This document shows, in pieces, positions 1 through 64,000 of a stretch of DNA of 64,000 bases. The stretch is from IMG/VR virus record IMGVR_UViG_3300027586_000004, positions 1 to 64,000 of that record. One strand, 5' to 3'. The notes below the pieces were generated by a model that made no database searches, was not told the DNA's origin, and saw nothing but the letters and a program-made list of their open reading frames with translations. Each line of letters opens with the position of its first letter. Position 1 is the first letter of the stretch. Source of the DNA: a virus. Position numbers and translations under genes: made by a program.

Positions 1-165
1 CGGTTCAACCGGTGGCGGTGGTGGTGGCGGTTCAATCGGTGGCGGTGGTGGTGGCGGTTCAACCGGTGGCGGTGGTGGTGGCGGTTCAACCGGTGGCGGT
101 GGTGGTGGTGGATAGTCCGGTGGCGGTGGTGGTGGTGGATAGTCCGGTGGCGGTGGCTGTGGTGG
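1..165 (-). repeat. 27-nt tandem repeats encoding PPPPPPP(VE/IE/DY)
   Basis: cggttcaaccggtggcggtggtggtgg-type units repeated from base 1. Confidence 0.9.
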
Positions 166-1167
166 ATGATCAATGCAGCAATTTCTGCAAACGAGTTTCG
201 GTTCGCACAGACATCCAGCGACGACATACGTCCAATAATCTCCGTCCAGGCAAAATGGATCACAACTGCCCGCGGGCAGGGGTGCGCACGAGCTGCTGCT
301 GCTAGAGCACAAACAGTGAGAGCATCCTTCTGGCGTTTCATATGGTCCGCCAGTGAGTACATAAGTGTTAGGATCGTATTGTGACTCGGTTATGCAGAAG
401 TAATCATCGCAGCCGAAGGTCGTTGATGTAGGCGTTTGCGTGGGTGTAGTTGTAGGTGTTGATGTAGGAGTTTGAGTTGGCGTGAGTGTGGGCGTGCTTG
501 TCGGTGTTGGCGTAGGCGCGCTGCTTGAACTGCTTGAACTGCTTGAACTGCTTGAACTGCTTGAACTGCTTGAACTGCTTGAACTGCTTGAACTGCTTGA
601 ACTGCTTGAACTAGACGAGCTGCTGCTGGACGAGCAGTTATTGGGGTTGGCCCGGCAACAGGCCTCGTCCCTCGCCGGCCCGTCCGGCCCACAGGCGCAC
701 AGGCAGTCGTCTGTCGTCGGGTAGCCCGTCTGTTCTGTGGTTATCACAACCTTGGTGCTGCAGCTTCCGCAGATGTACGCCTCGCAACCGTCGCCATCAC
801 AAGGAGACGAGCTGCTGCTGGACGAGTCAGATGTTCCGTCCCATAAGGATTGTGAAAATACAAATCCGTTGGATTTTATTACTGCATTTGACGATGTTGG
901 TATTTGCCAGAAATTATTGGCGCTCTTTCTCGCACAGTAATATCTTTGGCTGGAGCTGCTTGAGGGGCTGGAGCTGCTTGAGGGGGGGTCTGGTGTGGGT
1001 GTGGGAAATGGGGGAAATGGGGGGAAAGTGGGCGTGGGGGGTGGCGAAGGTGGATCTTCCGGCGAAGGTGGAACACCACCGCAGCACCCAGCCGGATCGT
1101 AGTAGGGTCCGCCTACTTGATTTTGTAAGTTTTCGTTGAAATTCTTTTGGTCTATGCAATTTGGCAT
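1..1167 (-). CDS. Cys/Pro/Ser/Thr-rich low-complexity protein, probably virion surface; partial, runs off the left edge
   Basis: Manual translation from ATG at 1167 (MPNCIDQKNFNENLQ...) is open for all 389 codons to base 1. Cys clusters are separated by poly-Ser, PT and PPPPPPPVE repeats. Missing from the ORF track because its stop is outside the window. TATATA at 1205-1210 upstream. Confidence 0.85.
   Translation of the reverse strand, partial: MPNCIDQKNFNENLQNQVGGPYYDPAGCCGGVPPSPEDPPSPPPTPTFPPFPPFPTPTPDPPSSSSSPSSSSSQRYYCARKSANNFWQIPTSSNAVIKSNGFVFSQSLWDGTSDSSSSSSSPCDGDGCEAYICGSCSTKVVITTEQTGYPTTDDCLCACGPDGPARDEACCRANPNNCSSSSSSSSSSSSSSSSSSSSSSSSSSSSSSSSSSSSSSAPTPTPTSTPTLTPTQTPTSTPTTTPTQTPTSTTFGCDDYFCITESQYDPNTYVLTGGPYETPEGCSHCLCSSSSSSCAPLPAGSCDPFCLDGDYWTYVVAGCLCEPKLVCRNCCIDHPPQPPPPDYPPPPPPPDYPPPPPPPVEPPPPPPPVEPPPPPPPIEPPPPPPPVEP
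521..610 (-). repeat. 9-nt tandem repeat (CTGCTTGAA x10) encoding poly-Ser
   Basis: Ten perfect copies; reads AGT TCA AGC on the minus strand. Confidence 0.95.
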
Positions 1168-1241
1168 TTTTTATAATCGTGCGGCAGGCTGTTGACGGCG
1201 ACTTTATATAGTTTTATTTTTCCAGAAAACTTGACTCGGAT

Positions 1242-3290
1242 TCAGGACAGATTTGAGGCCTTTATCACCTCGACCGAACCCTTGTCCACGAAGGTGAATG
1301 AGATGTCCTGCCGCCCGCGGAGGATTGGTTCGCCATGCTCGTCCTTGTTTTTGATGGATGCGGAAACCGATCTTCTGACTGATTCTCTGGCCTTGCTGAA
1401 GTGCTTGGAGTGCAGCCAAACCTCCAGTTCTTCAGAGTCTTCGGACCACTTGAATATCACGAGTCCATGCTCGTATGCCTTCTTTTCTGCGATCTCCTTC
1501 TCGTATTTCAGGACGTCGGACTCGTCGGCCTCCGGCTCGTACTTCCAGTTCTCCTCCTCCTCTTCCTTCTTGAGCCGATCCTTCTTCCAGTCCACGAAGT
1601 CGTCAAAGTAGTCGCCCTTGATTTCTTTCTTGGCGTCCTCTTCGGAAGTGCCATCCCACTCTCCCTCGGAGAATCTGTCCTCGATGTACTCGTCCCACTC
1701 GTAATCTATGTCGGACTCCACATCCTCCCTGTCCTGTCCGTATGTCTCGGACTTTCTTTCCTCCGCATTCGCATAGGCTTCCTCGCTCGCCTTCTCATGA
1801 GCCGCGCCGAACACCTCCTCCTTGTCTACGATGTCCTCGTCTAGGGCAAGCCGGGAGACCTCCACGTCGTCGCCGTCGATATATTTCAATGGGATGTCCT
1901 TCCATGAAGTGTCGGTTCCTGCCTGCATGTACTTGAAGGAGCCTCTGGCGATGGTTTCCCTGTCCGTCGCCAACTTCTCCTCTCGCTTCTTTTTGTCTTC
2001 TTCATCCCTGCTTTTTATTTTATTGTGGGCGTCCTCTATCTGATCTTTTCCGCGTATTTCAATGTATTCGGCAAGTGTTTTGAGGTACTTTATGTCGCCC
2101 GGCCTGATGGTCTCTCCCGATTCAAGCCATGCGTTGATCGCCTCCTCGTACTCCCTCTTGAACCTCTCGTAATTCCCGCTTGCGTACTTGGAGAGAAGAG
2201 GGGATATGGAGAATATTCTGACGGCGTAGCTCATCCATAGACGCGGGTTTTCCACCACGTACGAGTACTCTTCCTGATGTATTTCCCTGTATAGTCTGAC
2301 GGCGTCGTCTGCGTCTTGCGTCTTGGCCGCCTCCTCCATGACTTCGTACATGTGTTCGCTGTCGTCCTTCAGGGCCTCGATGAAGAATGTGAGGAACGGA
2401 CTTTCGCTGTGTTGCCAGTTGATGTACTTGACCAGCTCATCAAGCGGAACCTTCGTGTTTTCTGCCTGAACGTCCTTGTCCCACGAATGTCTGAAGTACT
2501 TGTAAACCTGTTCCCTGGCCTTCGGGTGGTTTGTTAGCATCTTGTCCGCGAGAAACTTGATGTAGGCGGCGGACTTCTTTATCTTGGTTGCGTCGTCTTC
2601 GTGTTCTTGTTTGCCCTTGTTTGACCATACGGTCTCGGCGGCCTTGTAGTTCCAGCCCTTTACAATCCTGTAGTTGTCTATGATGTCGTTGTCTATGAGG
2701 GGCTGGGCGCTCTTCTTCATCGTTGCGACGATATTGCCCATCTGGTGTGTTGCGCTGCCGGGGTTCACCCGTATGAAATAGGCCCATGAACCGCTCATCT
2801 TGCCGAAGGACATGCCCGGAGTGGCCTTCTTGGCATTTGACGAGCCCTTGCCCATCTCCGGCGTGCTTGTCGCGGAGAACTCCTTTTCACCCTTCATCCC
2901 CTTCATGGCGGGATGGTCGTCGTCTACTCCCGCGGCCGACATGGCTCCCATCCATGCGCTGTCGCCTTCCTTGTAGGGCAGGGGCTTGAGTCCCGATGCG
3001 GCCAGCGATGCGGTGAGCGACTTGATGAAAGCCCTGTCCGCCCCGTTTCCGGGTTCTATCGGGGTCTTCTTTATGATTCCGACCACCGTCGCGGCGCCGT
3101 CGGAAAGTTTCACGTATCCTGGACGCTCCTCCGAGAACGGCCACACCTCGAAGGACGAATAGTAATCGCCCGAGCCGTAGGAGAACTCCACGACGTTGCT
3201 GTTCTCCCTTGACTTTCCGAGGTATGCCTCCCCGGAGCCAGTGTCGACTACTATGTTTTCATGAAGAAAGAGCCATTCCTTGAATTGCAT
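1242..3290 (-). CDS. Large hypothetical protein with acidic C-terminal region; candidate internal head protein
   Basis: Long ORF; likely start MQFKEWLFLHE at 3290, with TATATA 4 nt upstream. Confidence 0.8.
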   Translation of the reverse strand: MQFKEWLFLHENIVVDTGSGEAYLGKSRENSNVVEFSYGSGDYYSSFEVWPFSEERPGYVKLSDGAATVVGIIKKTPIEPGNGADRAFIKSLTASLAASGLKPLPYKEGDSAWMGAMSAAGVDDDHPAMKGMKGEKEFSATSTPEMGKGSSNAKKATPGMSFGKMSGSWAYFIRVNPGSATHQMGNIVATMKKSAQPLIDNDIIDNYRIVKGWNYKAAETVWSNKGKQEHEDDATKIKKSAAYIKFLADKMLTNHPKAREQVYKYFRHSWDKDVQAENTKVPLDELVKYINWQHSESPFLTFFIEALKDDSEHMYEVMEEAAKTQDADDAVRLYREIHQEEYSYVVENPRLWMSYAVRIFSISPLLSKYASGNYERFKREYEEAINAWLESGETIRPGDIKYLKTLAEYIEIRGKDQIEDAHNKIKSRDEEDKKKREEKLATDRETIARGSFKYMQAGTDTSWKDIPLKYIDGDDVEVSRLALDEDIVDKEEVFGAAHEKASEEAYANAEERKSETYGQDREDVESDIDYEWDEYIEDRFSEGEWDGTSEEDAKKEIKGDYFDDFVDWKKDRLKKEEEEENWKYEPEADESDVLKYEKEIAEKKAYEHGLVIFKWSEDSEELEVWLHSKHFSKARESVRRSVSASIKNKDEHGEPILRGRQDISFTFVDKGSVEVIKASNLS

Positions 3291-3356
3291 GCCGTATATA
3301 GCGGGAAGATTTGAGTTAAAACACATATATAATGCGAATGTAACCCGAGGAATGCC

Positions 3357-3740
3357 GTGAAAAAATCAAACTACTCTCTTTACCTAGCCGGCATGATCGG
3401 CGAGAGCAAATACCTCGAGAACGAGGAGATGGCCCAAGGCTCGCCGCCGACGGCGGGCCTTGACTCGCCTGAATTCAAGTCGTGGCTTTCAAAATTTGAA
3501 AAAAAGTTCCCCGGGGTTGCGTATCCAGGAATGTCAAGAGAAGACCAAAGCAACCTGTATACTGGTAGAATAATACTTGTTTTGGACGAATTGGGCATGA
3601 CAGACGACTGGGCTCAATACGCCGTGTACACGTACCTTGAACGGATGATCAAAAACTACGAAGATCTGCTTTTGAAGCTGGTGGGCAGTAAATATCCGGA
3701 AATGCTGGATGCCTACAGGCAATGGCACGACATAGACTGA
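3357..3740 (+). CDS. Hypothetical protein
   Basis: 127-aa ORF with GAGGA RBS before a GTG start; TATATA upstream. Confidence 0.7.
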   Translation: MKKSNYSLYLAGMIGESKYLENEEMAQGSPPTAGLDSPEFKSWLSKFEKKFPGVAYPGMSREDQSNLYTGRIILVLDELGMTDDWAQYAVYTYLERMIKNYEDLLLKLVGSKYPEMLDAYRQWHDID

Positions 3741-3777
3741 TCCGACTGGCACTTCCGGAGCTAAATATTCATTGGTT

Positions 3778-4083
3778 TCATGGCCGAACTGGAGGAGAAA
3801 ATAGCTTAATGAGGCCAGATGCCAGATCCGAACCCAACAGTTCTAAAACCCTACTCTCGACAGAAGCCTGGGTGTAGTCGCCGGCGGATACATAATCCTC
3901 TTTTTCCCATAGAATAAGAGGATAAGGACATGGTCTAATTTGCACGACAACGCTTTGACGTTTGTTGTCATCAATAATAATGACATTGAGCTCTGAAAGC
4001 GTTATGGGGTTTTGAACTCGCACTTCACCATTTGCTCTGGTAATAGTGGGAGGGGTAAAAGTTACGGGCTGGTCTAAGATCAT
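3778..4083 (-). CDS. Small protein downstream of the fibre gene (possible fibre partner or chaperone)
   Basis: 101-aa ORF with AGAGGAG RBS, directly after the 1634-aa gene. Confidence 0.7.
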   Translation of the reverse strand: MILDQPVTFTPPTITRANGEVRVQNPITLSELNVIIIDDNKRQSVVVQIRPCPYPLILWEKEDYVSAGDYTQASVESRVLELLGSDLASGLIKLFSPPVRP

Positions 4084-4104
4084 AAAAATCTCCTCTTGAT
4101 TGAA

Positions 4105-7100
4105 TTAAAACATGCCGAGAATGTTGCTGCCGTTGATGCCGCCTCCGTGTGCTACTACTATAGTATTGGAAGCGGCAGACAATGCTCCGCCTATACCATG
4201 TGTATTCTGTGAGTTTTCTCTGAAGGCAACAGAATTAACATCTATGGGTCCTCGTAGTTGGGAATTTTGATTAAACACTAGATTCGTTCCGACACTGAAA
4301 GATGCAGAGCTGGCGGAATAAGAATTATGGTTAAATGTCGCATCTCCATTTATAACACCGGCGTTGTATGAGCCATCATTGAATGTAGCGTCGTTGGACA
4401 CCGTGCAACTGGTGTTGTTGTATGAACTGCCGTTAAACGTAGCGTTGTTGGATACTGTGCCTTCGTTGTGTGAAGTGACGCTAAAGGTTGCATCGTGGGA
4501 CACTCCTCCGGCGTTGTGTGAGCTGCCATTGAATACGGCATCGTGCGTCACTGTGCCTTTGTTGTCTGAACTGCCATTGAAAACAGCATCGTTTGTTACT
4601 ATTCCGCTGTAGTTGTTGTATGAACTGCCATTGAAAGTGGCATTATAAACTGTTCCGTAGTCGTTGCGTGAACTGCTGTTGAAAGTAGCATAATTGGACA
4701 CCGTGCCGTCGTTGTATGTGCTTCCGTCAAAAGTGGCGTCGTGTGTCACTGTGCCGTCGTTGTACGAACCGTTGCCGAAAGTGGCGTCGTGGGACACTAT
4801 GCCTGTGGTGTGGTTGTAACCGCCGTCAAACGTGGCGTCGTTAGACACCGTGCCGTCGTTGTGTGAACTGCCGTTGAAAGTGGCATCTCCAATGAGAATA
4901 CCGCTGTTCCATGAATATCCGTCGAATATCCAGTTTTGACCGAGTGTTGTAAATGACCACGCTGTAGAGTCGTAAGTCCAATTGTTCCAGCCCGTATTTG
5001 AGTCGAGTGTGAAAGTTACAAGCGTTGCTGAAGAAAATGTTACGCCTCCGCTGAGGGTTCCAAGGGGGTTATTGCCGGATACGGCGGCAAACGCCGAAGC
5101 CGAAAAAGTGGCGGATCCGGACACTCCTCCGGTGTTGTATGAGCCGTCATTGAATACGGCATCGTGCGTCACTGAGCCTCTGTTTTCTGAACTGACATTG
5201 AAAGTAGCATCATTGGACACCGTGCCGCCGTAGTTGTTGTATGAACTGCCATTGAAAACAGCATTATAAACTGTTCCGTAGTGGTTGTATGAACTGACAT
5301 TGAAAGTAGCATAATTAGAAACGGTGCCGTTGTTGTATGTGCTTCCGTCAAATGTGGCGTCGTGTGTCACTGTGCCGTCGTTGTACGAACCGCCGTCGAA
5401 CGTGGCGTCGTGGGACACTATGCCTGTGGTGTGGTTGTAACCGCCGTCAAACGTGGCGTCGTTAGACACCGTGCCGTCGTTGTGCGAACTGCCGTTGAAA
5501 GTGGCATCTCCAATGAGAACGCCGCTGTTGTATGAAGAGCCGTCGAATATCCAGTTTTGACCGGGTGCAGTAAATGACCACGCTGTAGAGTCGTAATTCC
5601 AACTGCTCCAATTGCTCCAATTATTTGAGTCAAGTGTAAAAGTTACAGGCGTTGCTGAGGAAAATGTTACGCCTCCGCTGAGGGTTCCAAGGGGGTTGCT
5701 CCGGCCAAGCGTGGGATCGCCGGGATTGCCAGATACGGCGGCAAACGCCGAAGCCGAAAAAGTGGCGGATCCAGACACTCCTCCGGTGTTGTATGAGCTT
5801 TCATTGAATACGGCATCGTGCGTCACTGTGCCTCTGTTTTCTGAACTGCCATTGAAAACAGCGTCGTTTGTTATCATGCCGTTGTAGTTGTTGTATGAAC
5901 TGCCATTGAAAACAGCATTATAAACTGTTCCGTAGTAGTTGTATGAACTTACATTGAATACAGCATCATTGGACACGGTGCCGTTGTTGTATGTACTGCC
6001 GTCAAACGTGGCGTCGTGCGTCACTGTGCCGCTATTAAATGAACTGCCGCCGAACGTGGCGTCGTTAGAAACTACGCCTGAAGTGTGGTTGTAACCGCCG
6101 TCAAACGTGGCGTCGTTAGACACTGTGCCGTCGTTGTGTGAACTGTCGTTGAAAGTGGCATCTCCAATGAGAATACCGCTGTTCCATGAATAGCCGTCGA
6201 ATATCCAGTTTTGACCGGGTGCAGTAAATGACCACGCTGTAGAGTCGTAATTCCAACTGCTCCAGCCCGTATTTGAGTCAAGTGTGAAAGTTACAGGCGT
6301 TGGCGAGGAGAATGTTACGCCTCCATTTAGGGTTCCAAGGACCATGGTCTGCCATGGGTGAGGTCCGGATACGACGGCAAACGCCGAAGCCGAAAAAGTG
6401 GCGGATCCAGACACTGTGCCGCTGTTGGTTGAACTGTCGTTGAATACGGCATCATTGGACAATGTGCCTCTGTTGTCTGAACTGCCATTGAAAACAACAT
6501 CATTTGTTACTATTCCGCTGGGGTTGTTGGACGAGCCGGCATTGAAGACAGCATTATAAGCTGTTCCATAGTTGTTGTATGAACCGCCGTTGAAAGTAGC
6601 ATCATTGGACACTGTGCCGTCGTTGTGTGAATTGTCATTGAAGGTGGCATCGTGTGTCACTGTGCCGCTATTATATGAACCGCCGCCGAACGTGGCATCG
6701 TGGGACACTGTGCCTGTAGTGTGGTTGTAACCGCCGTTGAAAGTGGCGTCGTTAGACACTGTGCCGTCGTTGTGTGAACTGTCGTTGAAATTGGCATCTC
6801 CAATGAGAATACCGCTGTTGTATGCACTGCCGTTGAATATCCAGTTTTGACCGGGTGCAGTAAATGACCACGCTGTAGAGTCGTAATTCCAACTGCTCCA
6901 ATTGCTCCAATTATTTGAGTCAAGTGTAAAAGTTACAGGCGTTGCTGAGGAAAATGTTACGCCTCCGTTGAGGGTTCCAAGGGGGTTATTGCCAGATACG
7001 GCGGCAAACGCCGAAGCCGAAAAAGTGGCGTCTTCGGACACCGTTCCGGTGTTGTACGAACTGCCATTAAACGTGGCGTCGTGGGACACTGTGCCTCTGT

Positions 7101-9009
7101 TGGATGAAGATCCGGCAAAGGTTGCGTTTCCATCGACCGTGCCGTTATAGTTGTTGAATGAGGAGCCGCTGAAGGCGGCATCGCCTTTGATGACACTAGA
7201 GTTGTCGCCAAAGCTGAATATCCAGTTTTGACCGGATGTTGTGAACACCCACGAAGAAGTGTTGTAAGTCCACGAAACATTATTTCCCCAATTGAAAACC
7301 ACGGGCATCGCTGCGGTGAATGTGGTGGTTCCGCTCACACTGCCCGAGCCTGTTGGAGAACTATTTGTAAATTCCGCCCCGGAGAACTCTGCGTCTCCGG
7401 TGACTACGCCGTTGTTGTATGAATAATCGTTGAAAATGGCGGTCCCTGTTACTACCGCCCCGGCAAAATATGATGATTGGTTACCGTTGTGTGACCCGCC
7501 GTTAAAGGTGGCGGTTCCAGTGATTTGACCTTGGTTGTAGGCGTAGTAGCCATTAAAAGTCACATCGCCAGTGATTTGACCACTGTTGAAGCTCCCCGAA
7601 GAGTACTCGGTGTTAAAAATAACGTTTCCATGAATATTGCCTGCGGAGCCAAGCTGAGTGCCTGCGGAAAATGTCCAAACTGGATCGGGGGCATCAAATA
7701 TCCACAAAGATGCGTCGGTGTACCAACTGGCGGTTGCCGCAAAAGCTACCGGATCCAATGAAGTGAAGGTCGTTGTTCCGGTTGCATAGTTCCCGGGCCA
7801 ATTAGTAAATGCCGCTGCGGAGAACGCAACATTTCCAGTAATGGTCGCCGTGTAGTACCACTCGCCGTTGAAGGTGGCCGTGCCGGTTACGGTAATGGGT
7901 ATATCCAAACGTGAATTTGAGCCTAGGTACAAAGGGACTGTGGATAAATTGGCAACTGTTGGGGGGTTGCCAGAATTGCTAGTGACGACTGCCCGCAATT
8001 CAACATTGTCCGTTGCTGTCGGCAGTCGTCCCGCTGGAAGACTGATGTTGTAATCTGCCAGCCAGTTGCTTAGGTTGTTCCAATCTCCGTTGCTGGTTCC
8101 CATGAATGCATATGTAATTGGCGTAAATATAGATCCAAGGTAATAATGATCTCCGTTGTAGAAACCAGACCCCAATTGGTTCATTCCGGTCGCAACCGCT
8201 TCGATGTAATAATCGTCTAGGGTCGTGTCCCATCCGGTTCCGTACTCGTTCAGCTGCGTTGCCACCCCGGCAAAGTAATAAACCGAACTGGTATTGTCGT
8301 ACCCTTCCGCCAGCGTTGGATATGCGGTGTAGTACAAACCGTCTCCGGCATATGTGCCGCGACCTGCCTGGTTTAACGACGGGGTTTGCTTGCCCAGTAT
8401 CACGAAGTAACCCGCACACGTGCCGCCTGTGTAGCCGATATACGATGTATGTATCGCGGAGACTGTACCGTCGTTGTACGAATTGTCGTTGAACGTGCAG
8501 GCCCCGGTCACAGTGCCGGTGGAGGCGTTCCGGCTGTTGCCGTTAAACACAGCGTTGCCGCTTACTGTGCCGAAGTTTTCAACCGGAGCAGCGACAGCAC
8601 AGGGGGGTACTCCAGCGTCTCCAGTGAACAATGCGTTGCCGGTAATTGTGCCAGAGTTAAATGCCGCCCCCACACCACCACTCTGCGAGCCAATAAATTC
8701 GCAGTTGCCGGTGACCGTGGCGCCCGCACCGATGGATGAATGAGTGAAGATGCCGTTGTAGCCGCCACCGCCAATCAATACATCCACACCCAAAATGTAG
8801 CCACCAGAAACTGCGGTCATGGCTAGCGTGTTGACTTCCAGCGCGCTGCCAGAGTTGCTCGTAACGCTGCCAGTCAGGATAACGTCGTCGATGGCTGTTG
8901 GGAGTGCAGATGCGGGGTCGCTCAATGCGCCTGCGGTGTTCGTCGTCCACCAGTTGCCAAGATCGTTCCAGTTGGTGCTTACTGCGGCGTTGTAATAAAA
9001 TGTTGCCAT
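4105..9009 (-). CDS. Large repeat-rich fibre/adhesin (predicted beta-helix)
   Basis: 1634 aa, N/G/S/T-rich, dozens of ~17-19-aa GTVS(N/H)DATF(N/D)GSSYN repeats; WxxxxNW..P...D.V motif occurs twice. Confidence 0.8.
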   Translation of the reverse strand: MATFYYNAAVSTNWNDLGNWWTTNTAGALSDPASALPTAIDDVILTGSVTSNSGSALEVNTLAMTAVSGGYILGVDVLIGGGGYNGIFTHSSIGAGATVTGNCEFIGSQSGGVGAAFNSGTITGNALFTGDAGVPPCAVAAPVENFGTVSGNAVFNGNSRNASTGTVTGACTFNDNSYNDGTVSAIHTSYIGYTGGTCAGYFVILGKQTPSLNQAGRGTYAGDGLYYTAYPTLAEGYDNTSSVYYFAGVATQLNEYGTGWDTTLDDYYIEAVATGMNQLGSGFYNGDHYYLGSIFTPITYAFMGTSNGDWNNLSNWLADYNISLPAGRLPTATDNVELRAVVTSNSGNPPTVANLSTVPLYLGSNSRLDIPITVTGTATFNGEWYYTATITGNVAFSAAAFTNWPGNYATGTTTFTSLDPVAFAATASWYTDASLWIFDAPDPVWTFSAGTQLGSAGNIHGNVIFNTEYSSGSFNSGQITGDVTFNGYYAYNQGQITGTATFNGGSHNGNQSSYFAGAVVTGTAIFNDYSYNNGVVTGDAEFSGAEFTNSSPTGSGSVSGTTTFTAAMPVVFNWGNNVSWTYNTSSWVFTTSGQNWIFSFGDNSSVIKGDAAFSGSSFNNYNGTVDGNATFAGSSSNRGTVSHDATFNGSSYNTGTVSEDATFSASAFAAVSGNNPLGTLNGGVTFSSATPVTFTLDSNNWSNWSSWNYDSTAWSFTAPGQNWIFNGSAYNSGILIGDANFNDSSHNDGTVSNDATFNGGYNHTTGTVSHDATFGGGSYNSGTVTHDATFNDNSHNDGTVSNDATFNGGSYNNYGTAYNAVFNAGSSNNPSGIVTNDVVFNGSSDNRGTLSNDAVFNDSSTNSGTVSGSATFSASAFAVVSGPHPWQTMVLGTLNGGVTFSSPTPVTFTLDSNTGWSSWNYDSTAWSFTAPGQNWIFDGYSWNSGILIGDATFNDSSHNDGTVSNDATFDGGYNHTSGVVSNDATFGGSSFNSGTVTHDATFDGSTYNNGTVSNDAVFNVSSYNYYGTVYNAVFNGSSYNNYNGMITNDAVFNGSSENRGTVTHDAVFNESSYNTGGVSGSATFSASAFAAVSGNPGDPTLGRSNPLGTLSGGVTFSSATPVTFTLDSNNWSNWSSWNYDSTAWSFTAPGQNWIFDGSSYNSGVLIGDATFNGSSHNDGTVSNDATFDGGYNHTTGIVSHDATFDGGSYNDGTVTHDATFDGSTYNNGTVSNYATFNVSSYNHYGTVYNAVFNGSSYNNYGGTVSNDATFNVSSENRGSVTHDAVFNDGSYNTGGVSGSATFSASAFAAVSGNNPLGTLSGGVTFSSATLVTFTLDSNTGWNNWTYDSTAWSFTTLGQNWIFDGYSWNSGILIGDATFNGSSHNDGTVSNDATFDGGYNHTTGIVSHDATFGNGSYNDGTVTHDATFDGSTYNDGTVSNYATFNSSSRNDYGTVYNATFNGSSYNNYSGIVTNDAVFNGSSDNKGTVTHDAVFNGSSHNAGGVSHDATFSVTSHNEGTVSNNATFNGSSYNNTSCTVSNDATFNDGSYNAGVINGDATFNHNSYSASSASFSVGTNLVFNQNSQLRGPIDVNSVAFRENSQNTHGIGGALSAASNTIVVAHGGGINGSNILGMF
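4400..7150 (-). repeat. Four large near-identical internal modules (about 630-650 nt period) in the fibre gene
   Basis: Marker gccgaagccgaaaaagtggc recurs near 5095, 5750, 6385 and 7010; each module contains LGTLxGGVTFSS...YDSTAWSFT...GQNWIF. Confidence 0.9.
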
Positions 9010-9012
9010 AAT

Positions 9013-10020
9013 TTAGTACCCCTTTACAAAGGCTATGATGTCCCATTCGACACGCGAATGGCAGTAGGTGGCGGCAAGAAGATCTGTAGCGTTTGCTGCA
9101 GTGGAAAGTAGAAGTATAGGGTTGGCCGATGAAGGAATCTTGAACTGAGTGCCTAGTGTGATCTCCCGCCCGCCAGTTGCATCTTGTTTTATTCTCCATC
9201 TGATGCTCTTCCCATCAGTTGGATTCGTTGGGTTTGCCAAAGTGAAATTCTCTGTGGCTGTAACATCAAAAATAGCCCCGGCAGACGCATCTGTGTCAAC
9301 AATGGAAGAAACAATGGAAGCGGCAATGACGTTTGTGGCAACAGCAATACCTTGAATGCCTTGTATTCCTTGCGATCCAGTAACACCTTGAGAACCAGTA
9401 ATGCCTTGAATCCCTTGTGATCCAGTAATACCTTGAATACCCTGTGATCCTTCAGTGCCTTGTACTCCTTGAATCCCTTGTGATCCAGTAATACCTTGAA
9501 TACCCTGTGATCCTTCGGTGCCTTGTACTCCTTGAATCCCTTGTGATCCAGTAATACCTTGAATACCCTGTGATCCTTGAGTACCTTGTGAACCAGTGAT
9601 TCCTTGAATGCCTTGAGTACCTTGTGAACCAGTAATGCCTTGAGTACCTTGTGAACCAGTAATGCCTTGAGTACCTTGTGAACCAGTAATGCCTTGAGTA
9701 CCTTGTGAACCAGTAATGCCTTGTGTACCTTGTGAACCAGTAATGCCTTGTGTACCTTGTGAACCAGTAATGCCTTGAATGCCTTGTGTACCAGTAATTG
9801 CTTGAATTGCGTTCAAAGCCGTCTGCATTGCGTTGCTTACGGGCTTGTTGGCGTCGCTCGTGTTATCCACATTGCCGAGACCCACGGTCTGCTTCGTCGC
9901 GAGCGAGGCTATGCCCATAAGGGTGACCTTGGAGGTTACCGTACCCGCCGCGTTAGTGGCGGGAGCCACGGCGGTCTGTTCCGCGGGGCCCGAAGGAAGT
10001 TCAGATATTTTTATGCCCAT
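9013..10020 (-). CDS. Collagen-like tail/whisker fibre protein
   Basis: MGIKISELP N-terminus, phage tail repeat VGLGNVDNTSDANKPVS, 50 G-X-Y triplets, globular C-terminus. Confidence 0.85.
   Translation of the reverse strand: MGIKISELPSGPAEQTAVAPATNAAGTVTSKVTLMGIASLATKQTVGLGNVDNTSDANKPVSNAMQTALNAIQAITGTQGIQGITGSQGTQGITGSQGTQGITGSQGTQGITGSQGTQGITGSQGTQGITGSQGTQGIQGITGSQGTQGSQGIQGITGSQGIQGVQGTEGSQGIQGITGSQGIQGVQGTEGSQGIQGITGSQGIQGITGSQGVTGSQGIQGIQGIAVATNVIAASIVSSIVDTDASAGAIFDVTATENFTLANPTNPTDGKSIRWRIKQDATGGREITLGTQFKIPSSANPILLLSTAANATDLLAATYCHSRVEWDIIAFVKGY
9343..9792 (-). repeat. Collagen G-X-Y repeat (GTQ/GIT/GSQ/GIQ), 50 triplets
   Basis: 450 nt of uninterrupted Gly-X-Y with 27-nt DNA units. 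Confidence 0.9.
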
Positions 10021-10124
10021 TTTTCCTCACTTTATTTAATGCCTTGAGCCCTTCCGAGGTGCTTGCAGGGGCATGAGTGTGATCCTTTTATTGAATATAT
10101 CTATAAGGAAAAATATTTTTCTGA

Positions 10125-11012
10125 TCAGTCAAGGGAAATGTATGGCAAATCGCCAAATTTGTAGATCAAATCCTCAAACCACTTCTGCCTGTCTTCTCTC
10201 GCTTCCTGGAGGAGTTGTTGGCCGTCCATTGCGACGCTGCCGCCCGCGCCTGGGACGCTCTGGTACTTGCTCCTTATTCTGCCCAGTTGCTCCTTGGCAT
10301 ATGTGAGAGCCCCCTCTTGTATTGCTTGGGTCACCTCGCCCCAGTCCTTGTTCTTCTGGAGGTGGTGAACCATTACCTTCTGGATCATGTATGGAACTGG
10401 ATACAATTTTATTGAATTCAGCCCGCCAAGGAACTCCCAGCCTCCCAATGCCGAACTGGTTCTCGAGTACATCTGCTGGTATTGCTTGTAGAGAACCCAC
10501 TCTCCCATTTTCCCGTATACTGGCTGTACGGGGTCTATCATGCCTCCGAGAATGGTTCCCGAAGCCCCTGTGTAATATTCTATGGGAATTACGCCGCCCA
10601 GATCGCTTGCCTGGAATGCGTTGTTTCCCACCTCTCTGTAGAACACATTTCTTATTATTCCTACTTCAGGAGGCATGGTGTATACGCTCTGGCCGGGCAA
10701 CGTATTGAACACATAGTACTGGAAGTGCTCCCTTCCTGCGTAGTCCTCGAATATCTTCATCGCCTGGTCTACCGCGAGGTCAAGGTTCTGCATGTCTAGT
10801 TCCAGCTTGATAACTGGGGCGCCGAGCATGAGCATGCAGTAGTCCTTGATCTGCTCCCTGACCTTCTCCCTCTTTTTTCTCGGGCCGATCTGGCTTTTGT
10901 TGAGAGGATCCACGGGTCCAAGGTCGTTGCAGGTGCTGTTGCACTGCATGCTGTCCATGTTGGTCATGCTCGGTCTGTTGACGGCCAGGGTGTTGTTTCC
11001 TCCGCAGCTCAT
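10125..11012 (-). CDS. Neck/head-completion protein, T4 gp13-like
   Basis: IKDYCMLMLGAPVIKLEL...LGRIRSKYQSVPGAGGSVAMDGQQLLQEA pattern typical of gp13. Start may be 11036 or 11012. Confidence 0.85.
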   Translation of the reverse strand: MSCGGNNTLAVNRPSMTNMDSMQCNSTCNDLGPVDPLNKSQIGPRKKREKVREQIKDYCMLMLGAPVIKLELDMQNLDLAVDQAMKIFEDYAGREHFQYYVFNTLPGQSVYTMPPEVGIIRNVFYREVGNNAFQASDLGGVIPIEYYTGASGTILGGMIDPVQPVYGKMGEWVLYKQYQQMYSRTSSALGGWEFLGGLNSIKLYPVPYMIQKVMVHHLQKNKDWGEVTQAIQEGALTYAKEQLGRIRSKYQSVPGAGGSVAMDGQQLLQEAREDRQKWFEDLIYKFGDLPYISLD

Positions 11013-11071
11013 TTTTATTCCTTTGTGGGTGTCCATTGATATATATGTTTTGACAAACGAAAGGAGAACTT

Positions 11072-11473
11072 ATGGCAAGACAATACGAACCGATGCCCTT
11101 GGGCGATCTTCCGGAATACATGAGATCGGTGAGGGACGGCGGACAGGGCGACTATGCTCCGGTGGTGGATGTCGGCAGGATCGTGGATGACCGGCCGAGG
11201 TGGGGAAGGCTGGCGACTTTTGCATTGGCATCGGCGGCCTGCGTGATTGTGGGGATTTATGCCGTCAATTCCACAATTGATATCTCCATAGCATCTTCTT
11301 CTGATTCCGTCGCGGTGTCCAAAATGGTTTCCGACGAGGGCGGAAAGGTCTTTTCGGTCAAGAAGAACGAGGACGGAACCTACAGGGTGAGGGTTTTCAG
11401 TTTCGGCGCAAGAGACCTTGTTGACAGGCTGAAGGACGAGGGGCGATTTGACAGCGTAGAGTTGGAGGACTGA
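11072..11473 (+). CDS. Hypothetical single-TM membrane protein
   Basis: AAGGAG RBS; hydrophobic segment LATFALASAACVIVGIYAV. Confidence 0.7.
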   Translation: MARQYEPMPLGDLPEYMRSVRDGGQGDYAPVVDVGRIVDDRPRWGRLATFALASAACVIVGIYAVNSTIDISIASSSDSVAVSKMVSDEGGKVFSVKKNEDGTYRVRVFSFGARDLVDRLKDEGRFDSVELED

Positions 11474-11502
11474 TTTTTCTTCCTTCCTCGCTCTCATAGT
11501 TC

Positions 11503-11811
11503 ATGTTCCAGGGAATGTTCCAGAACCTTCAGGGCAACGCGATCAAAAAGCACATATTTGATATGCTCGGAGAGAGATATGGAAGGAACGAGCGATTCGT
11601 CGAAAGGCTTATAAGCCAAGTTACGACAAAAGAAGATTACGAGGGTCTAGGCGCTTTCCTGGCGGATCTGTTTGAGTCGGGTTTTGTCAGGGCTGTAAAT
11701 CAGTACAAGGATCAATTTTCAAAGATGGGAATGAAGGTCAGCATAGTTCCTGAGGAGAAACCCAAAGACTCTAACTCCAAGATATTCGGTCATTCGGAAA
11801 AGTCGGGTTGA
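11503..11811 (+). CDS. Hypothetical protein
   Basis: 102-aa ORF with phage-like codon use. Confidence 0.7.
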   Translation: MFQGMFQNLQGNAIKKHIFDMLGERYGRNERFVERLISQVTTKEDYEGLGAFLADLFESGFVRAVNQYKDQFSKMGMKVSIVPEEKPKDSNSKIFGHSEKSG

Positions 11812-12431
11812 GTCTCGGAGGGTGCGGACTTGAACAGCCATCCACCCTCCTTCCTTTCCTTGGAACTGACCTTCCACCATCTGTACTCATCATACGGAAC
11901 CCTGTCGTTTGACCCAGTCTCCTCGTTATAGACCTCGTATGAGAACGGATATATTATCGACCGCTCCGTGATCTGTTCGTTGGGGTCGCTTGTCCAGAAG
12001 TTGAACGAGAAGTCGTTTGACTCCACGACGATGAGCGGGAACACCATCTTTATTCCGTAGGTGAGACGCTCCCACGACTCCCCATAGAGGCTGTCTTTGT
12101 TCTTCTGCACTATTGCCGGAAGGCAGTGGGATATGACCTTGTACTTGATATGGGGCAGGTCAAAGGTCTTTTCGTCGGACTGAATTGAGGCCTCATGCCT
12201 TGGCTCCTCCCTTTTTGGTGCGGGGGGTGTCGGCTCCGGCGGTGGTTTGGGAGGATCGGGAATCTTCCTTGGCTCCTGCCTTTTCATCCTGGGGGCGGCG
12301 TTGGCTCTGATCTCGTCCCATGTGAAGTTGTGGAAGACGAGTTTGGACGAATCCCACTTTTCCTGCTCCTTGACGAGCGGATTGGGTGATTTTATTACAT
12401 AAACGCTTCCGTCCTTGCTCATTATTACCAT
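11790..12431 (-). CDS. Hypothetical protein with Pro-rich linker
   Basis: 213-aa ORF. Confidence 0.7.
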   Translation of the reverse strand: MVIMSKDGSVYVIKSPNPLVKEQEKWDSSKLVFHNFTWDEIRANAAPRMKRQEPRKIPDPPKPPPEPTPPAPKREEPRHEASIQSDEKTFDLPHIKYKVISHCLPAIVQKNKDSLYGESWERLTYGIKMVFPLIVVESNDFSFNFWTSDPNEQITERSIIYPFSYEVYNEETGSNDRVPYDEYRWWKVSSKERKEGGWLFKSAPSETQPDFSE

Positions 12432-12492
12432 TTTTTCAAACCCCTAACTATATAATCATTAGTCCATATAGAAGAGAAAAGAGAGGTGAAAA

Positions 12493-12894
12493 ATGCCGTT
12501 GGTGGTTCCTGATGAGGGCGAGCGTAGGCTCCTTGGATATGTCGTGAACAAGACCGCTCCTACCAACCTTGTTCTCCGTCTGTATACAAACAGCCTAGAC
12601 CTTTCTACCGAGACATGGAATTCGGCAAGCCTCACGGAGGCTTCCGGAGCCGGATACTCCTCTGCGACGCTCACGGGAGCCAACTGGGCTATCTCCACTG
12701 TCGCTGGTGTTACGGCCGCCGTGTACAACACGACGGTCACTTTTTCTTTCTCTGCTGCCCGAGACATACAGGGCTACTACCTGACCGACACCTCGGGCGC
12801 CATACTCTGGGGCGAGGAGTTCCCGGGGGCGCCTTTCAGCCTTCCTTCAACCGGTGGCGAAATAACCATACGCCCCCAGGTTCAGCTCAGCTGA
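12493..12894 (+). CDS. Putative virion structural protein
   Basis: GAGG RBS; beta-rich 133-aa protein inside the structural module. Confidence 0.65.
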   Translation: MPLVVPDEGERRLLGYVVNKTAPTNLVLRLYTNSLDLSTETWNSASLTEASGAGYSSATLTGANWAISTVAGVTAAVYNTTVTFSFSAARDIQGYYLTDTSGAILWGEEFPGAPFSLPSTGGEITIRPQVQLS

Positions 12895-12983
12895 TGAAGG
12901 GCTTCTGCAAATGGCCTGCGGATCGGAGAAGTCTGGTAGGAGTCTGACGGCGGTTTCCTATATAAGAAAGGAGGGAACGCGCA

Positions 12984-13583
12984 TTGATCAAGAACTCGGA
13001 CGGAACGCCATACAAGCCGGTGGGAAGCCTTGAGCAGTTTGACCCCGACAATCCCGAGCGCTGCCTCTGGAACGACTGGGACGCGGAGCTTATCAAGATA
13101 TACGGATCGCCCGTATTCTACTACGAGGTTTTCATACAGACCGGCTCGCTTGACAAGCTCTACAGGGAGGACCGGGGCAAGCTTTGGTCGAACAACCCCA
13201 TAACTCTTTATGCGGACTACGAGCCCGTCGTGGGTCAGAACTACCAGAATGCGTTCGGGATAGACTCCCCGGACGAGGTCATGTTCAATTTTAACTATCA
13301 GGACGTTCTAAAGAGAATAGGCCATCCCTTGAAGATAGGATCACGCATATACAGCCCGCACAGGAAGGAGGACTGGGTCGTCATCCAGAGGAACATAGGC
13401 GAGACGATGCTGTGGAGCCAATTGAGACTCCAGGTTCTCTGTCAGAGGTTTCAAGAAAGCGTCACTACGGGCGAAGGCAAAGTCACTCAGCCAAAACAAG
13501 AGTTCGATCTTAATCCAGCCTCCAAATATTCTTCTTCGCCTCCCACGCCGCCACTGCCACCCTCACCTCCCGGGGGGGATTGA
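12984..13583 (+). CDS. Neck protein, T4 gp14-like
   Basis: ELIKIYGSPVFYY...DKLYREDR...AFGIDSPDEVMF pattern; located between gp13-like and gp15-like genes. Confidence 0.75.
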   Translation: MIKNSDGTPYKPVGSLEQFDPDNPERCLWNDWDAELIKIYGSPVFYYEVFIQTGSLDKLYREDRGKLWSNNPITLYADYEPVVGQNYQNAFGIDSPDEVMFNFNYQDVLKRIGHPLKIGSRIYSPHRKEDWVVIQRNIGETMLWSQLRLQVLCQRFQESVTTGEGKVTQPKQEFDLNPASKYSSSPPTPPLPPSPPGGD

Positions 13584-13585
13584 GA

Positions 13586-13744
13586 TCATTCTGTTTTTGA
13601 CCATCCAAGATAAACGCCGTCCGTCTTGTGAACCTTCCAGAACATCATAAGTGGCATTTTTGGTTTTGGGAGTCTGACCATGGTTCCCTCGGGCATGTAT
13701 GGAACCCTTCTCTTCTTTGATTTTCTTATCGGGAAGTGTTTCAT
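13586..13744 (-). CDS. Small basic hypothetical protein (52 aa)
   Basis: MKHFPIRKSKKRRVPYMPEG...; ATGA overlap with the stop of the upstream gene. Below the ORF-track cutoff. Confidence 0.55.
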   Translation of the reverse strand: MKHFPIRKSKKRRVPYMPEGTMVRLPKPKMPLMMFWKVHKTDGVYLGWSKTE

Positions 13745-14592
13745 TTTTTTAACCGGAAAAATCTTTTGGGAATTTTTGTTTTCAACTCCACAGCCTTCTT
13801 CTGCATTTTTGATTTTATCAAGTCGTCAACTGTATCGTATCTGTCCCTTGAGTATGCGGAAGAGAGCACTTTGTATTTGTCGTCAAAGCACAGTCCCTCG
13901 CTGTCGGTCCATTTTTTGGATGCTATGTTAGATCCGTGTTCCCCTATCCTCCGGTCTCTGTTTTCTCTCTCCGCCCTTTCTTCGTCGCTGAACGGAACGA
14001 AGGAAGATGGATTTCTCTGCGGAAGTATCAGTATCTGTCCGTAGGGCTCGCCATGCCTGAATATGTGCGTCTCGCCCTCCCTCGGAGACTTGAAGACGAC
14101 GAAGAAAATTCTTGACCACCATCTTTGAATGTGTCCGGGGACGAGACACGGCACGTTGCCCGTGTTGTCTGTGTAGAATCTCGGATGAGGCTCGGTTCTT
14201 ACTATGTAACCCTCGGGTGGCTCCATGTCGTAGTTGCCCGACATTCCGTAGTGCCCGTCGGCAAAGCACATCATGGGCGGAGTCTTTTTTCTCTCCTGGT
14301 CGCCCGTCACATATTCTCCGTTCTCGCCGATCATCCATATCTCTTCGGAAAAGTCGCCTTCGAAGAGGACCTTGCCGCCGATCCTTCTTACCCTGCACTC
14401 ACTCTTGTATGGATACAGAAGTTCGTGTGCGTATGTGCTTCCTTCCACGAAAGGGGGGCAGTGCCACGGCTGTGCCGGGCTTCCGTCGCCGTGTCCCGTG
14501 TCATTGCCGGACCAGCCCGGAATCTGGAGCTTTATCGGGCGGGGAGGAGCGCCTCCGTCGAGAGATCTGTACTTGACGATTAATTCTTCCAT
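13741..14592 (-). CDS. Hypothetical protein, DUF6065-like
   Basis: HCPPF...ELLYP and FRHGEPYGQILILP motifs resemble the DUF6065 family. Confidence 0.5.
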   Translation of the reverse strand: MEELIVKYRSLDGGAPPRPIKLQIPGWSGNDTGHGDGSPAQPWHCPPFVEGSTYAHELLYPYKSECRVRRIGGKVLFEGDFSEEIWMIGENGEYVTGDQERKKTPPMMCFADGHYGMSGNYDMEPPEGYIVRTEPHPRFYTDNTGNVPCLVPGHIQRWWSRIFFVVFKSPREGETHIFRHGEPYGQILILPQRNPSSFVPFSDEERAERENRDRRIGEHGSNIASKKWTDSEGLCFDDKYKVLSSAYSRDRYDTVDDLIKSKMQKKAVELKTKIPKRFFRLKK

Positions 14593-14623
14593 TTTTGAAT
14601 ACATATTATATCAAGGGGATTCA

Positions 14624-15607
14624 ATGTCTGTCAATCCGGGCAATTATCAGAACAAGAAACTAAATGAGTGCAATCCAATCAGTCCGGCCGAGACATCCAG
14701 GATGGACTCGTCCGCTCCCCGCGACTGTCCAGGTCCGGCGGGACTCGGAAACGGCTGGGTGGAGCGGCAGTCTCAATCTAAGGTCGGCATAGGAAGGGAG
14801 GCTCAATGCGACCCCATGCAGACGGGGCAGATAGTGGAGGACATCAAGAATCCCGAGAGGGATGTCCTGTACCGCTACTCCAAAAGTCTGCGTGGGTGCG
14901 ACGAGGCCATGGTGGACTTGTTCTCCAACGTTGTCGTGATAGACGAGGACGGAAAGGCGCACAAGGTTCCGATCGTCTGGGGGACTCAAGAGAGGGCTGT
15001 CGCGTGGATACTGCAGGACAACGTGCGCAAGGACGGAAGCCTCGTCGTGGAGCGGATAAGGCTCCCCATGATGGCGATATATTCATCGGGAATGGATTTC
15101 GACCAAACGCGATATACGTACCACAGGGCCCTTGACTACATGAGGAGGCTGGATCCTGCTGGAAGACCCGGCTTGACCTCCAAGGAAAAGTACGAAAGGG
15201 ACACCGTGTTCGGTGTTGCAAGGGGCGTTCCCGTCAACAAGGCGTACACCCTCACGGCCTGGACGATGTACATGGAGGATATAGATCAAATCATAGAGCA
15301 GATAGTTCTAAAATTTTCTCCAGTTGCATACATACGCGTTAGGGGAGTCAACTGGGAGACTGTGGTCAACCTTGACTCCATAGCGAACAATGTGGACTAT
15401 GAGCCGGGCGACCAGAACCAAAGAATAATAAAATTCGAATTTAGTTTTACCGCCCGTACATATATACCACAACCGATGGTTAGAAAGAAGGCGGTACTTG
15501 CCACCAAAATTGACCTGTACGATAGCGTTGAGGAACAAAGGATTGCGGAAGTGTTGGGCAGGATAGAGGAGAGCGTCGAGAACATAGAAAGGCAAATTGA
15601 TGATTGA
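14624..15607 (+). CDS. Tail sheath stabiliser/terminator, T4 gp15-like
   Basis: KVPIVWGTQER...RLPMMA...D..QIIEQIVLKFSP motif; start taken at MSVNPG with AAGGGG RBS. Confidence 0.8.
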   Translation: MSVNPGNYQNKKLNECNPISPAETSRMDSSAPRDCPGPAGLGNGWVERQSQSKVGIGREAQCDPMQTGQIVEDIKNPERDVLYRYSKSLRGCDEAMVDLFSNVVVIDEDGKAHKVPIVWGTQERAVAWILQDNVRKDGSLVVERIRLPMMAIYSSGMDFDQTRYTYHRALDYMRRLDPAGRPGLTSKEKYERDTVFGVARGVPVNKAYTLTAWTMYMEDIDQIIEQIVLKFSPVAYIRVRGVNWETVVNLDSIANNVDYEPGDQNQRIIKFEFSFTARTYIPQPMVRKKAVLATKIDLYDSVEEQRIAEVLGRIEESVENIERQIDD

Positions 15608-15824
15608 AATAAAAAACAAGACAAGGGGTCCGGTTCAGATACTTATAAGATCAAGGAAGTCTCCTAGGGCCTTCACAACACTAAATGTACCAGGCGTAGG
15701 TGCTGGAAACAACACCTACATGCTGGAGGATGAGCGGAACACTGAATATGTGGATAGAGCGGAGAAGATGGGTCTCATCTCTACAAGGCATCTAACAAAA
15801 AAAGAATTGAACAAGGGAGAATAA
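15597..15824 (+). CDS. Small hypothetical protein of the tail operon
   Basis: 75 aa, coupled between the gp15-like and sheath genes. Confidence 0.7.
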   Translation: MMIEIKNKTRGPVQILIRSRKSPRAFTTLNVPGVGAGNNTYMLEDERNTEYVDRAEKMGLISTRHLTKKELNKGE

Positions 15825-15828
15825 AGTT

Positions 15829-18801
15829 ATGGCAATCTTAAGAGGCTTTCCACCCTCAAACACAATTTCGCCTTCGGTACGAATAACTGAAAAGGATCTG
15901 AGTTTCATCGCTCCTGATCAGTCTTTCCACAGAGCAGGCCTGGTGGGTTTTGCGAGCAAGGGGCCAATCAACGTCCCCACGCTCGTCCAATCGAGGAGAC
16001 AGCTCAATACTGTTTTCGGATATCCGCATCCCGAGGCCGGTGATCCCTACCTCATGTACGCCGCCGAGCAGTATCTGCTTGTTGCGAGCGAACTCTATGT
16101 CGTGCGCGTTGCCGACACCTCGGCTGTGAGTTGGGAGAGGGCGAGAACGGCTCAGACCCAGCTTCCGAGCGCGGGAGGTGCAGTTCTTCTTGTGTCGAGT
16201 GGTCCCGGCCCCTACAGCCTGGACAAAGATATGTACTTCCGCTGGAGGCTGAACAAGGTCCTGGCCTCCAAGGTCCTTGTCGCCCTGGCGGACGATATCC
16301 ATCCGGATCCAATCGTGCAAGGCACGGGCTACAGCGCGTCGCAGCTTGCGGACGATCTGAACATGCAACTTGATCCTTCGGTTGACGGAATTGAATTTTT
16401 CGCAACGGACGAGTCAGTCAAGTTTGTTGAGTCCGAGGTTGTGTCCACATCAGACGTGGACAACAGCGCCGTATTCAACCTCGCCAATGACAACCTCGTC
16501 GCCGGATCGATAGCCGGCAGGGTGGTTGTCGGAGGAGCGGTCGTCCAGACCTTCTCGGTCAACAATGAGGGAGTATTTACGTTCAAGACGGTCGTCAGTT
16601 CCGTTGTCAAGGCCGTTTCGGGATCGGTTGATCTTGAACTTGGCGTGATAACCATCGGATACAGCGGAAGCCTATCGGTTGGCACGAACAGAATATCCGT
16701 AGACTACAACTACACGGCATCATACGGAACTTCTCGCATAGGCGTGAGAACAACCTTCTCATTCGGCCCTGATGCGAGCCTGGAGCTGGTATCCGTCAAG
16801 GATTCACTGTACGGTCCGGACACGGCTGACGTTGGAAGCAACGTCCATGTGAGCCCCGTAGGGCTCGGAACGGAAATGGAAGTCGCCCAGTTCACGGGGG
16901 GCGATGCTGGCAGTCAGAAATCCGTCACGTTCCAAGACACGGGAGATACGGCCACTCTAACGAGCCACGGCTTTGCCGACGGAACCCAGATATCATTCTC
17001 GGCCATCACCAACACCACCGGCATCACCGTCAACACGAGTTATTTCGTGGTGAATGCTACTGCAGACACCTTCAAGCTCTCCCTAAGCAGTGGTGGAGCG
17101 CCGCTGGCTTTGACAACCGACGGTGAGGGAACCGGCATCGCCGCTGGCCTATACGATTTCACCACAGTCTCGGCCTATGACCTTCAGGTAGTGCTTGATG
17201 GGACTGACAGCGTTCTTATTGACAATGTGGTTCAAGTACTCGACTTGTCCAGCTTCGCAAATAACAATGCCGTTTCCGCGGCAGCGGTCAAAGCGAGCAT
17301 CAACGCTCAGATCGCCTCCGGCGACGTGCCGGGAGGCTTTGAGGCGGTTACGGTCGGCAACTACGTGTCGATCAGGACGCTCCATGCGGGCAACGACGCA
17401 AGGCTTCTCGTAAAGAACGAGAGCTCTGTGTTTGGGCTTTTTGGATTTGATACTCCTCTGGTCGGGCCCAACAGCCCCATTTCCGTCACTGGCCCGTATG
17501 TTACCGCCGAGGGTTACTCCCCCGACGGAGTGAGCGGTTCGGTCGGAATATCAACTTACGGTGTCGTGAGGGGCAACTCAAACAGGCTTGGTGACGTCTC
17601 CGTGACGTTGACCGCCGACTCGGCGGGCATAGAAGGAAATGCCACGCAGGTCGTGGTCAAGAACAACGTCAGAGAAGGAAACTTCGTCATGGAAGTGTAC
17701 AGCAACGGAGTTCAGGTAGAGTCTTGGGGTAGTCTTACGAAGGATGAGGCGAGCCGGTTCTATGTGGAGACCTTCCTGAGTCTGGTTTCGGACTACGTCA
17801 AGTCTCTTGACAACACCGCAAACCCCTCTCCGCCGCTAGACGGCACATATCAGCTCTCCGGCGGAAACGACGGAATACCCTCCGATCCTGACGACCAGGA
17901 TTACTACCTGATCGGCAACCAACTCGGATACACGGGCATATATGCCCTGAGCGATCCGGAGCAGATAGACATAGACTTGGTCGCTATACCCGGACACAGT
18001 TCCACTGGTGTGGTCATGGCTCTCATAGACATGTGCCAGAACCTCAGAATGGACTGCATGGCCATCGTGGACGCTCCGTTCGGCCTGACGGTTAAGGAGA
18101 TAATCCACTGGCAGAACGGCGCCCATCCGCTGAACACGACGAGGTTCGATTCGGACTTCGCCGCCCTTTACTGGCCGTGGGTCAAGATCCGAGATTCGTT
18201 CAACAACGTGGATGTTTGGGTTCCTCCGAGTGGCTCGGTCATGGCGGTTTATGCCAGAAACGACGCGCTGTCTGCTCCTTGGTTTGCGCCTGCCGGCGTG
18301 ACGAGGGGAATAGTTCCCGGAATAACCGACGTTTTCAGCCGTCCGACTCTGGAAGAAAGGGATCTGATGTATGGAAACAGAAACGCCATCAACCCCATCG
18401 TTCAGTATGCGGATTTCCAAGACTTCGTCGTCTGGGGACAGAAGACGCTTCAGCGACGGCCGACGGCCCTTGACAGGGTAAACGTCAGAAGGCTGATGTT
18501 TGTCATAGAGAAGAGAATCCGAGTGGCCTCAAGGACGCTCCTGTTCGAACCCCATGATGAAATCTTCCGCGAGAGGTTCATAGACATCGCCACAAGGATT
18601 CTGCGCGAGGTTCAGACAGGAAGAGGACTCACCGCCTTCATAATCAAGGCGGACGAGGAGCTCAACACTCCGGACGTGATAGACAGGAATGAGTTCAGGG
18701 CCAGAATAGGCGTCCAGCCGACGAGGGCCGTGGAATTCATGTTCCTTGAGTTCAGCATACATAGAACTGGAAGCTTTGAGGCGGGATCGGACACCTTCTG
18801 A
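15829..18801 (+). CDS. Tail sheath protein (T4 gp18-like) with inserted domains
   Basis: SPSVRITEKDLS N-terminus; YWPW, PPSG, WFAPAG, WGQKTL, RVNVRRL, PTRAVEF motifs. Confidence 0.95.
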   Translation: MAILRGFPPSNTISPSVRITEKDLSFIAPDQSFHRAGLVGFASKGPINVPTLVQSRRQLNTVFGYPHPEAGDPYLMYAAEQYLLVASELYVVRVADTSAVSWERARTAQTQLPSAGGAVLLVSSGPGPYSLDKDMYFRWRLNKVLASKVLVALADDIHPDPIVQGTGYSASQLADDLNMQLDPSVDGIEFFATDESVKFVESEVVSTSDVDNSAVFNLANDNLVAGSIAGRVVVGGAVVQTFSVNNEGVFTFKTVVSSVVKAVSGSVDLELGVITIGYSGSLSVGTNRISVDYNYTASYGTSRIGVRTTFSFGPDASLELVSVKDSLYGPDTADVGSNVHVSPVGLGTEMEVAQFTGGDAGSQKSVTFQDTGDTATLTSHGFADGTQISFSAITNTTGITVNTSYFVVNATADTFKLSLSSGGAPLALTTDGEGTGIAAGLYDFTTVSAYDLQVVLDGTDSVLIDNVVQVLDLSSFANNNAVSAAAVKASINAQIASGDVPGGFEAVTVGNYVSIRTLHAGNDARLLVKNESSVFGLFGFDTPLVGPNSPISVTGPYVTAEGYSPDGVSGSVGISTYGVVRGNSNRLGDVSVTLTADSAGIEGNATQVVVKNNVREGNFVMEVYSNGVQVESWGSLTKDEASRFYVETFLSLVSDYVKSLDNTANPSPPLDGTYQLSGGNDGIPSDPDDQDYYLIGNQLGYTGIYALSDPEQIDIDLVAIPGHSSTGVVMALIDMCQNLRMDCMAIVDAPFGLTVKEIIHWQNGAHPLNTTRFDSDFAALYWPWVKIRDSFNNVDVWVPPSGSVMAVYARNDALSAPWFAPAGVTRGIVPGITDVFSRPTLEERDLMYGNRNAINPIVQYADFQDFVVWGQKTLQRRPTALDRVNVRRLMFVIEKRIRVASRTLLFEPHDEIFRERFIDIATRILREVQTGRGLTAFIIKADEELNTPDVIDRNEFRARIGVQPTRAVEFMFLEFSIHRTGSFEAGSDTF

Positions 18802-18836
18802 TATTGAAAAGTTAGATAAAATAGGAGAAATAAAAA

Positions 18837-19424
18837 ATGCCACAACAAATGATGAATTTGGGTGAGATAGGCGGACCAAATATCATCCACAAGAGAAAAT
18901 TCCGCTGGACATTCGAAGTCCAGAGAGCGACCGGCAAAGGCGTACCATATGCTTTCGTCAAAATGGCGGCCAGGCCCAATATCTCCATAGAGGAGACTGA
19001 GATCAACTTTCTGAACGGAAAGACCTACATTCCTGGAAAGGGCACGTGGGAGACGATTACCATCACGTACTACGACGTGGCCGGGAGCGACAACATTCCG
19101 CTTTGGAGCTGGCTTGCCGATGTATATAACTTCCTGCCGGACGGCAAAGGAGCTCTCCCGCTGACGCAGAACTCGAAGAGGAGTTGCTACACGGGAACGG
19201 GAATCTGCACGATGTTTGACGGTTGCGGAAACGGCCTTGAAGAGTGGAAACTTAACGACTGCTGGCCCCAGGCCGTCAACTTCGGCGAGCTTGACTACGG
19301 ATCATCCGAAGAGGCTACGATTGAGGTGACGGTCAGATACGCGAATGTTGCCTACAAGAACCTTTGCGGAGATAACCCCAGTACCAATTGCTGCGGTTGC
19401 AGTCCGGGAGCAAATAATAGATAA
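18837..19424 (+). CDS. Tail tube protein (T4 gp19-like)
   Basis: RKFRW...ARPNISIEE...WETITITYYD...WPQAVNFGELDY; directly after the sheath gene. Confidence 0.9.
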   Translation: MPQQMMNLGEIGGPNIIHKRKFRWTFEVQRATGKGVPYAFVKMAARPNISIEETEINFLNGKTYIPGKGTWETITITYYDVAGSDNIPLWSWLADVYNFLPDGKGALPLTQNSKRSCYTGTGICTMFDGCGNGLEEWKLNDCWPQAVNFGELDYGSSEEATIEVTVRYANVAYKNLCGDNPSTNCCGCSPGANNR

Positions 19425-19456
19425 GCATGATATCCGGCGAAATTCGGATTCAAAAC

Positions 19457-19492
19457 AAAAAGGCTGGCGCATTCGCCGGCCTTTTTTATTTT
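19457..19492 (+). terminator. Rho-independent terminator
   Basis: AGGCTGGCG/CGCCGGCCT stem followed by a T-tract; the preceding A-tract makes it possibly bidirectional. Confidence 0.8.
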
Positions 19493-19522
19493 GTACTCTA
19501 ATAGATTTGACAGGAGGATTGA

Positions 19523-20038
19523 ATGGGACAGCAGATGGGTCTTGGGAAGTTGGGCGGGGATGTGTGCATCATGCGCAAGTTCCGATGGCTTTTTTTCATA
19601 GACGGGGTCTGCGACGATGGCACGAAAGCCCTGCCTCCCGACAAGGGAGCCAGGCCTAGCCTCAATTTCAAGGAGATAGAGGCTCAGCACCTTAACGAAA
19701 CGGTGTATTTTGCCGGGAAGCCCGACTGGAAGCCCGTGAACCTGACGCTGTTCGATCTCAAGTCAAAAACCAATCCGATATTCAAGTGGCTCAAGGAACA
19801 GTATGAGCCATGCGAGGACAAGGGAGACTGGAAGGTTCCTACTCCGGGGGAATGGAAGAAGACGGGCAGGCTCAAGATGTACGACGGTTGCGGAAACGTG
19901 ATTGAGGAATGGGTCTTTGCGAACATATGGCCAAACAACATAGAATGGGGCGACTTGGACATGTCAAGTAGCGACTATGTGACGGTGGAATTGACCCTTA
20001 GATATGACAGGGCGTGGGCTGTTGACTGCTCCGGCTAA
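19523..20038 (+). CDS. Second tail tube-like protein (gp19 paralogue)
   Basis: RKFRW, ARPSL, DGCGN, WPNNIEWGDLD and LRYDRA align with the preceding tube protein. Confidence 0.85.
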   Translation: MGQQMGLGKLGGDVCIMRKFRWLFFIDGVCDDGTKALPPDKGARPSLNFKEIEAQHLNETVYFAGKPDWKPVNLTLFDLKSKTNPIFKWLKEQYEPCEDKGDWKVPTPGEWKKTGRLKMYDGCGNVIEEWVFANIWPNNIEWGDLDMSSSDYVTVELTLRYDRAWAVDCSG

Positions 20039-20266
20039 CTACTCCATGTCGTTCTTAAGGAGCTCCCTCATTTCGGCCAGCTTGTCCTCTAACTGCTTTG
20101 ATTTCAGTTTTAGTTTTCTGCAGGCTCCGCTTTTGTTAAGCCTGCCCTTCTTTGTATAGACGCGCTTCTCGTCATCCAGAAGCGCCGTTACTATTTCGCC
20201 GTATCCGTTTGCTATGAGTTTTTTTATTAACTCTTGTCTTTCAACGTATTCTGTGTTGTTGCTCAT
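20039..20266 (-). CDS. Small putative HTH protein next to the sigma factor
   Basis: LNKSGACRKLKL resembles an HTH; has its own TTGATT-16-TATAAT promoter. Confidence 0.6.
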   Translation of the reverse strand: MSNNTEYVERQELIKKLIANGYGEIVTALLDDEKRVYTKKGRLNKSGACRKLKLKSKQLEDKLAEMRELLKNDME

Positions 20267-20273
20267 TTAGAAA

Positions 20274-20301
20274 ATTATAGAATTAGTTATATAAAAATCA
20301 A
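20274..20301 (-). promoter_or_regulatory. Sigma70-like promoter (near-leaderless)
   Basis: TTGATT-N16-TATAAT ending 7 nt before ATG 20266. Confidence 0.5.
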
Positions 20302-20308
20302 TATCATG

Positions 20309-20839
20309 CTAATGATTGTTTTCAAACATGGGCTTGCCATTCTTGAAGGATGAATTACCTTCCAGAAACTGCATATGGTTGAAGTATTTCTTCTTAAGTT
20401 CGTTGTAGTTCCTTGCAGTCCTGTATAGCTGTCTGAAGTGGTTGAGTATACAGGTGGTCATGTAGTTGAAGGCCTTGCCCTTCCTGGAGTCAAATCGTTC
20501 TATTTTATCAAAGCATATCATGACTCCCTCTTGTACGGCGTCATCCGCATCTATCAACTGAAACTTTGCATATCTGACTATGTTCTCGGAAAGCGTGAAG
20601 AACGCGGATGCCAGATTTATCTTGCAGCCCTCGTGCTCCATGACCGCGTTCTTGAGAACTTCCTCCTTGGCTTTTAAGTCCGACTTGTTTCCCGAGGAGT
20701 CTACTTTCCTTATCTTTTTTCTTGATATTGTGTCTCTTATCTCTTCAGAAATTAGTCCAATCCTGCTGATGTCCTTCTTGGACGATTGGAACTGGTTTAT
20801 CGTCTTTTCAAATACCTTGTTATTCAGATACTCGTTCAT
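20309..20839 (-). CDS. Late-transcription sigma factor, T4 gp55-like
   Basis: YLNNK N-terminus; DDAVQEGVMICFDKIERFDSRKGKAFNYMTTCILNHF region-2 motif; no region 4. Confidence 0.85.
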   Translation of the reverse strand: MNEYLNNKVFEKTINQFQSSKKDISRIGLISEEIRDTISRKKIRKVDSSGNKSDLKAKEEVLKNAVMEHEGCKINLASAFFTLSENIVRYAKFQLIDADDAVQEGVMICFDKIERFDSRKGKAFNYMTTCILNHFRQLYRTARNYNELKKKYFNHMQFLEGNSSFKNGKPMFENNH

Positions 20840-21695
20840 TTTTTTCCTTTGTTGTTTTCCACGAACTTATGCGCTCCTTGGCCTCGGAAATTGCTTCTTT
20901 TATCCAAGGCTGGGCCTTGTCGTAGTAGACTTTGGAGTAGAGCATTCCGAGGCTCATGCTCCTGCAGTGGTCTATGTTCTCGTCGGTGTTCCTCTGAAAA
21001 TTATGCTCGTGTCCTATTATCTTAGTTCTGACATCGTGCTGCCTGAGTATCATGTTGCCGAGTATTTCGGTGTCGGGCCAATTGGGCCTTTCCGGGGACG
21101 GTTCGTGGCTCTCTAGCCCGTACATGGATGCGAGCCTTCTCATGCTCCATCCGAAGCCTATCTGGTCTAGTGTTTTGATGTGGTACATGGTGGCTGTGTG
21201 CGATATCATGCCTCTCCAATCGTCATGAGACCTGGGACTCATTTCATACCCCACGACCGGAAACTTGCCGTCTTCCTCGCCACAAACGGAAAGCAAGTCT
21301 TCAAGGAAGTCCCTTCTTCTAATGAAAACATCGGAGTGGGTGGCGAACATATAATCCGTCCTGCAAAGGCTCTGGGCCAAGTCCATGGCCATGCACACGG
21401 AGTCGGATGGATGTCTGGATCCGTTCAGCCTTATGCAGTGAACCTCCAGATCCGAATCATGCATGGACAGTATTTGTTGGAGGTTTTCATGCTCGCTACC
21501 TGTGTCTATGACCAGTATGTATGGTCTGATGGTCTGCATCCTCAATATCTCCACGCAGACAGACAGGGGTTCCACGGTATCTATGACTGGTATGACGGCC
21601 GTCACGTCGTATTCCCACGGCTTTTTTGTGCAGTCTCCCTTCCAAGGCTCTTTGTTGACGTCTGTGTTTCTCAATGGAGCCAGTTTCTGTGGCAT
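20820..21695 (-). CDS. Glycosyltransferase, GT-A/GT2-like
   Basis: TAVIPV, VIDTGS and HSDVF motifs. Confidence 0.75.
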   Translation of the reverse strand: MPQKLAPLRNTDVNKEPWKGDCTKKPWEYDVTAVIPVIDTVEPLSVCVEILRMQTIRPYILVIDTGSEHENLQQILSMHDSDLEVHCIRLNGSRHPSDSVCMAMDLAQSLCRTDYMFATHSDVFIRRRDFLEDLLSVCGEEDGKFPVVGYEMSPRSHDDWRGMISHTATMYHIKTLDQIGFGWSMRRLASMYGLESHEPSPERPNWPDTEILGNMILRQHDVRTKIIGHEHNFQRNTDENIDHCRSMSLGMLYSKVYYDKAQPWIKEAISEAKERISSWKTTKEKNERVSE

Positions 21696-21763
21696 AAAAA
21701 TGAATCCTAAAACCGTTTTGGCAAACTATATTAGTTACAAGAGGCAAATTTATAGGAGTAAAC

Positions 21764-22003
21764 ATGGAAAACATGGAAAACAAGCCTGAATACAGACATT
21801 CAAAAATAACGGTTGACGGAAGGTGCCTTGATCTTCTGCTCACGGAAGATGAGATAGCAACTTGTTTTGAGCGCTGCCTTGTGGATTCAAACCAGAAGTT
21901 CATAAACAAGGACGAGTGCTGCGAGTGCTGGCCCTCTGTTCAGCCTCCAGACTGTCCTTTCTGGAGGAAGATTCTCGGGGCGTGTAGGGAATGCGACCAG
22001 TAG
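21764..22003 (+). CDS. Cys-rich hypothetical protein
   Basis: AGGAG RBS; 79 aa. Confidence 0.65.
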   Translation: MENMENKPEYRHSKITVDGRCLDLLLTEDEIATCFERCLVDSNQKFINKDECCECWPSVQPPDCPFWRKILGACRECDQ

Positions 22004-22176
22004 ACGACTGTCTTTCATCGTTGCTTTCTATAATTGACAACCCGTCTGCGGAGGGTGGATATTTCCGGCTTCAGAGGTGCTACGAATCCCGCGGCATGCG
22101 TGAGGAGGCGGAATCAATGGCATTTTTGATTGCCGAGAAGTTCAATGCTAACAGTTCAAATACTGCTGAGAAATAA
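21991..22176 (+). CDS. Hypothetical protein
   Basis: 61 aa, overlapping both neighbours. Confidence 0.55.
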   Translation: MRPVDDCLSSLLSIIDNPSAEGGYFRLQRCYESRGMREEAESMAFLIAEKFNANSSNTAEK

Positions 22177-23098
22177 CAGAGAGACGATAGGAAGGACTCT
22201 AGATTCAGTTTCCGGACTTGGCAAAATAATGATCGGAAACCTAGAATCTAACGATGGAAGTCTGGAAGTATGCTCCTCCTATGATGTGGACATAGTTGAT
22301 GTGGGCAAAAAAAGGGATTTTTCCCTCATTAGAAACGGCCTTGCCGGTGAAGGACTCAATTTCTATTTGGAGGCTTGGGAATTTCTTGCCAGAGGGCGGG
22401 AGGAAATAACTTCTGCGGATGGGGGGAGGCAGGCCTGCGTAATAAGCGGGGGAATGGCCTCCAAGGAAACCAGAATTTGGCAAGGAAAGAACGGATTTGC
22501 GAATCCCGTCTATGAGACAATAATTGATCAGTCCGCATCTTATGACCCGAGAATAGTAATAGTATCGGGAGATGCTCCCAATCTGGGGTCTGAAAGAAGA
22601 GAGTTAGTCAAAAAATGGCTGGAGTCAAGGCCGACGGCTTGCGAACCATACTATTACATGGCCTGCTCTTGTCTTTATGAACGTAAATACGAGGATTTTT
22701 TCTTCTATGCAAAGAAATACCTGGCCATGGAGAGAAATCCCGGCGTAGAATCCGTACTCCTGTGCTACCACATGGCGCAGATAGAACTGCACACGGGACG
22801 GCTAAATGATGCGTCAAGCCACATTGTATTTTGCCTTTCTGTCCGGCCTATGATGGCGGAGTTCTGGTGCCTGCTAGGGGATATGTTCTACAAGCAGAAC
22901 AAGTTCGGCAAGGCCAGATCCATATATGAAAATGCAATAATAATAGGCAAGTCAAGAAAGAATTCCGACTCCTACCCCGTGGAAATATCCAAATACAAGG
23001 AGTACCCGGCCAAGATGATAAATAACATAGATGAGATATCCGAAGACATGCTAAAAAGGATAGAAAAGGCCAAGGCCGGCACAACAGATGAAGTTTAG
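22145..23098 (+). CDS. GT2-like domain plus TPR repeats
   Basis: LTVQILLRNN..TIGRTLDSV, DFSLIRN, F.NPVYE, then TPR-like helices (AEFWCLLGDMFY). DxD is replaced by LEAWE. Confidence 0.75.
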   Translation: MLTVQILLRNNRETIGRTLDSVSGLGKIMIGNLESNDGSLEVCSSYDVDIVDVGKKRDFSLIRNGLAGEGLNFYLEAWEFLARGREEITSADGGRQACVISGGMASKETRIWQGKNGFANPVYETIIDQSASYDPRIVIVSGDAPNLGSERRELVKKWLESRPTACEPYYYMACSCLYERKYEDFFFYAKKYLAMERNPGVESVLLCYHMAQIELHTGRLNDASSHIVFCLSVRPMMAEFWCLLGDMFYKQNKFGKARSIYENAIIIGKSRKNSDSYPVEISKYKEYPAKMINNIDEISEDMLKRIEKAKAGTTDEV

Positions 23099-23151
23099 CA
23101 AGGAGGTCCTGTTGGCCAGATTCCAAGTGTCAATCGGATCTGGACTCGGGG

Positions 23152-23538
23152 TCAGAAAATGATGTCTAGTTCGTTGACCACAACGGTCACCTGATCCTCC
23201 CACCTTGCCACGTCTATTTGCTTTCTTCCCGGCCCCAACTTGCTGAGTTTGGTTTCCAGTTCGCTTACGTGGCAGTTTATCACAGACCAGTGGTTTTCTG
23301 CGAGTTTGTTCAGTTCCTTTTCCTCGTCAGGAACCTCTAGATTAGGATAGTACTTCTGTAGATGTTCGCGGCACTCCTTTGCTATTTTTCTGTAGAGCGG
23401 GGCGTGGCACGCACACCCTGGGTTGTCCAGAAACTTTTCCAGATCGGGAGACATCTCCTTGGGCAAGGTCAGTCTGAACCTTGAGTCCTTCAGAGCCTTC
23501 TTTATGTCGGCGAGCGTGATTCTGTTTTCATTCGGCAT
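23152..23538 (-). CDS. Hypothetical protein
   Basis: 128 aa with NPGCAC motif. Confidence 0.7.
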   Translation of the reverse strand: MPNENRITLADIKKALKDSRFRLTLPKEMSPDLEKFLDNPGCACHAPLYRKIAKECREHLQKYYPNLEVPDEEKELNKLAENHWSVINCHVSELETKLSKLGPGRKQIDVARWEDQVTVVVNELDIIF

Positions 23539-23809
23539 GTTCGGTCTCCTCCATGAATCTTGCGTGGAAGTCCAGATTTTCCTGTCGCCATTTCTCCTCG
23601 TCTTTCTTCATTATTTCCTCTTCATTCCTTCTGTCCTGCTCTTCCTGCGGATCGCCGAACCTTCTTGGCAATACTGCTCTTCCGCACCCTTGGCATCTGT
23701 ATTTCTTGGAACTGATGGTGTCGTTTTTTATTTCGGGAAGCCCGGTGCTGTCTGCATCGGCGATGAGCTTCCATCCGCACGAGGAACAAAGAATGATGAC
23801 CTTTGTCAT
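23528..23809 (-). CDS. Zinc-ribbon protein
   Basis: CSSC...CQGC; start MTKVII at an ATGA overlap (the ORF-track 5' extension overlaps another gene). Confidence 0.7.
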   Translation of the reverse strand: MTKVIILCSSCGWKLIADADSTGLPEIKNDTISSKKYRCQGCGRAVLPRRFGDPQEEQDRRNEEEIMKKDEEKWRQENLDFHARFMEETEHAE

Positions 23810-24120
23810 TCCTGATCTACCCCCACTATGCTCTTCGCCTCCAAATAGTTCATGTATGTGGCGGACATGGTCGCCAAGAAGCTCCCCGCCATGCCACACA
23901 TGAAGACGACGGACGGCCTCTGGTCTACTATGAGATAGCCACACAGGAATCCCGCCCACGTTCCGAAGCACTGATAGCACGAGAAGACCTTGTTCAGCCA
24001 CTTGGGGCAGTTCTTTTCCACGAACTCTCTGAAAGGCACCATAATTGAGGAGGGATCGACGACGATGTTCGTAAGTCCTATTACGGCAAATGCAAAAAGC
24101 GCAAGAGAGGCGGTCGTCAT
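23806..24120 (-). CDS. Small membrane protein, DUF1360-like
   Basis: Three hydrophobic segments; PFRE...FSCYQCFGTW motif. Confidence 0.6.
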   Translation of the reverse strand: MTTASLALFAFAVIGLTNIVVDPSSIMVPFREFVEKNCPKWLNKVFSCYQCFGTWAGFLCGYLIVDQRPSVVFMCGMAGSFLATMSATYMNYLEAKSIVGVDQE

Positions 24121-24123
24121 CGT

Positions 24124-24486
24124 TCATCTCCAAAATGTAATGCGTACTTTTCCTTCTTTTCTGAAGGTGCTGAACGCCGTGAAGTTGTCATGAAGTTCAA
24201 AGTCTACGTTGTCGTCATCTACTGAAAATTCCGTATTGTAGATGAGATGCCTGTCAATCTTATCAATAGTAACATAGGTGCCGAAGTGTTCTGAAATTAT
24301 GTCTTCATGGACGCCCTTGGCGTTCCTTAAGAAGTCAAGTATGCACTTTTTGCCCATAGCCCGGAGCATGGGGGTCATCCTGCTCATCCTCCACTGGTCC
24401 CTCAGGTGTATCAAATCGGGCATTTTGCGCCATACTTCCTTGTTGTGGAAAATGAGCTCTTCCACATTTTGAATATTGATCTCCAT
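24124..24486 (-). CDS. Hypothetical protein
   Basis: ORF starting MEINIQN, in operon with the downstream genes. Confidence 0.65.
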   Translation of the reverse strand: MEINIQNVEELIFHNKEVWRKMPDLIHLRDQWRMSRMTPMLRAMGKKCILDFLRNAKGVHEDIISEHFGTYVTIDKIDRHLIYNTEFSVDDDNVDFELHDNFTAFSTFRKEGKVRITFWR

Positions 24487-24531
24487 AGCTCTAATAGAGT
24501 CACACGCCACATTTCATCAAAGGAGAAAATC

Positions 24532-25656
24532 ATGGCTGATGAGGCATTTAGGCCGCAGAAAAGGTCTATATCACAGGACGACATAGACGGTTCGGAAAAC
24601 GCATCAGACGGTTCGGACAACGCATCAGAAAAGTTGTCGGAAATGGCGTCCATGAGACAGCGTCTTGCCGAGGAGGTGGGCAAGGAAGTTGAAAACCCGT
24701 CCGAGGGTTCGGGAATGCGGGTGTCGGGAAAGGTTCCCGAGGAATTCAAGCAAGTTTTGGCTCAGAAGAGGATGCAAGGTCAGCCCCGAGCCGAAAAAAG
24801 GAATGCGCCTTCGGAAATGAGGGTTACGGGAAGCGGTAGGCTAGAGGAGTTGATCGCGGGTATCGGAGCCAAGGGGGGAATGATATATGAACAAGTGGAG
24901 CTCCCCTCCAAGGGCAAATTCTACGACGGCGAAAACGGACCTTCGGACGGAACAATACATCTGCGTCCGATGACGGGAGAGGAAGAGGAAATTCTCGCGA
25001 CGCCTAGGTTTGTGAAGAAGGGCCAGGCAATCAACATGATATTCAACAAGTGCATGAGGGAGAGTTATGATTCGGCCAACTTCCTCACGCAGGATCGCAC
25101 GTACATGCTAATATACCTGCGTGGCATATCGTACACGCCCGAATACGACGTAGAAGTGCGGGATCCCGACTCCGACCAGACTTTTGCGACCACCATAAAC
25201 CTCAATGAGCTTTATGTTGATCACTGCTCGTCGGATTTCGGGCCTGAAGATCTTCAGGACGTGCTTCCTTCCACGGGATACAAGTTCAGGTACAGGCTTG
25301 CCATAGGAAAGGACGAACAGCTCATCCAGGAATACAGGGAGAGAAGGGCTAAGAACTTTGATCTTTCGGGACAGGCGGACGACACGCTGCTCTACAGAAC
25401 GGCTCACCTCATGGAGGAGATAGAGGGGCTTGCCGACAAACTCGAGATACAGACACTCTTGAAGAAGCTCCCGATACAGGACGTGGCCTACCTTCGTACT
25501 GTGGTGAACGAACCTCCGTTCGGGGTCGATACAAAGATTAATATAACCAATCCGTATACGATGAGAGATTTTGAAATAGAACTCCCGTTGGAGTCAAATT
25601 TTTTCTTCCCGCGGGCAAAGAGAACGAAAAGTACAGCATCGAGGACGCAAGCCTAG
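24532..25656 (+). CDS. Baseplate hub assembly/tail chaperone, T4 gp26-like
   Basis: VELPSKGKFY, LRPMTGEEEEIL, DRTYMLIYLRGISY, LP.TG and terminal NFFF motif; AAGGAG RBS before 24532. Confidence 0.8.
   Translation: MADEAFRPQKRSISQDDIDGSENASDGSDNASEKLSEMASMRQRLAEEVGKEVENPSEGSGMRVSGKVPEEFKQVLAQKRMQGQPRAEKRNAPSEMRVTGSGRLEELIAGIGAKGGMIYEQVELPSKGKFYDGENGPSDGTIHLRPMTGEEEEILATPRFVKKGQAINMIFNKCMRESYDSANFLTQDRTYMLIYLRGISYTPEYDVEVRDPDSDQTFATTINLNELYVDHCSSDFGPEDLQDVLPSTGYKFRYRLAIGKDEQLIQEYRERRAKNFDLSGQADDTLLYRTAHLMEEIEGLADKLEIQTLLKKLPIQDVAYLRTVVNEPPFGVDTKINITNPYTMRDFEIELPLESNFFFPRAKRTKSTASRTQA
25596..25605 (+). promoter_or_regulatory. Candidate -1 programmed frameshift site (A AAT TTT / T TTT TTC)
   Basis: Two overlapping X XXY YYZ heptamers in the correct phase; the -1 frame is open to TAA 25841. 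Confidence 0.65.
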
Positions 25657-25673
25657 AGCTGTGGAAGAACTTG

Positions 25674-25841
25674 ATGGAGGAGATGTTCTTCTTCATCTAC
25701 CACATGCACCAGAGCAGGGAAAACTTTATGTCTTTGCCCATAAATGAAAGAAAATGGATAATAAGCAGGTTCATCCAGCAGAAGGAAAAGGAGAATGAGG
25801 CGATGGAAGCCGCTAGAAGGAAGGCCAAGGTGAAGAAGTAA
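25674..25841 (+). CDS. gp51-like hub assembly protein, or the C-terminal part of the frameshift product
   Basis: MEEMFFFIYHMHQSRENFMSLPINERKWIISRF...; TAATG overlap with the next gene; below the ORF-track cutoff. Confidence 0.75.
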   Translation: MEEMFFFIYHMHQSRENFMSLPINERKWIISRFIQQKEKENEAMEAARRKAKVKK

Positions 25842-26590
25842 TGGCGATAAAAGAGAGAAACCAGAATCCAGTGATCGGCGACAATCTGAATCTTCGCCTG
25901 TTTACCTACAACTCCAATCACAGGCAGAATGTCGCAAACGTAGAGAAAGTGGACATATATCAGTTGGATTCTTCTTGCGCTACCGAGCAAGATCCCGAAG
26001 GCAGAAGGCTAGTGATGTCCGTGGATGGCTCCGATGTGGTCGTGGTAAACGACCCATTCGGAGGACAATATGTGGTTTCGGCGGAACTAGAAGACCTAAA
26101 GTTCACCATAGGAAAATATGTGGATGTGTGGACTGTGAATTTTGACTCGGTTCAGTCGGGAACCGTTACGAATGAATTCCAAATCATGTCTGACCTCTGG
26201 TATGCGTCGGACATGCCGATAGTCTACGACTTCTCGTACGGATTCCGCCCAAACAGGCTAAGAAGGGGCGAAAGACGATGGTTGAGTGTGGATATTGTCC
26301 CGAATGTTCCCAACGCCTCTGATCTCCAGCGGTACTATGTGAATCTTGCGGTCGCAAGCCCCGTGAAGATATTCATTGAGAAGCAGTGCGGAAACTGCGT
26401 TCCAAAGGAAAGAGATCTGCGGATAGTCGTGGATGGGGCGGATGTGGAACATCGCCACGACTCGGAGGGCTACTACTTCCTTGATACGATGGCTCTCGAC
26501 ATGGATTGCGGTATTTACGATGTCTGGTTTGAATTAGAGTTCGGGGAAAACAAGTATATCTCGGAACCACTCCAGCTGCAGGTATTCTGA
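25841..26590 (+). CDS. Putative virion/baseplate protein
   Basis: 249-aa beta-rich ORF with two G.Y.DVW/G.YDVW motifs; coupled to the gp51-like ORF. Confidence 0.7.
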   Translation: MAIKERNQNPVIGDNLNLRLFTYNSNHRQNVANVEKVDIYQLDSSCATEQDPEGRRLVMSVDGSDVVVVNDPFGGQYVVSAELEDLKFTIGKYVDVWTVNFDSVQSGTVTNEFQIMSDLWYASDMPIVYDFSYGFRPNRLRRGERRWLSVDIVPNVPNASDLQRYYVNLAVASPVKIFIEKQCGNCVPKERDLRIVVDGADVEHRHDSEGYYFLDTMALDMDCGIYDVWFELEFGENKYISEPLQLQVF

Positions 26591-26613
26591 GTCAAGTTCG
26601 GTGTGTGTCAGTG

Positions 26614-26651
26614 GGGGAGTTCCAGTACGAACACTGGAACTCCCCTTTTTT
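26614..26651 (+). terminator. Rho-independent terminator
   Basis: Perfect 13-bp stem GGGGAGTTCCAGT/ACTGGAACTCCCC followed by a T-tract. Confidence 0.9.
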
Positions 26652-26694
26652 GTTGGCAAAACAACTATTCTGCTCCGATTCAGCAAATTGCAGG

Positions 26695-26722
26695 TTTACG
26701 TGACAGATTTCGTGCGTATAAT
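26695..26722 (+). promoter_or_regulatory. Sigma70-like early promoter
   Basis: TTTACG-N16-TATAAT just after the terminator, before a run of small genes. Confidence 0.55.
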
Positions 26723-26777
26723 CTAGGATGAACTACCCACCCGCTAAAGACGAACCCACAACGGGGAGGAACAAAAA

Positions 26778-27005
26778 ATGATAATCGTGCCGGCGTGGAT
26801 CAAAGAAGATGTGCCAGAGGGCATAAGGGCGATCCTCGGAAGCGAGCCTCCCGAAGGAGCGGAGGCAGAGTGGATTCCGAGGGATATAATTAAAAACTGT
26901 CTCTACTCTCCCGTGGAATTCGAAGGGCGAAAGATGGCCATGCTTGTGTTTGAGGAGGACAAGGCTCCCGAATCAGTCCGGGTCATCATCGGAAAGAAGA
27001 AATGA
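26778..27005 (+). CDS. Hypothetical protein
   Basis: GGAGG RBS; 75 aa. Confidence 0.65.
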   Translation: MIIVPAWIKEDVPEGIRAILGSEPPEGAEAEWIPRDIIKNCLYSPVEFEGRKMAMLVFEEDKAPESVRVIIGKKK

Positions 27006-27394
27006 CCTACGCAGAACATGTGGATAACCTCACCTCTTCGCACGGGATATCGGTGGAGTGGAAGGAGGGCTATTTCAGGGGCAGGGCGTGGAGGAAGCAA
27101 AGGAAAATCAAGATAGCCCCGGTGAAGACTGCCGTGACCTACGCAATCGCCCTGCACGAAATCGGCCACGTGGTGGGAAGGCAGTCGGGAAGAAGGATTG
27201 ACCGGGAGGTGCAGGCGTGGGAATGGGCCGAAGAAAACTCTCTGAAGTGGACGGAGCCGATGATCATCAAGGCGGCGAAGTGCGTGGCTTCGTACTTGAA
27301 AATGTGCCAGAGACACAGTAGCATGGCCCTGCCGCCCGCAGATCATCCCGCATGGCGGATTTCGCAGTGGTCCGAGAAAAACAAAGAGAGGTAA
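27002..27394 (+). CDS. Small zincin-like (HEXXH) protein
   Basis: ALHEIGH followed by a downstream E (REVQAW). Confidence 0.7.
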   Translation: MTYAEHVDNLTSSHGISVEWKEGYFRGRAWRKQRKIKIAPVKTAVTYAIALHEIGHVVGRQSGRRIDREVQAWEWAEENSLKWTEPMIIKAAKCVASYLKMCQRHSSMALPPADHPAWRISQWSEKNKER

Positions 27395-27399
27395 AATAT

Positions 27400-27693
27400 A
27401 TGCATGTTTCCTGCGAACCCAGCTTAAACCGGTTAGGTCTCTGCCCAAACTGTCACGCCTCTTGGGACGGCGGCGATATTTTTGATACTTTGCGTGGTCA
27501 AGTGTGGTGTGCTGATAAAAGCGACGATGATCTTCGGGCCCATATTTTCCATAATTACGGGCCACCTCCGTATCGTTGGTCTCGTCTACTGGGGATTGAA
27601 GCAGGATATTACGATGGCGTCTCGTATTGGATGTGCCCTGACTGTTCTGCGCGCTGGTCTGCTGGCATGAAAAACAAAGTCATCGCTGGTTGA
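27400..27693 (+). CDS. Zn-finger hypothetical protein
   Basis: CPNC...YDGVSYWMCPDC; GAGG RBS. Confidence 0.65.
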   Translation: MHVSCEPSLNRLGLCPNCHASWDGGDIFDTLRGQVWCADKSDDDLRAHIFHNYGPPPYRWSRLLGIEAGYYDGVSYWMCPDCSARWSAGMKNKVIAG

Positions 27694-27709
27694 CCTGCAT
27701 AAAGGGAAG

Positions 27710-28300
27710 GTGTCCGTGGATCGTACTTTGGAGCCACGTGAGATACCACGTCTGGTGCCGGACAAACAGTTCCCGCCATATAGCTATGTGACGAAGCGTT
27801 TCCCGCACCCGATGTCGGATCCGGCCGGACATAGTTTTGGCTGTGAGCCGGAGCATCCTGCGGCTCCGGAACCAAGCCATTGGAATGCATGCCGCCCTTA
27901 TCTGTACGGCATAGATCTGTTCAATCATGGCTACTATTGGGAGGCACACGAAGTTTGGGAAGGTCTCTGGCATGCCTGCGCCCGGGCTGGGACAACCGGA
28001 AACTTTCTCAAGGGTCTCATCCACATGGCCGCCGCCGGCGTCAAGGCGAGGGAGCGAAGACCGCAAGGCATTCAGAGGCATGCCATCAGGGCCAGGGAAC
28101 TCATGCAGATGACGACGTCCGAAGTCGGCCCTCATCATCTTCGATACATGGGGCTGGAGCTAAGCGAGCTCATCGGCTTCGCGACTGACTTGGCCGACCA
28201 ACCCCAAGTTGGCACGGCGGAACTCGGGACATCGGTCGAGATCGTCTTCCAGTTTGTTCTCTGTCCCGGGGAGCCGTCGCAGTGCGAGATCAAGCCATGA
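27710..28300 (+). CDS. DUF309 family protein
   Basis: GIDLFNHGYYWEAHEVWEGLW...LKGLI signature. Confidence 0.8.
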   Translation: MSVDRTLEPREIPRLVPDKQFPPYSYVTKRFPHPMSDPAGHSFGCEPEHPAAPEPSHWNACRPYLYGIDLFNHGYYWEAHEVWEGLWHACARAGTTGNFLKGLIHMAAAGVKARERRPQGIQRHAIRARELMQMTTSEVGPHHLRYMGLELSELIGFATDLADQPQVGTAELGTSVEIVFQFVLCPGEPSQCEIKP

Positions 28301-28314
28301 CCAAGCTCCGTAGG

Positions 28315-28863
28315 TCAATTGAAAAAGAAACCGTCATCAAGGCTCATGAGGTCTTCGTAACTCACCGCCGTCCACTCGCGGTACTTCATCAAGTATTCAA
28401 ACGACACATCTCCGAGGTCTTCTGACTTGATGAAGGCAATTCTGGGCTTTCTGTCCTTCTTCCAGAAGAGCAATGGCTTTCTCTTGCACCTCTCGGAGTC
28501 CGATGATACCTGTTTCAGGAACCCGTCTAGTTCGCTCTGGCCGCCCCGAAAGGCCGAGCAAAGGTCTATGTCGTTGTAGCCTCCCTTGCTTTCCAGAACG
28601 AATCTGAATCTTTCGGGGCATACGATGTCGCCAGAATAAAAGTTGGTGGCGGCTCTTGACAGCTGCACATTTTGACCCCATCGATTTCCGCTGCCCACTG
28701 CTCGACTGAAGGTTCCAGTGTCGGGGTTTGAGGAAATAATTTTTGAGAAACGGGCATTGAGGCTCTTGACGAGTTCGAGCTCTACTCTCTTGCCCTTCTT
28801 TCCCGATTTTATCTTTTTGGGTTTCTTTTTGAATATGTCGTCTACGTCAATATCTTCTTCCAT
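28315..28863 (-). CDS. Holliday junction resolvase (Hjc-like PD-(D/E)XK nuclease)
   Basis: KKGKRVELEL...GSG...GDIV...LESK motif. Confidence 0.75.
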   Translation of the reverse strand: MEEDIDVDDIFKKKPKKIKSGKKGKRVELELVKSLNARFSKIISSNPDTGTFSRAVGSGNRWGQNVQLSRAATNFYSGDIVCPERFRFVLESKGGYNDIDLCSAFRGGQSELDGFLKQVSSDSERCKRKPLLFWKKDRKPRIAFIKSEDLGDVSFEYLMKYREWTAVSYEDLMSLDDGFFFN

Positions 28864-28934
28864 GCCATATATAAGAGAATGCGCAAGTTAATAGTTATAA
28901 CCTTGGCTTTCATGGCCTTACAAACTAGAAAAAG

Positions 28935-29282
28935 TCAGTCTCCGAGCTGGTTGACGGGCTTGCCCTCTTCGCCCGAAATCTGCTCTATGTTTTCCTGACA
29001 GGCCTTGAGTACGGCCCGGAGGTCGTCCTTCTCTTCTATGGCCTTCATTACGGCAACCCCGCACTTTTGGAGCACGGACAGTTTGTCCTCCTCGCTCTGA
29101 GGCCAGTGCGTATGTATTATCCTCCGGATCTGATTGACTATGGTCTCCGCGTTGGATACGAGGTGCCGGACTCCCATGTTCTCCGCGCTGTCGTTGATGT
29201 CCTGGATTGCACTGAGGATATCTGCGACCCTCTGGGCAAAATAGCCCTTGTCCTCGCTTATGATAAAATCCTTGAATTCCAT
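28935..29282 (-). CDS. Hypothetical helical protein with capsid-targeting-like N-terminus
   Basis: Starts MEFKDFIISE; TAGATA 5 nt upstream. Confidence 0.7.
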   Translation of the reverse strand: MEFKDFIISEDKGYFAQRVADILSAIQDINDSAENMGVRHLVSNAETIVNQIRRIIHTHWPQSEEDKLSVLQKCGVAVMKAIEEKDDLRAVLKACQENIEQISGEEGKPVNQLGD

Positions 29283-29332
29283 GGGTTTATCTATCCTCGT
29301 CGCCAGAAATACCAGTCCCCTTTAGCGGGTGC

Positions 29333-29683
29333 CTACAGAACATTCCAGGAAGCCTTGGGTCTCGCTTTTGGCTTTTTGCCCTCCCTGGTACCCTTGCAAG
29401 CCTCCGTGACCGCATGAACGCATTTCTTGGCCTGTGAGAGGGTGTCGGATGCTCCCATCTGATGGAGTTCCTTGGCCGTGTGGAGGTTCTTGGGGCTGTA
29501 GGGCAGTTCAAAGTCCTCCACAACGGTTCCGTCCGAACCGTACTTCTGATCCTCGGTCTTGGGAACAAAATAACATGTGAAGCAGACGGCGGGGTACATT
29601 TTGTCGTCCACGAAGGGGTAATTCTTGTGGACGGTCGTGTATAAGTCCATTTTCTGTCCGCAGATGGGGCATTTTCTTGTCAC
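29333..29683 (-). CDS. Zn-finger hypothetical protein
   Basis: CPIC...CFTC; GTGA overlap with the SET gene stop. Confidence 0.65.
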   Translation of the reverse strand: MTRKCPICGQKMDLYTTVHKNYPFVDDKMYPAVCFTCYFVPKTEDQKYGSDGTVVEDFELPYSPKNLHTAKELHQMGASDTLSQAKKCVHAVTEACKGTREGKKPKARPKASWNVL

Positions 29684-30063
29684 ATTGCCTTCTTTTCTAT
29701 TCCCCTGGATGAGAACCAGTGCGTGCCGTAGTTGACGGTCAACTGTTCGCCTTGCACTATATCCCTTTTTGTAATTATAGCCAGAAGCCGGTCTTGGATG
29801 TTCGTGGAGAATTCGCAGTTGTTGTCGTCGCTGTGGTTGTAGATCATCGTCCACCCGAGGGGTATGGCCAGGCGACTTTCCCATGCCATCACATACTTGA
29901 ACGCCTCTTGGTCGGTCGCTATCGCGTTGGTTTCGCAGACGATCACGGGCGCTATCTCCACAAATGTCCCCGAATTTATTCTTTCATTCGCCAGTACGCC
30001 TAGGCCGACGTCATCCAGCCGTGCGATTGAGAGCCTTTTATCCAAGAAGGGGACTTTGTTCAT
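29680..30063 (-). CDS. SET-domain protein-lysine methyltransferase
   Basis: GLGVLA...I..G, YNHSDDNNC and RDIVQGEQLTVNYG motifs; ATGA overlap with dut. Confidence 0.85.
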   Translation of the reverse strand: MNKVPFLDKRLSIARLDDVGLGVLANERINSGTFVEIAPVIVCETNAIATDQEAFKYVMAWESRLAIPLGWTMIYNHSDDNNCEFSTNIQDRLLAIITKRDIVQGEQLTVNYGTHWFSSRGIEKKAM

Positions 30064-30536
30064 TTTCCAGTGGAGCCGAAGCCTCCGGAGCCACGGCTTG
30101 AATCGCCAATAATCTTGCATTCCACGAACGGCAGATCAAAATGGCCCTCTATTATGAGTTGGGCTATCCTGTCGCCTTTTTCCACATGAAATGTGTTGTG
30201 CTTGTCCGTGTTCAACAGAACCACCTTCACCTCGCCTCGGTAGCTTGAGTCAAGAACTCCGGCAAGCACGTCTATGCCGTGTTTGGCGGCAAGTCCCGAT
30301 CGGGGGGCGACCCTGCCGTAGAGGCCTTCGGGAATCTCCATGCTTATGCCGGTGCCGACAGTCTTCCTTTCCCCGGGGTGAATCATGACGGCTTCTGTTG
30401 AGAAAAGATCTGCCCCCGCGTCCGTAGGATTTGCCCGCGCGGGAATTCTAGCGTCTGCTTGAAGTTTCATCACCTTTAGATTCGGCACTTCGGCGTCCGT
30501 CTCTGTTCCGTAGAACCATCTTGATATTAGATTCAT
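30060..30536 (-). CDS. dut: dUTPase (trimeric)
   Basis: AGADL, PRSGLA, GVLDSSYRGE, DRIAQ and RGSGGFGSTG motifs. Confidence 0.95.
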   Translation of the reverse strand: MNLISRWFYGTETDAEVPNLKVMKLQADARIPARANPTDAGADLFSTEAVMIHPGERKTVGTGISMEIPEGLYGRVAPRSGLAAKHGIDVLAGVLDSSYRGEVKVVLLNTDKHNTFHVEKGDRIAQLIIEGHFDLPFVECKIIGDSSRGSGGFGSTGK

Positions 30537-30537
30537 C

Positions 30538-32628
30538 TCATGCCTCGCACGATGAGCAAGTTAGGATTGATCTCGCAAGTTCTTGGGCCGGGTTGGCGGA
30601 TCGCTGGTAGTAGAATGTCTTGACTCCCATCTGCCAACCTTCTATCAACAGGCTGTTTACATCCTTTGGGGATGTGGACGGAGGGATCATGATGTTCAGC
30701 GACTGAGCCTGGTCAATGTATTTCTGCCTCTGCGCGGCTTGTATGACTATCTCTTTCTGGCTTATCTCTCCGAATGTCTTGAATACGTCCTTTTCTTCCT
30801 TTGTGAGGAAGTTCAGGTGCTGAACCGATCCTCCCTTTACAAGGACGGTTTTCCAAACTTCGTCCGTGTTTTTTTCATACTTCTTGAGAACCTCCTTGAG
30901 ATAGGGGTTCTTGTAGGTGAACTTGCCTTTGGCGAGGTTCTTGACAAAGTAGTTGCTGTTGAGCGGTTCAATGCTGGGACTAACTTGTCCGAGGATGAAA
31001 CTGCTTGAAGTCGTGGGCGCAACAGCAAGCGTCGTGACATTCCTTCGCCCGTATCCTTTGAGCAGTTCGGGTTCGCCGTAGTCCTTGGCCATCTTTTCCG
31101 TGGCCTTGTCGGCTCTATCTCTTATTGTCTTCCATATCTCTGTGTTGAGGAGTTTGGCTTGCATGCTCTCAAAGGCTATCATTTTGCTCTGGAGGTATGA
31201 GTGCCAGCCAAGGGCGCCTAGTCCGAGGGCCCTCTGGGAGATCGCAAAATTTCTTGCGGCCTCCATGTACTTGACGCCCTCCGTCTTGCTTATGAACTCC
31301 TCGCATACGGCATCAAGAAACTGAACCATGGTTTCTACGGCATCCGTGTCCTTGATCTCATCCCAATGAAGAAGATTTAGGCTTGAAAGGACGCAGACGA
31401 ACGAATTGTCCATGTCTGAGTAGAGTTGGATTTCCGAGCAGTTCCCGGTCAGTATGCCGTTGAATACCGCCTTGTGTTCGATGGGTTCATTGACGCAGTA
31501 TGTGTCGCTAGATCCATCGTCCTCAACGGAAAGAACTTCGGGTCTGAACAGTCTGCCTTTTTCGTTGGCGAACGCAAGAAGTATGTCTCCGGGCTTTAGA
31601 TCGGCAGCTCGCGCCTCTTTGCCGTCTTTTTTGCCGTCTTTGAGATAGAACTTGTGGTATTCGGTTACCGAAAGGCTCGTTCTGAAGATTGTTTCCGTAT
31701 CCTCGTCGTCAAACTCCCTCTTGATGAAGGTGATCTTTATAAGTTTTTGGTTTTCGCCCGTCTTGACGACCTTTGTCTTTGACCACTGCTTCCCGTTCCA
31801 GACCTCAACTTCCCTGCCCTCGTTGTCCCCTATTTTTATTTCGCCGCTCTTGGTGAGCAGCATCGTGTCTGGGGATACGCAGAGGTTTGATGCTTTTATC
31901 TTGAGTTTCTTATCCTTGTAGACCTGCGGGGCGTTTTTGTTGGCGGTGTCGACAAACATGATGTAGGGATAGCCCGTCTCAAATCGCTTTTGGATGACCT
32001 TCGCCCATACTTTCCGCTTTTCTTTGTCTCCCTCCACAAGATCTTTCATGAACTTGTCGGTGACGGTGACTCCGATGCTCATGTTCTGAATGCTGTGGCC
32101 CTCGCTCCTTATCTGCAGGAATTCGTCTATGTCAGAATGTTCTATGGGCATGTACGCGGCAAATGATCCTCTTCTTGCGCTTCCCTGGCTGATCACTTCT
32201 GCGACCTTGTCAAATATCTCCATGAAGTGAACCGCGCCGCTACTCTCTCCTCCGACGCTGATCTTCGTTCCCCGAGGGCGGAGATCTCCAAAAAATCCGC
32301 TGGTTCCTCCCCCCATCTTGCTCATGATGCCCACCTCGGCCGACTTTGTGAGGATAGCCTCCATGTTGTCGGATATGAAACTTCCGAAGCAACTCGCTGG
32401 GAGCCCCCGCTTGTTGCCGAAGTTGGTCCATACTGGCGTGGCGAGGGAGTAGAATCCCTTGCTCATGAAACTCTCAAATTTGTCCGCAAATCCCTTTATT
32501 TTGAGTATCTCTTCTGCCTTGTCGGCAATCTGCCGAACCCTCTGCTCCGGGGTGGTATCTGGCTCGAGATAGCCTCTCTCTAGAAAAATACGACTGTGCG
32601 CGTTCAACCAATAATATTCTTTGTTCAT
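30538..32628 (-). CDS. nrdA: Ribonucleotide reductase class I alpha subunit, containing an intein
   Basis: ASC, GGGT, QG..RRG, SNL|CSEI, APTTSSS, KTFYY and C-terminal CSSC. Confidence 0.95.
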   Translation of the reverse strand: MNKEYYWLNAHSRIFLERGYLEPDTTPEQRVRQIADKAEEILKIKGFADKFESFMSKGFYSLATPVWTNFGNKRGLPASCFGSFISDNMEAILTKSAEVGIMSKMGGGTSGFFGDLRPRGTKISVGGESSGAVHFMEIFDKVAEVISQGSARRGSFAAYMPIEHSDIDEFLQIRSEGHSIQNMSIGVTVTDKFMKDLVEGDKEKRKVWAKVIQKRFETGYPYIMFVDTANKNAPQVYKDKKLKIKASNLCVSPDTMLLTKSGEIKIGDNEGREVEVWNGKQWSKTKVVKTGENQKLIKITFIKREFDDEDTETIFRTSLSVTEYHKFYLKDGKKDGKEARAADLKPGDILLAFANEKGRLFRPEVLSVEDDGSSDTYCVNEPIEHKAVFNGILTGNCSEIQLYSDMDNSFVCVLSSLNLLHWDEIKDTDAVETMVQFLDAVCEEFISKTEGVKYMEAARNFAISQRALGLGALGWHSYLQSKMIAFESMQAKLLNTEIWKTIRDRADKATEKMAKDYGEPELLKGYGRRNVTTLAVAPTTSSSFILGQVSPSIEPLNSNYFVKNLAKGKFTYKNPYLKEVLKKYEKNTDEVWKTVLVKGGSVQHLNFLTKEEKDVFKTFGEISQKEIVIQAAQRQKYIDQAQSLNIMIPPSTSPKDVNSLLIEGWQMGVKTFYYQRSANPAQELARSILTCSSCEA
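31441..31881 (-). mobile_element. Mini-intein (147 aa, no homing endonuclease) in nrdA
   Basis: Begins CVSPDT, block B TEYHKF, block F DTYCV, ends ILTGN followed by Cys; removal restores SNLCSEI. Confidence 0.92.
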
Positions 32629-32668
32629 TCTTTCTTTCTTTCTTTCTTATTAATTCAGTAGAGTTTGA

Positions 32669-33640
32669 TTAGAACAAGTCTTCTGCGTCGAAGCTTTTGG
32701 ATTTTTTGGAATATTCCACGCTTCTTGAATGGAAAAAATCGGTGTTGTTGTTTCCTAGGACCTGCTCTTCAAACCACATCGTCTTGGAAAGAAGATCTTT
32801 GTCGACATCGAATATTTCGCGGTAGCCTATTTCTTTGAGGGACTCATTCATTCTGTTTTTTATGAATTCCTTAAGGATGTTGGAGTTGAGCTTTTCTGAA
32901 TCATAGCCGTTGACGATCCACTCCACGATCTGCATCTCGTATTTGAGTGCGTCCTTTGCCTCGGTGAGTATCTTTTCCTCTAGTTCCTCGTCAAAAAGTT
33001 CAGGGTGTTCCTTTCGGATCACATTTATCAATTTCATCCCTATGATGGCGTGAAGAGCCTCTTCTCGGGACGTGTACTCCACTTGCTTGTTGGTGTCTTT
33101 GAGAACATTCTTATATCTCCCGAACCATCCGATGGTGTAGAACTGAGAGAAAAGAGCGATGTTCTCTACGAACAAGGTGAAGAGGATGAGCGAGTATATA
33201 AACTGCTTCTTGTTGTCGGCGTGGAACTTGTGGAGGTGCTTCCTCAAATAGTTGACCCGGCCTTTGATGCAATCCAACTCGAGGATTTTGTCAAACGCAT
33301 CATTTATGCCAAGGACTTCCAGGAGCCTTTCGTATGCGTCTCCGTGGATGACCTCTGTGTTTGCCATGACATAGCCCATGTCGTTGATGCTGGGGTGGGG
33401 CAAATTGTCTCCAAGCTTGGCCCAGAATTTCTTTACGCTGATCTCAAGCTGGCCAATTGTCGCGAGGGCTCGTGTGATTATCTCTTGCTCTTGTTTGGTC
33501 AGAGACACCCTGAAGTCTTGGACGTCGCTTGAGAAGCTGAATTCTTTGTCTGTCCAGAAGCCATTATGCATGGCCTCTATGAAATCCTGCGTCCAAGGGT
33601 ACTTGTCGGGTTTGCGGCCTATCTGTTCTTCAAAAATCAT
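32669..33640 (-). CDS. nrdB: Ribonucleotide reductase beta subunit
   Basis: FW..E, EVIHGDAY, EEALH and DFF motifs. Confidence 0.95.
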   Translation of the reverse strand: MIFEEQIGRKPDKYPWTQDFIEAMHNGFWTDKEFSFSSDVQDFRVSLTKQEQEIITRALATIGQLEISVKKFWAKLGDNLPHPSINDMGYVMANTEVIHGDAYERLLEVLGINDAFDKILELDCIKGRVNYLRKHLHKFHADNKKQFIYSLILFTLFVENIALFSQFYTIGWFGRYKNVLKDTNKQVEYTSREEALHAIIGMKLINVIRKEHPELFDEELEEKILTEAKDALKYEMQIVEWIVNGYDSEKLNSNILKEFIKNRMNESLKEIGYREIFDVDKDLLSKTMWFEEQVLGNNNTDFFHSRSVEYSKKSKSFDAEDLF

Positions 33641-33679
33641 GTCTTCTCCTTGGTGTTTTGGTGAGGGTATGTAAGAATA

Positions 33680-35689
33680 TTAATTGAATTTTTTGAAATG
33701 TGTGAAGCCTTTTCTTTTTTCGAGGCTTATTAACTCACACCCATCCAGCATTTCAAGCAGATTCTGATCGTGGGTGGTGATAAACACCTGCCTGTCCTTG
33801 GCTAATTCAAGAATCATGTTATATACCCCAACCACCCCTATTTGGTCAATGTTAGTTGTAACTTCGTCTAGAAAAACAAGACTGGGGTACATTCCCGAAC
33901 TCAACATCATCACATGGGCGAACGCCTGAGACACCGCGAGGTTCAATCTTCTTCTTTCTCCGCCGCTCATCGCGTAATAGACGAACGGATCCCCGTCCGA
34001 AGGATTGCGCTCTATTTTCTCCTCAAGTTCGTTGTTGAATTCGAGGCTGATCTTTCCGTCTATGAGGAACTGAAGCCAGTAGGCCACTCTCGAGTTGAGG
34101 GCTGGAATAATCCCGTCAATGATGAACTTCCTGATTCCAGAATCGCCGAAGGCCACCGACCAGAATTCGTAGTACGGAAGCTGCTTCTCCAGTTCGTCAA
34201 GCTCCTTGTTCCTCGAATTGAATTCCGACTCCCTTGCTTCTATTTCTTCCGCCAGTTCGTCTATTATCTTCTTGAATGGGGTGTCCCCCTTCATCTCCTT
34301 CTTCTTGGCCGAAACTTGTTCGTTCAGTCCCTCCATCTGCTGCGTTATAAGCTGGTTCTTTATGTCCTTGCCCTGGGGCTTTTCCACCTTGTTGAGTTCG
34401 GCGAGTTCCTTTCTTTTTTCGGAAAGTTCTCTGGAGGATTTGTTTAGATTGTCCTTGGCCGATGATATACCGTCGGATATTTTAGAAAGCGTACCTGCAA
34501 GAGCCTTCAATTTTGAAGAAAGTCCATCCTTCTTTTCATTATCGGAACCCATTTCGGTCTGGAGCGATCCTATGTTCTCCAAAAGCTGTTCCGTGTACTT
34601 GTTGTAGTTCTCCTTTGAGACCTTTCCGAGGCAGAACTTGCAAGTGGCTCCCTCATTCTTCTCTAGTCTGCCGATTTCTTTCTGATTTTCCTCAATTTTT
34701 GACGAAAGGGCTTTTATTGAACTTGAAACGGTGTCGATGGAAATGTTGCATTCGTTCTGTTTCTGCTTTATGCCCGAGGACTTCTCCTGTGCGAGGTCGA
34801 GAACTTCTTGAATTTTAAGTTGCTTGGCTTCGGCTTGCGGGATTTCGGAATTCAATTCCTCTATCCTGGCCTGGGTCTGGTGGTACTTGGATGCTTCCGT
34901 GCCCTCCGAGGTGAGTTCGAGTTGCTCCTTGAGCGACCTTATCTTTGACAGAAGCGAATCAAGTTCGCTCTTCCTCTGAACCGTCCAACTGGACTCCTGC
35001 TCCTTGGCAGCCTTGATCCTTGACTTGGACTGCTCCAGCTGTTTGCGGGTGTTCTCGTAGTCTACCTGAAGAATCTTAATTGCATCCTTCTTTTCCTTCT
35101 TAAGATTTTTCGCCCTTTCGGCGAAGCCCTTGTATTTGTCCAGGGACAGGAGGTTCTCCACTATCTCGCGCTTGTTTGAGGCGTCGCACTCAAGAAAGCT
35201 TCCGGCATTGTTGTCGGTGAACACCACAATGTTGACAAATGTTTCATAGTTGATGCCAAGTTTCTCCTCGAGCAACTTCTGGGTCGCCGGCTGGCCGCCT
35301 AGGGTGATCTCGGTGGTGTCGTCCCATATTCCATCCGGACTTTCCCAGAGCCTCAAGGTGTCTGGTTTTCTTGTGCGGACAACCCTGAAGTCGCCCCACC
35401 TGACCTCCGTTTTCAGTCCCTTGCCGACCTGATTGTTTATGACGTCCTTGTGGCTGATCTTTTTCGGGTGCTTTATGGTCTTGCCGAAGAGCGTGTAGAC
35501 GATGATCTCGGGAATGCTACTCTTTCCCACCCCGTTGCTAGCGACCCTAGACTCGCCGTCAACCACGTCTAGGTTGAATCCCTTGACGAGGACTATGTTG
35601 CCATGATCCTTGAAGGTGAGTTCAAGCGCCTCTGGGCCAAAGCAGAGGAAATTCTGGGCGTAGATGTATTTGATATCCAGGCTCTTCAT
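33680..35689 (-). CDS. Rad50/SbcC-like ATPase (T4 gp46-like)
   Basis: NGVGKS Walker A, CKFC hook, MSGGE signature, FLDE Walker B. Confidence 0.93.
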   Translation of the reverse strand: MKSLDIKYIYAQNFLCFGPEALELTFKDHGNIVLVKGFNLDVVDGESRVASNGVGKSSIPEIIVYTLFGKTIKHPKKISHKDVINNQVGKGLKTEVRWGDFRVVRTRKPDTLRLWESPDGIWDDTTEITLGGQPATQKLLEEKLGINYETFVNIVVFTDNNAGSFLECDASNKREIVENLLSLDKYKGFAERAKNLKKEKKDAIKILQVDYENTRKQLEQSKSRIKAAKEQESSWTVQRKSELDSLLSKIRSLKEQLELTSEGTEASKYHQTQARIEELNSEIPQAEAKQLKIQEVLDLAQEKSSGIKQKQNECNISIDTVSSSIKALSSKIEENQKEIGRLEKNEGATCKFCLGKVSKENYNKYTEQLLENIGSLQTEMGSDNEKKDGLSSKLKALAGTLSKISDGISSAKDNLNKSSRELSEKRKELAELNKVEKPQGKDIKNQLITQQMEGLNEQVSAKKKEMKGDTPFKKIIDELAEEIEARESEFNSRNKELDELEKQLPYYEFWSVAFGDSGIRKFIIDGIIPALNSRVAYWLQFLIDGKISLEFNNELEEKIERNPSDGDPFVYYAMSGGERRRLNLAVSQAFAHVMMLSSGMYPSLVFLDEVTTNIDQIGVVGVYNMILELAKDRQVFITTHDQNLLEMLDGCELISLEKRKGFTHFKKFN

Positions 35690-36765
35690 TCCGTTTCCCT
35701 GCATATCTCCGTGCCGATCCTTATGAGCGTCTCCTTGTCGAGGCTCTCGGAGTTGGCTTGTTCTACGTACTTCTCAAGCATCTCCTCCTCCTTGTAGAGA
35801 ATTGCCTTCGCGTCCTTGATTGCGTGATCCTCTTGTTTCTGAACCTGCTTTATCTCGAGGGACGAAACCTTGGAGTTCTCAAGCAGGCCCTGCCGTATTT
35901 CCGTCATTTGCCTGCTCGTGATGTCCTCCACCTCCAGCCTCACGAAGTGGCCTTCCAGGTCGTAGTCGGCGATCTCATTCTCCTTGAGGATGTAGTGCCT
36001 TGGGCTGAATGTGTTCTCTATGTACTCGCATTCCCCGTCCAAAGTGTCAAATACGACAACATGCTTGGACTGAAAGGCTTCTCCGAAGGAGAGCTGCAGG
36101 GGGGAGCCTACGTACTCCACCTTCTCGTCCAGTTTCTGCTCGGCGTGGTAGTGGCCGAGGAAAACTCTGTCCCAGTTGGAGAATATGTCGGATCCCACAC
36201 GCACCATGTCTCCGTCATGTTCTATGGTGACTTCGGACACAGTCTTGTATTTGACGTTCCAGACGGCTCCGTCCACCGATATGTGTCCCCCGAGGACTTT
36301 CATGCATTTGCCTCCCTTGGCCTTCCAGTCCTTCTCCACGGCCTTGAGGTCTTCTATCGGGTTGTGTGTGTAGGGAAGGAATCCGAACGAGAATTCCTCG
36401 CTCCCTTCCTTGATTACTTCCACGCTGGGCGCGTTGATGACCTTGATTCCAGGGAGGCTCCTCAATGGGTTGACGCTGGAGACGTCAAGTTTCTGGTAGT
36501 GCCAGAGATCGTGGTTGCCAAGCAAAAGAAAGAGATTTTTCTTTCCATCAAGGTGTTTCTCTAGCACATCAAAGGTTTTCTGGTATGTGAGGACGTCTAT
36601 CTTCTGCCGGTCGTGGAAGAGGTCTCCGAGGAAGACTATGTTCTTTATCTCCCTCTCCTTTGCGGTTCTGAACACCCAGTCCAGGACTTCAATGCAGTCG
36701 TCAAGCCTTTCCGAGGAGCGCTTGTGGGGGTGAATGTGGAGGTCGCTGAAGATTAGAACTTTCAT
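35686..36765 (-). CDS. Mre11/SbcD-like nuclease (T4 gp47-like)
   Basis: SDLH, GDLF, GNHD and GHYH motifs. Confidence 0.93.
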   Translation of the reverse strand: MKVLIFSDLHIHPHKRSSERLDDCIEVLDWVFRTAKEREIKNIVFLGDLFHDRQKIDVLTYQKTFDVLEKHLDGKKNLFLLLGNHDLWHYQKLDVSSVNPLRSLPGIKVINAPSVEVIKEGSEEFSFGFLPYTHNPIEDLKAVEKDWKAKGGKCMKVLGGHISVDGAVWNVKYKTVSEVTIEHDGDMVRVGSDIFSNWDRVFLGHYHAEQKLDEKVEYVGSPLQLSFGEAFQSKHVVVFDTLDGECEYIENTFSPRHYILKENEIADYDLEGHFVRLEVEDITSRQMTEIRQGLLENSKVSSLEIKQVQKQEDHAIKDAKAILYKEEEMLEKYVEQANSESLDKETLIRIGTEICRETE

Positions 36766-36782
36766 GGGCTTTCTGGACGCTC

Positions 36783-36810
36783 ATTGTATCTAAAGTTTTC
36801 TTATTGTCCA
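36783..36810 (-). promoter_or_regulatory. Sigma70-like promoter of the recombination/nucleotide operon
   Basis: TGGACA-N16-TACAAT upstream of 36765. Confidence 0.45.
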
Positions 36811-37130
36811 GATTTCTTTAGAGACTTTTCTAGCGCCTTCCACACGTCCACGCTGTTGATCTTCTGAACCTTGGCTGCGGGTGCGGGAGGGGCTCCTCCT
36901 TCCGGCCCTAGCCCCGAAGACATACCTCCCATTGGCGGCCCTCCTAGACCCATTGGCGGCCCTCCTAGACCCATTGGCGGCCCTCCGCCTCCGCCTAGTC
37001 CGGGAGGTATTCCCATTCCGACGCCCGGACCGCCCTTAGGAGGTCCTCCACCCGGCGGACCTTTCGGGCCTCCTGGGGGTGGACCGGGGGGCGTCGCCTC
37101 CATCATCATATATTGGTAGAAAGTCTTCAC
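36801..37130 (-). CDS. Gly/Pro/Met-rich protein with capsid-targeting-like N-terminus
   Basis: (M)KTFYQYMMME then GGPPMGL repeats; TATATA 5 nt upstream of the GTG start. Confidence 0.7.
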   Translation of the reverse strand: MKTFYQYMMMEATPPGPPPGGPKGPPGGGPPKGGPGVGMGIPPGLGGGGGPPMGLGGPPMGLGGPPMGGMSSGLGPEGGAPPAPAAKVQKINSVDVWKALEKSLKKSGQ

Positions 37131-37184
37131 GGACTTATATATGAACTATCTATATAATTAAGGACTGAACAAAGGAGGTTCAAA

Positions 37185-37361
37185 ATGAAAGACATGGATG
37201 CCAAGGATCTCGTGATCCTTCTTGTGACGGTATTTCTGCCCCCGTTGGGAGTGGCTATCAAATTCGGGCTCGGACTCAAGTTCTTGCTAAATCTAGCCTT
37301 GACTTTCCTCGGGTATGTTCCTGGGCTTGTCCACGGCGTGTATGTCGTGCTCAAAGGTTGA
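37185..37361 (+). CDS. YqaE/Pmp3 family membrane proteolipid (58 aa)
   Basis: FLPPLGV...NLALTFLGYVPGLVHGVYV signature; AAGGAGG RBS; below the ORF-track cutoff. Confidence 0.88.
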   Translation: MKDMDAKDLVILLVTVFLPPLGVAIKFGLGLKFLLNLALTFLGYVPGLVHGVYVVLKG

Positions 37362-37935
37362 TCTGCGGTATCTTTGAGGCGATCGTGTTCCAGTTCTTTT
37401 GAACCCAGTCGTGGAAGGCCTTTTCTGCGGCCTTGGGTCCGATTTCGCTGGTCTTTCCGGTGGTCTGGAACTCAATCTCGTGGGTGGCCTCGTGGACTAT
37501 CGTGCTGGCGATCTCCACGACGGCCTCCTTCGTGTCGCCCAGCTCCCTCACTATCCTCTGAACATTCACATGGATCACGTCCGACGGGACTATCTGCCTC
37601 TCGTCTATGTCGGGGATATATTGCTTTATGACCGCGTTGGGAACCCTATTCAAGGCATTCTGCTGCATTACGTTCTGTCCGAATTTGAACTTAACCTTGT
37701 TCGTAACCGCTGGCCCTATGACCTTCTTGTTCTCGGAGGAGGTATAAAGGCCGTAAACTCCGCTGTTCAGCGGGGCTATGGTGCTGATGTTGTTCAGTAT
37801 TTTCTGGTTGGTTGCGCGGCCGTATAGCTGGACGAGTTTTATGGCGTACTTTGCCTTGTTATAGATGTGGTCTATCTTGCTCTGTACCTCGTCGGTACCC
37901 ACGGTGTTTTCAAGCCAGTGTCTAAATCCTACCAT
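37351..37935 (-). CDS. Zincin-like (HEXXH) protein with capsid-targeting-like N-terminus
   Basis: MVGFRHWLEN start; IVHEATHE...SE motif. Confidence 0.7.
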   Translation of the reverse strand: MVGFRHWLENTVGTDEVQSKIDHIYNKAKYAIKLVQLYGRATNQKILNNISTIAPLNSGVYGLYTSSENKKVIGPAVTNKVKFKFGQNVMQQNALNRVPNAVIKQYIPDIDERQIVPSDVIHVNVQRIVRELGDTKEAVVEIASTIVHEATHEIEFQTTGKTSEIGPKAAEKAFHDWVQKNWNTIASKIPQINL

Positions 37936-37964
37936 GGGCATATATACTGTATCTGGAGGTGAAA

Positions 37965-38171
37965 ATGCACATTGTAAGCGATTTTTGGTGGGTTTGGCTG
38001 TCGGTTTTTGTCCTTTCCGGGGCTTATATTTTACATGCAAGGAAAAAGGCCGCCGAGGGAGTTCAGGCACAGTTCGTCTTGACGGGGTGCCTTCTCATCG
38101 TCTTCTATTCGGTATGCTTCTTTTCGGGCATCTGTACAATCTTGAACTTTATTTGGAGATGGATTCTTTAA
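37965..38171 (+). CDS. Small two-TM membrane protein
   Basis: GGAGG RBS; two hydrophobic helices; TAATG overlap with the next gene. Confidence 0.65.
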   Translation: MHIVSDFWWVWLSVFVLSGAYILHARKKAAEGVQAQFVLTGCLLIVFYSVCFFSGICTILNFIWRWIL

Positions 38172-39550
38172 TGTCAAGGTTGATTTGCATATCAGGGAAT
38201 TCGGGCGTGGGAAAAACCACGATTGCACAAATATTCAGATATTTTTTGGGGAGCAAAAATTGTTTGGCAATAAGTGGGGACGATCTTCATAGGTGGGAAA
38301 GGGGGAATGAGGCTTGGAAGACCATCACGCACCTAAATCCAGAAGCAAATGATTTAGATTTGGGCTACAAGCATATTGTTGACCTGAAAAGGGGCAAGTC
38401 CATTACAAGGTCAATATACAATCACGATACGGGAAAATTTGACGACCCCTCTGTTTTTGATTCAAAGCCATGGATAATTTACGAAGGGCTTCATGCTCTT
38501 TACCATGAGCCGACACACAGAAAAGCTTTCATGAAAATATTCATAGATGCCGAGGAGGATTTGAAAAATGAATGGAAAATCAAAAGGGACACAATAAAAA
38601 GAAAATACAAAAAAGAAGAAGTTGTAAAGCAAATAGAAAGAAGGAAGGCTGACGAGCGATTTATATTTGAACAGAAAAAAAATGCGGATGTATTGATTAA
38701 ACTCGAAAAGTCAAAAGTTATAAATCTTCATTACAAGTGTACTGATCCTAATCACGAGCGAATTATGAAGTTCATTGTGGACTTTTATTACTCCATATTT
38801 GATTACCTTGACATTTCTTCTCGTTTGTCTATGGATTCAAATTTAATTCAATTCAAAGGAGGAAATATATCGGTAAAATCAAACGGAAAGATAATTGTAA
38901 AGACTTCGGGACAAAAAATTTCCGAGACAAATTTATCCAGCGGAATATCCATATGTGAAATAAGCAAGGGAAAATTCCAAAATGAAAAGCAGTACTCTGA
39001 ATACATTTCTAGAATAAATACTTCAGAAAAAAATCCATCTTTGGAAAGTGGATTTCACATAAAATTGAACAACAAGTATGTAATTCATACACATCCCATT
39101 CACTTGAATGCAATATTGTGCAGTAATGAATCAAGGGCGATAATAAAAGGAATGTTTAAAAACATGCCCTATCAGTTTGTTGAATACAAAACTCCTGGGG
39201 TTGATCTGTGCAATGCGATAGATCCAAATCCGCATGGAAATAATATTTTTTTCTTACAAAACCACGGACTCATAGTTGGATCTAACGACAAAAAAAGTGC
39301 AATGGAAATAACGACAAAAATAAACGAAAGGTGCAAGCGTTGGATCGGGGATCATGCCGAAAAATTCATAGACCTTCACAGAGCCAACAAGCGTCCTCTT
39401 TTTCCTGATGCCGTGATGTTCAAAGAAATGGAAGAGGTCAACAACATAATACTATATCTTATGGAGACTTCTTGTCTAACCCCAAATTTTCTTGATAAAA
39501 ATGAAATCAAACTAATAAAAATCTCTAGCCTAGAGAAGATCAGAAAATAA
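38171..39550 (+). CDS. Phosphoribulokinase/uridine kinase-like domain fused to a class II aldolase-like domain
   Basis: GNSGVGKT, DDLHRWER and EGLH; then GGNIS, PSLE..FH, HTHP and LQNHG. Confidence 0.85.
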   Translation: MSRLICISGNSGVGKTTIAQIFRYFLGSKNCLAISGDDLHRWERGNEAWKTITHLNPEANDLDLGYKHIVDLKRGKSITRSIYNHDTGKFDDPSVFDSKPWIIYEGLHALYHEPTHRKAFMKIFIDAEEDLKNEWKIKRDTIKRKYKKEEVVKQIERRKADERFIFEQKKNADVLIKLEKSKVINLHYKCTDPNHERIMKFIVDFYYSIFDYLDISSRLSMDSNLIQFKGGNISVKSNGKIIVKTSGQKISETNLSSGISICEISKGKFQNEKQYSEYISRINTSEKNPSLESGFHIKLNNKYVIHTHPIHLNAILCSNESRAIIKGMFKNMPYQFVEYKTPGVDLCNAIDPNPHGNNIFFLQNHGLIVGSNDKKSAMEITTKINERCKRWIGDHAEKFIDLHRANKRPLFPDAVMFKEMEEVNNIILYLMETSCLTPNFLDKNEIKLIKISSLEKIRK

Positions 39551-39991
39551 CCTCTTGCACTCTAATGGAAAATCAGAACATACGCCATAAAAACCATATT
39601 TGTCAAAGTCAATCAGCGATTCCTTCGACAGCAAAGGTATTACGAACTTGCTGTTCATTACTGTAAGATCGTGAGCCCATACATATCCGTTGCTTATCAA
39701 GACATAGGGGTCGGACTCGTGGAAGAAAAAAACCAAATCTGATCCTAGAATCCATTCCAGAGCCGTTCTCTCTTTCACATGAATCCAAAGATTATTTCTT
39801 CTTTCGCGAAGCCATTCTTTTGAAACGGGGTGGTCGGCAGTATCATGTCCTAGATGCGGGGTTCCACCTTTAATTCGCAGATCAATCTCCACATCAAACC
39901 CCATATCCAAAGCCTTTTGAATGTGTTCGGGCGAGTTTTCAAAAAAATTTTCGGGTCCGTTTATATTTCCTCTATGGGATATTATTTTCAT
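39530..39991 (-). CDS. Glycerophosphodiester phosphodiesterase-like protein
   Basis: ISHRGN, EN, DVEIDL, LGHD and GVCSD motifs. Confidence 0.8.
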   Translation of the reverse strand: MKIISHRGNINGPENFFENSPEHIQKALDMGFDVEIDLRIKGGTPHLGHDTADHPVSKEWLRERRNNLWIHVKERTALEWILGSDLVFFFHESDPYVLISNGYVWAHDLTVMNSKFVIPLLSKESLIDFDKYGFYGVCSDFPLECKRLFSDLL

Positions 39992-40286
39992 TGAAATCCT
40001 CAATTCTAAATGTCTTGTCGTCTATGAAAATGTCGTAATAGGGCTTATTGCACCAGACTTCATGACTTTTTACTCCCCATGACAAAAGTTGTGCCTTCGT
40101 GAACTCTGTCCAGTCTGTTCCCGTTCTACTTCCTCTTGCTGTCCAATATATAATTTTATGTCCCCGGTCATAAAGTTTGTTCATTTTATTGATGTTGTCC
40201 ATGATTGGAGCTGACTTGTGATAATCTCTAGGGTTGTCTGGAGTAACACAAATCGTTTCGTCTATGTCTACAAAAATTACTTTCAT
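39972..40286 (-). CDS. Minimal HAD-family phosphatase
   Basis: DIDETI, WTARG and KP...FIDDK motifs. Confidence 0.85.
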   Translation of the reverse strand: MKVIFVDIDETICVTPDNPRDYHKSAPIMDNINKMNKLYDRGHKIIYWTARGSRTGTDWTEFTKAQLLSWGVKSHEVWCNKPYYDIFIDDKTFRIEDFNENNIP

Positions 40287-41122
40287 TTGACTTTACCTGT
40301 TGCGTGGTAGGTTTTCCAATAGTTGTAACAGTTGGCCACATCTTCTGCATTTTTGATTTGGCCTCCTCTCAACAGATGGGACCAACTTTCAAAATTCTCA
40401 ACCTCTTCTGGGGTTCCAAAAACTGTCACAAATGGCGTGTCAAAATAACCAACTCTTAAACCATCTTGTATTAGCAAATTGTAAACTAATGTTACATAAC
40501 ATTCGCCATTATAATTTAAATCTTTCTCTAGAGCCAAATCAAAGTATTTTTTAAGTATCGCTCCGTTTTTGAAATGATATATTCCCGTTGATGCGTGCTC
40601 TTGGGTTGGTTTGTCGGTGTAGGACTGCTTTTCTTTGATCTCCATAATCAACGGATATTCATTGTGTTCCTTTACGAATGCCATTTTTGTGGAGGCAAGA
40701 GCGTGTGGATGGAATCCAGTGTGAGTAAGAATGCATCCGTCCATTTTGTGATTTTTCACATGTGATTGAAAATTTTGTCTATTCAATATGCATGGATTGT
40801 CACAATACGATACGACAACCTCTTCGTCATCTCCTATAAATTCATACGCACTTTTAACGGTATAGACTGGTCCTTTTTTGTGCTGTGGCATGGAAACGAT
40901 CTTTGAGTTTGGAACTAAATCCAAAAGAACATTTTTCACTTCTGTGTTTCTTACATGATTGTCGTTGCATATGAAAACAAAATCATCACTTGTTACGTCA
41001 AACATTTCAAGTATGTATTCTATTATTCTTTTTCCATTTACTCTTATAAGTGGCTTCGGATCTTTGTAGTTTTTTTCTACAAATCTGTTGCCTGTGCCGG
41101 CCATGGGTATGACAACTTTCAT
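40283..41122 (-). CDS. Sugar-phosphate nucleotidyltransferase
   Basis: IPMAGTGNRF...PKPLI, YCD, EK and FGTPEE motifs. Confidence 0.9.
   Translation of the reverse strand: MKVVIPMAGTGNRFVEKNYKDPKPLIRVNGKRIIEYILEMFDVTSDDFVFICNDNHVRNTEVKNVLLDLVPNSKIVSMPQHKKGPVYTVKSAYEFIGDDEEVVVSYCDNPCILNRQNFQSHVKNHKMDGCILTHTGFHPHALASTKMAFVKEHNEYPLIMEIKEKQSYTDKPTQEHASTGIYHFKNGAILKKYFDLALEKDLNYNGECYVTLVYNLLIQDGLRVGYFDTPFVTVFGTPEEVENFESWSHLLRGGQIKNAEDVANCYNYWKTYHATGKVK
40968..41064 (+). repeat. 97-bp direct repeat A, copy 1 (inside the nucleotidyltransferase gene)
   Basis: Matches 46977-47073 with one mismatch. Confidence 0.95.
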
Positions 41123-41225
41123 AAAAACTCCTTTTGCTCATTTGTCAAATTAGCAGAGTTCCAAACTGGGTTTAGCGTCTGTTGTTGTAGTTGTAGGTGT
41201 TGTTGTAGGTGTGGACGGGATTCCG

Positions 41226-41401
41226 ATAGTAATCCTTTACTTTTGTCTCTGTCAATATTTACGATCAAAAATTTTTATTTGATTTTGTTTTGGATAAATT
41301 GTCAAATCAAGTCAAGTCAACATGCCGACAATTGGAAGGTATCCATAGGTCTGTACGAGTTTTATGGCTTGGGCATATATACAATTCCTGGAGGTAGAGA
41401 T
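41226..41401 (+). repeat. ~175-bp direct repeat B, copy 1 (divergent promoter/RBS module)
   Basis: Highly similar to 47867-48047, with scattered substitutions and one small indel. Confidence 0.93.
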
Positions 41402-42554
41402 GCACAATCCTAGAATTATTTTTTCAATTCCAGCTCATGAGTGTTTTGAGTGTTTGGAAAAACAAATTGAAAATTTGATACTAAAAGTTCCCAATAGTTT
41501 TATTGTAATTTTTTTATCAGCCAACAACAATTTCCATCTAAATAAAAACTCCTTTTCTGGGTACGAGGATAAAGTTTTTTTAAATCCAGATTCAAAGCCT
41601 ACATTCTGGCCGGATTGTTATTATCAGCACTATTCCAATTATAAGTTCATAAAAGACAAATTAGATTTTGATTATTGGTGTTTTGAAGCTAGCAATTCTA
41701 TTTTAATAAAGGATGGTCTCAATGAATATTTGACTAAATATGACGCTTTGGCGAAGTCTGATAGGCTTTTTGGACCTACGCCGAATCAGACGAACTTCAG
41801 ATCAATTTTAAAAGCAGAGAATTGGAATAGTTGGTGGAATAGATTACCTAAAGATGAAAGATTCATGAAACTTGTAAAAGATAACAAGTTTGAAATGTAT
41901 AATGGCTTTACTGAAGGAATGGTTTTTAACAAACACATATTGTCAGAAATTTTTGATATTTTAGATTTTTATGAATGCAATGACTATAGAACTGACAATC
42001 CAAATTATTACCCTAGGGATGAGCTGTATTTTACTACTGTATTTTTCAGCAAATTTTCAGATTCAAAACATAACCACAATTATTGCAATGTAAATTTGAA
42101 TGTTGATAATATAGAATTTACGATGAAATCATTTGAAGGATTTTATGCGGTAAAGCCCTGTCCGAGGGATGTGGACTCTAAAATTCATCTAATGCTATAT
42201 GAAATGGCGGATGTTGGATTCGAAAAATACTTTTACAAGAAAAAAAACTATCAAATTGGTCAAAAAAAATTCTTTTTCACAAATGATTTTTTGGTAGGAA
42301 AAATATTTGAATACATGAACAAAAAAGAAAAACTAGGTGAAGTTAAATTTCTTCCGGGTGGAGAGATTGGTTTGTTTGATCGCAAAAATGAAACAAGATG
42401 GAAAATAGATGAACTTGGTGATTTGTATTTTTTGGACAACGATGGAGTGATAACGACTATATTCTATGCCAAAAAAGACCAGTTTTTTTATGGAGATTTT
42501 TGGCATAAAGGATTGAAAGAAGGTTACCAATGGCATATGTTGAAATCACATTGA
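41400..42554 (+). CDS. Glycosyltransferase-like protein
   Basis: IIFSIPAHE N-terminus, YPRDE.YF motif; GGAGG RBS; AT-rich. Confidence 0.55.
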   Translation: MHNPRIIFSIPAHECFECLEKQIENLILKVPNSFIVIFLSANNNFHLNKNSFSGYEDKVFLNPDSKPTFWPDCYYQHYSNYKFIKDKLDFDYWCFEASNSILIKDGLNEYLTKYDALAKSDRLFGPTPNQTNFRSILKAENWNSWWNRLPKDERFMKLVKDNKFEMYNGFTEGMVFNKHILSEIFDILDFYECNDYRTDNPNYYPRDELYFTTVFFSKFSDSKHNHNYCNVNLNVDNIEFTMKSFEGFYAVKPCPRDVDSKIHLMLYEMADVGFEKYFYKKKNYQIGQKKFFFTNDFLVGKIFEYMNKKEKLGEVKFLPGGEIGLFDRKNETRWKIDELGDLYFLDNDGVITTIFYAKKDQFFYGDFWHKGLKEGYQWHMLKSH

Positions 42555-42633
42555 AATTTATCAAACATGCCCCGTCCTGACAGGTTCGAGCGCGATATAT
42601 ATCTTTCTTAAATTTTGACACTTTTATATAATT

Positions 42634-43695
42634 ATGATCAACTTTACATTTTGTGTTCTAGCTTGTGCCAAAAACGAAAAATACGCAAATAGATTAAAAG
42701 ATTTTATAGACTCATATGGCTATAAAAATCTAAATAAGGAAATAAAAATAAAATTTGTTTACCTGGTGGAGGACGAAGATAAGCCATCTTTCATGAGCGA
42801 CGAATCAGTGTGGTTTAAGTGTGCTGGGATGCCGATGAGCTGCAGGTTTTTGAAATATATCAAAGAAGTAAACGACGACTCCGAATGGGTTATGCAAGTA
42901 GATGATGATTCTAGTACCGACATAGACAAAACTGTTGAATTTTTGAATCAATACTACAACCATCAAGATTCAATGATGTTGATGGGAGGAAGAAACACAG
43001 ATTTAGAACGTGTTCAACAAGCAATTGTCAGAACTATGAATGTTGGCAACTTCTTTTTTGGATCTAACGACATTTCAAAATTTGATACCCATCCGTTTTT
43101 TGTTCACGCATGGGAGCCGACAATAATATCAAAAGCCGCGGTCAAGGTTATTAAGCAGTGGTCAAGACTGAACGAGTATTTTGATTTGTGTTTGAAAAAC
43201 AGACCTACATTCGGAGACCAAACGCCTTATGTTGCCGCAAAACTAGCAAAAGTTCCGATTGTAGAGTGCTCCTTCATGTCGCCTTTTAACAAACACATGG
43301 AATACAGCGCAATTAATTCAGGCGGTAGGTACTCACACATACATTATGTTACTGACAAGTGGAGTGGGTATAGTGACTTCAAGAATAAAATGATACGAGT
43401 TAAAAGAGGAGAGATACTAGATAAACCGCAACCTGCAAAAGAAGATTTGTGGCAATTTTTTGGTGGTACAAAAGGAAAGGAATCTTTTTATGGAAATTTT
43501 AAGTTAAACGATGATGGAACTTTAGGAATTTACAACAATGATAACGAGTTTTTCTGGGAGCGGGATGGCGATAAGATAGTTTTTCTAAACACAAGAAAAG
43601 AAAAAACATGTATTTTGAGCAAAATAAATGAAAATGAATATTCAGGAGAGTTTTTGCTAAATAAGAGTGTAAATCACAAGATAATAAAAACATGA
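42634..43695 (+). CDS. Glycosyltransferase-like protein (Fringe/GT31-like)
   Basis: WVMQVDDDS motif, IISKAA and GD motifs. Confidence 0.6.
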   Translation: MINFTFCVLACAKNEKYANRLKDFIDSYGYKNLNKEIKIKFVYLVEDEDKPSFMSDESVWFKCAGMPMSCRFLKYIKEVNDDSEWVMQVDDDSSTDIDKTVEFLNQYYNHQDSMMLMGGRNTDLERVQQAIVRTMNVGNFFFGSNDISKFDTHPFFVHAWEPTIISKAAVKVIKQWSRLNEYFDLCLKNRPTFGDQTPYVAAKLAKVPIVECSFMSPFNKHMEYSAINSGGRYSHIHYVTDKWSGYSDFKNKMIRVKRGEILDKPQPAKEDLWQFFGGTKGKESFYGNFKLNDDGTLGIYNNDNEFFWERDGDKIVFLNTRKEKTCILSKINENEYSGEFLLNKSVNHKIIKT

Positions 43696-44804
43696 GACTA
43701 TTTGAAACAATGCCAGGACTTGCATACTCTGCGGTTGATGTCAGATGCTTATCTCATGATGGGTGCATTGTGGATTTAGGTTGTCTTTTTTGGGATTGGT
43801 CTAGATTCTTTATTGGCAAAAAAAGGGTAATAGGAGTTGATCCATATGAAAAAGAGATAGAAGGAACAGAATTGTACAAAGGAATTGTTTGCGATGAAAC
43901 TAATAAAGTTAGCATGTCAAATAACGGCGTTTCTTCAAGCGTTTTTAATGGAGGCGATGATTTAGTTAATGCTTTAAGTTGGTCAGATTTTTGTAAAAAA
44001 TTCAATGTAGAAAAAATATCAGTATTGAAAATAAATATTGAAGGTTCTGAATATAGATTGTTGCGGGCAATGAGTCAAGAAGATTTTGAAAAAATAGATC
44101 AGATAGCAGTAAGTTTTCATGATTGGATGAATCCGTCTTGGCGAAAAGATACTTTGGAATGCCTAAAAATTTTGGAAAAAAACGATTTTTCATTCGTAAA
44201 AATACATGAGCCTTATGGTTGGTATTTGGCAATAAAGAATAAGGAAATGAACGTGGACATAATTTTGGAAGCGTTGAAAAACAATTGGTTGTTTCGTAGA
44301 AAAATTCAAATCAAACATCCTGATATGTCAGGGGAACTCTATAGGCATTTCATGGGATTTTCCTGCGACTTGTCTGCCATTAAAAAATTGATTGACGAAA
44401 ATCAATATGAAATTCAAGAATTGTACACAGATTGTTGTTTGTCAATTCTTGTTGGAAAATGGAATCCTGAACGAATAGCAGAAAATAAAATATCTGATAA
44501 TAGGTCTGAATTACTTTACGAAATAGATTCAGACGCATCGGTCAATGTTGCAAAAATATTTTTCAAACATGCTTCTGGTGGCCATAGGCTTGACGTCTAT
44601 CGAGTCGCAATTGAACATGAAGGCAAGGTCATATCCGAAGATGAACACCACGGATACGCGGGTTTAGGAGAAGACAAAAATTATTACAAAGTTGATTTTA
44701 AAGGCTTAAAAAATGTTACTTGTAGAGTTTGTTGCAACGCAATTATAGATGGAAATAAATTAGATGGATTTGGAAACATTTATTTTGCCAAATGGAGCAA
44801 TTAA
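43692..44804 (+). CDS. FkbM-like SAM methyltransferase with C-terminal extension
   Basis: VDLG, GVDP, LKINIEGSEY and QIAVSFH motifs. Confidence 0.75.
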   Translation: MRLFETMPGLAYSAVDVRCLSHDGCIVDLGCLFWDWSRFFIGKKRVIGVDPYEKEIEGTELYKGIVCDETNKVSMSNNGVSSSVFNGGDDLVNALSWSDFCKKFNVEKISVLKINIEGSEYRLLRAMSQEDFEKIDQIAVSFHDWMNPSWRKDTLECLKILEKNDFSFVKIHEPYGWYLAIKNKEMNVDIILEALKNNWLFRRKIQIKHPDMSGELYRHFMGFSCDLSAIKKLIDENQYEIQELYTDCCLSILVGKWNPERIAENKISDNRSELLYEIDSDASVNVAKIFFKHASGGHRLDVYRVAIEHEGKVISEDEHHGYAGLGEDKNYYKVDFKGLKNVTCRVCCNAIIDGNKLDGFGNIYFAKWSN

Positions 44805-45484
44805 TGATAATACATCAAATTTGGCTAGGTGATGCTGATAGAATTTTAAATCGCGACAAAATACTTATTGAGCAAAACAAAATATTTTGTGATCATTATT
44901 CGCATCATTACATATTTTGGTCTTATGACAAAATAGAGAAAGAACTTCTTCCCAATTTGATTTCAAATGAAAACATTGCCTTGTTGAGAAAGAAGTACTC
45001 AGAAATAAAAAGAAAAAAGTGCTACTCTGCATTTGTAGACATATTTAAAATAGCTGTGGTGTATTTTTATGGAGGAATGTATATTGATACAGATTATGAA
45101 ATCATCACTAATGACTTCGCTAAAGATGTTCAACAAAGATGCGGACTTGACAAAATAGGAATAGTTCAGCATTATAATTGGGGCATCTATGCGGCAGGCT
45201 TGTACTACGCAGAATCAACTTTTCAAAATGAACACGTTAAAAACTTCATATATGGTTTGTTTGATTATTTCTTGTCATTGAAAGATATTAATGATGTGAA
45301 TGTCGCGCTCACGGGTCCCGAGGGGATCAACAAAGTCATAAAAACGCATGAAGTGCCTCATGTTTCTCTTGGGAAAAAATACATGTCAATGCCCTATGGT
45401 GCGAATCCTGAAGACGACGGTTCTTGGATGGTTCCTTATAAAGACGCTTATCTCGTCCATTACTGGTCGGCCAGTTGGCATTAA
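44804..45484 (+). CDS. Glycosyltransferase, GT32 (DXD sugar-binding) family
   Basis: IHQIWLG, D..K....Y.YGGMYIDTD, TGP and HYWSASW motifs. Confidence 0.85.
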   Translation: MIIHQIWLGDADRILNRDKILIEQNKIFCDHYSHHYIFWSYDKIEKELLPNLISNENIALLRKKYSEIKRKKCYSAFVDIFKIAVVYFYGGMYIDTDYEIITNDFAKDVQQRCGLDKIGIVQHYNWGIYAAGLYYAESTFQNEHVKNFIYGLFDYFLSLKDINDVNVALTGPEGINKVIKTHEVPHVSLGKKYMSMPYGANPEDDGSWMVPYKDAYLVHYWSASWH

Positions 45485-45523
45485 AAAGAACAATTGAAAT
45501 ACTTTGTTCATGGCATAGCCGAA

Positions 45524-45552
45524 TTGCAAAAATGGAAAATTTTGGCTAAGAT
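45524..45552 (+). promoter_or_regulatory. Sigma70-like promoter, leaderless for uvsW
   Basis: TTGCAA-N17-TAAGAT, 6 nt before ATG 45559; no SD. Confidence 0.55.
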
Positions 45553-45558
45553 AAGACA

Positions 45559-46968
45559 ATGAAAGAAACCGTCCTCCGCATACAAAACTGCTACTCCTGG
45601 CTCTACTGCGAGAAGCCCGAGGTCTTGAGCGTTCTCCACGAGAACATGCGGTTCAGGGAGAGGGGCTACTTCCACAGCCGGCTCTACAAGCAGAAACTAT
45701 GGGACGGGTACACGGAGTTCTTCAGCAAGAAGACGGGCAGGTTTCTCACGGGACTGCTCCCCGAGGTCAAGGCGGCCCTCGCCCACATCGGCGAGGAGTT
45801 CAGGGTTCTTGATGAGCGGGACGCGTTTGAATTCAAGTTCAATGAAATAGATGAGGAATTCCTCGGCAAGGACATAAAACTCTACGACTACCAGGTTGAC
45901 TTGACCAACGCATTGATCAAATACAGGAGGGGCGTGATATGCGCGCCCACGGCGGCAGGGAAGACGGCCGTGATGGTCTCCATCATCAAGGCTCTCCCCG
46001 AGGGATGTCCCACACTCGTGCTTGCGAACAAGAAAAGCCTCGTGGAGCAGAACTACGATGAGATCGTCAAGTGGGGGTTTCAGAATGTCGGAAGACTCTA
46101 CGGAAAGTACAACGATCCCGGAGTAATAACCTGTGCAACAGTGCAGTCCCTACATAAGATGGAGACTCTGCTTGACAAGGTGAAGGTTCTTATCGTGGAT
46201 GAGATACACGAGAACATGAGCAAGGAGCCGAAGAAGTACTTCAACAAAATGAAGAGCTGCTGCGTCAGGGCCGCGGTCAGCGCGACACCCTTCAAATTCG
46301 GCGGAAAAGACCTGTGCCAGAAATGGCTGGTAAAGGGCTACTTCGGGCCGGCCTTCAAGTCGAAGAGTGCCGGAGGCGTGCTGACGACGAGCCATCTCCA
46401 AGAGCGGGGCATGCTGTCCAAGAGCAGGTGCGTTTTCTACCCGGTGAGGGAGCCGGATCTGAAGTACGAGATATACATTGATGCCGTGACCCGTGGAATA
46501 GCGGAGAACTGGCACTTTCATGAAATGATAAAGAACCTTGCCGACAGGCTGGAGGGGAGGACTCTGATCCTTGTGGAACGCATAGCCCAGGGCGACTCCC
46601 TCGCCTCGCTCATTCCCGGCTCCCTGTGGGTTCAGGGCAAGGATGACCTGGCGACCAGAAAGATGGTCATAGACAAGCTCAAGACCTCAAAGGAGAAGGT
46701 TATCGCGATAGGAACACAGCAAATAATGACCGCCGGAATCAATGTCATGACCCACAACGTGGTCAATGCGGCGGGCGGCCAGGCCGACCATCACATCATC
46801 CAGAGGGTGGGAAGAGGACTCAGGACGGCCGATGACAAGGATATTCTTAACTACTACGACTTCGTATTCCACAACAACGACTATCTCCTGGAACACAGCA
46901 AGAAGAGGATCAAGATTCTAAAAAAAGAGGGTCATGAAATAGTGATTCGCGAAGAGATAGACTTCTGA
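45559..46968 (+). CDS. uvsW: SF2 DNA helicase, UvsW-like
   Basis: WDG, PTAAGKT, DEIH, SATP and QRVGRGLR motifs. Confidence 0.9.
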   Translation: MKETVLRIQNCYSWLYCEKPEVLSVLHENMRFRERGYFHSRLYKQKLWDGYTEFFSKKTGRFLTGLLPEVKAALAHIGEEFRVLDERDAFEFKFNEIDEEFLGKDIKLYDYQVDLTNALIKYRRGVICAPTAAGKTAVMVSIIKALPEGCPTLVLANKKSLVEQNYDEIVKWGFQNVGRLYGKYNDPGVITCATVQSLHKMETLLDKVKVLIVDEIHENMSKEPKKYFNKMKSCCVRAAVSATPFKFGGKDLCQKWLVKGYFGPAFKSKSAGGVLTTSHLQERGMLSKSRCVFYPVREPDLKYEIYIDAVTRGIAENWHFHEMIKNLADRLEGRTLILVERIAQGDSLASLIPGSLWVQGKDDLATRKMVIDKLKTSKEKVIAIGTQQIMTAGINVMTHNVVNAAGGQADHHIIQRVGRGLRTADDKDILNYYDFVFHNNDYLLEHSKKRIKILKKEGHEIVIREEIDF

Positions 46969-46976
46969 TCGCGGCT

Positions 46977-47073
46977 CATATGAAAACAAAATCATCACTT
47001 GTTACGTCAAACATTTCAAGTATGTATTCTATTATTCTTTTTCCATTTGCTCTTATAAGTGGCTTCGGATCTT
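46977..47073 (+). repeat. 97-bp direct repeat A, copy 2 (orphan nucleotidyltransferase fragment)
   Basis: Matches 40968-41064 with one mismatch; no start or stop context. Confidence 0.95.
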
Positions 47074-47079
47074 ATATAA

Positions 47080-47799
47080 TCATATTTCATTAATCCAATT
47101 CTTTCTAGTAGCAACTCCAATACCCAAATAAGATCCATTTACACTATCATATTGATCAGTAAACTCGTAAAAATCATGAGTATCCACATAACATTCTTTT
47201 ACTTCGTTCCACCATTGTGTTACTCCAGGACAAGCATCACTTAAAATATCATGAAAAACTTGTATGTTACATTTATCTTTTGTTATTATTGAATCATTTT
47301 TAACTCCATCATAACTATGATCTCCATCAATAAAAATTAAATCAAAAAAATTACTTTCAATATATTTTTTAAATTCACTTGATGAAGAATTTATTTTTTT
47401 AAAAGAAGCATTATCATTAAATTCTACATATTCTTGCAATAGATTACATGAATCAATAATGTCTACAGAAACAGATTCACTAAAGTTAAAATTTAATCTA
47501 TTAAGATATTCTGTGGTTAATATAAAAGTACCACCAAATCTACATCCAATTTCCAAATAAGAATTTATTTTTTTAGATGACAAGTATTTTAAATATTTTG
47601 AAAATTGATTTGGATATTGCCAGATACGTAAACCAAATCCTTTACCATAATAATCATATAATTCTTTAGGTTGTTCAGATAAAAGTTCATTATTCAACCC
47701 AAATTTTAAGATTAATTCATTTTCTATAAATGATTCATCTTTGAGTTTTTTTATAGTTATTTTTTCAAAATAACTCCTAACTTCATTAAATATTACCAT
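47080..47799 (-). CDS. Class I SAM-dependent methyltransferase (Methyltransf_24-like)
   Basis: YLEIGCRFGGT, FIDGDHSY and FHDI motifs; extremely AT-rich. Confidence 0.85.
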   Translation of the reverse strand: MVIFNEVRSYFEKITIKKLKDESFIENELILKFGLNNELLSEQPKELYDYYGKGFGLRIWQYPNQFSKYLKYLSSKKINSYLEIGCRFGGTFILTTEYLNRLNFNFSESVSVDIIDSCNLLQEYVEFNDNASFKKINSSSSEFKKYIESNFFDLIFIDGDHSYDGVKNDSIITKDKCNIQVFHDILSDACPGVTQWWNEVKECYVDTHDFYEFTDQYDSVNGSYLGIGVATRKNWINEI

Positions 47800-47866
47800 T
47801 TAAAATCTCCACCATATTCTGAACTTCTTTCAAAAATATTCGCCAAAATAAACCAAAATAAATTTC

Positions 47867-48047
47867 ATAGTAATCCTTTACTTTTGTCTATATTCTGTCA
47901 ATATTTACGATCAAAAATTTTTATTTTATGTTGTTTTGGATAAATTGTCAAATCAAGTCAAGTCAACATGCCGACAATTGAAAGGTATCTGTAGGTCTGG
48001 ACGAGCTTTATGGCTTGGGCATATATACAATTCCCGGAGGTAGAGAT
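47867..48047 (+). repeat. ~180-bp direct repeat B, copy 2
   Basis: Similar to 41226-41401. Confidence 0.93.
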
Positions 48048-48058
48048 ATATAGCCTTT

Positions 48059-48853
48059 ATGGATACCTTCATACAGTGGCTAGAGAACAGCGGCGACATA
48101 TTCGGCTTCGAAGGAAAAAGGCACGAGAAGCCCAGTGAGGTCAATGAAGACCCGATAATCCCCGTGGATGCAGGGGTCATCATAGAGACCATGCTCGGCA
48201 CCGACATTGGGGGTCGCAAGGCGTTCTCCGACTACCCCGCCCAGATACAGTGGGGAAGGGAGCCGGGCGCGATGCAGATGGTCATAACCCCGCTGGGATC
48301 CTTCAAAAGCATCGTCAGGAAACTCTTGACAAACCTCAAGGGTGAGAGCGTATGGGCCTGCAAGAAGATCATACCCTACAAGGATATCATGCGTTCCAAC
48401 GACAGATTTGACGAGGCTTTTGCCATGGATCTGTTCGAGCAGATTGAAGAGATAAGCAAGGGCGAGATGGAGGCTCCAGTCTTGGACTATGACGGACTTG
48501 AGTCATTGACGCTCAAGGTGGCCAACAGGTGCGTCAGGAATGATGTCCTGCCCGAGATATTCGTGTTCAGGGGCGTCCGCGCAATAAAGAAGAACGAGAA
48601 CTACGTAATCTTCTTCGAGCCGAGGGGTCATGGGGTGGAGGCTCCGGGATCGGCAAGACTAGAACAGTTCATGATAGACATGAGCTACGACGGAAAGACG
48701 GGAATGGTCAGGAGCTTCGGTCACGACGTGCAGTCTCCCACGAAGGGCCACGTCTGGTATCCGCAGCCGTCCGAGTGGGACGAGTACTTCTCTCCGACCC
48801 AGGAAAAGAACGAGATAACCGACGCCATATCATCGGCGTTCAGGACATACTGA
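48059..48853 (+). CDS. Hypothetical protein with capsid-targeting-like N-terminus
   Basis: MDTFIQWLEN; TATATA 6 nt upstream. Confidence 0.75.
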   Translation: MDTFIQWLENSGDIFGFEGKRHEKPSEVNEDPIIPVDAGVIIETMLGTDIGGRKAFSDYPAQIQWGREPGAMQMVITPLGSFKSIVRKLLTNLKGESVWACKKIIPYKDIMRSNDRFDEAFAMDLFEQIEEISKGEMEAPVLDYDGLESLTLKVANRCVRNDVLPEIFVFRGVRAIKKNENYVIFFEPRGHGVEAPGSARLEQFMIDMSYDGKTGMVRSFGHDVQSPTKGHVWYPQPSEWDEYFSPTQEKNEITDAISSAFRTY

Positions 48854-48854
48854 C

Positions 48855-49052
48855 ATGACTTTCAAGCAGTACCTCAATGAGATCGCGGGAACTTTCGCAA
48901 TGGTGTCGTGCAAGGACATGGAAAACCCCAATTTTCAGGTCTGGGGGGCGATGTCTGATCTCAAATGCCGGAAAGGCAGGAGCTCAATTCCTAAAATGAA
49001 ACTCAACGGAGACAAGGAGAATTCCAATGGCAAAGCCCACAAAAAGCAATGA
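48855..49052 (+). CDS. Small hypothetical protein
   Basis: Starts MTFKQYLNE. Confidence 0.6.
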   Translation: MTFKQYLNEIAGTFAMVSCKDMENPNFQVWGAMSDLKCRKGRSSIPKMKLNGDKENSNGKAHKKQ

Positions 49053-49293
49053 TACCAACCTCAGGAAGGCAATAGTGGACATTGCCAAGGAGCTGGAGTC
49101 TGTGTTCAAGAAATACAGCAGGCAGACAAGAACCAAGGCGTGGGAGAGGCTGACCGGCAAGGAAGGCGAAAAAGAGGTCAGAAAGATACTCAATGACCCG
49201 ACTCGTCCCATAAACACTTTTCAGAAATTGGCCACAAAAAACGAAACTGTGACGAAATTTGGGGAGTGGATCAAAGAGCGAACCAACGGCTAG
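49027..49293 (+). CDS. Small basic hypothetical protein
   Basis: AAGGAG RBS; 88 aa. Confidence 0.65.
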   Translation: MAKPTKSNDTNLRKAIVDIAKELESVFKKYSRQTRTKAWERLTGKEGEKEVRKILNDPTRPINTFQKLATKNETVTKFGEWIKERTNG

Positions 49294-49358
49294 TCGATCG
49301 GGCCGGGACATTGCCCGCCCGGTTGGATAACTCTTCTGGGGTGACCCGTCTAGAATCA

Positions 49359-49901
49359 TTAACAAGCCTCGGCGTTTGGGCAAATAGCGGCAGGGCACGA
49401 TTCGCAACCGGGGCAATTACCAATCTCGCAGTCGGGAGCGCAGTCCGTTGGCGGGTTCGCGCAGTCACAATCATAAATTTGCACTCCAGAGGTTAGAAGG
49501 CCTCCGCACGCAACGGTAAGTGTTTGGCCTAATACGACACTTGGAGATACAGTTGTATTTGTCCACATAATGTCCACGGAAGCCCCAACACACACTGTAA
49601 GTGTGGAGCGGTATGTGTAGTCTGCTGTCCCGTTTGAAAAGACTGTTCCAGTCAGAAGTTCACGTCCAGTACCGAGTTCTGGCGCGCCTGGGACGTTCTC
49701 TGTTATGGTGAAGGGCAAGCCCGTGCCGTTTAAAAGTGGCGGACAGCCGACGCCGGCGTCTGAATTTCCAGAAGTCCATTGTCTTACTCTCAATCGCACA
49801 CGTATTTGACACTTTGGACAGTCAGTCGGCGGTGGCGGCTTGTCCAACAGAGAAAATAAAACATCCTTGTTCTTGGTATTTTTTATTTCTCCAAGTCGCA
49901 T
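49359..49901 (-). CDS. Cys-rich protein
   Basis: 180 aa; C-terminus DCDCANPPTDCAPDCEIGNCPGCESCPAAICPNAEAC. Confidence 0.7.
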   Translation of the reverse strand: MRLGEIKNTKNKDVLFSLLDKPPPPTDCPKCQIRVRLRVRQWTSGNSDAGVGCPPLLNGTGLPFTITENVPGAPELGTGRELLTGTVFSNGTADYTYRSTLTVCVGASVDIMWTNTTVSPSVVLGQTLTVACGGLLTSGVQIYDCDCANPPTDCAPDCEIGNCPGCESCPAAICPNAEAC

Positions 49902-49906
49902 TATTT

Positions 49907-51118
49907 CTAGTCTTCCACGATGAATCTGAATTCAAATATGTCGGTTATTTTGGATATTTCCCCCCTCTGCCCTTCGGGGATTTCTTCCGAGGAAATGATA
50001 TCAATCGTATTTAGGCCGCATCTGACTTGTTTTATGCATTTGGAATTAATTTTTACTATTCTGCATTTAAGGTCTTGCAGACATGTCCCTTTCATTGAAA
50101 ACGGCCTGTTTTCTAGGAATTCAAATTCTCTGTAGAGTCTGCCGCACTCGCACCTTTTGTAGGACTTTGATATTGAACACATGTCTCCATTCCAGTATCT
50201 GACAAAAGGAGAAGGAATTGAGAAATAGTCGGTGCTAATCAGTTTCCCGTCCGCCTCCTCGCACCAGGACAGATTGTCAAGAAGGTGGTAGTTTTTGTAC
50301 TTGCATGTGAAAAAAGTCGCTCCTCCATCCCAGCACCTCATGTGATCGCAGACATGATCTGCTCGGCCTTCCATGAGGTAGGCCGCATCCTCCTGAAGAA
50401 GTCTTTCATTGCTGTTGCTTAGCAGGCCGCATATTTTATCGCTTATGTTCATCTTTCTCATGTAGTGGCACATGGAGTTGGTTGCGGGTCCGGGGGCGAA
50501 AATGACATCAATTCTGTATTCTAGAAGATGGCTGATTAGATTGACGAAGAAATCACGGTGGTTGCCCTCAAAGGCCTTGAAGTTCACGTAATGGACTTCG
50601 GCCTTTCTTGATGTTCCATGGTGTTCCATGAAGTTGGCGGAGTCGTCCCGCACAGTGATTAATTTTTTAGGATCGTACTGATTGCTGTTGAAGAAATAGA
50701 GTATTTTTGGTCTTTTTGGCACATCAAATTCATCCATTATTAGATCGTAGTGGTTCGATCCCTCTATGAAATAAAGGAAAGGCTCCCATCTCATGTATCC
50801 AAAAGGAATTCCTGTGGTGCTTCCGCTGGTCGTCATTGGTTGCGCCTCGTCCGTCGCCGATTTGACATACCACAGGTTTTTGTCCAAAAGATCTGCCTTT
50901 GATACAAAGTTCCTTTTTTTTGAATAAACGGGACTCATTTTTTGAGCCCACGCCTCTATGTTTATCTTCAGTATCCCCGTGGTCTCTAGTACTAGTTCTT
51001 CTTCCTCAAAAAGCAGATCGCGACAGAATGGCTTGTACTCATGGAGCATCTCCCTGGAAGGAAGCGAAGCATTCCTCCATTTGTATATGAATTCTTTTAG
51101 AGCCTGTGTATTCCGCAT
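49907..51118 (-). CDS. PaaK/CapK-like adenylate-forming ligase
   Basis: TTSGSTTG P-loop, TD...PFVRY..GD and CECGR motifs. Confidence 0.75.
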   Translation of the reverse strand: MRNTQALKEFIYKWRNASLPSREMLHEYKPFCRDLLFEEEELVLETTGILKINIEAWAQKMSPVYSKKRNFVSKADLLDKNLWYVKSATDEAQPMTTSGSTTGIPFGYMRWEPFLYFIEGSNHYDLIMDEFDVPKRPKILYFFNSNQYDPKKLITVRDDSANFMEHHGTSRKAEVHYVNFKAFEGNHRDFFVNLISHLLEYRIDVIFAPGPATNSMCHYMRKMNISDKICGLLSNSNERLLQEDAAYLMEGRADHVCDHMRCWDGGATFFTCKYKNYHLLDNLSWCEEADGKLISTDYFSIPSPFVRYWNGDMCSISKSYKRCECGRLYREFEFLENRPFSMKGTCLQDLKCRIVKINSKCIKQVRCGLNTIDIISSEEIPEGQRGEISKITDIFEFRFIVED

Positions 51119-51795
51119 CCTTCACGCACATAGAAGTTAAGGGTGACTTTTCCGGTGTGTCTCCATGAGACATCCTTCCATCTGGATACTATGTCCCAGT
51201 CGTTGCATTTTGGAACGAACCTCCAGCCACCGTATCTATGTATGAGGTGCCTTTTGTGCATCATCTCGCTTGTGTCTATGTGGCCGGCGGCCGGCATGGC
51301 GATATGCACTCTTTCTCCTATCACCTTCATTTCGTGGTCGTATAGTCTTGTACCGGTGTATGCCATGTCAACATCGCCGTATTTCATTAGTGAATAGAGC
51401 GATTCAAGGTGATCCGGTTCGTACCAGTTGTCATCGTCGAGGTAGCTGATGAGATCGTTGTCTGTGTTGAGGATCGCGAAGTTTCTCGGACCCCATCCTG
51501 CAGCTCCGCAGTTGACGGGAAGGTTGAAAAAACGGAACCTCTTGTCTTTTATTGACATGCAGAAGTCCACGGCAGACCTGCAATTTTCGCATTCCCTGCA
51601 GGTGTTAAGATCGCAGGCGGTTCTGCATCCGTCTTTGACGATCATGCAGTCGAAATTGGAATGAGTCTGCTCCATCAGTGATGCTACGGATCTCTTCAAC
51701 CACTCTATTTTGGAGTGGTATGTGGGTAGACAAACCAAAACCCTATCGGACTTTCCATGTCCAGACATCTGCCTCCTTGCAGCGGCACCCGCCAT
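51097..51795 (-). CDS. GT2 glycosyltransferase
   Basis: LPTY, VKDG, PRN, YLDDDN and DW motifs; start may be 51768. Confidence 0.85.
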   Translation of the reverse strand: MAGAAARRQMSGHGKSDRVLVCLPTYHSKIEWLKRSVASLMEQTHSNFDCMIVKDGCRTACDLNTCRECENCRSAVDFCMSIKDKRFRFFNLPVNCGAAGWGPRNFAILNTDNDLISYLDDDNWYEPDHLESLYSLMKYGDVDMAYTGTRLYDHEMKVIGERVHIAMPAAGHIDTSEMMHKRHLIHRYGGWRFVPKCNDWDIVSRWKDVSWRHTGKVTLNFYVREGCGIHRL

Positions 51796-51896
51796 GGCGG
51801 ATTTACCTGCATTATTTACGCATGAAAGGCCTCATGATTTGGGTGTTTTGGAAAAAAATCTGTTCAAATGACTATTGCGGGCTATAGATATAAAAC

Positions 51897-52652
51897 ATGC
51901 CAATCGCTCTTGCCGGATTGATGTTTGTACTGATGACTTCGTTCTCTTATTCGGGAACAATCGACCCTTCAGTCCCCGATTCAAAGCATGTGGAGTATGG
52001 AAAGCAATTCGTCCATGTCGTAAAGATCAAGGGCGTGTGCAACTGCAGGAAGAGAGACAGCGAGCATGACTTCCGTGCGAGTGCAGTAATAATTTCTCCC
52101 CACTGGGCGATGACCGCCGCTCATGTTGTCAGTTCCGCTGATGACGTGGTGATTGTGAAGGGCGGAAAAGAGCACAAGATAAGCAAGGTCAAAATCCATA
52201 AGGATTTCGACAAGGACAAAGTTGGACACAACGACATAGCCCTGTGCCATTCCGAAGAGGATTTCGGAATGGCTTTCTATCCGGAGATGTATGTCCGCGA
52301 TGACGAGGCGGGAAAGATTGCGGCCATATGCGGATATGGAATCACCGGCACATTTTCCACGGGAGCAGTCAAGTCAGACGATCTAAAAAGGGCGGGTTCC
52401 AATGTGATTGAAAGAACAGAAAGGAACTGTCTCATATGCAAAAATCAAGGGGGCAGGAAAACCGAACTTGAATTCATGATCGCCAGTGGTGACAGCGGAG
52501 GCGGACTTTTCATAGACGGCAAGCTGGCGGGGATAAACTCGTTCGTCATGGCGGACGATGGAAAGCCAAACTCCGACTACGGCGACGAATGCGCCCACAC
52601 GAGGGTGAGCCTCTATGCAGATTGGATTAAAGAAGCAATGGGGGAGGATTGA
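51897..52652 (+). CDS. Secreted trypsin-like (S1) serine protease
   Basis: Signal-like N-terminus; TAAH, DIAL and GDSGG catalytic triad motifs. Confidence 0.9.
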   Translation: MPIALAGLMFVLMTSFSYSGTIDPSVPDSKHVEYGKQFVHVVKIKGVCNCRKRDSEHDFRASAVIISPHWAMTAAHVVSSADDVVIVKGGKEHKISKVKIHKDFDKDKVGHNDIALCHSEEDFGMAFYPEMYVRDDEAGKIAAICGYGITGTFSTGAVKSDDLKRAGSNVIERTERNCLICKNQGGRKTELEFMIASGDSGGGLFIDGKLAGINSFVMADDGKPNSDYGDECAHTRVSLYADWIKEAMGED

Positions 52653-53008
52653 ACAAGGTTTTCTTCAAGAAATGGATGCTTTCAAGGCCTAATGTAAAGT
52701 ATGTGGGCAAGGTCGCCGTGTTCTGCTTGCCTGCGGACAAGCTCAGCGAAGAAGTGAGATCAAAAATTCACGACTTTCTCGTATCCAACTACAGCGCATA
52801 CACGCACGAATCCAGTGATATAGAGGGGTATTGGGCAGGGAAAGGAAACCTTGTGAGGGATGCCCACGAAAGATACGAGGTCTCGTTCAACGGAGACGAA
52901 AACTTCAAGAGGTTTGTGGATTTCCTTTCGGAAATCTGCGCCATGATCCGGGAGGATTCTATATATCTGACAATCGCCGACGAGTCCTACCTCGTCATGG
53001 GTCAATAG
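52649..53008 (+). CDS. Hypothetical protein
   Basis: GGAGG RBS with TTGA overlap; 119 aa. Confidence 0.7.
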   Translation: MNKVFFKKWMLSRPNVKYVGKVAVFCLPADKLSEEVRSKIHDFLVSNYSAYTHESSDIEGYWAGKGNLVRDAHERYEVSFNGDENFKRFVDFLSEICAMIREDSIYLTIADESYLVMGQ

Positions 53009-53375
53009 TGATATACATTGTTTCAGGGGGATCCTTGAAAACGAGCCTCATGTACCCGCATACCCAAGCCTTTCTCCTTTGAGGCCCAGAAGTTATCTCG
53101 TACATCCAGCCATCCATGAACTTCTCAAGATAACTTGCGGAAGCGTCGCATTCCAACGAGGGTTCATGGGAGAATTGCAGCATGAAGTCTCCATCAATGC
53201 CCTTTCTTTTTGCGCCCTCTATAAGAAAGGAATCTACGCCGGTGACATTGGGCGGAAGAACCATGCGGACGAAATCGGGAGGCGAAAGATCGTATGTCCA
53301 ACCTCCGTAATCCAGAAAGAGTTTTCCTTTTCTCTTGATAACCTTGAATTTCAATGATTTTTCAGGAATATTCAT
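52995..53375 (-). CDS. Hypothetical protein
   Basis: ORF ending WVCGY...FKDPPETMYI. Confidence 0.65.
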   Translation of the reverse strand: MNIPEKSLKFKVIKRKGKLFLDYGGWTYDLSPPDFVRMVLPPNVTGVDSFLIEGAKRKGIDGDFMLQFSHEPSLECDASASYLEKFMDGWMYEITSGPQRRKAWVCGYMRLVFKDPPETMYITIDP

Positions 53376-54105
53376 GGACGAAAAGTTCCTTAAAAAGCAA
53401 CTCCACATACGGACTTATGGAAGAGCGGTAGTAGACCTTGTCAAAATCCAAGGAATCTAGGTCTCCAAAAATGCGAGACATCCAGGGAGAAAGCACGGCG
53501 TAGAAAGGAGAAACCTCTCCGGTTCCTATCCATGTTTTCATCTTATCCATGTTCAGTTCCATGGGTTTAAATTCTAAAAGGCTCCTTTTTTCAAAAAATT
53601 CATATGTCGCCTTTATTTCGGAAATTATCTTGGATGATTTCGTTGAAATGTCAGATTCCTTCGAAGTCAAAACCCGCTCAAGTTTTCTTCTGTACCTGTA
53701 CCGCCAGAGTTTCCATCTCTTCCATGCCTTCTCACCCACAAGGCAGTGGGGTTCTATGAGGGCGTGAACCTCTCCCTCCTTGATTGCCTTCAAAATCTGA
53801 AGTTGAGCACGGATGTATAGGCATATCTCATTGTCTTGCAAGATTCCTTTCATTTCTTTTGCAAGTTTATAGCAGTACTTAAAAAGCGTGGACTTTCTGG
53901 GGTCTGTATTGGCCTTGAGCTTGACAAACTGCTCTTTTGGCAGTTCCCTTCTGCACTCATCCTGCCATATGAGGGCTATCTTGTAGGCCTTGGCCTCCAA
54001 GTCCGTCATCTTGTACTTAATTATAAGCTCAAGTTCCTTCATTTTTTCTCTATTGCAGAAGTTTTCAAGTCTAGTTATGATTCCAGCATGCGAAAGATCA
54101 TCCAC
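53362..54105 (-). CDS. Hypothetical basic helical protein (start may be 54042)
   Basis: 247-aa ORF divergent from the structured intergenic element. Confidence 0.75.
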   Translation of the reverse strand: MDDLSHAGIITRLENFCNREKMKELELIIKYKMTDLEAKAYKIALIWQDECRRELPKEQFVKLKANTDPRKSTLFKYCYKLAKEMKGILQDNEICLYIRAQLQILKAIKEGEVHALIEPHCLVGEKAWKRWKLWRYRYRRKLERVLTSKESDISTKSSKIISEIKATYEFFEKRSLLEFKPMELNMDKMKTWIGTGEVSPFYAVLSPWMSRIFGDLDSLDFDKVYYRSSISPYVELLFKELFVHEYS

Positions 54106-54133
54106 TAACTATCATAACCTAATAACCTGAAAC

Positions 54134-54540
54134 TTTCAACGTTTTCGTGGGATGAAATTTCGCAAGAGTAAATGTTTGGCATTCCCGTATTTCGGTACGG
54201 GCGGCCGGGTTAAAAACTCCCCGGCAGTTCGAAGCCTTGCGCTGAGACGCGTGTATGACTGAGGGGCTGAATCGTTTGGATGAAAGACTTTTATTGTAGT
54301 GAGAGCTGCATTTTTCCGTGTAACCCGATACTAGTTGATGTATCACGGGGCCTGGGTCACGGTCCGCAATGGAGACAGATCAAAAAGTCAGTTTAGTCCG
54401 GATAGAGGAACGGTAAAGGTATAGCCAGACAGCGGTATTGTTGAACTCAAAAAGAAGGCAAGGATATAAGAACTAGGCAATTGGATCACTCTAATTAACT
54501 AGTTCTTATATAAGGGTCTCCTGAGGGAAGGCCCCCTTTC
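54134..54540 (+). ncRNA. Putative large structured non-coding RNA or origin element
   Basis: No credible CDS; many nested helices with UUCG and GAGA tetraloops; G-U pairs work on the + strand; 13-bp perfect inverted repeat. Confidence 0.6.
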
Positions 54541-54566
54541 TAGACACACTAAATAAAGGAATATAA

Positions 54567-54776
54567 ATGAACGATAAAAGCAGAAGACTTGAGGATTTGA
54601 CTGGAAAGAGACTTAAGCCAAGGAAGGAGAACAACAGGAGGCTTCGCAGGAACATCAGAAGGATCGCAGAAAGAAAGGGAATAACCTACAAGGAGGCCAT
54701 ACTCAAGTTCTACAAGGTTCACAGCTATAAGGAACTAGATAAGAATCTTATTTATTCGCTTAACAAAGGCAAGTAA
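54567..54776 (+). CDS. Small Arg/Lys-rich protein
   Basis: AAGGA RBS; RKENNRRLRRNIRRIAERK. Confidence 0.65.
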   Translation: MNDKSRRLEDLTGKRLKPRKENNRRLRRNIRRIAERKGITYKEAILKFYKVHSYKELDKNLIYSLNKGK

Positions 54777-54788
54777 ATCTGTTAGAAT
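54760..54788 (+). promoter_or_regulatory. Sigma70-like promoter with extended -10, leaderless for the polymerase gene
   Basis: TTAACA-N17-TAGAAT with TG upstream, 7 nt before ATG 54796. Confidence 0.5.
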
Positions 54789-54795
54789 CTATTAG

Positions 54796-56103
54796 ATGAG
54801 CGTGTTTTCCGAAATACTCCCGAGGATAAAGGGGCAGGACGTATATTTATATCTCTCCAAGGAGAACCCGGATTGGCAAAACCACAAGCAGGATGTCAGC
54901 CTTGTGGTTCATTTCGGAGGCAAGAGGGTCACGCTCCCCCTAGGCGACTCTTCTGACCTTAACTACCTCGTCTCCTCGCTCTACCACTTCCTGGACAAGG
55001 ACAGGCTCGTTATTGCGTGGAGAGCCAAGGAAATCTTCTCCTACCTCAAGGGTCGTACGGAGATGAGCCTGGAAGTACATAACCAGGTCTATGACCTCTC
55101 CCTCATCTCGTCATATCTCGGATCATCCCCTTTGCGTCCCGAAAACTTCAGGGATGCGGTCTCGCTGCTGAAGAGGCTGATGTCCGATCCGCTCTGGAAG
55201 AAATTTTCACCATACTACTCCGCCATACAAGTTCCCATGTTATCGTCGATACTTCCCGAAATGGAGACGGGATGCATTGTCGATAACAAGAGGAAGAAGT
55301 GCGTGTATCCGACCTATGTGATGGAGGGCCAGGCCAACGGAAGACTCAGCACCACCAAGGTCAATTCGTCCTCCTACAACCCCCATTCCATAGGCAAGGA
55401 AGAGAAGTCGAATCTCCGTCCTAGTGGCTACGACGAGGCATTTGTCTGCTACGACTACAGGAACATGGAGGTGGCCGTCCTGCAGTGGCTGTCGGGCGAC
55501 CCAGCCCTGGCGTCAATCCTGGAATCGGGCAAGGATCTCTACAAGGAGATATGGCGTAAGATCACAAGGCAGGATCCCACCGACGCCCATAGAAAAATAT
55601 GCAAGAACACATTTCTTCCGGTCGTTTTCGGACAGGGCAAGGCGTCTCTGGCCAAAAATCTGGGATCATCGGAAAAAATTGCTGCCAAGCTCATAAATAG
55701 CCTCGTCGATACCTTTCCCGTTGCTTTCGACTGGGTCAATGCCCAGTCACCCGACAGCAACAACACGGCAACTGATGTTTTTGGCCGCAGAAGAACTTTT
55801 GACGGACACGAACTGTACAAAATTAAAAATTTTTGTATCCAGTCGCCAGCGAGCATGATTTGTTTGAGAAAACTTGTGAAATTGCACGATGCCCTGGCTA
55901 GTAAGGCCAGCATCGGTTTTCATGTGCATGACGGATATTGCGTAATTTGCCATAAAAAGAACCTTGTTTCCACCTGCGAACTCGGAGCGAGTGTCCTCGA
56001 GGAGGAGGATGAAATGTTCCCCGGCCTATTACTCAAGACCACATGCAAGTTCGGACAAAATCTCAATGATTTAGAAACTTTTACCAAGAGGATAAAGATA
56101 TGA
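54796..56103 (+). CDS. Short family-A DNA polymerase-like protein
   Basis: NGRLST, motif A DYRNMEVAVL, motif B RKICKNTFLPVVFG, IQS and motif C HVHDG; only 435 aa. Confidence 0.85.
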   Translation: MSVFSEILPRIKGQDVYLYLSKENPDWQNHKQDVSLVVHFGGKRVTLPLGDSSDLNYLVSSLYHFLDKDRLVIAWRAKEIFSYLKGRTEMSLEVHNQVYDLSLISSYLGSSPLRPENFRDAVSLLKRLMSDPLWKKFSPYYSAIQVPMLSSILPEMETGCIVDNKRKKCVYPTYVMEGQANGRLSTTKVNSSSYNPHSIGKEEKSNLRPSGYDEAFVCYDYRNMEVAVLQWLSGDPALASILESGKDLYKEIWRKITRQDPTDAHRKICKNTFLPVVFGQGKASLAKNLGSSEKIAAKLINSLVDTFPVAFDWVNAQSPDSNNTATDVFGRRRTFDGHELYKIKNFCIQSPASMICLRKLVKLHDALASKASIGFHVHDGYCVICHKKNLVSTCELGASVLEEEDEMFPGLLLKTTCKFGQNLNDLETFTKRIKI

Positions 56104-56657
56104 AGATGATTCAGGATTCCTTCCCCGTCACCGAAGAGGAGTATCTTCTTCTGGACGGCAAGTTCGGCGAACTCTGCGAATACCAGGCCTGGCAGCTTAT
56201 AAAAAAGAACACCAGGAACAACCACACGGACGCTCAGGAGGACATCGCGCAGGACATGCGGATCGCCCTCCTCCGCGCGGCCTCGTACTACAAGAGGCAG
56301 TGCTACATCGAGGAGTGCCTTGATAAATGCGAGAAGCATGTCAAGGACGCGGTAATCAAGAGCGTCCTGAAGCAGCTTCAGAACCTGTGGGAGAACAAGA
56401 CGAGGCACGGCGCGAACAAGCAGAAGTTCGGCCCGCATCAGGAAAAGATGCTTGAAAAGCTCGTAAAATCCCTCGTCCCTTCCAAGGAGAGGCCGAACAG
56501 GAAGGCTTCTTTGAGGATAGACACGAAGTTCATCACCTACTGCAAGGCGATAACATGGAATGCGCAAAAGTCGCTCGGCAAGAGGATAACTAGGGAGAAG
56601 TCAATCAGGACCGGGATGGTCTCCCTGTCCGAATACGACTACCTAGGCGGAAATTAA
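56100..56657 (+). CDS. Sigma-70 region-2-like transcription factor
   Basis: EDIAQDMRIALLRAA...KFITYCKAITWN...VSLSE resembles sigma region 2 with an insertion. Confidence 0.6.
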   Translation: MKMIQDSFPVTEEEYLLLDGKFGELCEYQAWQLIKKNTRNNHTDAQEDIAQDMRIALLRAASYYKRQCYIEECLDKCEKHVKDAVIKSVLKQLQNLWENKTRHGANKQKFGPHQEKMLEKLVKSLVPSKERPNRKASLRIDTKFITYCKAITWNAQKSLGKRITREKSIRTGMVSLSEYDYLGGN

Positions 56658-59215
56658 TGTCAAAAATCTGTGTTGTCCAATTTTATACTTCCAATGTTTC
56701 CTACGGTAGTTTTGCCGAGGAGATAAACAGAAAATATTGCGAAGCACAGGGATATGACTATTTCATTGAAAAGGATGACGAGAAGCTGAAATCTATGGCG
56801 GAAGGCCGGGCCTTCACATGGATAAAGCCTAAGTTGATAGGCGAGGTCATAGGCAAGTACGACCACGTCTTGTTCATGGATATTGACGCCATATTCTCCA
56901 ATCAAGAAATGAGGATAGAGGAGTTCTTAGATTCCGGCTACGATCTGATCGCCGCCGAAGACTACAGCCGTCATTCCAAGATGAATGCCGGGGTGCTACT
57001 TTTCAGCAATTCATCTTGGACTTCTGATTTTTTGAGAAAATGGTGGGAGTCAGGCGATAATTTGAAAGGTTCGGACATTGCTGAACTGGGAACAAACAAT
57101 GATCAGCCTGGGTATTTCAAGCATGGCTATTGGCATGATCAATCCTGCTTGTCTTATTTGTACTTGAATGGATATGGCGACCGCATCAAGGTAATCAGCA
57201 ACAGAAGTTTCAACTGGCGGGAATACAACCAAGACAATTTCATTTTTCACGCATTCGCCAGGGGGCACAGGCGAAACAGGTCTTTGGACACGATACACGC
57301 CAAAATTTTTGGCACAAAGATAAATCCGGAAGAGATGACGCTTGCGCAGTTGGCAGAGTTTTACGGCACCGATAAAGAGTATGAGCATCGCTATGTCACC
57401 AACCACTATGAAAGAATATTTGCGTTCTATAGAAAAAAGGCAAAAAGGTTTTGTGAGATAGGAATTGCAGACGGGGTTTCACTCATGATGTTCCGCGATT
57501 ATTTTTCTGAAGCCACTATAGTGGGATGCGATCTTGTGGACAAATCAATAGAAGAAGATAGGGTTTTCGTCGTAAAAATGAATCAGTCCGTAGATGCTGA
57601 AATTGATTCATTTTGTGAGTCACAGGATGACTTTGACATTATATTGGACGACGGATCGCACAAGATGAGGGATCAGCAGGTCACATTTTCAAAGCTTTTC
57701 AGAAAGCTCAATCCGGGCGGGCTGTTTATCATTGAGGATCTGCACACAAGCACGGAGGCCCGCATGCCCGAGAAATCTGTATACAACTGGGGCGATCCTG
57801 AAAAGACCACCACTTTGGAGATGTTGGAAAACTTCATGTCTTCCGGAAAAATAAAGTCCGACTACCTCACTGAAGAAGAATCCAGATATTTGGAGGAAAA
57901 CATAGAATCTTGTGAGGTTTTGAAAAAAGATAGTCATTACTTCAGCATAACTTCTGTTTTGAAGAAAAAGTCTATGTCTGTTGATTTTGACAAGACAAAG
58001 GCTTCCGAAAAAAATTTTGAAAAGCCAAAGATACTATTTCTTGCGTACACAAGCAAGAAATACAAGGGACATGGCATAGAAATTGATAGGTCTGATCTTA
58101 CAAGAAAAATGTCATGCATGGAGACATGGGTTCCTAGGATAGAGGCCCTAGGACATGAAGTTATTTTTTTTGATGGAGGAAATGACAATCAATTCTTTGA
58201 CAAAAAGAATAAAACACTGCATCTTATTTCAAATGAATCTTACGATTATCACCATCTCAAAGAAATTGGGTTTGGTTCTCTCATGCTAGAACGCTTAAAG
58301 GAGGCCATCTCCTGGTGTCTTGAAAACAGGGATTTTGATTACATATTCAGGACTGATGACGGCTCTTATCTGAATGCGTGGAAGTTGGGAGATTTTTTAG
58401 AAGAGCTGAAGAGCGAGCCAGGTGCGGTATTTTCTTCTGCGGGCGGAGGAGGTGCGGGCATTGCCTTTTCTAGAAAAACTTGTGAACTTTTGGCTTCATA
58501 TGAAAACAAATCAAAGATACACATAGAAGATGTTGCTATTTTTAAGTTTTTTACCGACCTAGGCATCAACGGGATTTCAAGTTCAATTCTTTGGCCCAAT
58601 TATGTTCTGGGAGAAAAATTCTTTAGTTTTCACTACACAAATGGAAAAAGACAGTACTTCGCAGACGATGTCATTTCTTACTACAACAATGGAATTCCCA
58701 TAAGAAGAAAAGTTATGATAAACTTTCCTTTTGACTTAATGGAAAATGAATTTCACTATTTGCCAATAAAAACATGGGATTTTGAGAATTCAGAAAAAAC
58801 TCCAATTTGGTATTCATTTGAAAAAGACGATCAAAATTGGGAGTATATTGGAAACTACGCCCGATCAGGCCTCTGTGTCAATCAACAATGCCCTTTTGGA
58901 ATCAAATCCATAAATGAACTTGCTTTTTGGAATGTAAGCTTTGATACTTCTTTAATTCATGAGGAAAGAATTTTCATGGATTATGTTGAATCCGTGATGG
59001 ACAAAGGAGTTTTGTATTTCAATCTTACTGAAGATTTCACTCAAAGGTTGGGCGAAAATACAAAGCCATTTGGATTCGCAGATGTGAACATTGAGAGTTA
59101 TATTGGTGGGGTTGAATCCTATATGGATGTTTTAGAAGTAGACCACAACTCGGACTTCAATCCCACATTCAAGCTTTCAGGCAAGGTTACAACAATAAAG
59201 GCCAAAAAAAGATGA
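56657..59215 (+). CDS. Three-domain glycan enzyme: GT34-like + sugar O-methyltransferase + GT31-like
   Basis: WIKP, FMDIDA, NAGV and HDQ; GTDK, EIG, DDGSH and IEDL; IFRTDDGSY, GGAG and IEDV. Confidence 0.8.
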   Translation: MSKICVVQFYTSNVSYGSFAEEINRKYCEAQGYDYFIEKDDEKLKSMAEGRAFTWIKPKLIGEVIGKYDHVLFMDIDAIFSNQEMRIEEFLDSGYDLIAAEDYSRHSKMNAGVLLFSNSSWTSDFLRKWWESGDNLKGSDIAELGTNNDQPGYFKHGYWHDQSCLSYLYLNGYGDRIKVISNRSFNWREYNQDNFIFHAFARGHRRNRSLDTIHAKIFGTKINPEEMTLAQLAEFYGTDKEYEHRYVTNHYERIFAFYRKKAKRFCEIGIADGVSLMMFRDYFSEATIVGCDLVDKSIEEDRVFVVKMNQSVDAEIDSFCESQDDFDIILDDGSHKMRDQQVTFSKLFRKLNPGGLFIIEDLHTSTEARMPEKSVYNWGDPEKTTTLEMLENFMSSGKIKSDYLTEEESRYLEENIESCEVLKKDSHYFSITSVLKKKSMSVDFDKTKASEKNFEKPKILFLAYTSKKYKGHGIEIDRSDLTRKMSCMETWVPRIEALGHEVIFFDGGNDNQFFDKKNKTLHLISNESYDYHHLKEIGFGSLMLERLKEAISWCLENRDFDYIFRTDDGSYLNAWKLGDFLEELKSEPGAVFSSAGGGGAGIAFSRKTCELLASYENKSKIHIEDVAIFKFFTDLGINGISSSILWPNYVLGEKFFSFHYTNGKRQYFADDVISYYNNGIPIRRKVMINFPFDLMENEFHYLPIKTWDFENSEKTPIWYSFEKDDQNWEYIGNYARSGLCVNQQCPFGIKSINELAFWNVSFDTSLIHEERIFMDYVESVMDKGVLYFNLTEDFTQRLGENTKPFGFADVNIESYIGGVESYMDVLEVDHNSDFNPTFKLSGKVTTIKAKKR

Positions 59216-60183
59216 TGGCTATTGTATTTTATTGCTTTATGATCAATGACTGGGAGCCACGATTCCTCAGGCAGATCAAAAGAATATTGTCTTCGGGACT
59301 CTATGAAGAAGCCGTTGAAATTCATCTTTTTGCTTGTGATACAACCGATGAAAAAAAAATCAATCTAGATCGGATAATTTGTGATTTACCAAAAATAGAA
59401 TTGCACTATACAAACATTAATCACGGGGGGGAATATCTTGCCTTGCTGAAGATAGACGAATTCAGAAATAAAAGTAACTTCAAAATACTTTACTTTCACA
59501 CTAAAGGAGTTTACAACAAATATAAGAATTTTGTAACCAATGAATTGGATAATTTGAAAATAGAATCTATAAATTGTTGGGTGGAAATGATGGAGTACTT
59601 TTTATTGGACAATTGGAAATCTTGCTCCGGAAAACTTGGAGAATATGATACGGTGGGGGTTTCTAACTTTAATGGGTGGTGGTGGGGCAATTTTTGGTGG
59701 ACTACATCGGAACACATAAGGAACTTGGCACCCCTCGGTCAGTACTACCACGACAGATGGTCTGCGGAGGCTTGGTTGCACGATTCGCATTCTGACAAAC
59801 AAGCCATCAAGTTTTATGAATTCAAACGCATGGAATACGATCCCCATTATTCGCGACTGCCCAAGTACTTGTATGACGGAACAAATGTCAAGGGCATCAA
59901 GTTTGAGATAGATGAGGCAAAATATGGCTGGTTTTCAGAACAGAGAGACGAAGGCTCCCCTTTTTTGTCCAATTCGTCAATTATAGAAGATGTGACTGAA
60001 AGAGTTCGTGAAATCATCATGCAAAATAATGGAAAAGTAGAAATTATGCCTATTATGTTTATGGGTGTGAGAGATGTTGCCCCCGGGCGAGAGAAAATAC
60101 TCAGGATAAAGTTCAGAACGAATATAGACCCAGAGAACGAATATGTTATATCTTCTTTTAGAGACTGGAAAATAACACTATGA
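59212..60183 (+). CDS. Glycosyltransferase-like protein with C-terminal lectin-like domain
   Basis: ILYFHTKG, GNFWW and AE.W motifs; C-terminal AKYG...DVT...DVAPGREK.L. Confidence 0.6.
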   Translation: MMAIVFYCFMINDWEPRFLRQIKRILSSGLYEEAVEIHLFACDTTDEKKINLDRIICDLPKIELHYTNINHGGEYLALLKIDEFRNKSNFKILYFHTKGVYNKYKNFVTNELDNLKIESINCWVEMMEYFLLDNWKSCSGKLGEYDTVGVSNFNGWWWGNFWWTTSEHIRNLAPLGQYYHDRWSAEAWLHDSHSDKQAIKFYEFKRMEYDPHYSRLPKYLYDGTNVKGIKFEIDEAKYGWFSEQRDEGSPFLSNSSIIEDVTERVREIIMQNNGKVEIMPIMFMGVRDVAPGREKILRIKFRTNIDPENEYVISSFRDWKITL

Positions 60184-60848
60184 GACTAAGTGAAATTGCA
60201 AAAAAATACCCGACCGACAAGGACTTCACCCACAACTATTACGAGACAGCATACGAGTCTGCTTTGAGTTCTATAAGAGAAGGGGTCAAGTTTGTCTGTG
60301 AGATAGGCATAGGGGGCTTCTGGAATGAAGCGGGATGGGTTCACGGAAACTCTCTCAAGGTTTGGAGGGACTACTTTCCGAACGCCGATATTCTTGGATT
60401 GGACATAAAAGAATATCAGATAGAAGACCTGGGCAGAATAAGGACGGGCTGGCTGGATCAGTCCAAGAAGGATCTGGTGGTGGATTACGCGTCAAAACTG
60501 AAGGACTACGATCTGATAGTGGACGACGGATCGCACAATATATACGACCAGCAGATCACGCTGGCCTATTTTTTCAAATGCCTCAAGCCGGGGGGCATAT
60601 ACATACTGGAAGACCTCCACAGCAGCATAGAGGTCAATGACCTTGAGAAGGCGAAGTTATGGGGCTGGGGAGAGGCCGGGCACATAACTCCGCTTCAGAT
60701 GCTGGAGCATCATATCGGCACCAAAGAAATAATCAGCGATTATTTGGATGAGGGCGAAAAGCAGTATCTGGAGCAGAGCATAGACAAAATAGAGGTGTTT
60801 CACATAGGGCCCACTAGCATCACATCAATAATTAGAAAGAAGATTTGA
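60180..60848 (+). CDS. SAM-dependent (sugar O-) methyltransferase
   Basis: TDK..H.Y, EIGIG, WRDYFP, DDGSH and PGGIYILEDL motifs. Confidence 0.85.
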   Translation: MRLSEIAKKYPTDKDFTHNYYETAYESALSSIREGVKFVCEIGIGGFWNEAGWVHGNSLKVWRDYFPNADILGLDIKEYQIEDLGRIRTGWLDQSKKDLVVDYASKLKDYDLIVDDGSHNIYDQQITLAYFFKCLKPGGIYILEDLHSSIEVNDLEKAKLWGWGEAGHITPLQMLEHHIGTKEIISDYLDEGEKQYLEQSIDKIEVFHIGPTSITSIIRKKI

Positions 60849-60955
60849 TGCCGATCAATTTCGCATCAAACAACGCCCGGAGGCACTATGAGGAAAGCCT
60901 CTCCCCCAAAGTCAGGGCCAGAAACACTATTCTGAAATTAGGATTAATTATATGA
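60848..60955 (+). pseudogene. 35-codon gene remnant coupling two genes
   Basis: ATG overlaps the upstream TGA and its TGA overlaps the downstream ATG; MPINFASNNARRHYEESLSPKVRARNTILKLGLII. Confidence 0.4.
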
Positions 60956-62637
60956 ACAATAATGTGACCATAGTTACGGGTCTCTGGGATCTAGGCAGAG
61001 GGGACATAGACGGCTGGGCCAAGAGGGACTTCTCCCATTACAAGGACAAGTTTTTTGAGCTTTTGAAGTGCGACGCGCAGATGTGCGTCTGGATTCCCGA
61101 AATCCTCAGGCGCGAGGTAGAGGAGATCAGAGGTGACAAGCCGACAAAAATATTCATCAAGAACAATTCCGACTTTGATACGTGGAACCCATTCTTCAGA
61201 AGGATGCAGGAAATAAGAAACGATCCTTCATGGAGGAATTCTGCGGGCTGGCTTGCCGAATCACCCCAGGCGGCCCTGGAATACTACAACGCGATGATGT
61301 TCACGAAGATGTTCATGATCAATGATTCGGCGATTACCAATCCGTTCTCGAGCGAGTATTTCTTCTGGATGGACGGAGGATTGACAAATACTGTGAACGC
61401 GGGGTATTTCCTCCACGACATGGTTCTTGACAATCTGGATAGATATGTTCTGAAGAACGGCGGCAAGTTCGTCTTCATCTCCTATCCTTACGATGGCAAC
61501 GACGAAATCCATGGATTTGAACGTAAGGCCATGGCTCGGTACTGCGATGTGGATTTCGTCAATTATGTCTGCCGTGGCGGGTTCTTCGGCGGATCCAAGG
61601 AGAAAGTCCACGCCTTCAACGACCTTCATTACGGCGTCATGAAGTCCACATTGAATGAAGGCCTCATGGGAGCCGACGAGTGCATTTTCACAATCCTCGC
61701 CCACAGGAATCCTGAAATAACTCATAGGTTTGAAATATCGGGCGACGGCCTCGTGTGGCCTTTCTTTGAGAATCTGAAGGAGTTCACGGAGGATAAGATG
61801 AGGCATGATCCCTCGTTCTCCGACCCGGACAACACCGCAATATATGTGATAACTTTCAATAGTCCTTCACAATTTGAGGCTCTCCTGCAGAGCATGGAGA
61901 CCTACGACAATGACTTTATAACTAAACCGAGGCGGAAGTATCTGTTGGACAACTCCTCCGATCTCTCCACCACCGAGAGATACAGTTCCGTCTGTGAAAA
62001 ATACGGCTACGAGCACATAAAGAAGGACAATCTAGGAATATGCGGAGGCAGGCAGTTCATTGCCGAACACGCGGAGGAGAACGGTTTTGATTTCTATATG
62101 TTTTTTGAAGACGACATGTTCTTTTACTCGGGGCCGGATCAGTACTGCAAGAGCGGGTTCAGAAGAAAAGTCGCAGGCTTGTACAAGAACTCCATAAACA
62201 TCATAAGGGAAAACGGCTTTGACTTTCTCAAGTTGTCTTTCACGGAGTTCTACGGCGACAACGGAACACAGTGGTCTTGGTACAACATACCGCAGGATGT
62301 GAGGGGGAGGCATTTCCCCGAAAAGACCAAGCTCCCCGTCATGGGAACCGATCCGAACGCGCCGAGGACTAAATTTGGAAGCATAAGAGTTTTAAATGGA
62401 ATTCCTTACATAGATGGAGAGATATACTACTGCAACTGGCCCCAGGTCGTAAGCCGAAGCGGCAACAAAAAGATGTTCCTCACCGAACGATGGTCTCATC
62501 CCTATGAGGGAACATGGATGTCATATATTTTCCAGGAGACAAAGAAGGGCAACATCCTCCCTGGCCTCCTCTTGGCTTCTCCCACACAGCACGAACGCAG
62601 AGATTTCTATGACGGAAAATTGAGGAAGGAGTCTTAG
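60952..62637 (+). CDS. HtrL/YibB(WlaTC)-like domain fused to a GT-A domain
   Basis: TIVTGLWDLGR, NPFSSEYFFWMDGG and GGFFGG; then LDNS and FFEDD. Confidence 0.8.
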   Translation: MNNNVTIVTGLWDLGRGDIDGWAKRDFSHYKDKFFELLKCDAQMCVWIPEILRREVEEIRGDKPTKIFIKNNSDFDTWNPFFRRMQEIRNDPSWRNSAGWLAESPQAALEYYNAMMFTKMFMINDSAITNPFSSEYFFWMDGGLTNTVNAGYFLHDMVLDNLDRYVLKNGGKFVFISYPYDGNDEIHGFERKAMARYCDVDFVNYVCRGGFFGGSKEKVHAFNDLHYGVMKSTLNEGLMGADECIFTILAHRNPEITHRFEISGDGLVWPFFENLKEFTEDKMRHDPSFSDPDNTAIYVITFNSPSQFEALLQSMETYDNDFITKPRRKYLLDNSSDLSTTERYSSVCEKYGYEHIKKDNLGICGGRQFIAEHAEENGFDFYMFFEDDMFFYSGPDQYCKSGFRRKVAGLYKNSINIIRENGFDFLKLSFTEFYGDNGTQWSWYNIPQDVRGRHFPEKTKLPVMGTDPNAPRTKFGSIRVLNGIPYIDGEIYYCNWPQVVSRSGNKKMFLTERWSHPYEGTWMSYIFQETKKGNILPGLLLASPTQHERRDFYDGKLRKES

Positions 62638-62912
62638 TCCCAATGTTCTGTTCCGTCTTCTTTGAAGTAGTGAAGCACCCAACCATTCGTTGAATAATAC
62701 TTCCTGTCCAACTTGATTTTGCCGTTGTGGATTTTTCTATGACACACGGCGCATGTGGTCACTGTATTTAATTCCACGTATTCGCCTCCGAGTTCTCCCG
62801 GGACTATCCTGTGGACATCCAGGGTGCAGTAGTCGTCCTCCCCGCAGAAGTGGCACTTCTTGTCCGACTTCTTTTTGATGGCCTTGTTGATCAGTCTTTT
62901 CTTTCTAGGCAT
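62634..62912 (-). CDS. HNH endonuclease
   Basis: CHFC...VHRIVP..LGGEY...N....CAVCHRKIH. Confidence 0.85.
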   Translation of the reverse strand: MPRKKRLINKAIKKKSDKKCHFCGEDDYCTLDVHRIVPGELGGEYVELNTVTTCAVCHRKIHNGKIKLDRKYYSTNGWVLHYFKEDGTEHWD

Positions 62913-62949
62913 TGCATGATAAGATAGTAGAAACCCATGGATTGCCCTG

Positions 62950-63981
62950 ATGCGAATTGAAAACGAGATCAAGTTGGATTATTCTGATGTTCTCATCTGC
63001 CCGAAGAGATCCGAATCCCCCAGCAGGAAGAATGTAAGCCTTCACCAGAAGTTCAGGTTTCTGAACTCCGGAGCGGACTGGGAGGGGGTTCCGATAGTCG
63101 CCGCGAACATGTCCACGGTCGGGACTTTCGCCATGGCAAAGGCTCTCGCGGAATACGATATGCCGGTGTGCCTTCACAAGCACTACTCGGTAGCGCAGCT
63201 ATCGGAGTTCTTTGAGAACAACGAGGCGTTCTACACGCTCGGCATAAAGGACGAGGATTTTGAAAAACTGGAGGACTTCAGGGGCAGGCGCGGGGATCCC
63301 AAATATGTTTGCCTTGATGTGGCCAACGGCTACACGAGGTTCTTTGTGGAGAGGTGCAAGAGGCTCCGGGGAGCCCTTCCGAAAAGTGTTCTGATGGCGG
63401 GCAACGTATGCACGCCCGAGATGGTGCAGGAACTACTGCTTTCCGGCGGGGTCGACATCGTCAAGATAGGAATAGGCCCCGGCTCCGCATGCACCACTAG
63501 AATTGTAACTGGTGTGGGATTCCCGCAGCTCAGCGCATGCCTTGAATGCGCAGATGCGGCCCACGGCCTCAGGGGACACATTGTCGCGGACGGAGGATGC
63601 ACAACGCCGGGCGACGTCGCCAAGGCCTTCGGTGCTGGCGCCGACTTCGTGATGCTCGGAGGAATGCTGAGCGGACACGACGAGTGCGAGGGGGACTGGG
63701 AACTTGACGAGTCCGGCAACAGGAAATTCTTCAGGTTCTACGGAATGAGCAGCAATGAGGCCATGGAGAAGTTCAACGGCGGGAAGGCGAGGTACAGGGC
63801 CAGCGAGGGGAGAAGCGCTAAAATCCCGTACGGGGGTCCGGTGAAGTCCGCCGTTGAGGAGATTCTCGGAGGCTTGAGGAGTGCCTGCACCTATGTGGGA
63901 ACCGAAAACCTGAAGGACTTGAGCAAGTGCTGCAAATTTGTTAGAGTGAACAACACCCACAATAGAATATTTGAGAACTGA
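62950..63981 (+). CDS. guaC: GMP reductase
   Basis: MRIE..IKLDY.DVL, AANM, DVANGY, GIGPGSACTTR, FYGMSS and YRASEG motifs. Confidence 0.93.
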   Translation: MRIENEIKLDYSDVLICPKRSESPSRKNVSLHQKFRFLNSGADWEGVPIVAANMSTVGTFAMAKALAEYDMPVCLHKHYSVAQLSEFFENNEAFYTLGIKDEDFEKLEDFRGRRGDPKYVCLDVANGYTRFFVERCKRLRGALPKSVLMAGNVCTPEMVQELLLSGGVDIVKIGIGPGSACTTRIVTGVGFPQLSACLECADAAHGLRGHIVADGGCTTPGDVAKAFGAGADFVMLGGMLSGHDECEGDWELDESGNRKFFRFYGMSSNEAMEKFNGGKARYRASEGRSAKIPYGGPVKSAVEEILGGLRSACTYVGTENLKDLSKCCKFVRVNNTHNRIFEN

Positions 63982-64000
63982 ATCGGACGCGACTAGGTTA

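Follow-up and report, generated by a model that had tools for sequence, protein, structure and literature searches.

The window, by which we mean the whole stretch of 64,000 nt that was analysed, is part of a myophage genome of roughly 0.5 Mb, and a gap upstream of its family-A DNA polymerase gene was confirmed to encode a large, intricately folded RNA. The gap is flanked by two complete genes in divergent orientation. On the minus strand lies the gene of a 226-aa protein (53362..54042), whose most likely start, ATG 54042, gives the product the length it has in relatives, and the stretch 54043-54566 is therefore non-coding. An initial annotation, in which all the quoted sequences are indeed found at the coordinates it gave, had correctly recognised the gap but estimated it at about 460 nt, shorter than the actual 524 nt. 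On the plus strand follow the ORF of a 69-aa Arg/Lys-rich protein, p69 (54567..54776), and the gene of the 435-aa polymerase (54796..56103; Pfam DNA_pol_A, 2e-25). Synteny in relatives, which had been proposed as a check, was borne out: gene order is kept at each locus, with the RNA upstream of p69, PolA and p185 on the same strand. The RNA and p69 form a two-part cassette between the gene of the 226-aa protein and the polymerase gene.

A sigma-70-like promoter of the RNA (TTGCAG-17 nt-TATGAT; 54053..54081, plus strand) is predicted within the gap, with a putative start near 54088. The corresponding TTGNNN-16/17-TANNNT arrangement, at a distance of 7-14 nt from the divergent gene's start codon, recurs in all 12 of the 12 homologues compared, mostly as TTGCAR...TATGAT. 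The promoter scan listed this plus-strand promoter in homologue L002, and its absence from the listing for the window is explained by a -35 hexamer that matches at only 3 of 6 positions. Facing it on the minus strand is the sigma-70-like promoter of the 226-aa protein gene, here called box 1 (TTGAAA-17 nt-TATGAT; 54111..54139), which was detected by the scan with 10/12 matches in the window, 10/12 in L001 and 9/12 in L002, and which is probably conserved as DNA. Around box 1, the arms 54089-54103 and 54150-54164 of inverted repeat I3 (15 nt, 87% complementary) form a 5' stem on the plus strand (54089..54164) that occurs only in the close relatives of the window, L001 keeping it by eye, and that was not found in more distant clades.

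Two further hairpins separate the core of the RNA from p69. The first is a long hairpin (54464..54511, plus strand) with a 13-bp outer stem and an inner stem, which all homologues have, each with a sequence of its own; no terminator was scored here in the window, L001, L002 or L014, indicating that it is not a canonical one. The second, box 4 (GGG..YCC-loop-GGRA..CCC; 54514..54536, plus strand), is conserved in all homologues and directly precedes the ribosome-binding site for p69. Neither box 1 nor box 4 has a second copy in the 95-kb record, so they are not general phage promoters, and TATATAAG-type boxes showed no enrichment, with 6 present where about 4 would be expected. Promoter and terminator scans gave neither a sigma-70 promoter nor a canonical terminator between the RNA and p69, and therefore the RNA is probably the 5' part, about 480 nt long, of the transcript of the 69-aa ORF. 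Ahead of the polymerase gene, the end of p69 holds a promoter-like site (54760-54788), which suggests that the polymerase gene can also be transcribed by itself.

Fold and covariation of the RNA

The RNA consists of a core of about 260 nt with at least 11 helices, inside an untranslated stretch of about 480 nt. The core (54173..54431, plus strand) is closed by P1 (54173-80/54424-31) and rests on the covariance models R1 and R2, pair counts, RNAalifold and per-sequence folds. Within P1, the helices common to the homologues are H2 (54184-201), H3 (54204-25), P6 (54275-81/54396-402), P7 (54286-92/54383-89), H8 with its GNRA loop (54296-309), P9 of the P9/P9a element (54316-20/54358-62) and P9b (54327-44), all on the plus strand, as are the four helices added to the set first drawn by eye, namely P4 (54227-30/54408-11), P5c (54233-36/54265-68), H5 (54239-52) and H10 (54363-73). 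Most helices of that first set were recovered in the single-sequence MFE fold, and nearly all of them proved real when the architecture of the homologues and covariation were considered together with this fold. The outermost pair of the initial annotation, TTCAAC/GTTGAA, is not supported, being mismatched in L031 and deleted in L001. For CCGUG, pairing with CACGG at 54344-48 was discarded in favour of 54358-62, the only one of the two partners that covaries, and a long-range pairing of GGGGCU with the C-run of box 4, proposed by RNAalifold, showed no covariation by eye.

The covariation in relatives that had been called for was found. Alignment A6, fitted to the model and comprising 17 sequences and 51 base pairs, contains compensatory, both-side changes in 36 of the 51 pairs; 88.2% of its cells pair, against 74.2% in shuffles and 36-50% when partners were slid, and its covariation score of 0.435, compared with 0.07-0.12 for slid partners, was reached by none of 500 shuffles. 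Independently, RNAalifold, run on 9 sequences aligned simply with MAFFT, found compensatory change in 19 of 35 pairs. P1 and H2, which lie outside the counted model R2, were judged by eye and keep their complementarity while their sequence varies between clades. Besides the pairs, conserved nucleotides are concentrated in junctions and internal loops, including the near-invariant core strands UGUAACC.GA and GGG....GGGUCAYGGUC, and the junction nucleotides stay near-invariant even where the polymerases share only 42-46% identity.

Folding energy gave a different result from covariation. The z-score was -1.03 for the whole gap (17 of 100 shuffles as good), -0.41 for the core (65 of 200 as good) and -0.44 for the reverse strand, so the energy lies inside the shuffled range, an outcome that the initial annotation had counted as speaking against its own proposal. 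This indicator is weak and is overridden by covariation; taken alone, the z-score would wrongly have discarded a real RNA. The energy is also one of the points that would suit a feature acting as DNA (for instance cruciforms or palindromes that bind protein) or the decaying remnant of a gene, as would the long hairpin, which is Watson-Crick throughout, the partly palindromic box 4, and box 1, which is best read as a DNA promoter. Such a reading without a functional RNA is nevertheless highly improbable, since the long-range nested helices covary, conservation far exceeds that of the flanking proteins, and indels among homologues are not multiples of three and leave no open frame. An excess of G-U over A-C cells (50 against 24) and strand-specific tetraloops, with GNRA loops (GAGA/GAAA) in H8 and a UUCG loop in H2 on the plus strand in several clades, argue against it as well and assign the RNA to the plus strand, in agreement with the large structured non-coding RNA originally proposed there.

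Distribution, known RNAs and neighbouring genes

The RNA is conserved across, and specific to, one clade of very large phages (about half a megabase). Homologues came from IMG/VR and JGI metagenomes of lakes and marine sites, in which the covariance model located the element in 18 distinct phage contigs with one copy per record, and R1/R2 scores were 140-214 bits in most of them. A pattern scan of 185,579 prokaryote genomes gave no match, the model search found no RNA in LR756511.1, and a blastn search of 50,697 phage records with the gap as query was also without a match; the pattern-scan hits L012, L013, L016, L019, L020, L025, L030, L032 and L070 were chance matches.

The RNA is previously unclassified and has no described RNA family. 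The 4227 models of Rfam 15, which include RNase P, tmRNA, SRP, 6S, group I/II introns, riboswitches, OLE, GOLLD, ROOL, HEARO and RNAI, gave no match at the gathering threshold over the whole window, just microRNA, CRISPR-repeat and snoRNA noise at E<10 over 651 nt, and no match at E<0.1 or E<5 in eleven homologous loci, while ARAGORN found no tRNA or tmRNA genes in the window and 8 homologous loci. The earlier view that the element is not a tRNA, tmRNA, RNase P or intron thus holds; in the case of group I/II introns, moreover, the flanks are two complete genes and not an interrupted host gene. Likenesses seen by eye to the SRP domain IV motif, the 5' end of tmRNA, RNase P CR-I and the group I S element were set aside because the similar bases are not kept across clades or are differently paired. 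A literature search retrieved nothing relevant, the candidate phage RNAs of PMC10690425 lying outside the comparison.

Among the three proteins named in the initial annotation as possible partners of the RNA, only the basic peptide proved to be tied to it. p69 occurs at 15 of 15 RNA loci and is lacking at 13 related loci that do not have the full RNA, and the nine IMG/VR contigs with p69 all have the RNA as well. Among the contigs that carry p69 are some of 480-490 kb. The protein, with the conserved core RRNIRRxAxRKGI(T/S)YxEAIxKFY..DKNxxYSL, has an Arg-rich stretch that leads into a conserved helical part; it has no Pfam, PHROG or PDB relative, its 53 relatives are all unnamed, and it shows no similarity to the 387-aa protein that occupies the slot in LR756511.1. 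The polymerase and the 226-aa protein (originally delimited as 53362-54105) are not specific partners, as both are kept in the sister clades LR756511.1, L053, L057, L064 and L067, which lack the RNA. The content of the same slot is unrelated in sister clades; it includes a second, compact paralogue of the family-A polymerase, and in L053 and L057 a second element, putatively another large structured RNA, was seen. The 226-aa protein had no Pfam, PHROG or PDB sequence match, and its AF2 model, all-helical with a pLDDT of 80, gave no convincing fold match (best Foldseek E-value 0.95, with T4 gp59 at rank 15), the best VIA-align Z of 5.0 falling on AAA+ lid-like helices.

These gene relationships bear on the role first proposed for the RNA, a pre-primer that, like ColE1 RNA II, would form a persistent hybrid and be elongated at an origin by the family-A polymerase of the phage. 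The locus and the ColE1 RNA II/RNA I/Rom system have in common a long folded RNA, a sigma-70-type promoter of constitutive character, a facing antisense promoter at the 5' end of the RNA, a small protein gene nearby and a family-A polymerase, whose gene here adjoins the RNA; moreover, the G-rich strand of the core and, about 170 nt further downstream, a run of C, both conserved, are reminiscent of the G/C contacts in RNA II, and the compact polymerase paralogue filling the slot in sister clades would also fit. No origin signature was found, however: cumulative GC skew rises through 54 kb with no turn in the sequence analysed, which covers about 16% of the genome, no iterons or repeat family were found near the RNA, and no AT-rich unwinding element was found, the lowest GC nearby being 0.35, at promoters. 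Besides, the same polymerase works in sister clades without the RNA, the RNA leads without a break to a ribosome-binding site and an ORF, the antisense promoter is that of the 226-aa protein gene, with a predicted overlap of only about 16 nt with the 5' end of the RNA, no sequence or model similarity to the plasmid primer or antisense RNAs in Rfam was found, and p69 is Arg-rich and not Rom-like. The pre-primer proposal is therefore unsupported, and we regard it as quite improbable.

Candidate functions of the RNA and p69

The most likely reading, which we hold at somewhat less than an even chance, is a cis-acting leader that works with p69. The RNA would be read rightward from its conserved sigma-70-type promoter, which makes it probable that it is early and made by the host polymerase, and it would constitute the 5' part of a transcript that also encodes p69. 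Binding of p69, a small ligand or both to the folded leader would then set the amount of transcription or translation into p69 and subsequently into the polymerase and 185-aa genes, in a mode like that of a long riboswitch or T-box-type leader, or of the N/nut antitermination pair of phage lambda. In favour of this reading are the conserved plus-strand promoter, the scans that gave neither promoter nor canonical terminator ahead of p69, the strict co-occurrence with p69, and the position of box 4 beside the ribosome-binding site; in the MFE fold of the window, the 3' flank of box 4 (CCUUU) pairs with AAAGG of that site, a pairing confined to the window's clade. Against it, the start, the end and the co-transcription of the RNA are predictions from sequence, and no known riboswitch aptamer has a core as large and ornate. 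Across clades, neither a conserved terminator/antiterminator nor an alternative that sequesters the ribosome-binding site was found, the AT-rich clade lacking any Shine-Dalgarno sequence that could be sequestered, and the polymerase gene has its own promoter-like site.

Among known leaders, lambda N/nut, HK022 put and the EAR leader likewise have an RNA at the start of an early operon, a hairpin downstream and a small Arg-rich protein encoded directly behind, in the same transcript, as is predicted here. They differ in that the present RNA is 4-10 times larger and multi-branched, that p69 has no Pfam or PDB relative, and that the hairpin is not a canonical terminator; as no N-family match was obtained and no boxA or boxB was recognised, the resemblance to lambda N/nut lies only in the Arg-rich character and the gene order. 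Like the RNA proposed here as the leader of a replication gene, the T4 gene 32/43 operators and ribosomal-protein leaders are structured 5' leaders beside a ribosome-binding site, which may be bound by a protein encoded downstream. The T4 operators measure 30-100 nt, however, compared with the core of about 260 nt and at least 11 helices described here, and the polymerase at the present locus is of family A and not B.

The strict linkage of the RNA to p69 suits a trans-acting RNP equally well. A stable RNA of this kind, possibly processed from the leader, would join p69 in an RNP and serve, early in infection, as a ribozyme or as a scaffold with a target in the host or the phage. We consider this possible, with a lower probability than the cis-acting leader. 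The size and complexity of the RNA are ribozyme-like, its junction nucleotides are near-invariant, its GNRA loops suggest tertiary docking, and the long hairpin that follows the core in all clades could mark a 3' end; in addition, strict linkage to a small basic protein is known from RNase P RNA and its protein, and unrelated slot content in sister clades is expected of an exchangeable accessory cassette. On the other hand, there is no canonical terminator, no second promoter was scored ahead of p69, no similarity to known ribozymes or RNP RNAs was detected, and no target can be named.

In a bolder form of the same idea, to which we give only tentative credence, the RNA and p69 would be a new RNP of huge phages, ribozyme-sized and trans-acting, which a host-type promoter would express early and which would have a role in catalysis or host takeover unlike that of any described RNA class. 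The slot would be an exchange point, occupied in sister clades by another large structured RNA, unrelated to this one, or by an additional family-A polymerase of compact form. Large, ornate, covarying RNAs of no known function are rare and have repeatedly proved to be ribozymes, guide RNAs or unusual assemblies. The present RNA is likewise large, ornate and backed by covariation, and like OLE, GOLLD, ROOL, HEARO/omega RNA and raiA it comes from phages and metagenomes, but it shares no model similarity with them and differs in size, neighbours and restriction to a huge-phage clade. The combination of a clade-specific RNA, a host-type promoter and a tie to a tiny Arg-rich protein therefore makes a compact, testable RNA-protein pair. 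As a regulator of early replication genes, the RNA would be a phage leader of unusual complexity, and as a trans-acting molecule it would represent a new phage RNP; in both cases, the covariance model allows the annotation of a region that is now blank in huge-phage genomes.

It is unlikely that the RNA senses a small molecule in the manner of a riboswitch, perhaps a signal of the nucleotide pool, and so gates the early replication genes without p69. Such a sensor would agree with the 5' position of the RNA on the same strand as the genes, with the conserved nucleotides in junctions and internal loops, and with a P1-closed multi-helix fold followed by a hairpin, features in which the RNA resembles T-box and cobalamin leaders. 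The RNA differs from these in giving no Rfam match, in a size and helix count above those of known aptamers, in showing no expression platform that the clades have in common, in a gene context that suggests no ligand, and in the strict co-occurrence with p69, which a sensor of this kind leaves unexplained.

Genomic setting and covariation of the RNA

The IMG/VR virus record comprises 94,843 bp (GC 48%), the window being its first 64 kb, and encodes a tail sheath, a sheath stabiliser, a ribonucleotide reductase, an SbcC-like nuclease and a helicase. Considering this gene content and a completeness of 16% (CheckV), the record represents part of a very large myophage genome. Completeness is likewise low (18-25%) for four related records of 99-127 kb, and homologues of two local proteins are borne by contigs of 480-620 kb. 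Within the window, positions 38000-45000 and 47000-48000 have a GC of 0.25-0.38, far below the record mean of 0.48, which suggests acquired segments.

The gap containing the structured RNA (core 54173-54431, plus strand, closed by helix P1) is flanked by a minus-strand gene (p226) and a plus-strand 69-aa ORF (p69, 54567-54776), followed by a 435-aa family-A polymerase (PolA, 54796-56103) that matches Pfam DNA_pol_A (E = 2e-25). The start codon of p226 is most likely ATG 54042 and not GTG 54105, since the former yields 226 aa as in its relatives and the common N-terminus M-x-E-L-E, and the non-coding stretch would therefore span 524 nt (54043-54566).

Every sequence quoted in the initial annotation was found at its position, and only the outermost of the proposed pairings (TTCAAC/GTTGAA) was not upheld. 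An IMG/VR search with the polymerase recovered three syntenic loci (87, 59 and 46% identity) whose gaps were alignable and contained near-invariant blocks. More copies were found in IMG/VR and JGI metagenomes using a degenerate pattern derived from the block with the strongest conservation, while two loci (L043 and L044) were added through a search with the very conserved 185-aa protein (p185) encoded downstream. True copies scored 86-211 bits with a covariance model (R1), which set them apart from chance pattern matches. Altogether, 18 distinct sequences of the RNA were obtained (GC 0.32-0.57, a single copy per record), and per-sequence folds showed the same architecture across all clades.

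With nine sequences in a plain MAFFT alignment, RNAalifold detected compensatory change in 19 of 35 pairs. When 17 copies were realigned with a second model (R2) built from the manual structure, 36 of 51 pairs showed both-sided changes and 88.2% of the cells paired, against 36-50% with the 3' partners slid by 1-3 columns, the paired fraction being inflated by the fitting of this alignment to the structure. The covariation score was 0.435, compared to 0.07-0.12 for the slid controls, and was reached by none of 500 shuffles. The slid controls and the independent RNAalifold result on the plain alignment demonstrate that the covariation signal is real. Folding energy was unremarkable, both for the gap (z = -1.03 on the plus strand and -0.44 on the minus strand) and for the core (z = -0.41).

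The window gave no Rfam 15 match at the gathering score, the gap alone returned only microRNA, CRISPR-repeat and snoRNA noise at E<10, and no Rfam match was obtained for 11 homologous loci. ARAGORN detected no tRNA or tmRNA, and an intron was rejected because both flanks are whole genes, in agreement with the initial annotation, in which none of these three classes was recognised. Screening 185,579 prokaryote species genomes for the RNA pattern revealed nothing beyond one chance match.

Strand and predicted transcript layout

The G-U pairs on the plus strand had previously been taken to indicate RNA and not DNA, and several observations place the RNA on that strand. Cells with G-U exceeded those with A-C (50 vs 24), which is modest evidence because the alignment was fitted on the plus strand. 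More telling than this excess are the plus-strand tetraloops found in several clades, GAGA or GAAA in helix H8 and UUCG in helix H2. Besides, P1 in the window's clade varies via G-U intermediates, which are A-C mismatches on the opposite strand.

A sigma-70-like promoter on the plus strand is located 7-14 nt from the p226 start codon in all 12 homologues, with the consensus TTGCAR, 16-17 nt, and TATGAT or a close variant, and was tool-scored in one of the related loci (L002). In the window it matches the consensus at 54053-58 / 54076-81, which would place the transcript start near 54088. A facing consensus match on the minus strand (54139-34 / 54116-11) explains the conservation of the intergenic block box 1 and presumably drives p226. 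The RNA and p226 transcripts would overlap by ~16 nt at their 5' ends. Two conserved sigma-70-like promoters thus face each other within 54053-54139, each inside the other's transcript, and the RNA and the p226 gene may interfere with each other at the transcriptional level.

Downstream of the core, a long hairpin (54464-54511) recurs in every clade with differing sequence, followed by box 4 (54514-36), a conserved hairpin adjoining the p69 ribosome-binding site. Promoter and terminator scans of four genomes returned neither a sigma-70 promoter nor a canonical terminator for the interval from 54088 to p69. With promoters taken as consensus matches and the boundaries of the RNA outside P1 inferred, the simplest reading would be one transcript carrying a ~480-nt structured leader and then p69; transcription of the polymerase gene may also begin independently, from a promoter-like site at 54760-88. 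We tentatively rank first a leader that would act in cis together with p69. This ranking reflects where the RNA lies and on which strand, the promoter conserved upstream of it, the absence of a terminator ahead of p69, and the conservation of a hairpin next to the ribosome-binding site.

Association of the RNA with p69

The gene order p137(-), p226(-), RNA, p69, PolA, p185 is invariant at all RNA-bearing loci. p69 is present in 15/15 loci with the RNA, a profile search of six-frame translations identified it in 0/13 related loci without the full RNA, and the nine IMG/VR contigs encoding p69 all carry the RNA as well. Since p226, PolA and p185 are retained in sister clades without the RNA, the RNA and p69 behave as a cassette, with PolA and p226 as neighbours and not obligate partners. 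Of the partners suggested earlier, the basic peptide is tied to the RNA, while PolA and the divergent protein are not specific to it. All 53 relatives of p69 are unnamed and have no Pfam domain.

The tie to a tiny basic protein suits a ribonucleoprotein as well as a leader, and a trans-acting ribonucleoprotein or ribozyme ranks close behind as a possible explanation, considering that the fold is ribozyme-sized and that the junction nucleotides hardly vary even at polymerase identities of only 42-46%. A ligand-sensing riboswitch, which would function without p69, seems improbable. The RNA-primed origin proposed initially, in which the RNA would serve as primer for the phage PolA, is the least probable of these readings and quite doubtful: the facing promoter and the conserved G-rich and C-rich strands are suggestive, but this partial genome shows no GC-skew turn, iteron or unwinding element, and the same polymerase occurs in sister clades without the RNA.

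The p185 protein (56100-56657) retains 72-94% identity between loci whose polymerases share only 42-60%, and sequence searches of Pfam, PHROG and PDB gave no match for it. Beyond it lies an 852-aa protein (56657-59215) with a glycosyltransferase-like N-terminus and a methyltransferase domain, followed two genes later by a 222-aa methyltransferase (60180-60848) of the same PHROG (21658).

Contents of the same slot in sister clades

In sister clades this slot is occupied by a shortened RNA, a different element, a 390-417-aa protein or other ORFs. The shortened RNA (L052:2129-2294, 166 nt) is a weak match, scoring 21 bits at an E of about 0.004 when filters were switched off. It retains H3, P7, H8 and the P9 strands, lacks the P5/P6 region and is not followed by p69. 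Two other related loci (L053:2120-2420 and L057:2150-2450) carry a conserved ORF-free element of ~300 nt upstream of the polymerase gene, whose hairpins covary between loci (e.g., GAUCU/AGAUC vs GACGU/ACGUC), with no R2 or Rfam match and no p69 after it.

The 390-417-aa protein is encoded directly upstream of the polymerase gene (L064:1483-2658, L067:1406-2659 and LR756511.1:2793-3956), and its 121 relatives are all unnamed, without Pfam domain, and located on 570-620 kb contigs. Its predicted fold (pLDDT 89), which Foldseek matched to Bst Pol I (E 4e-6), identifies it as a compact family-A polymerase. The invariant motifs are GRxH, D..NSQP, K and HDS, so that motif C is HDS, as in T7-type RNA polymerases, and not HDE.
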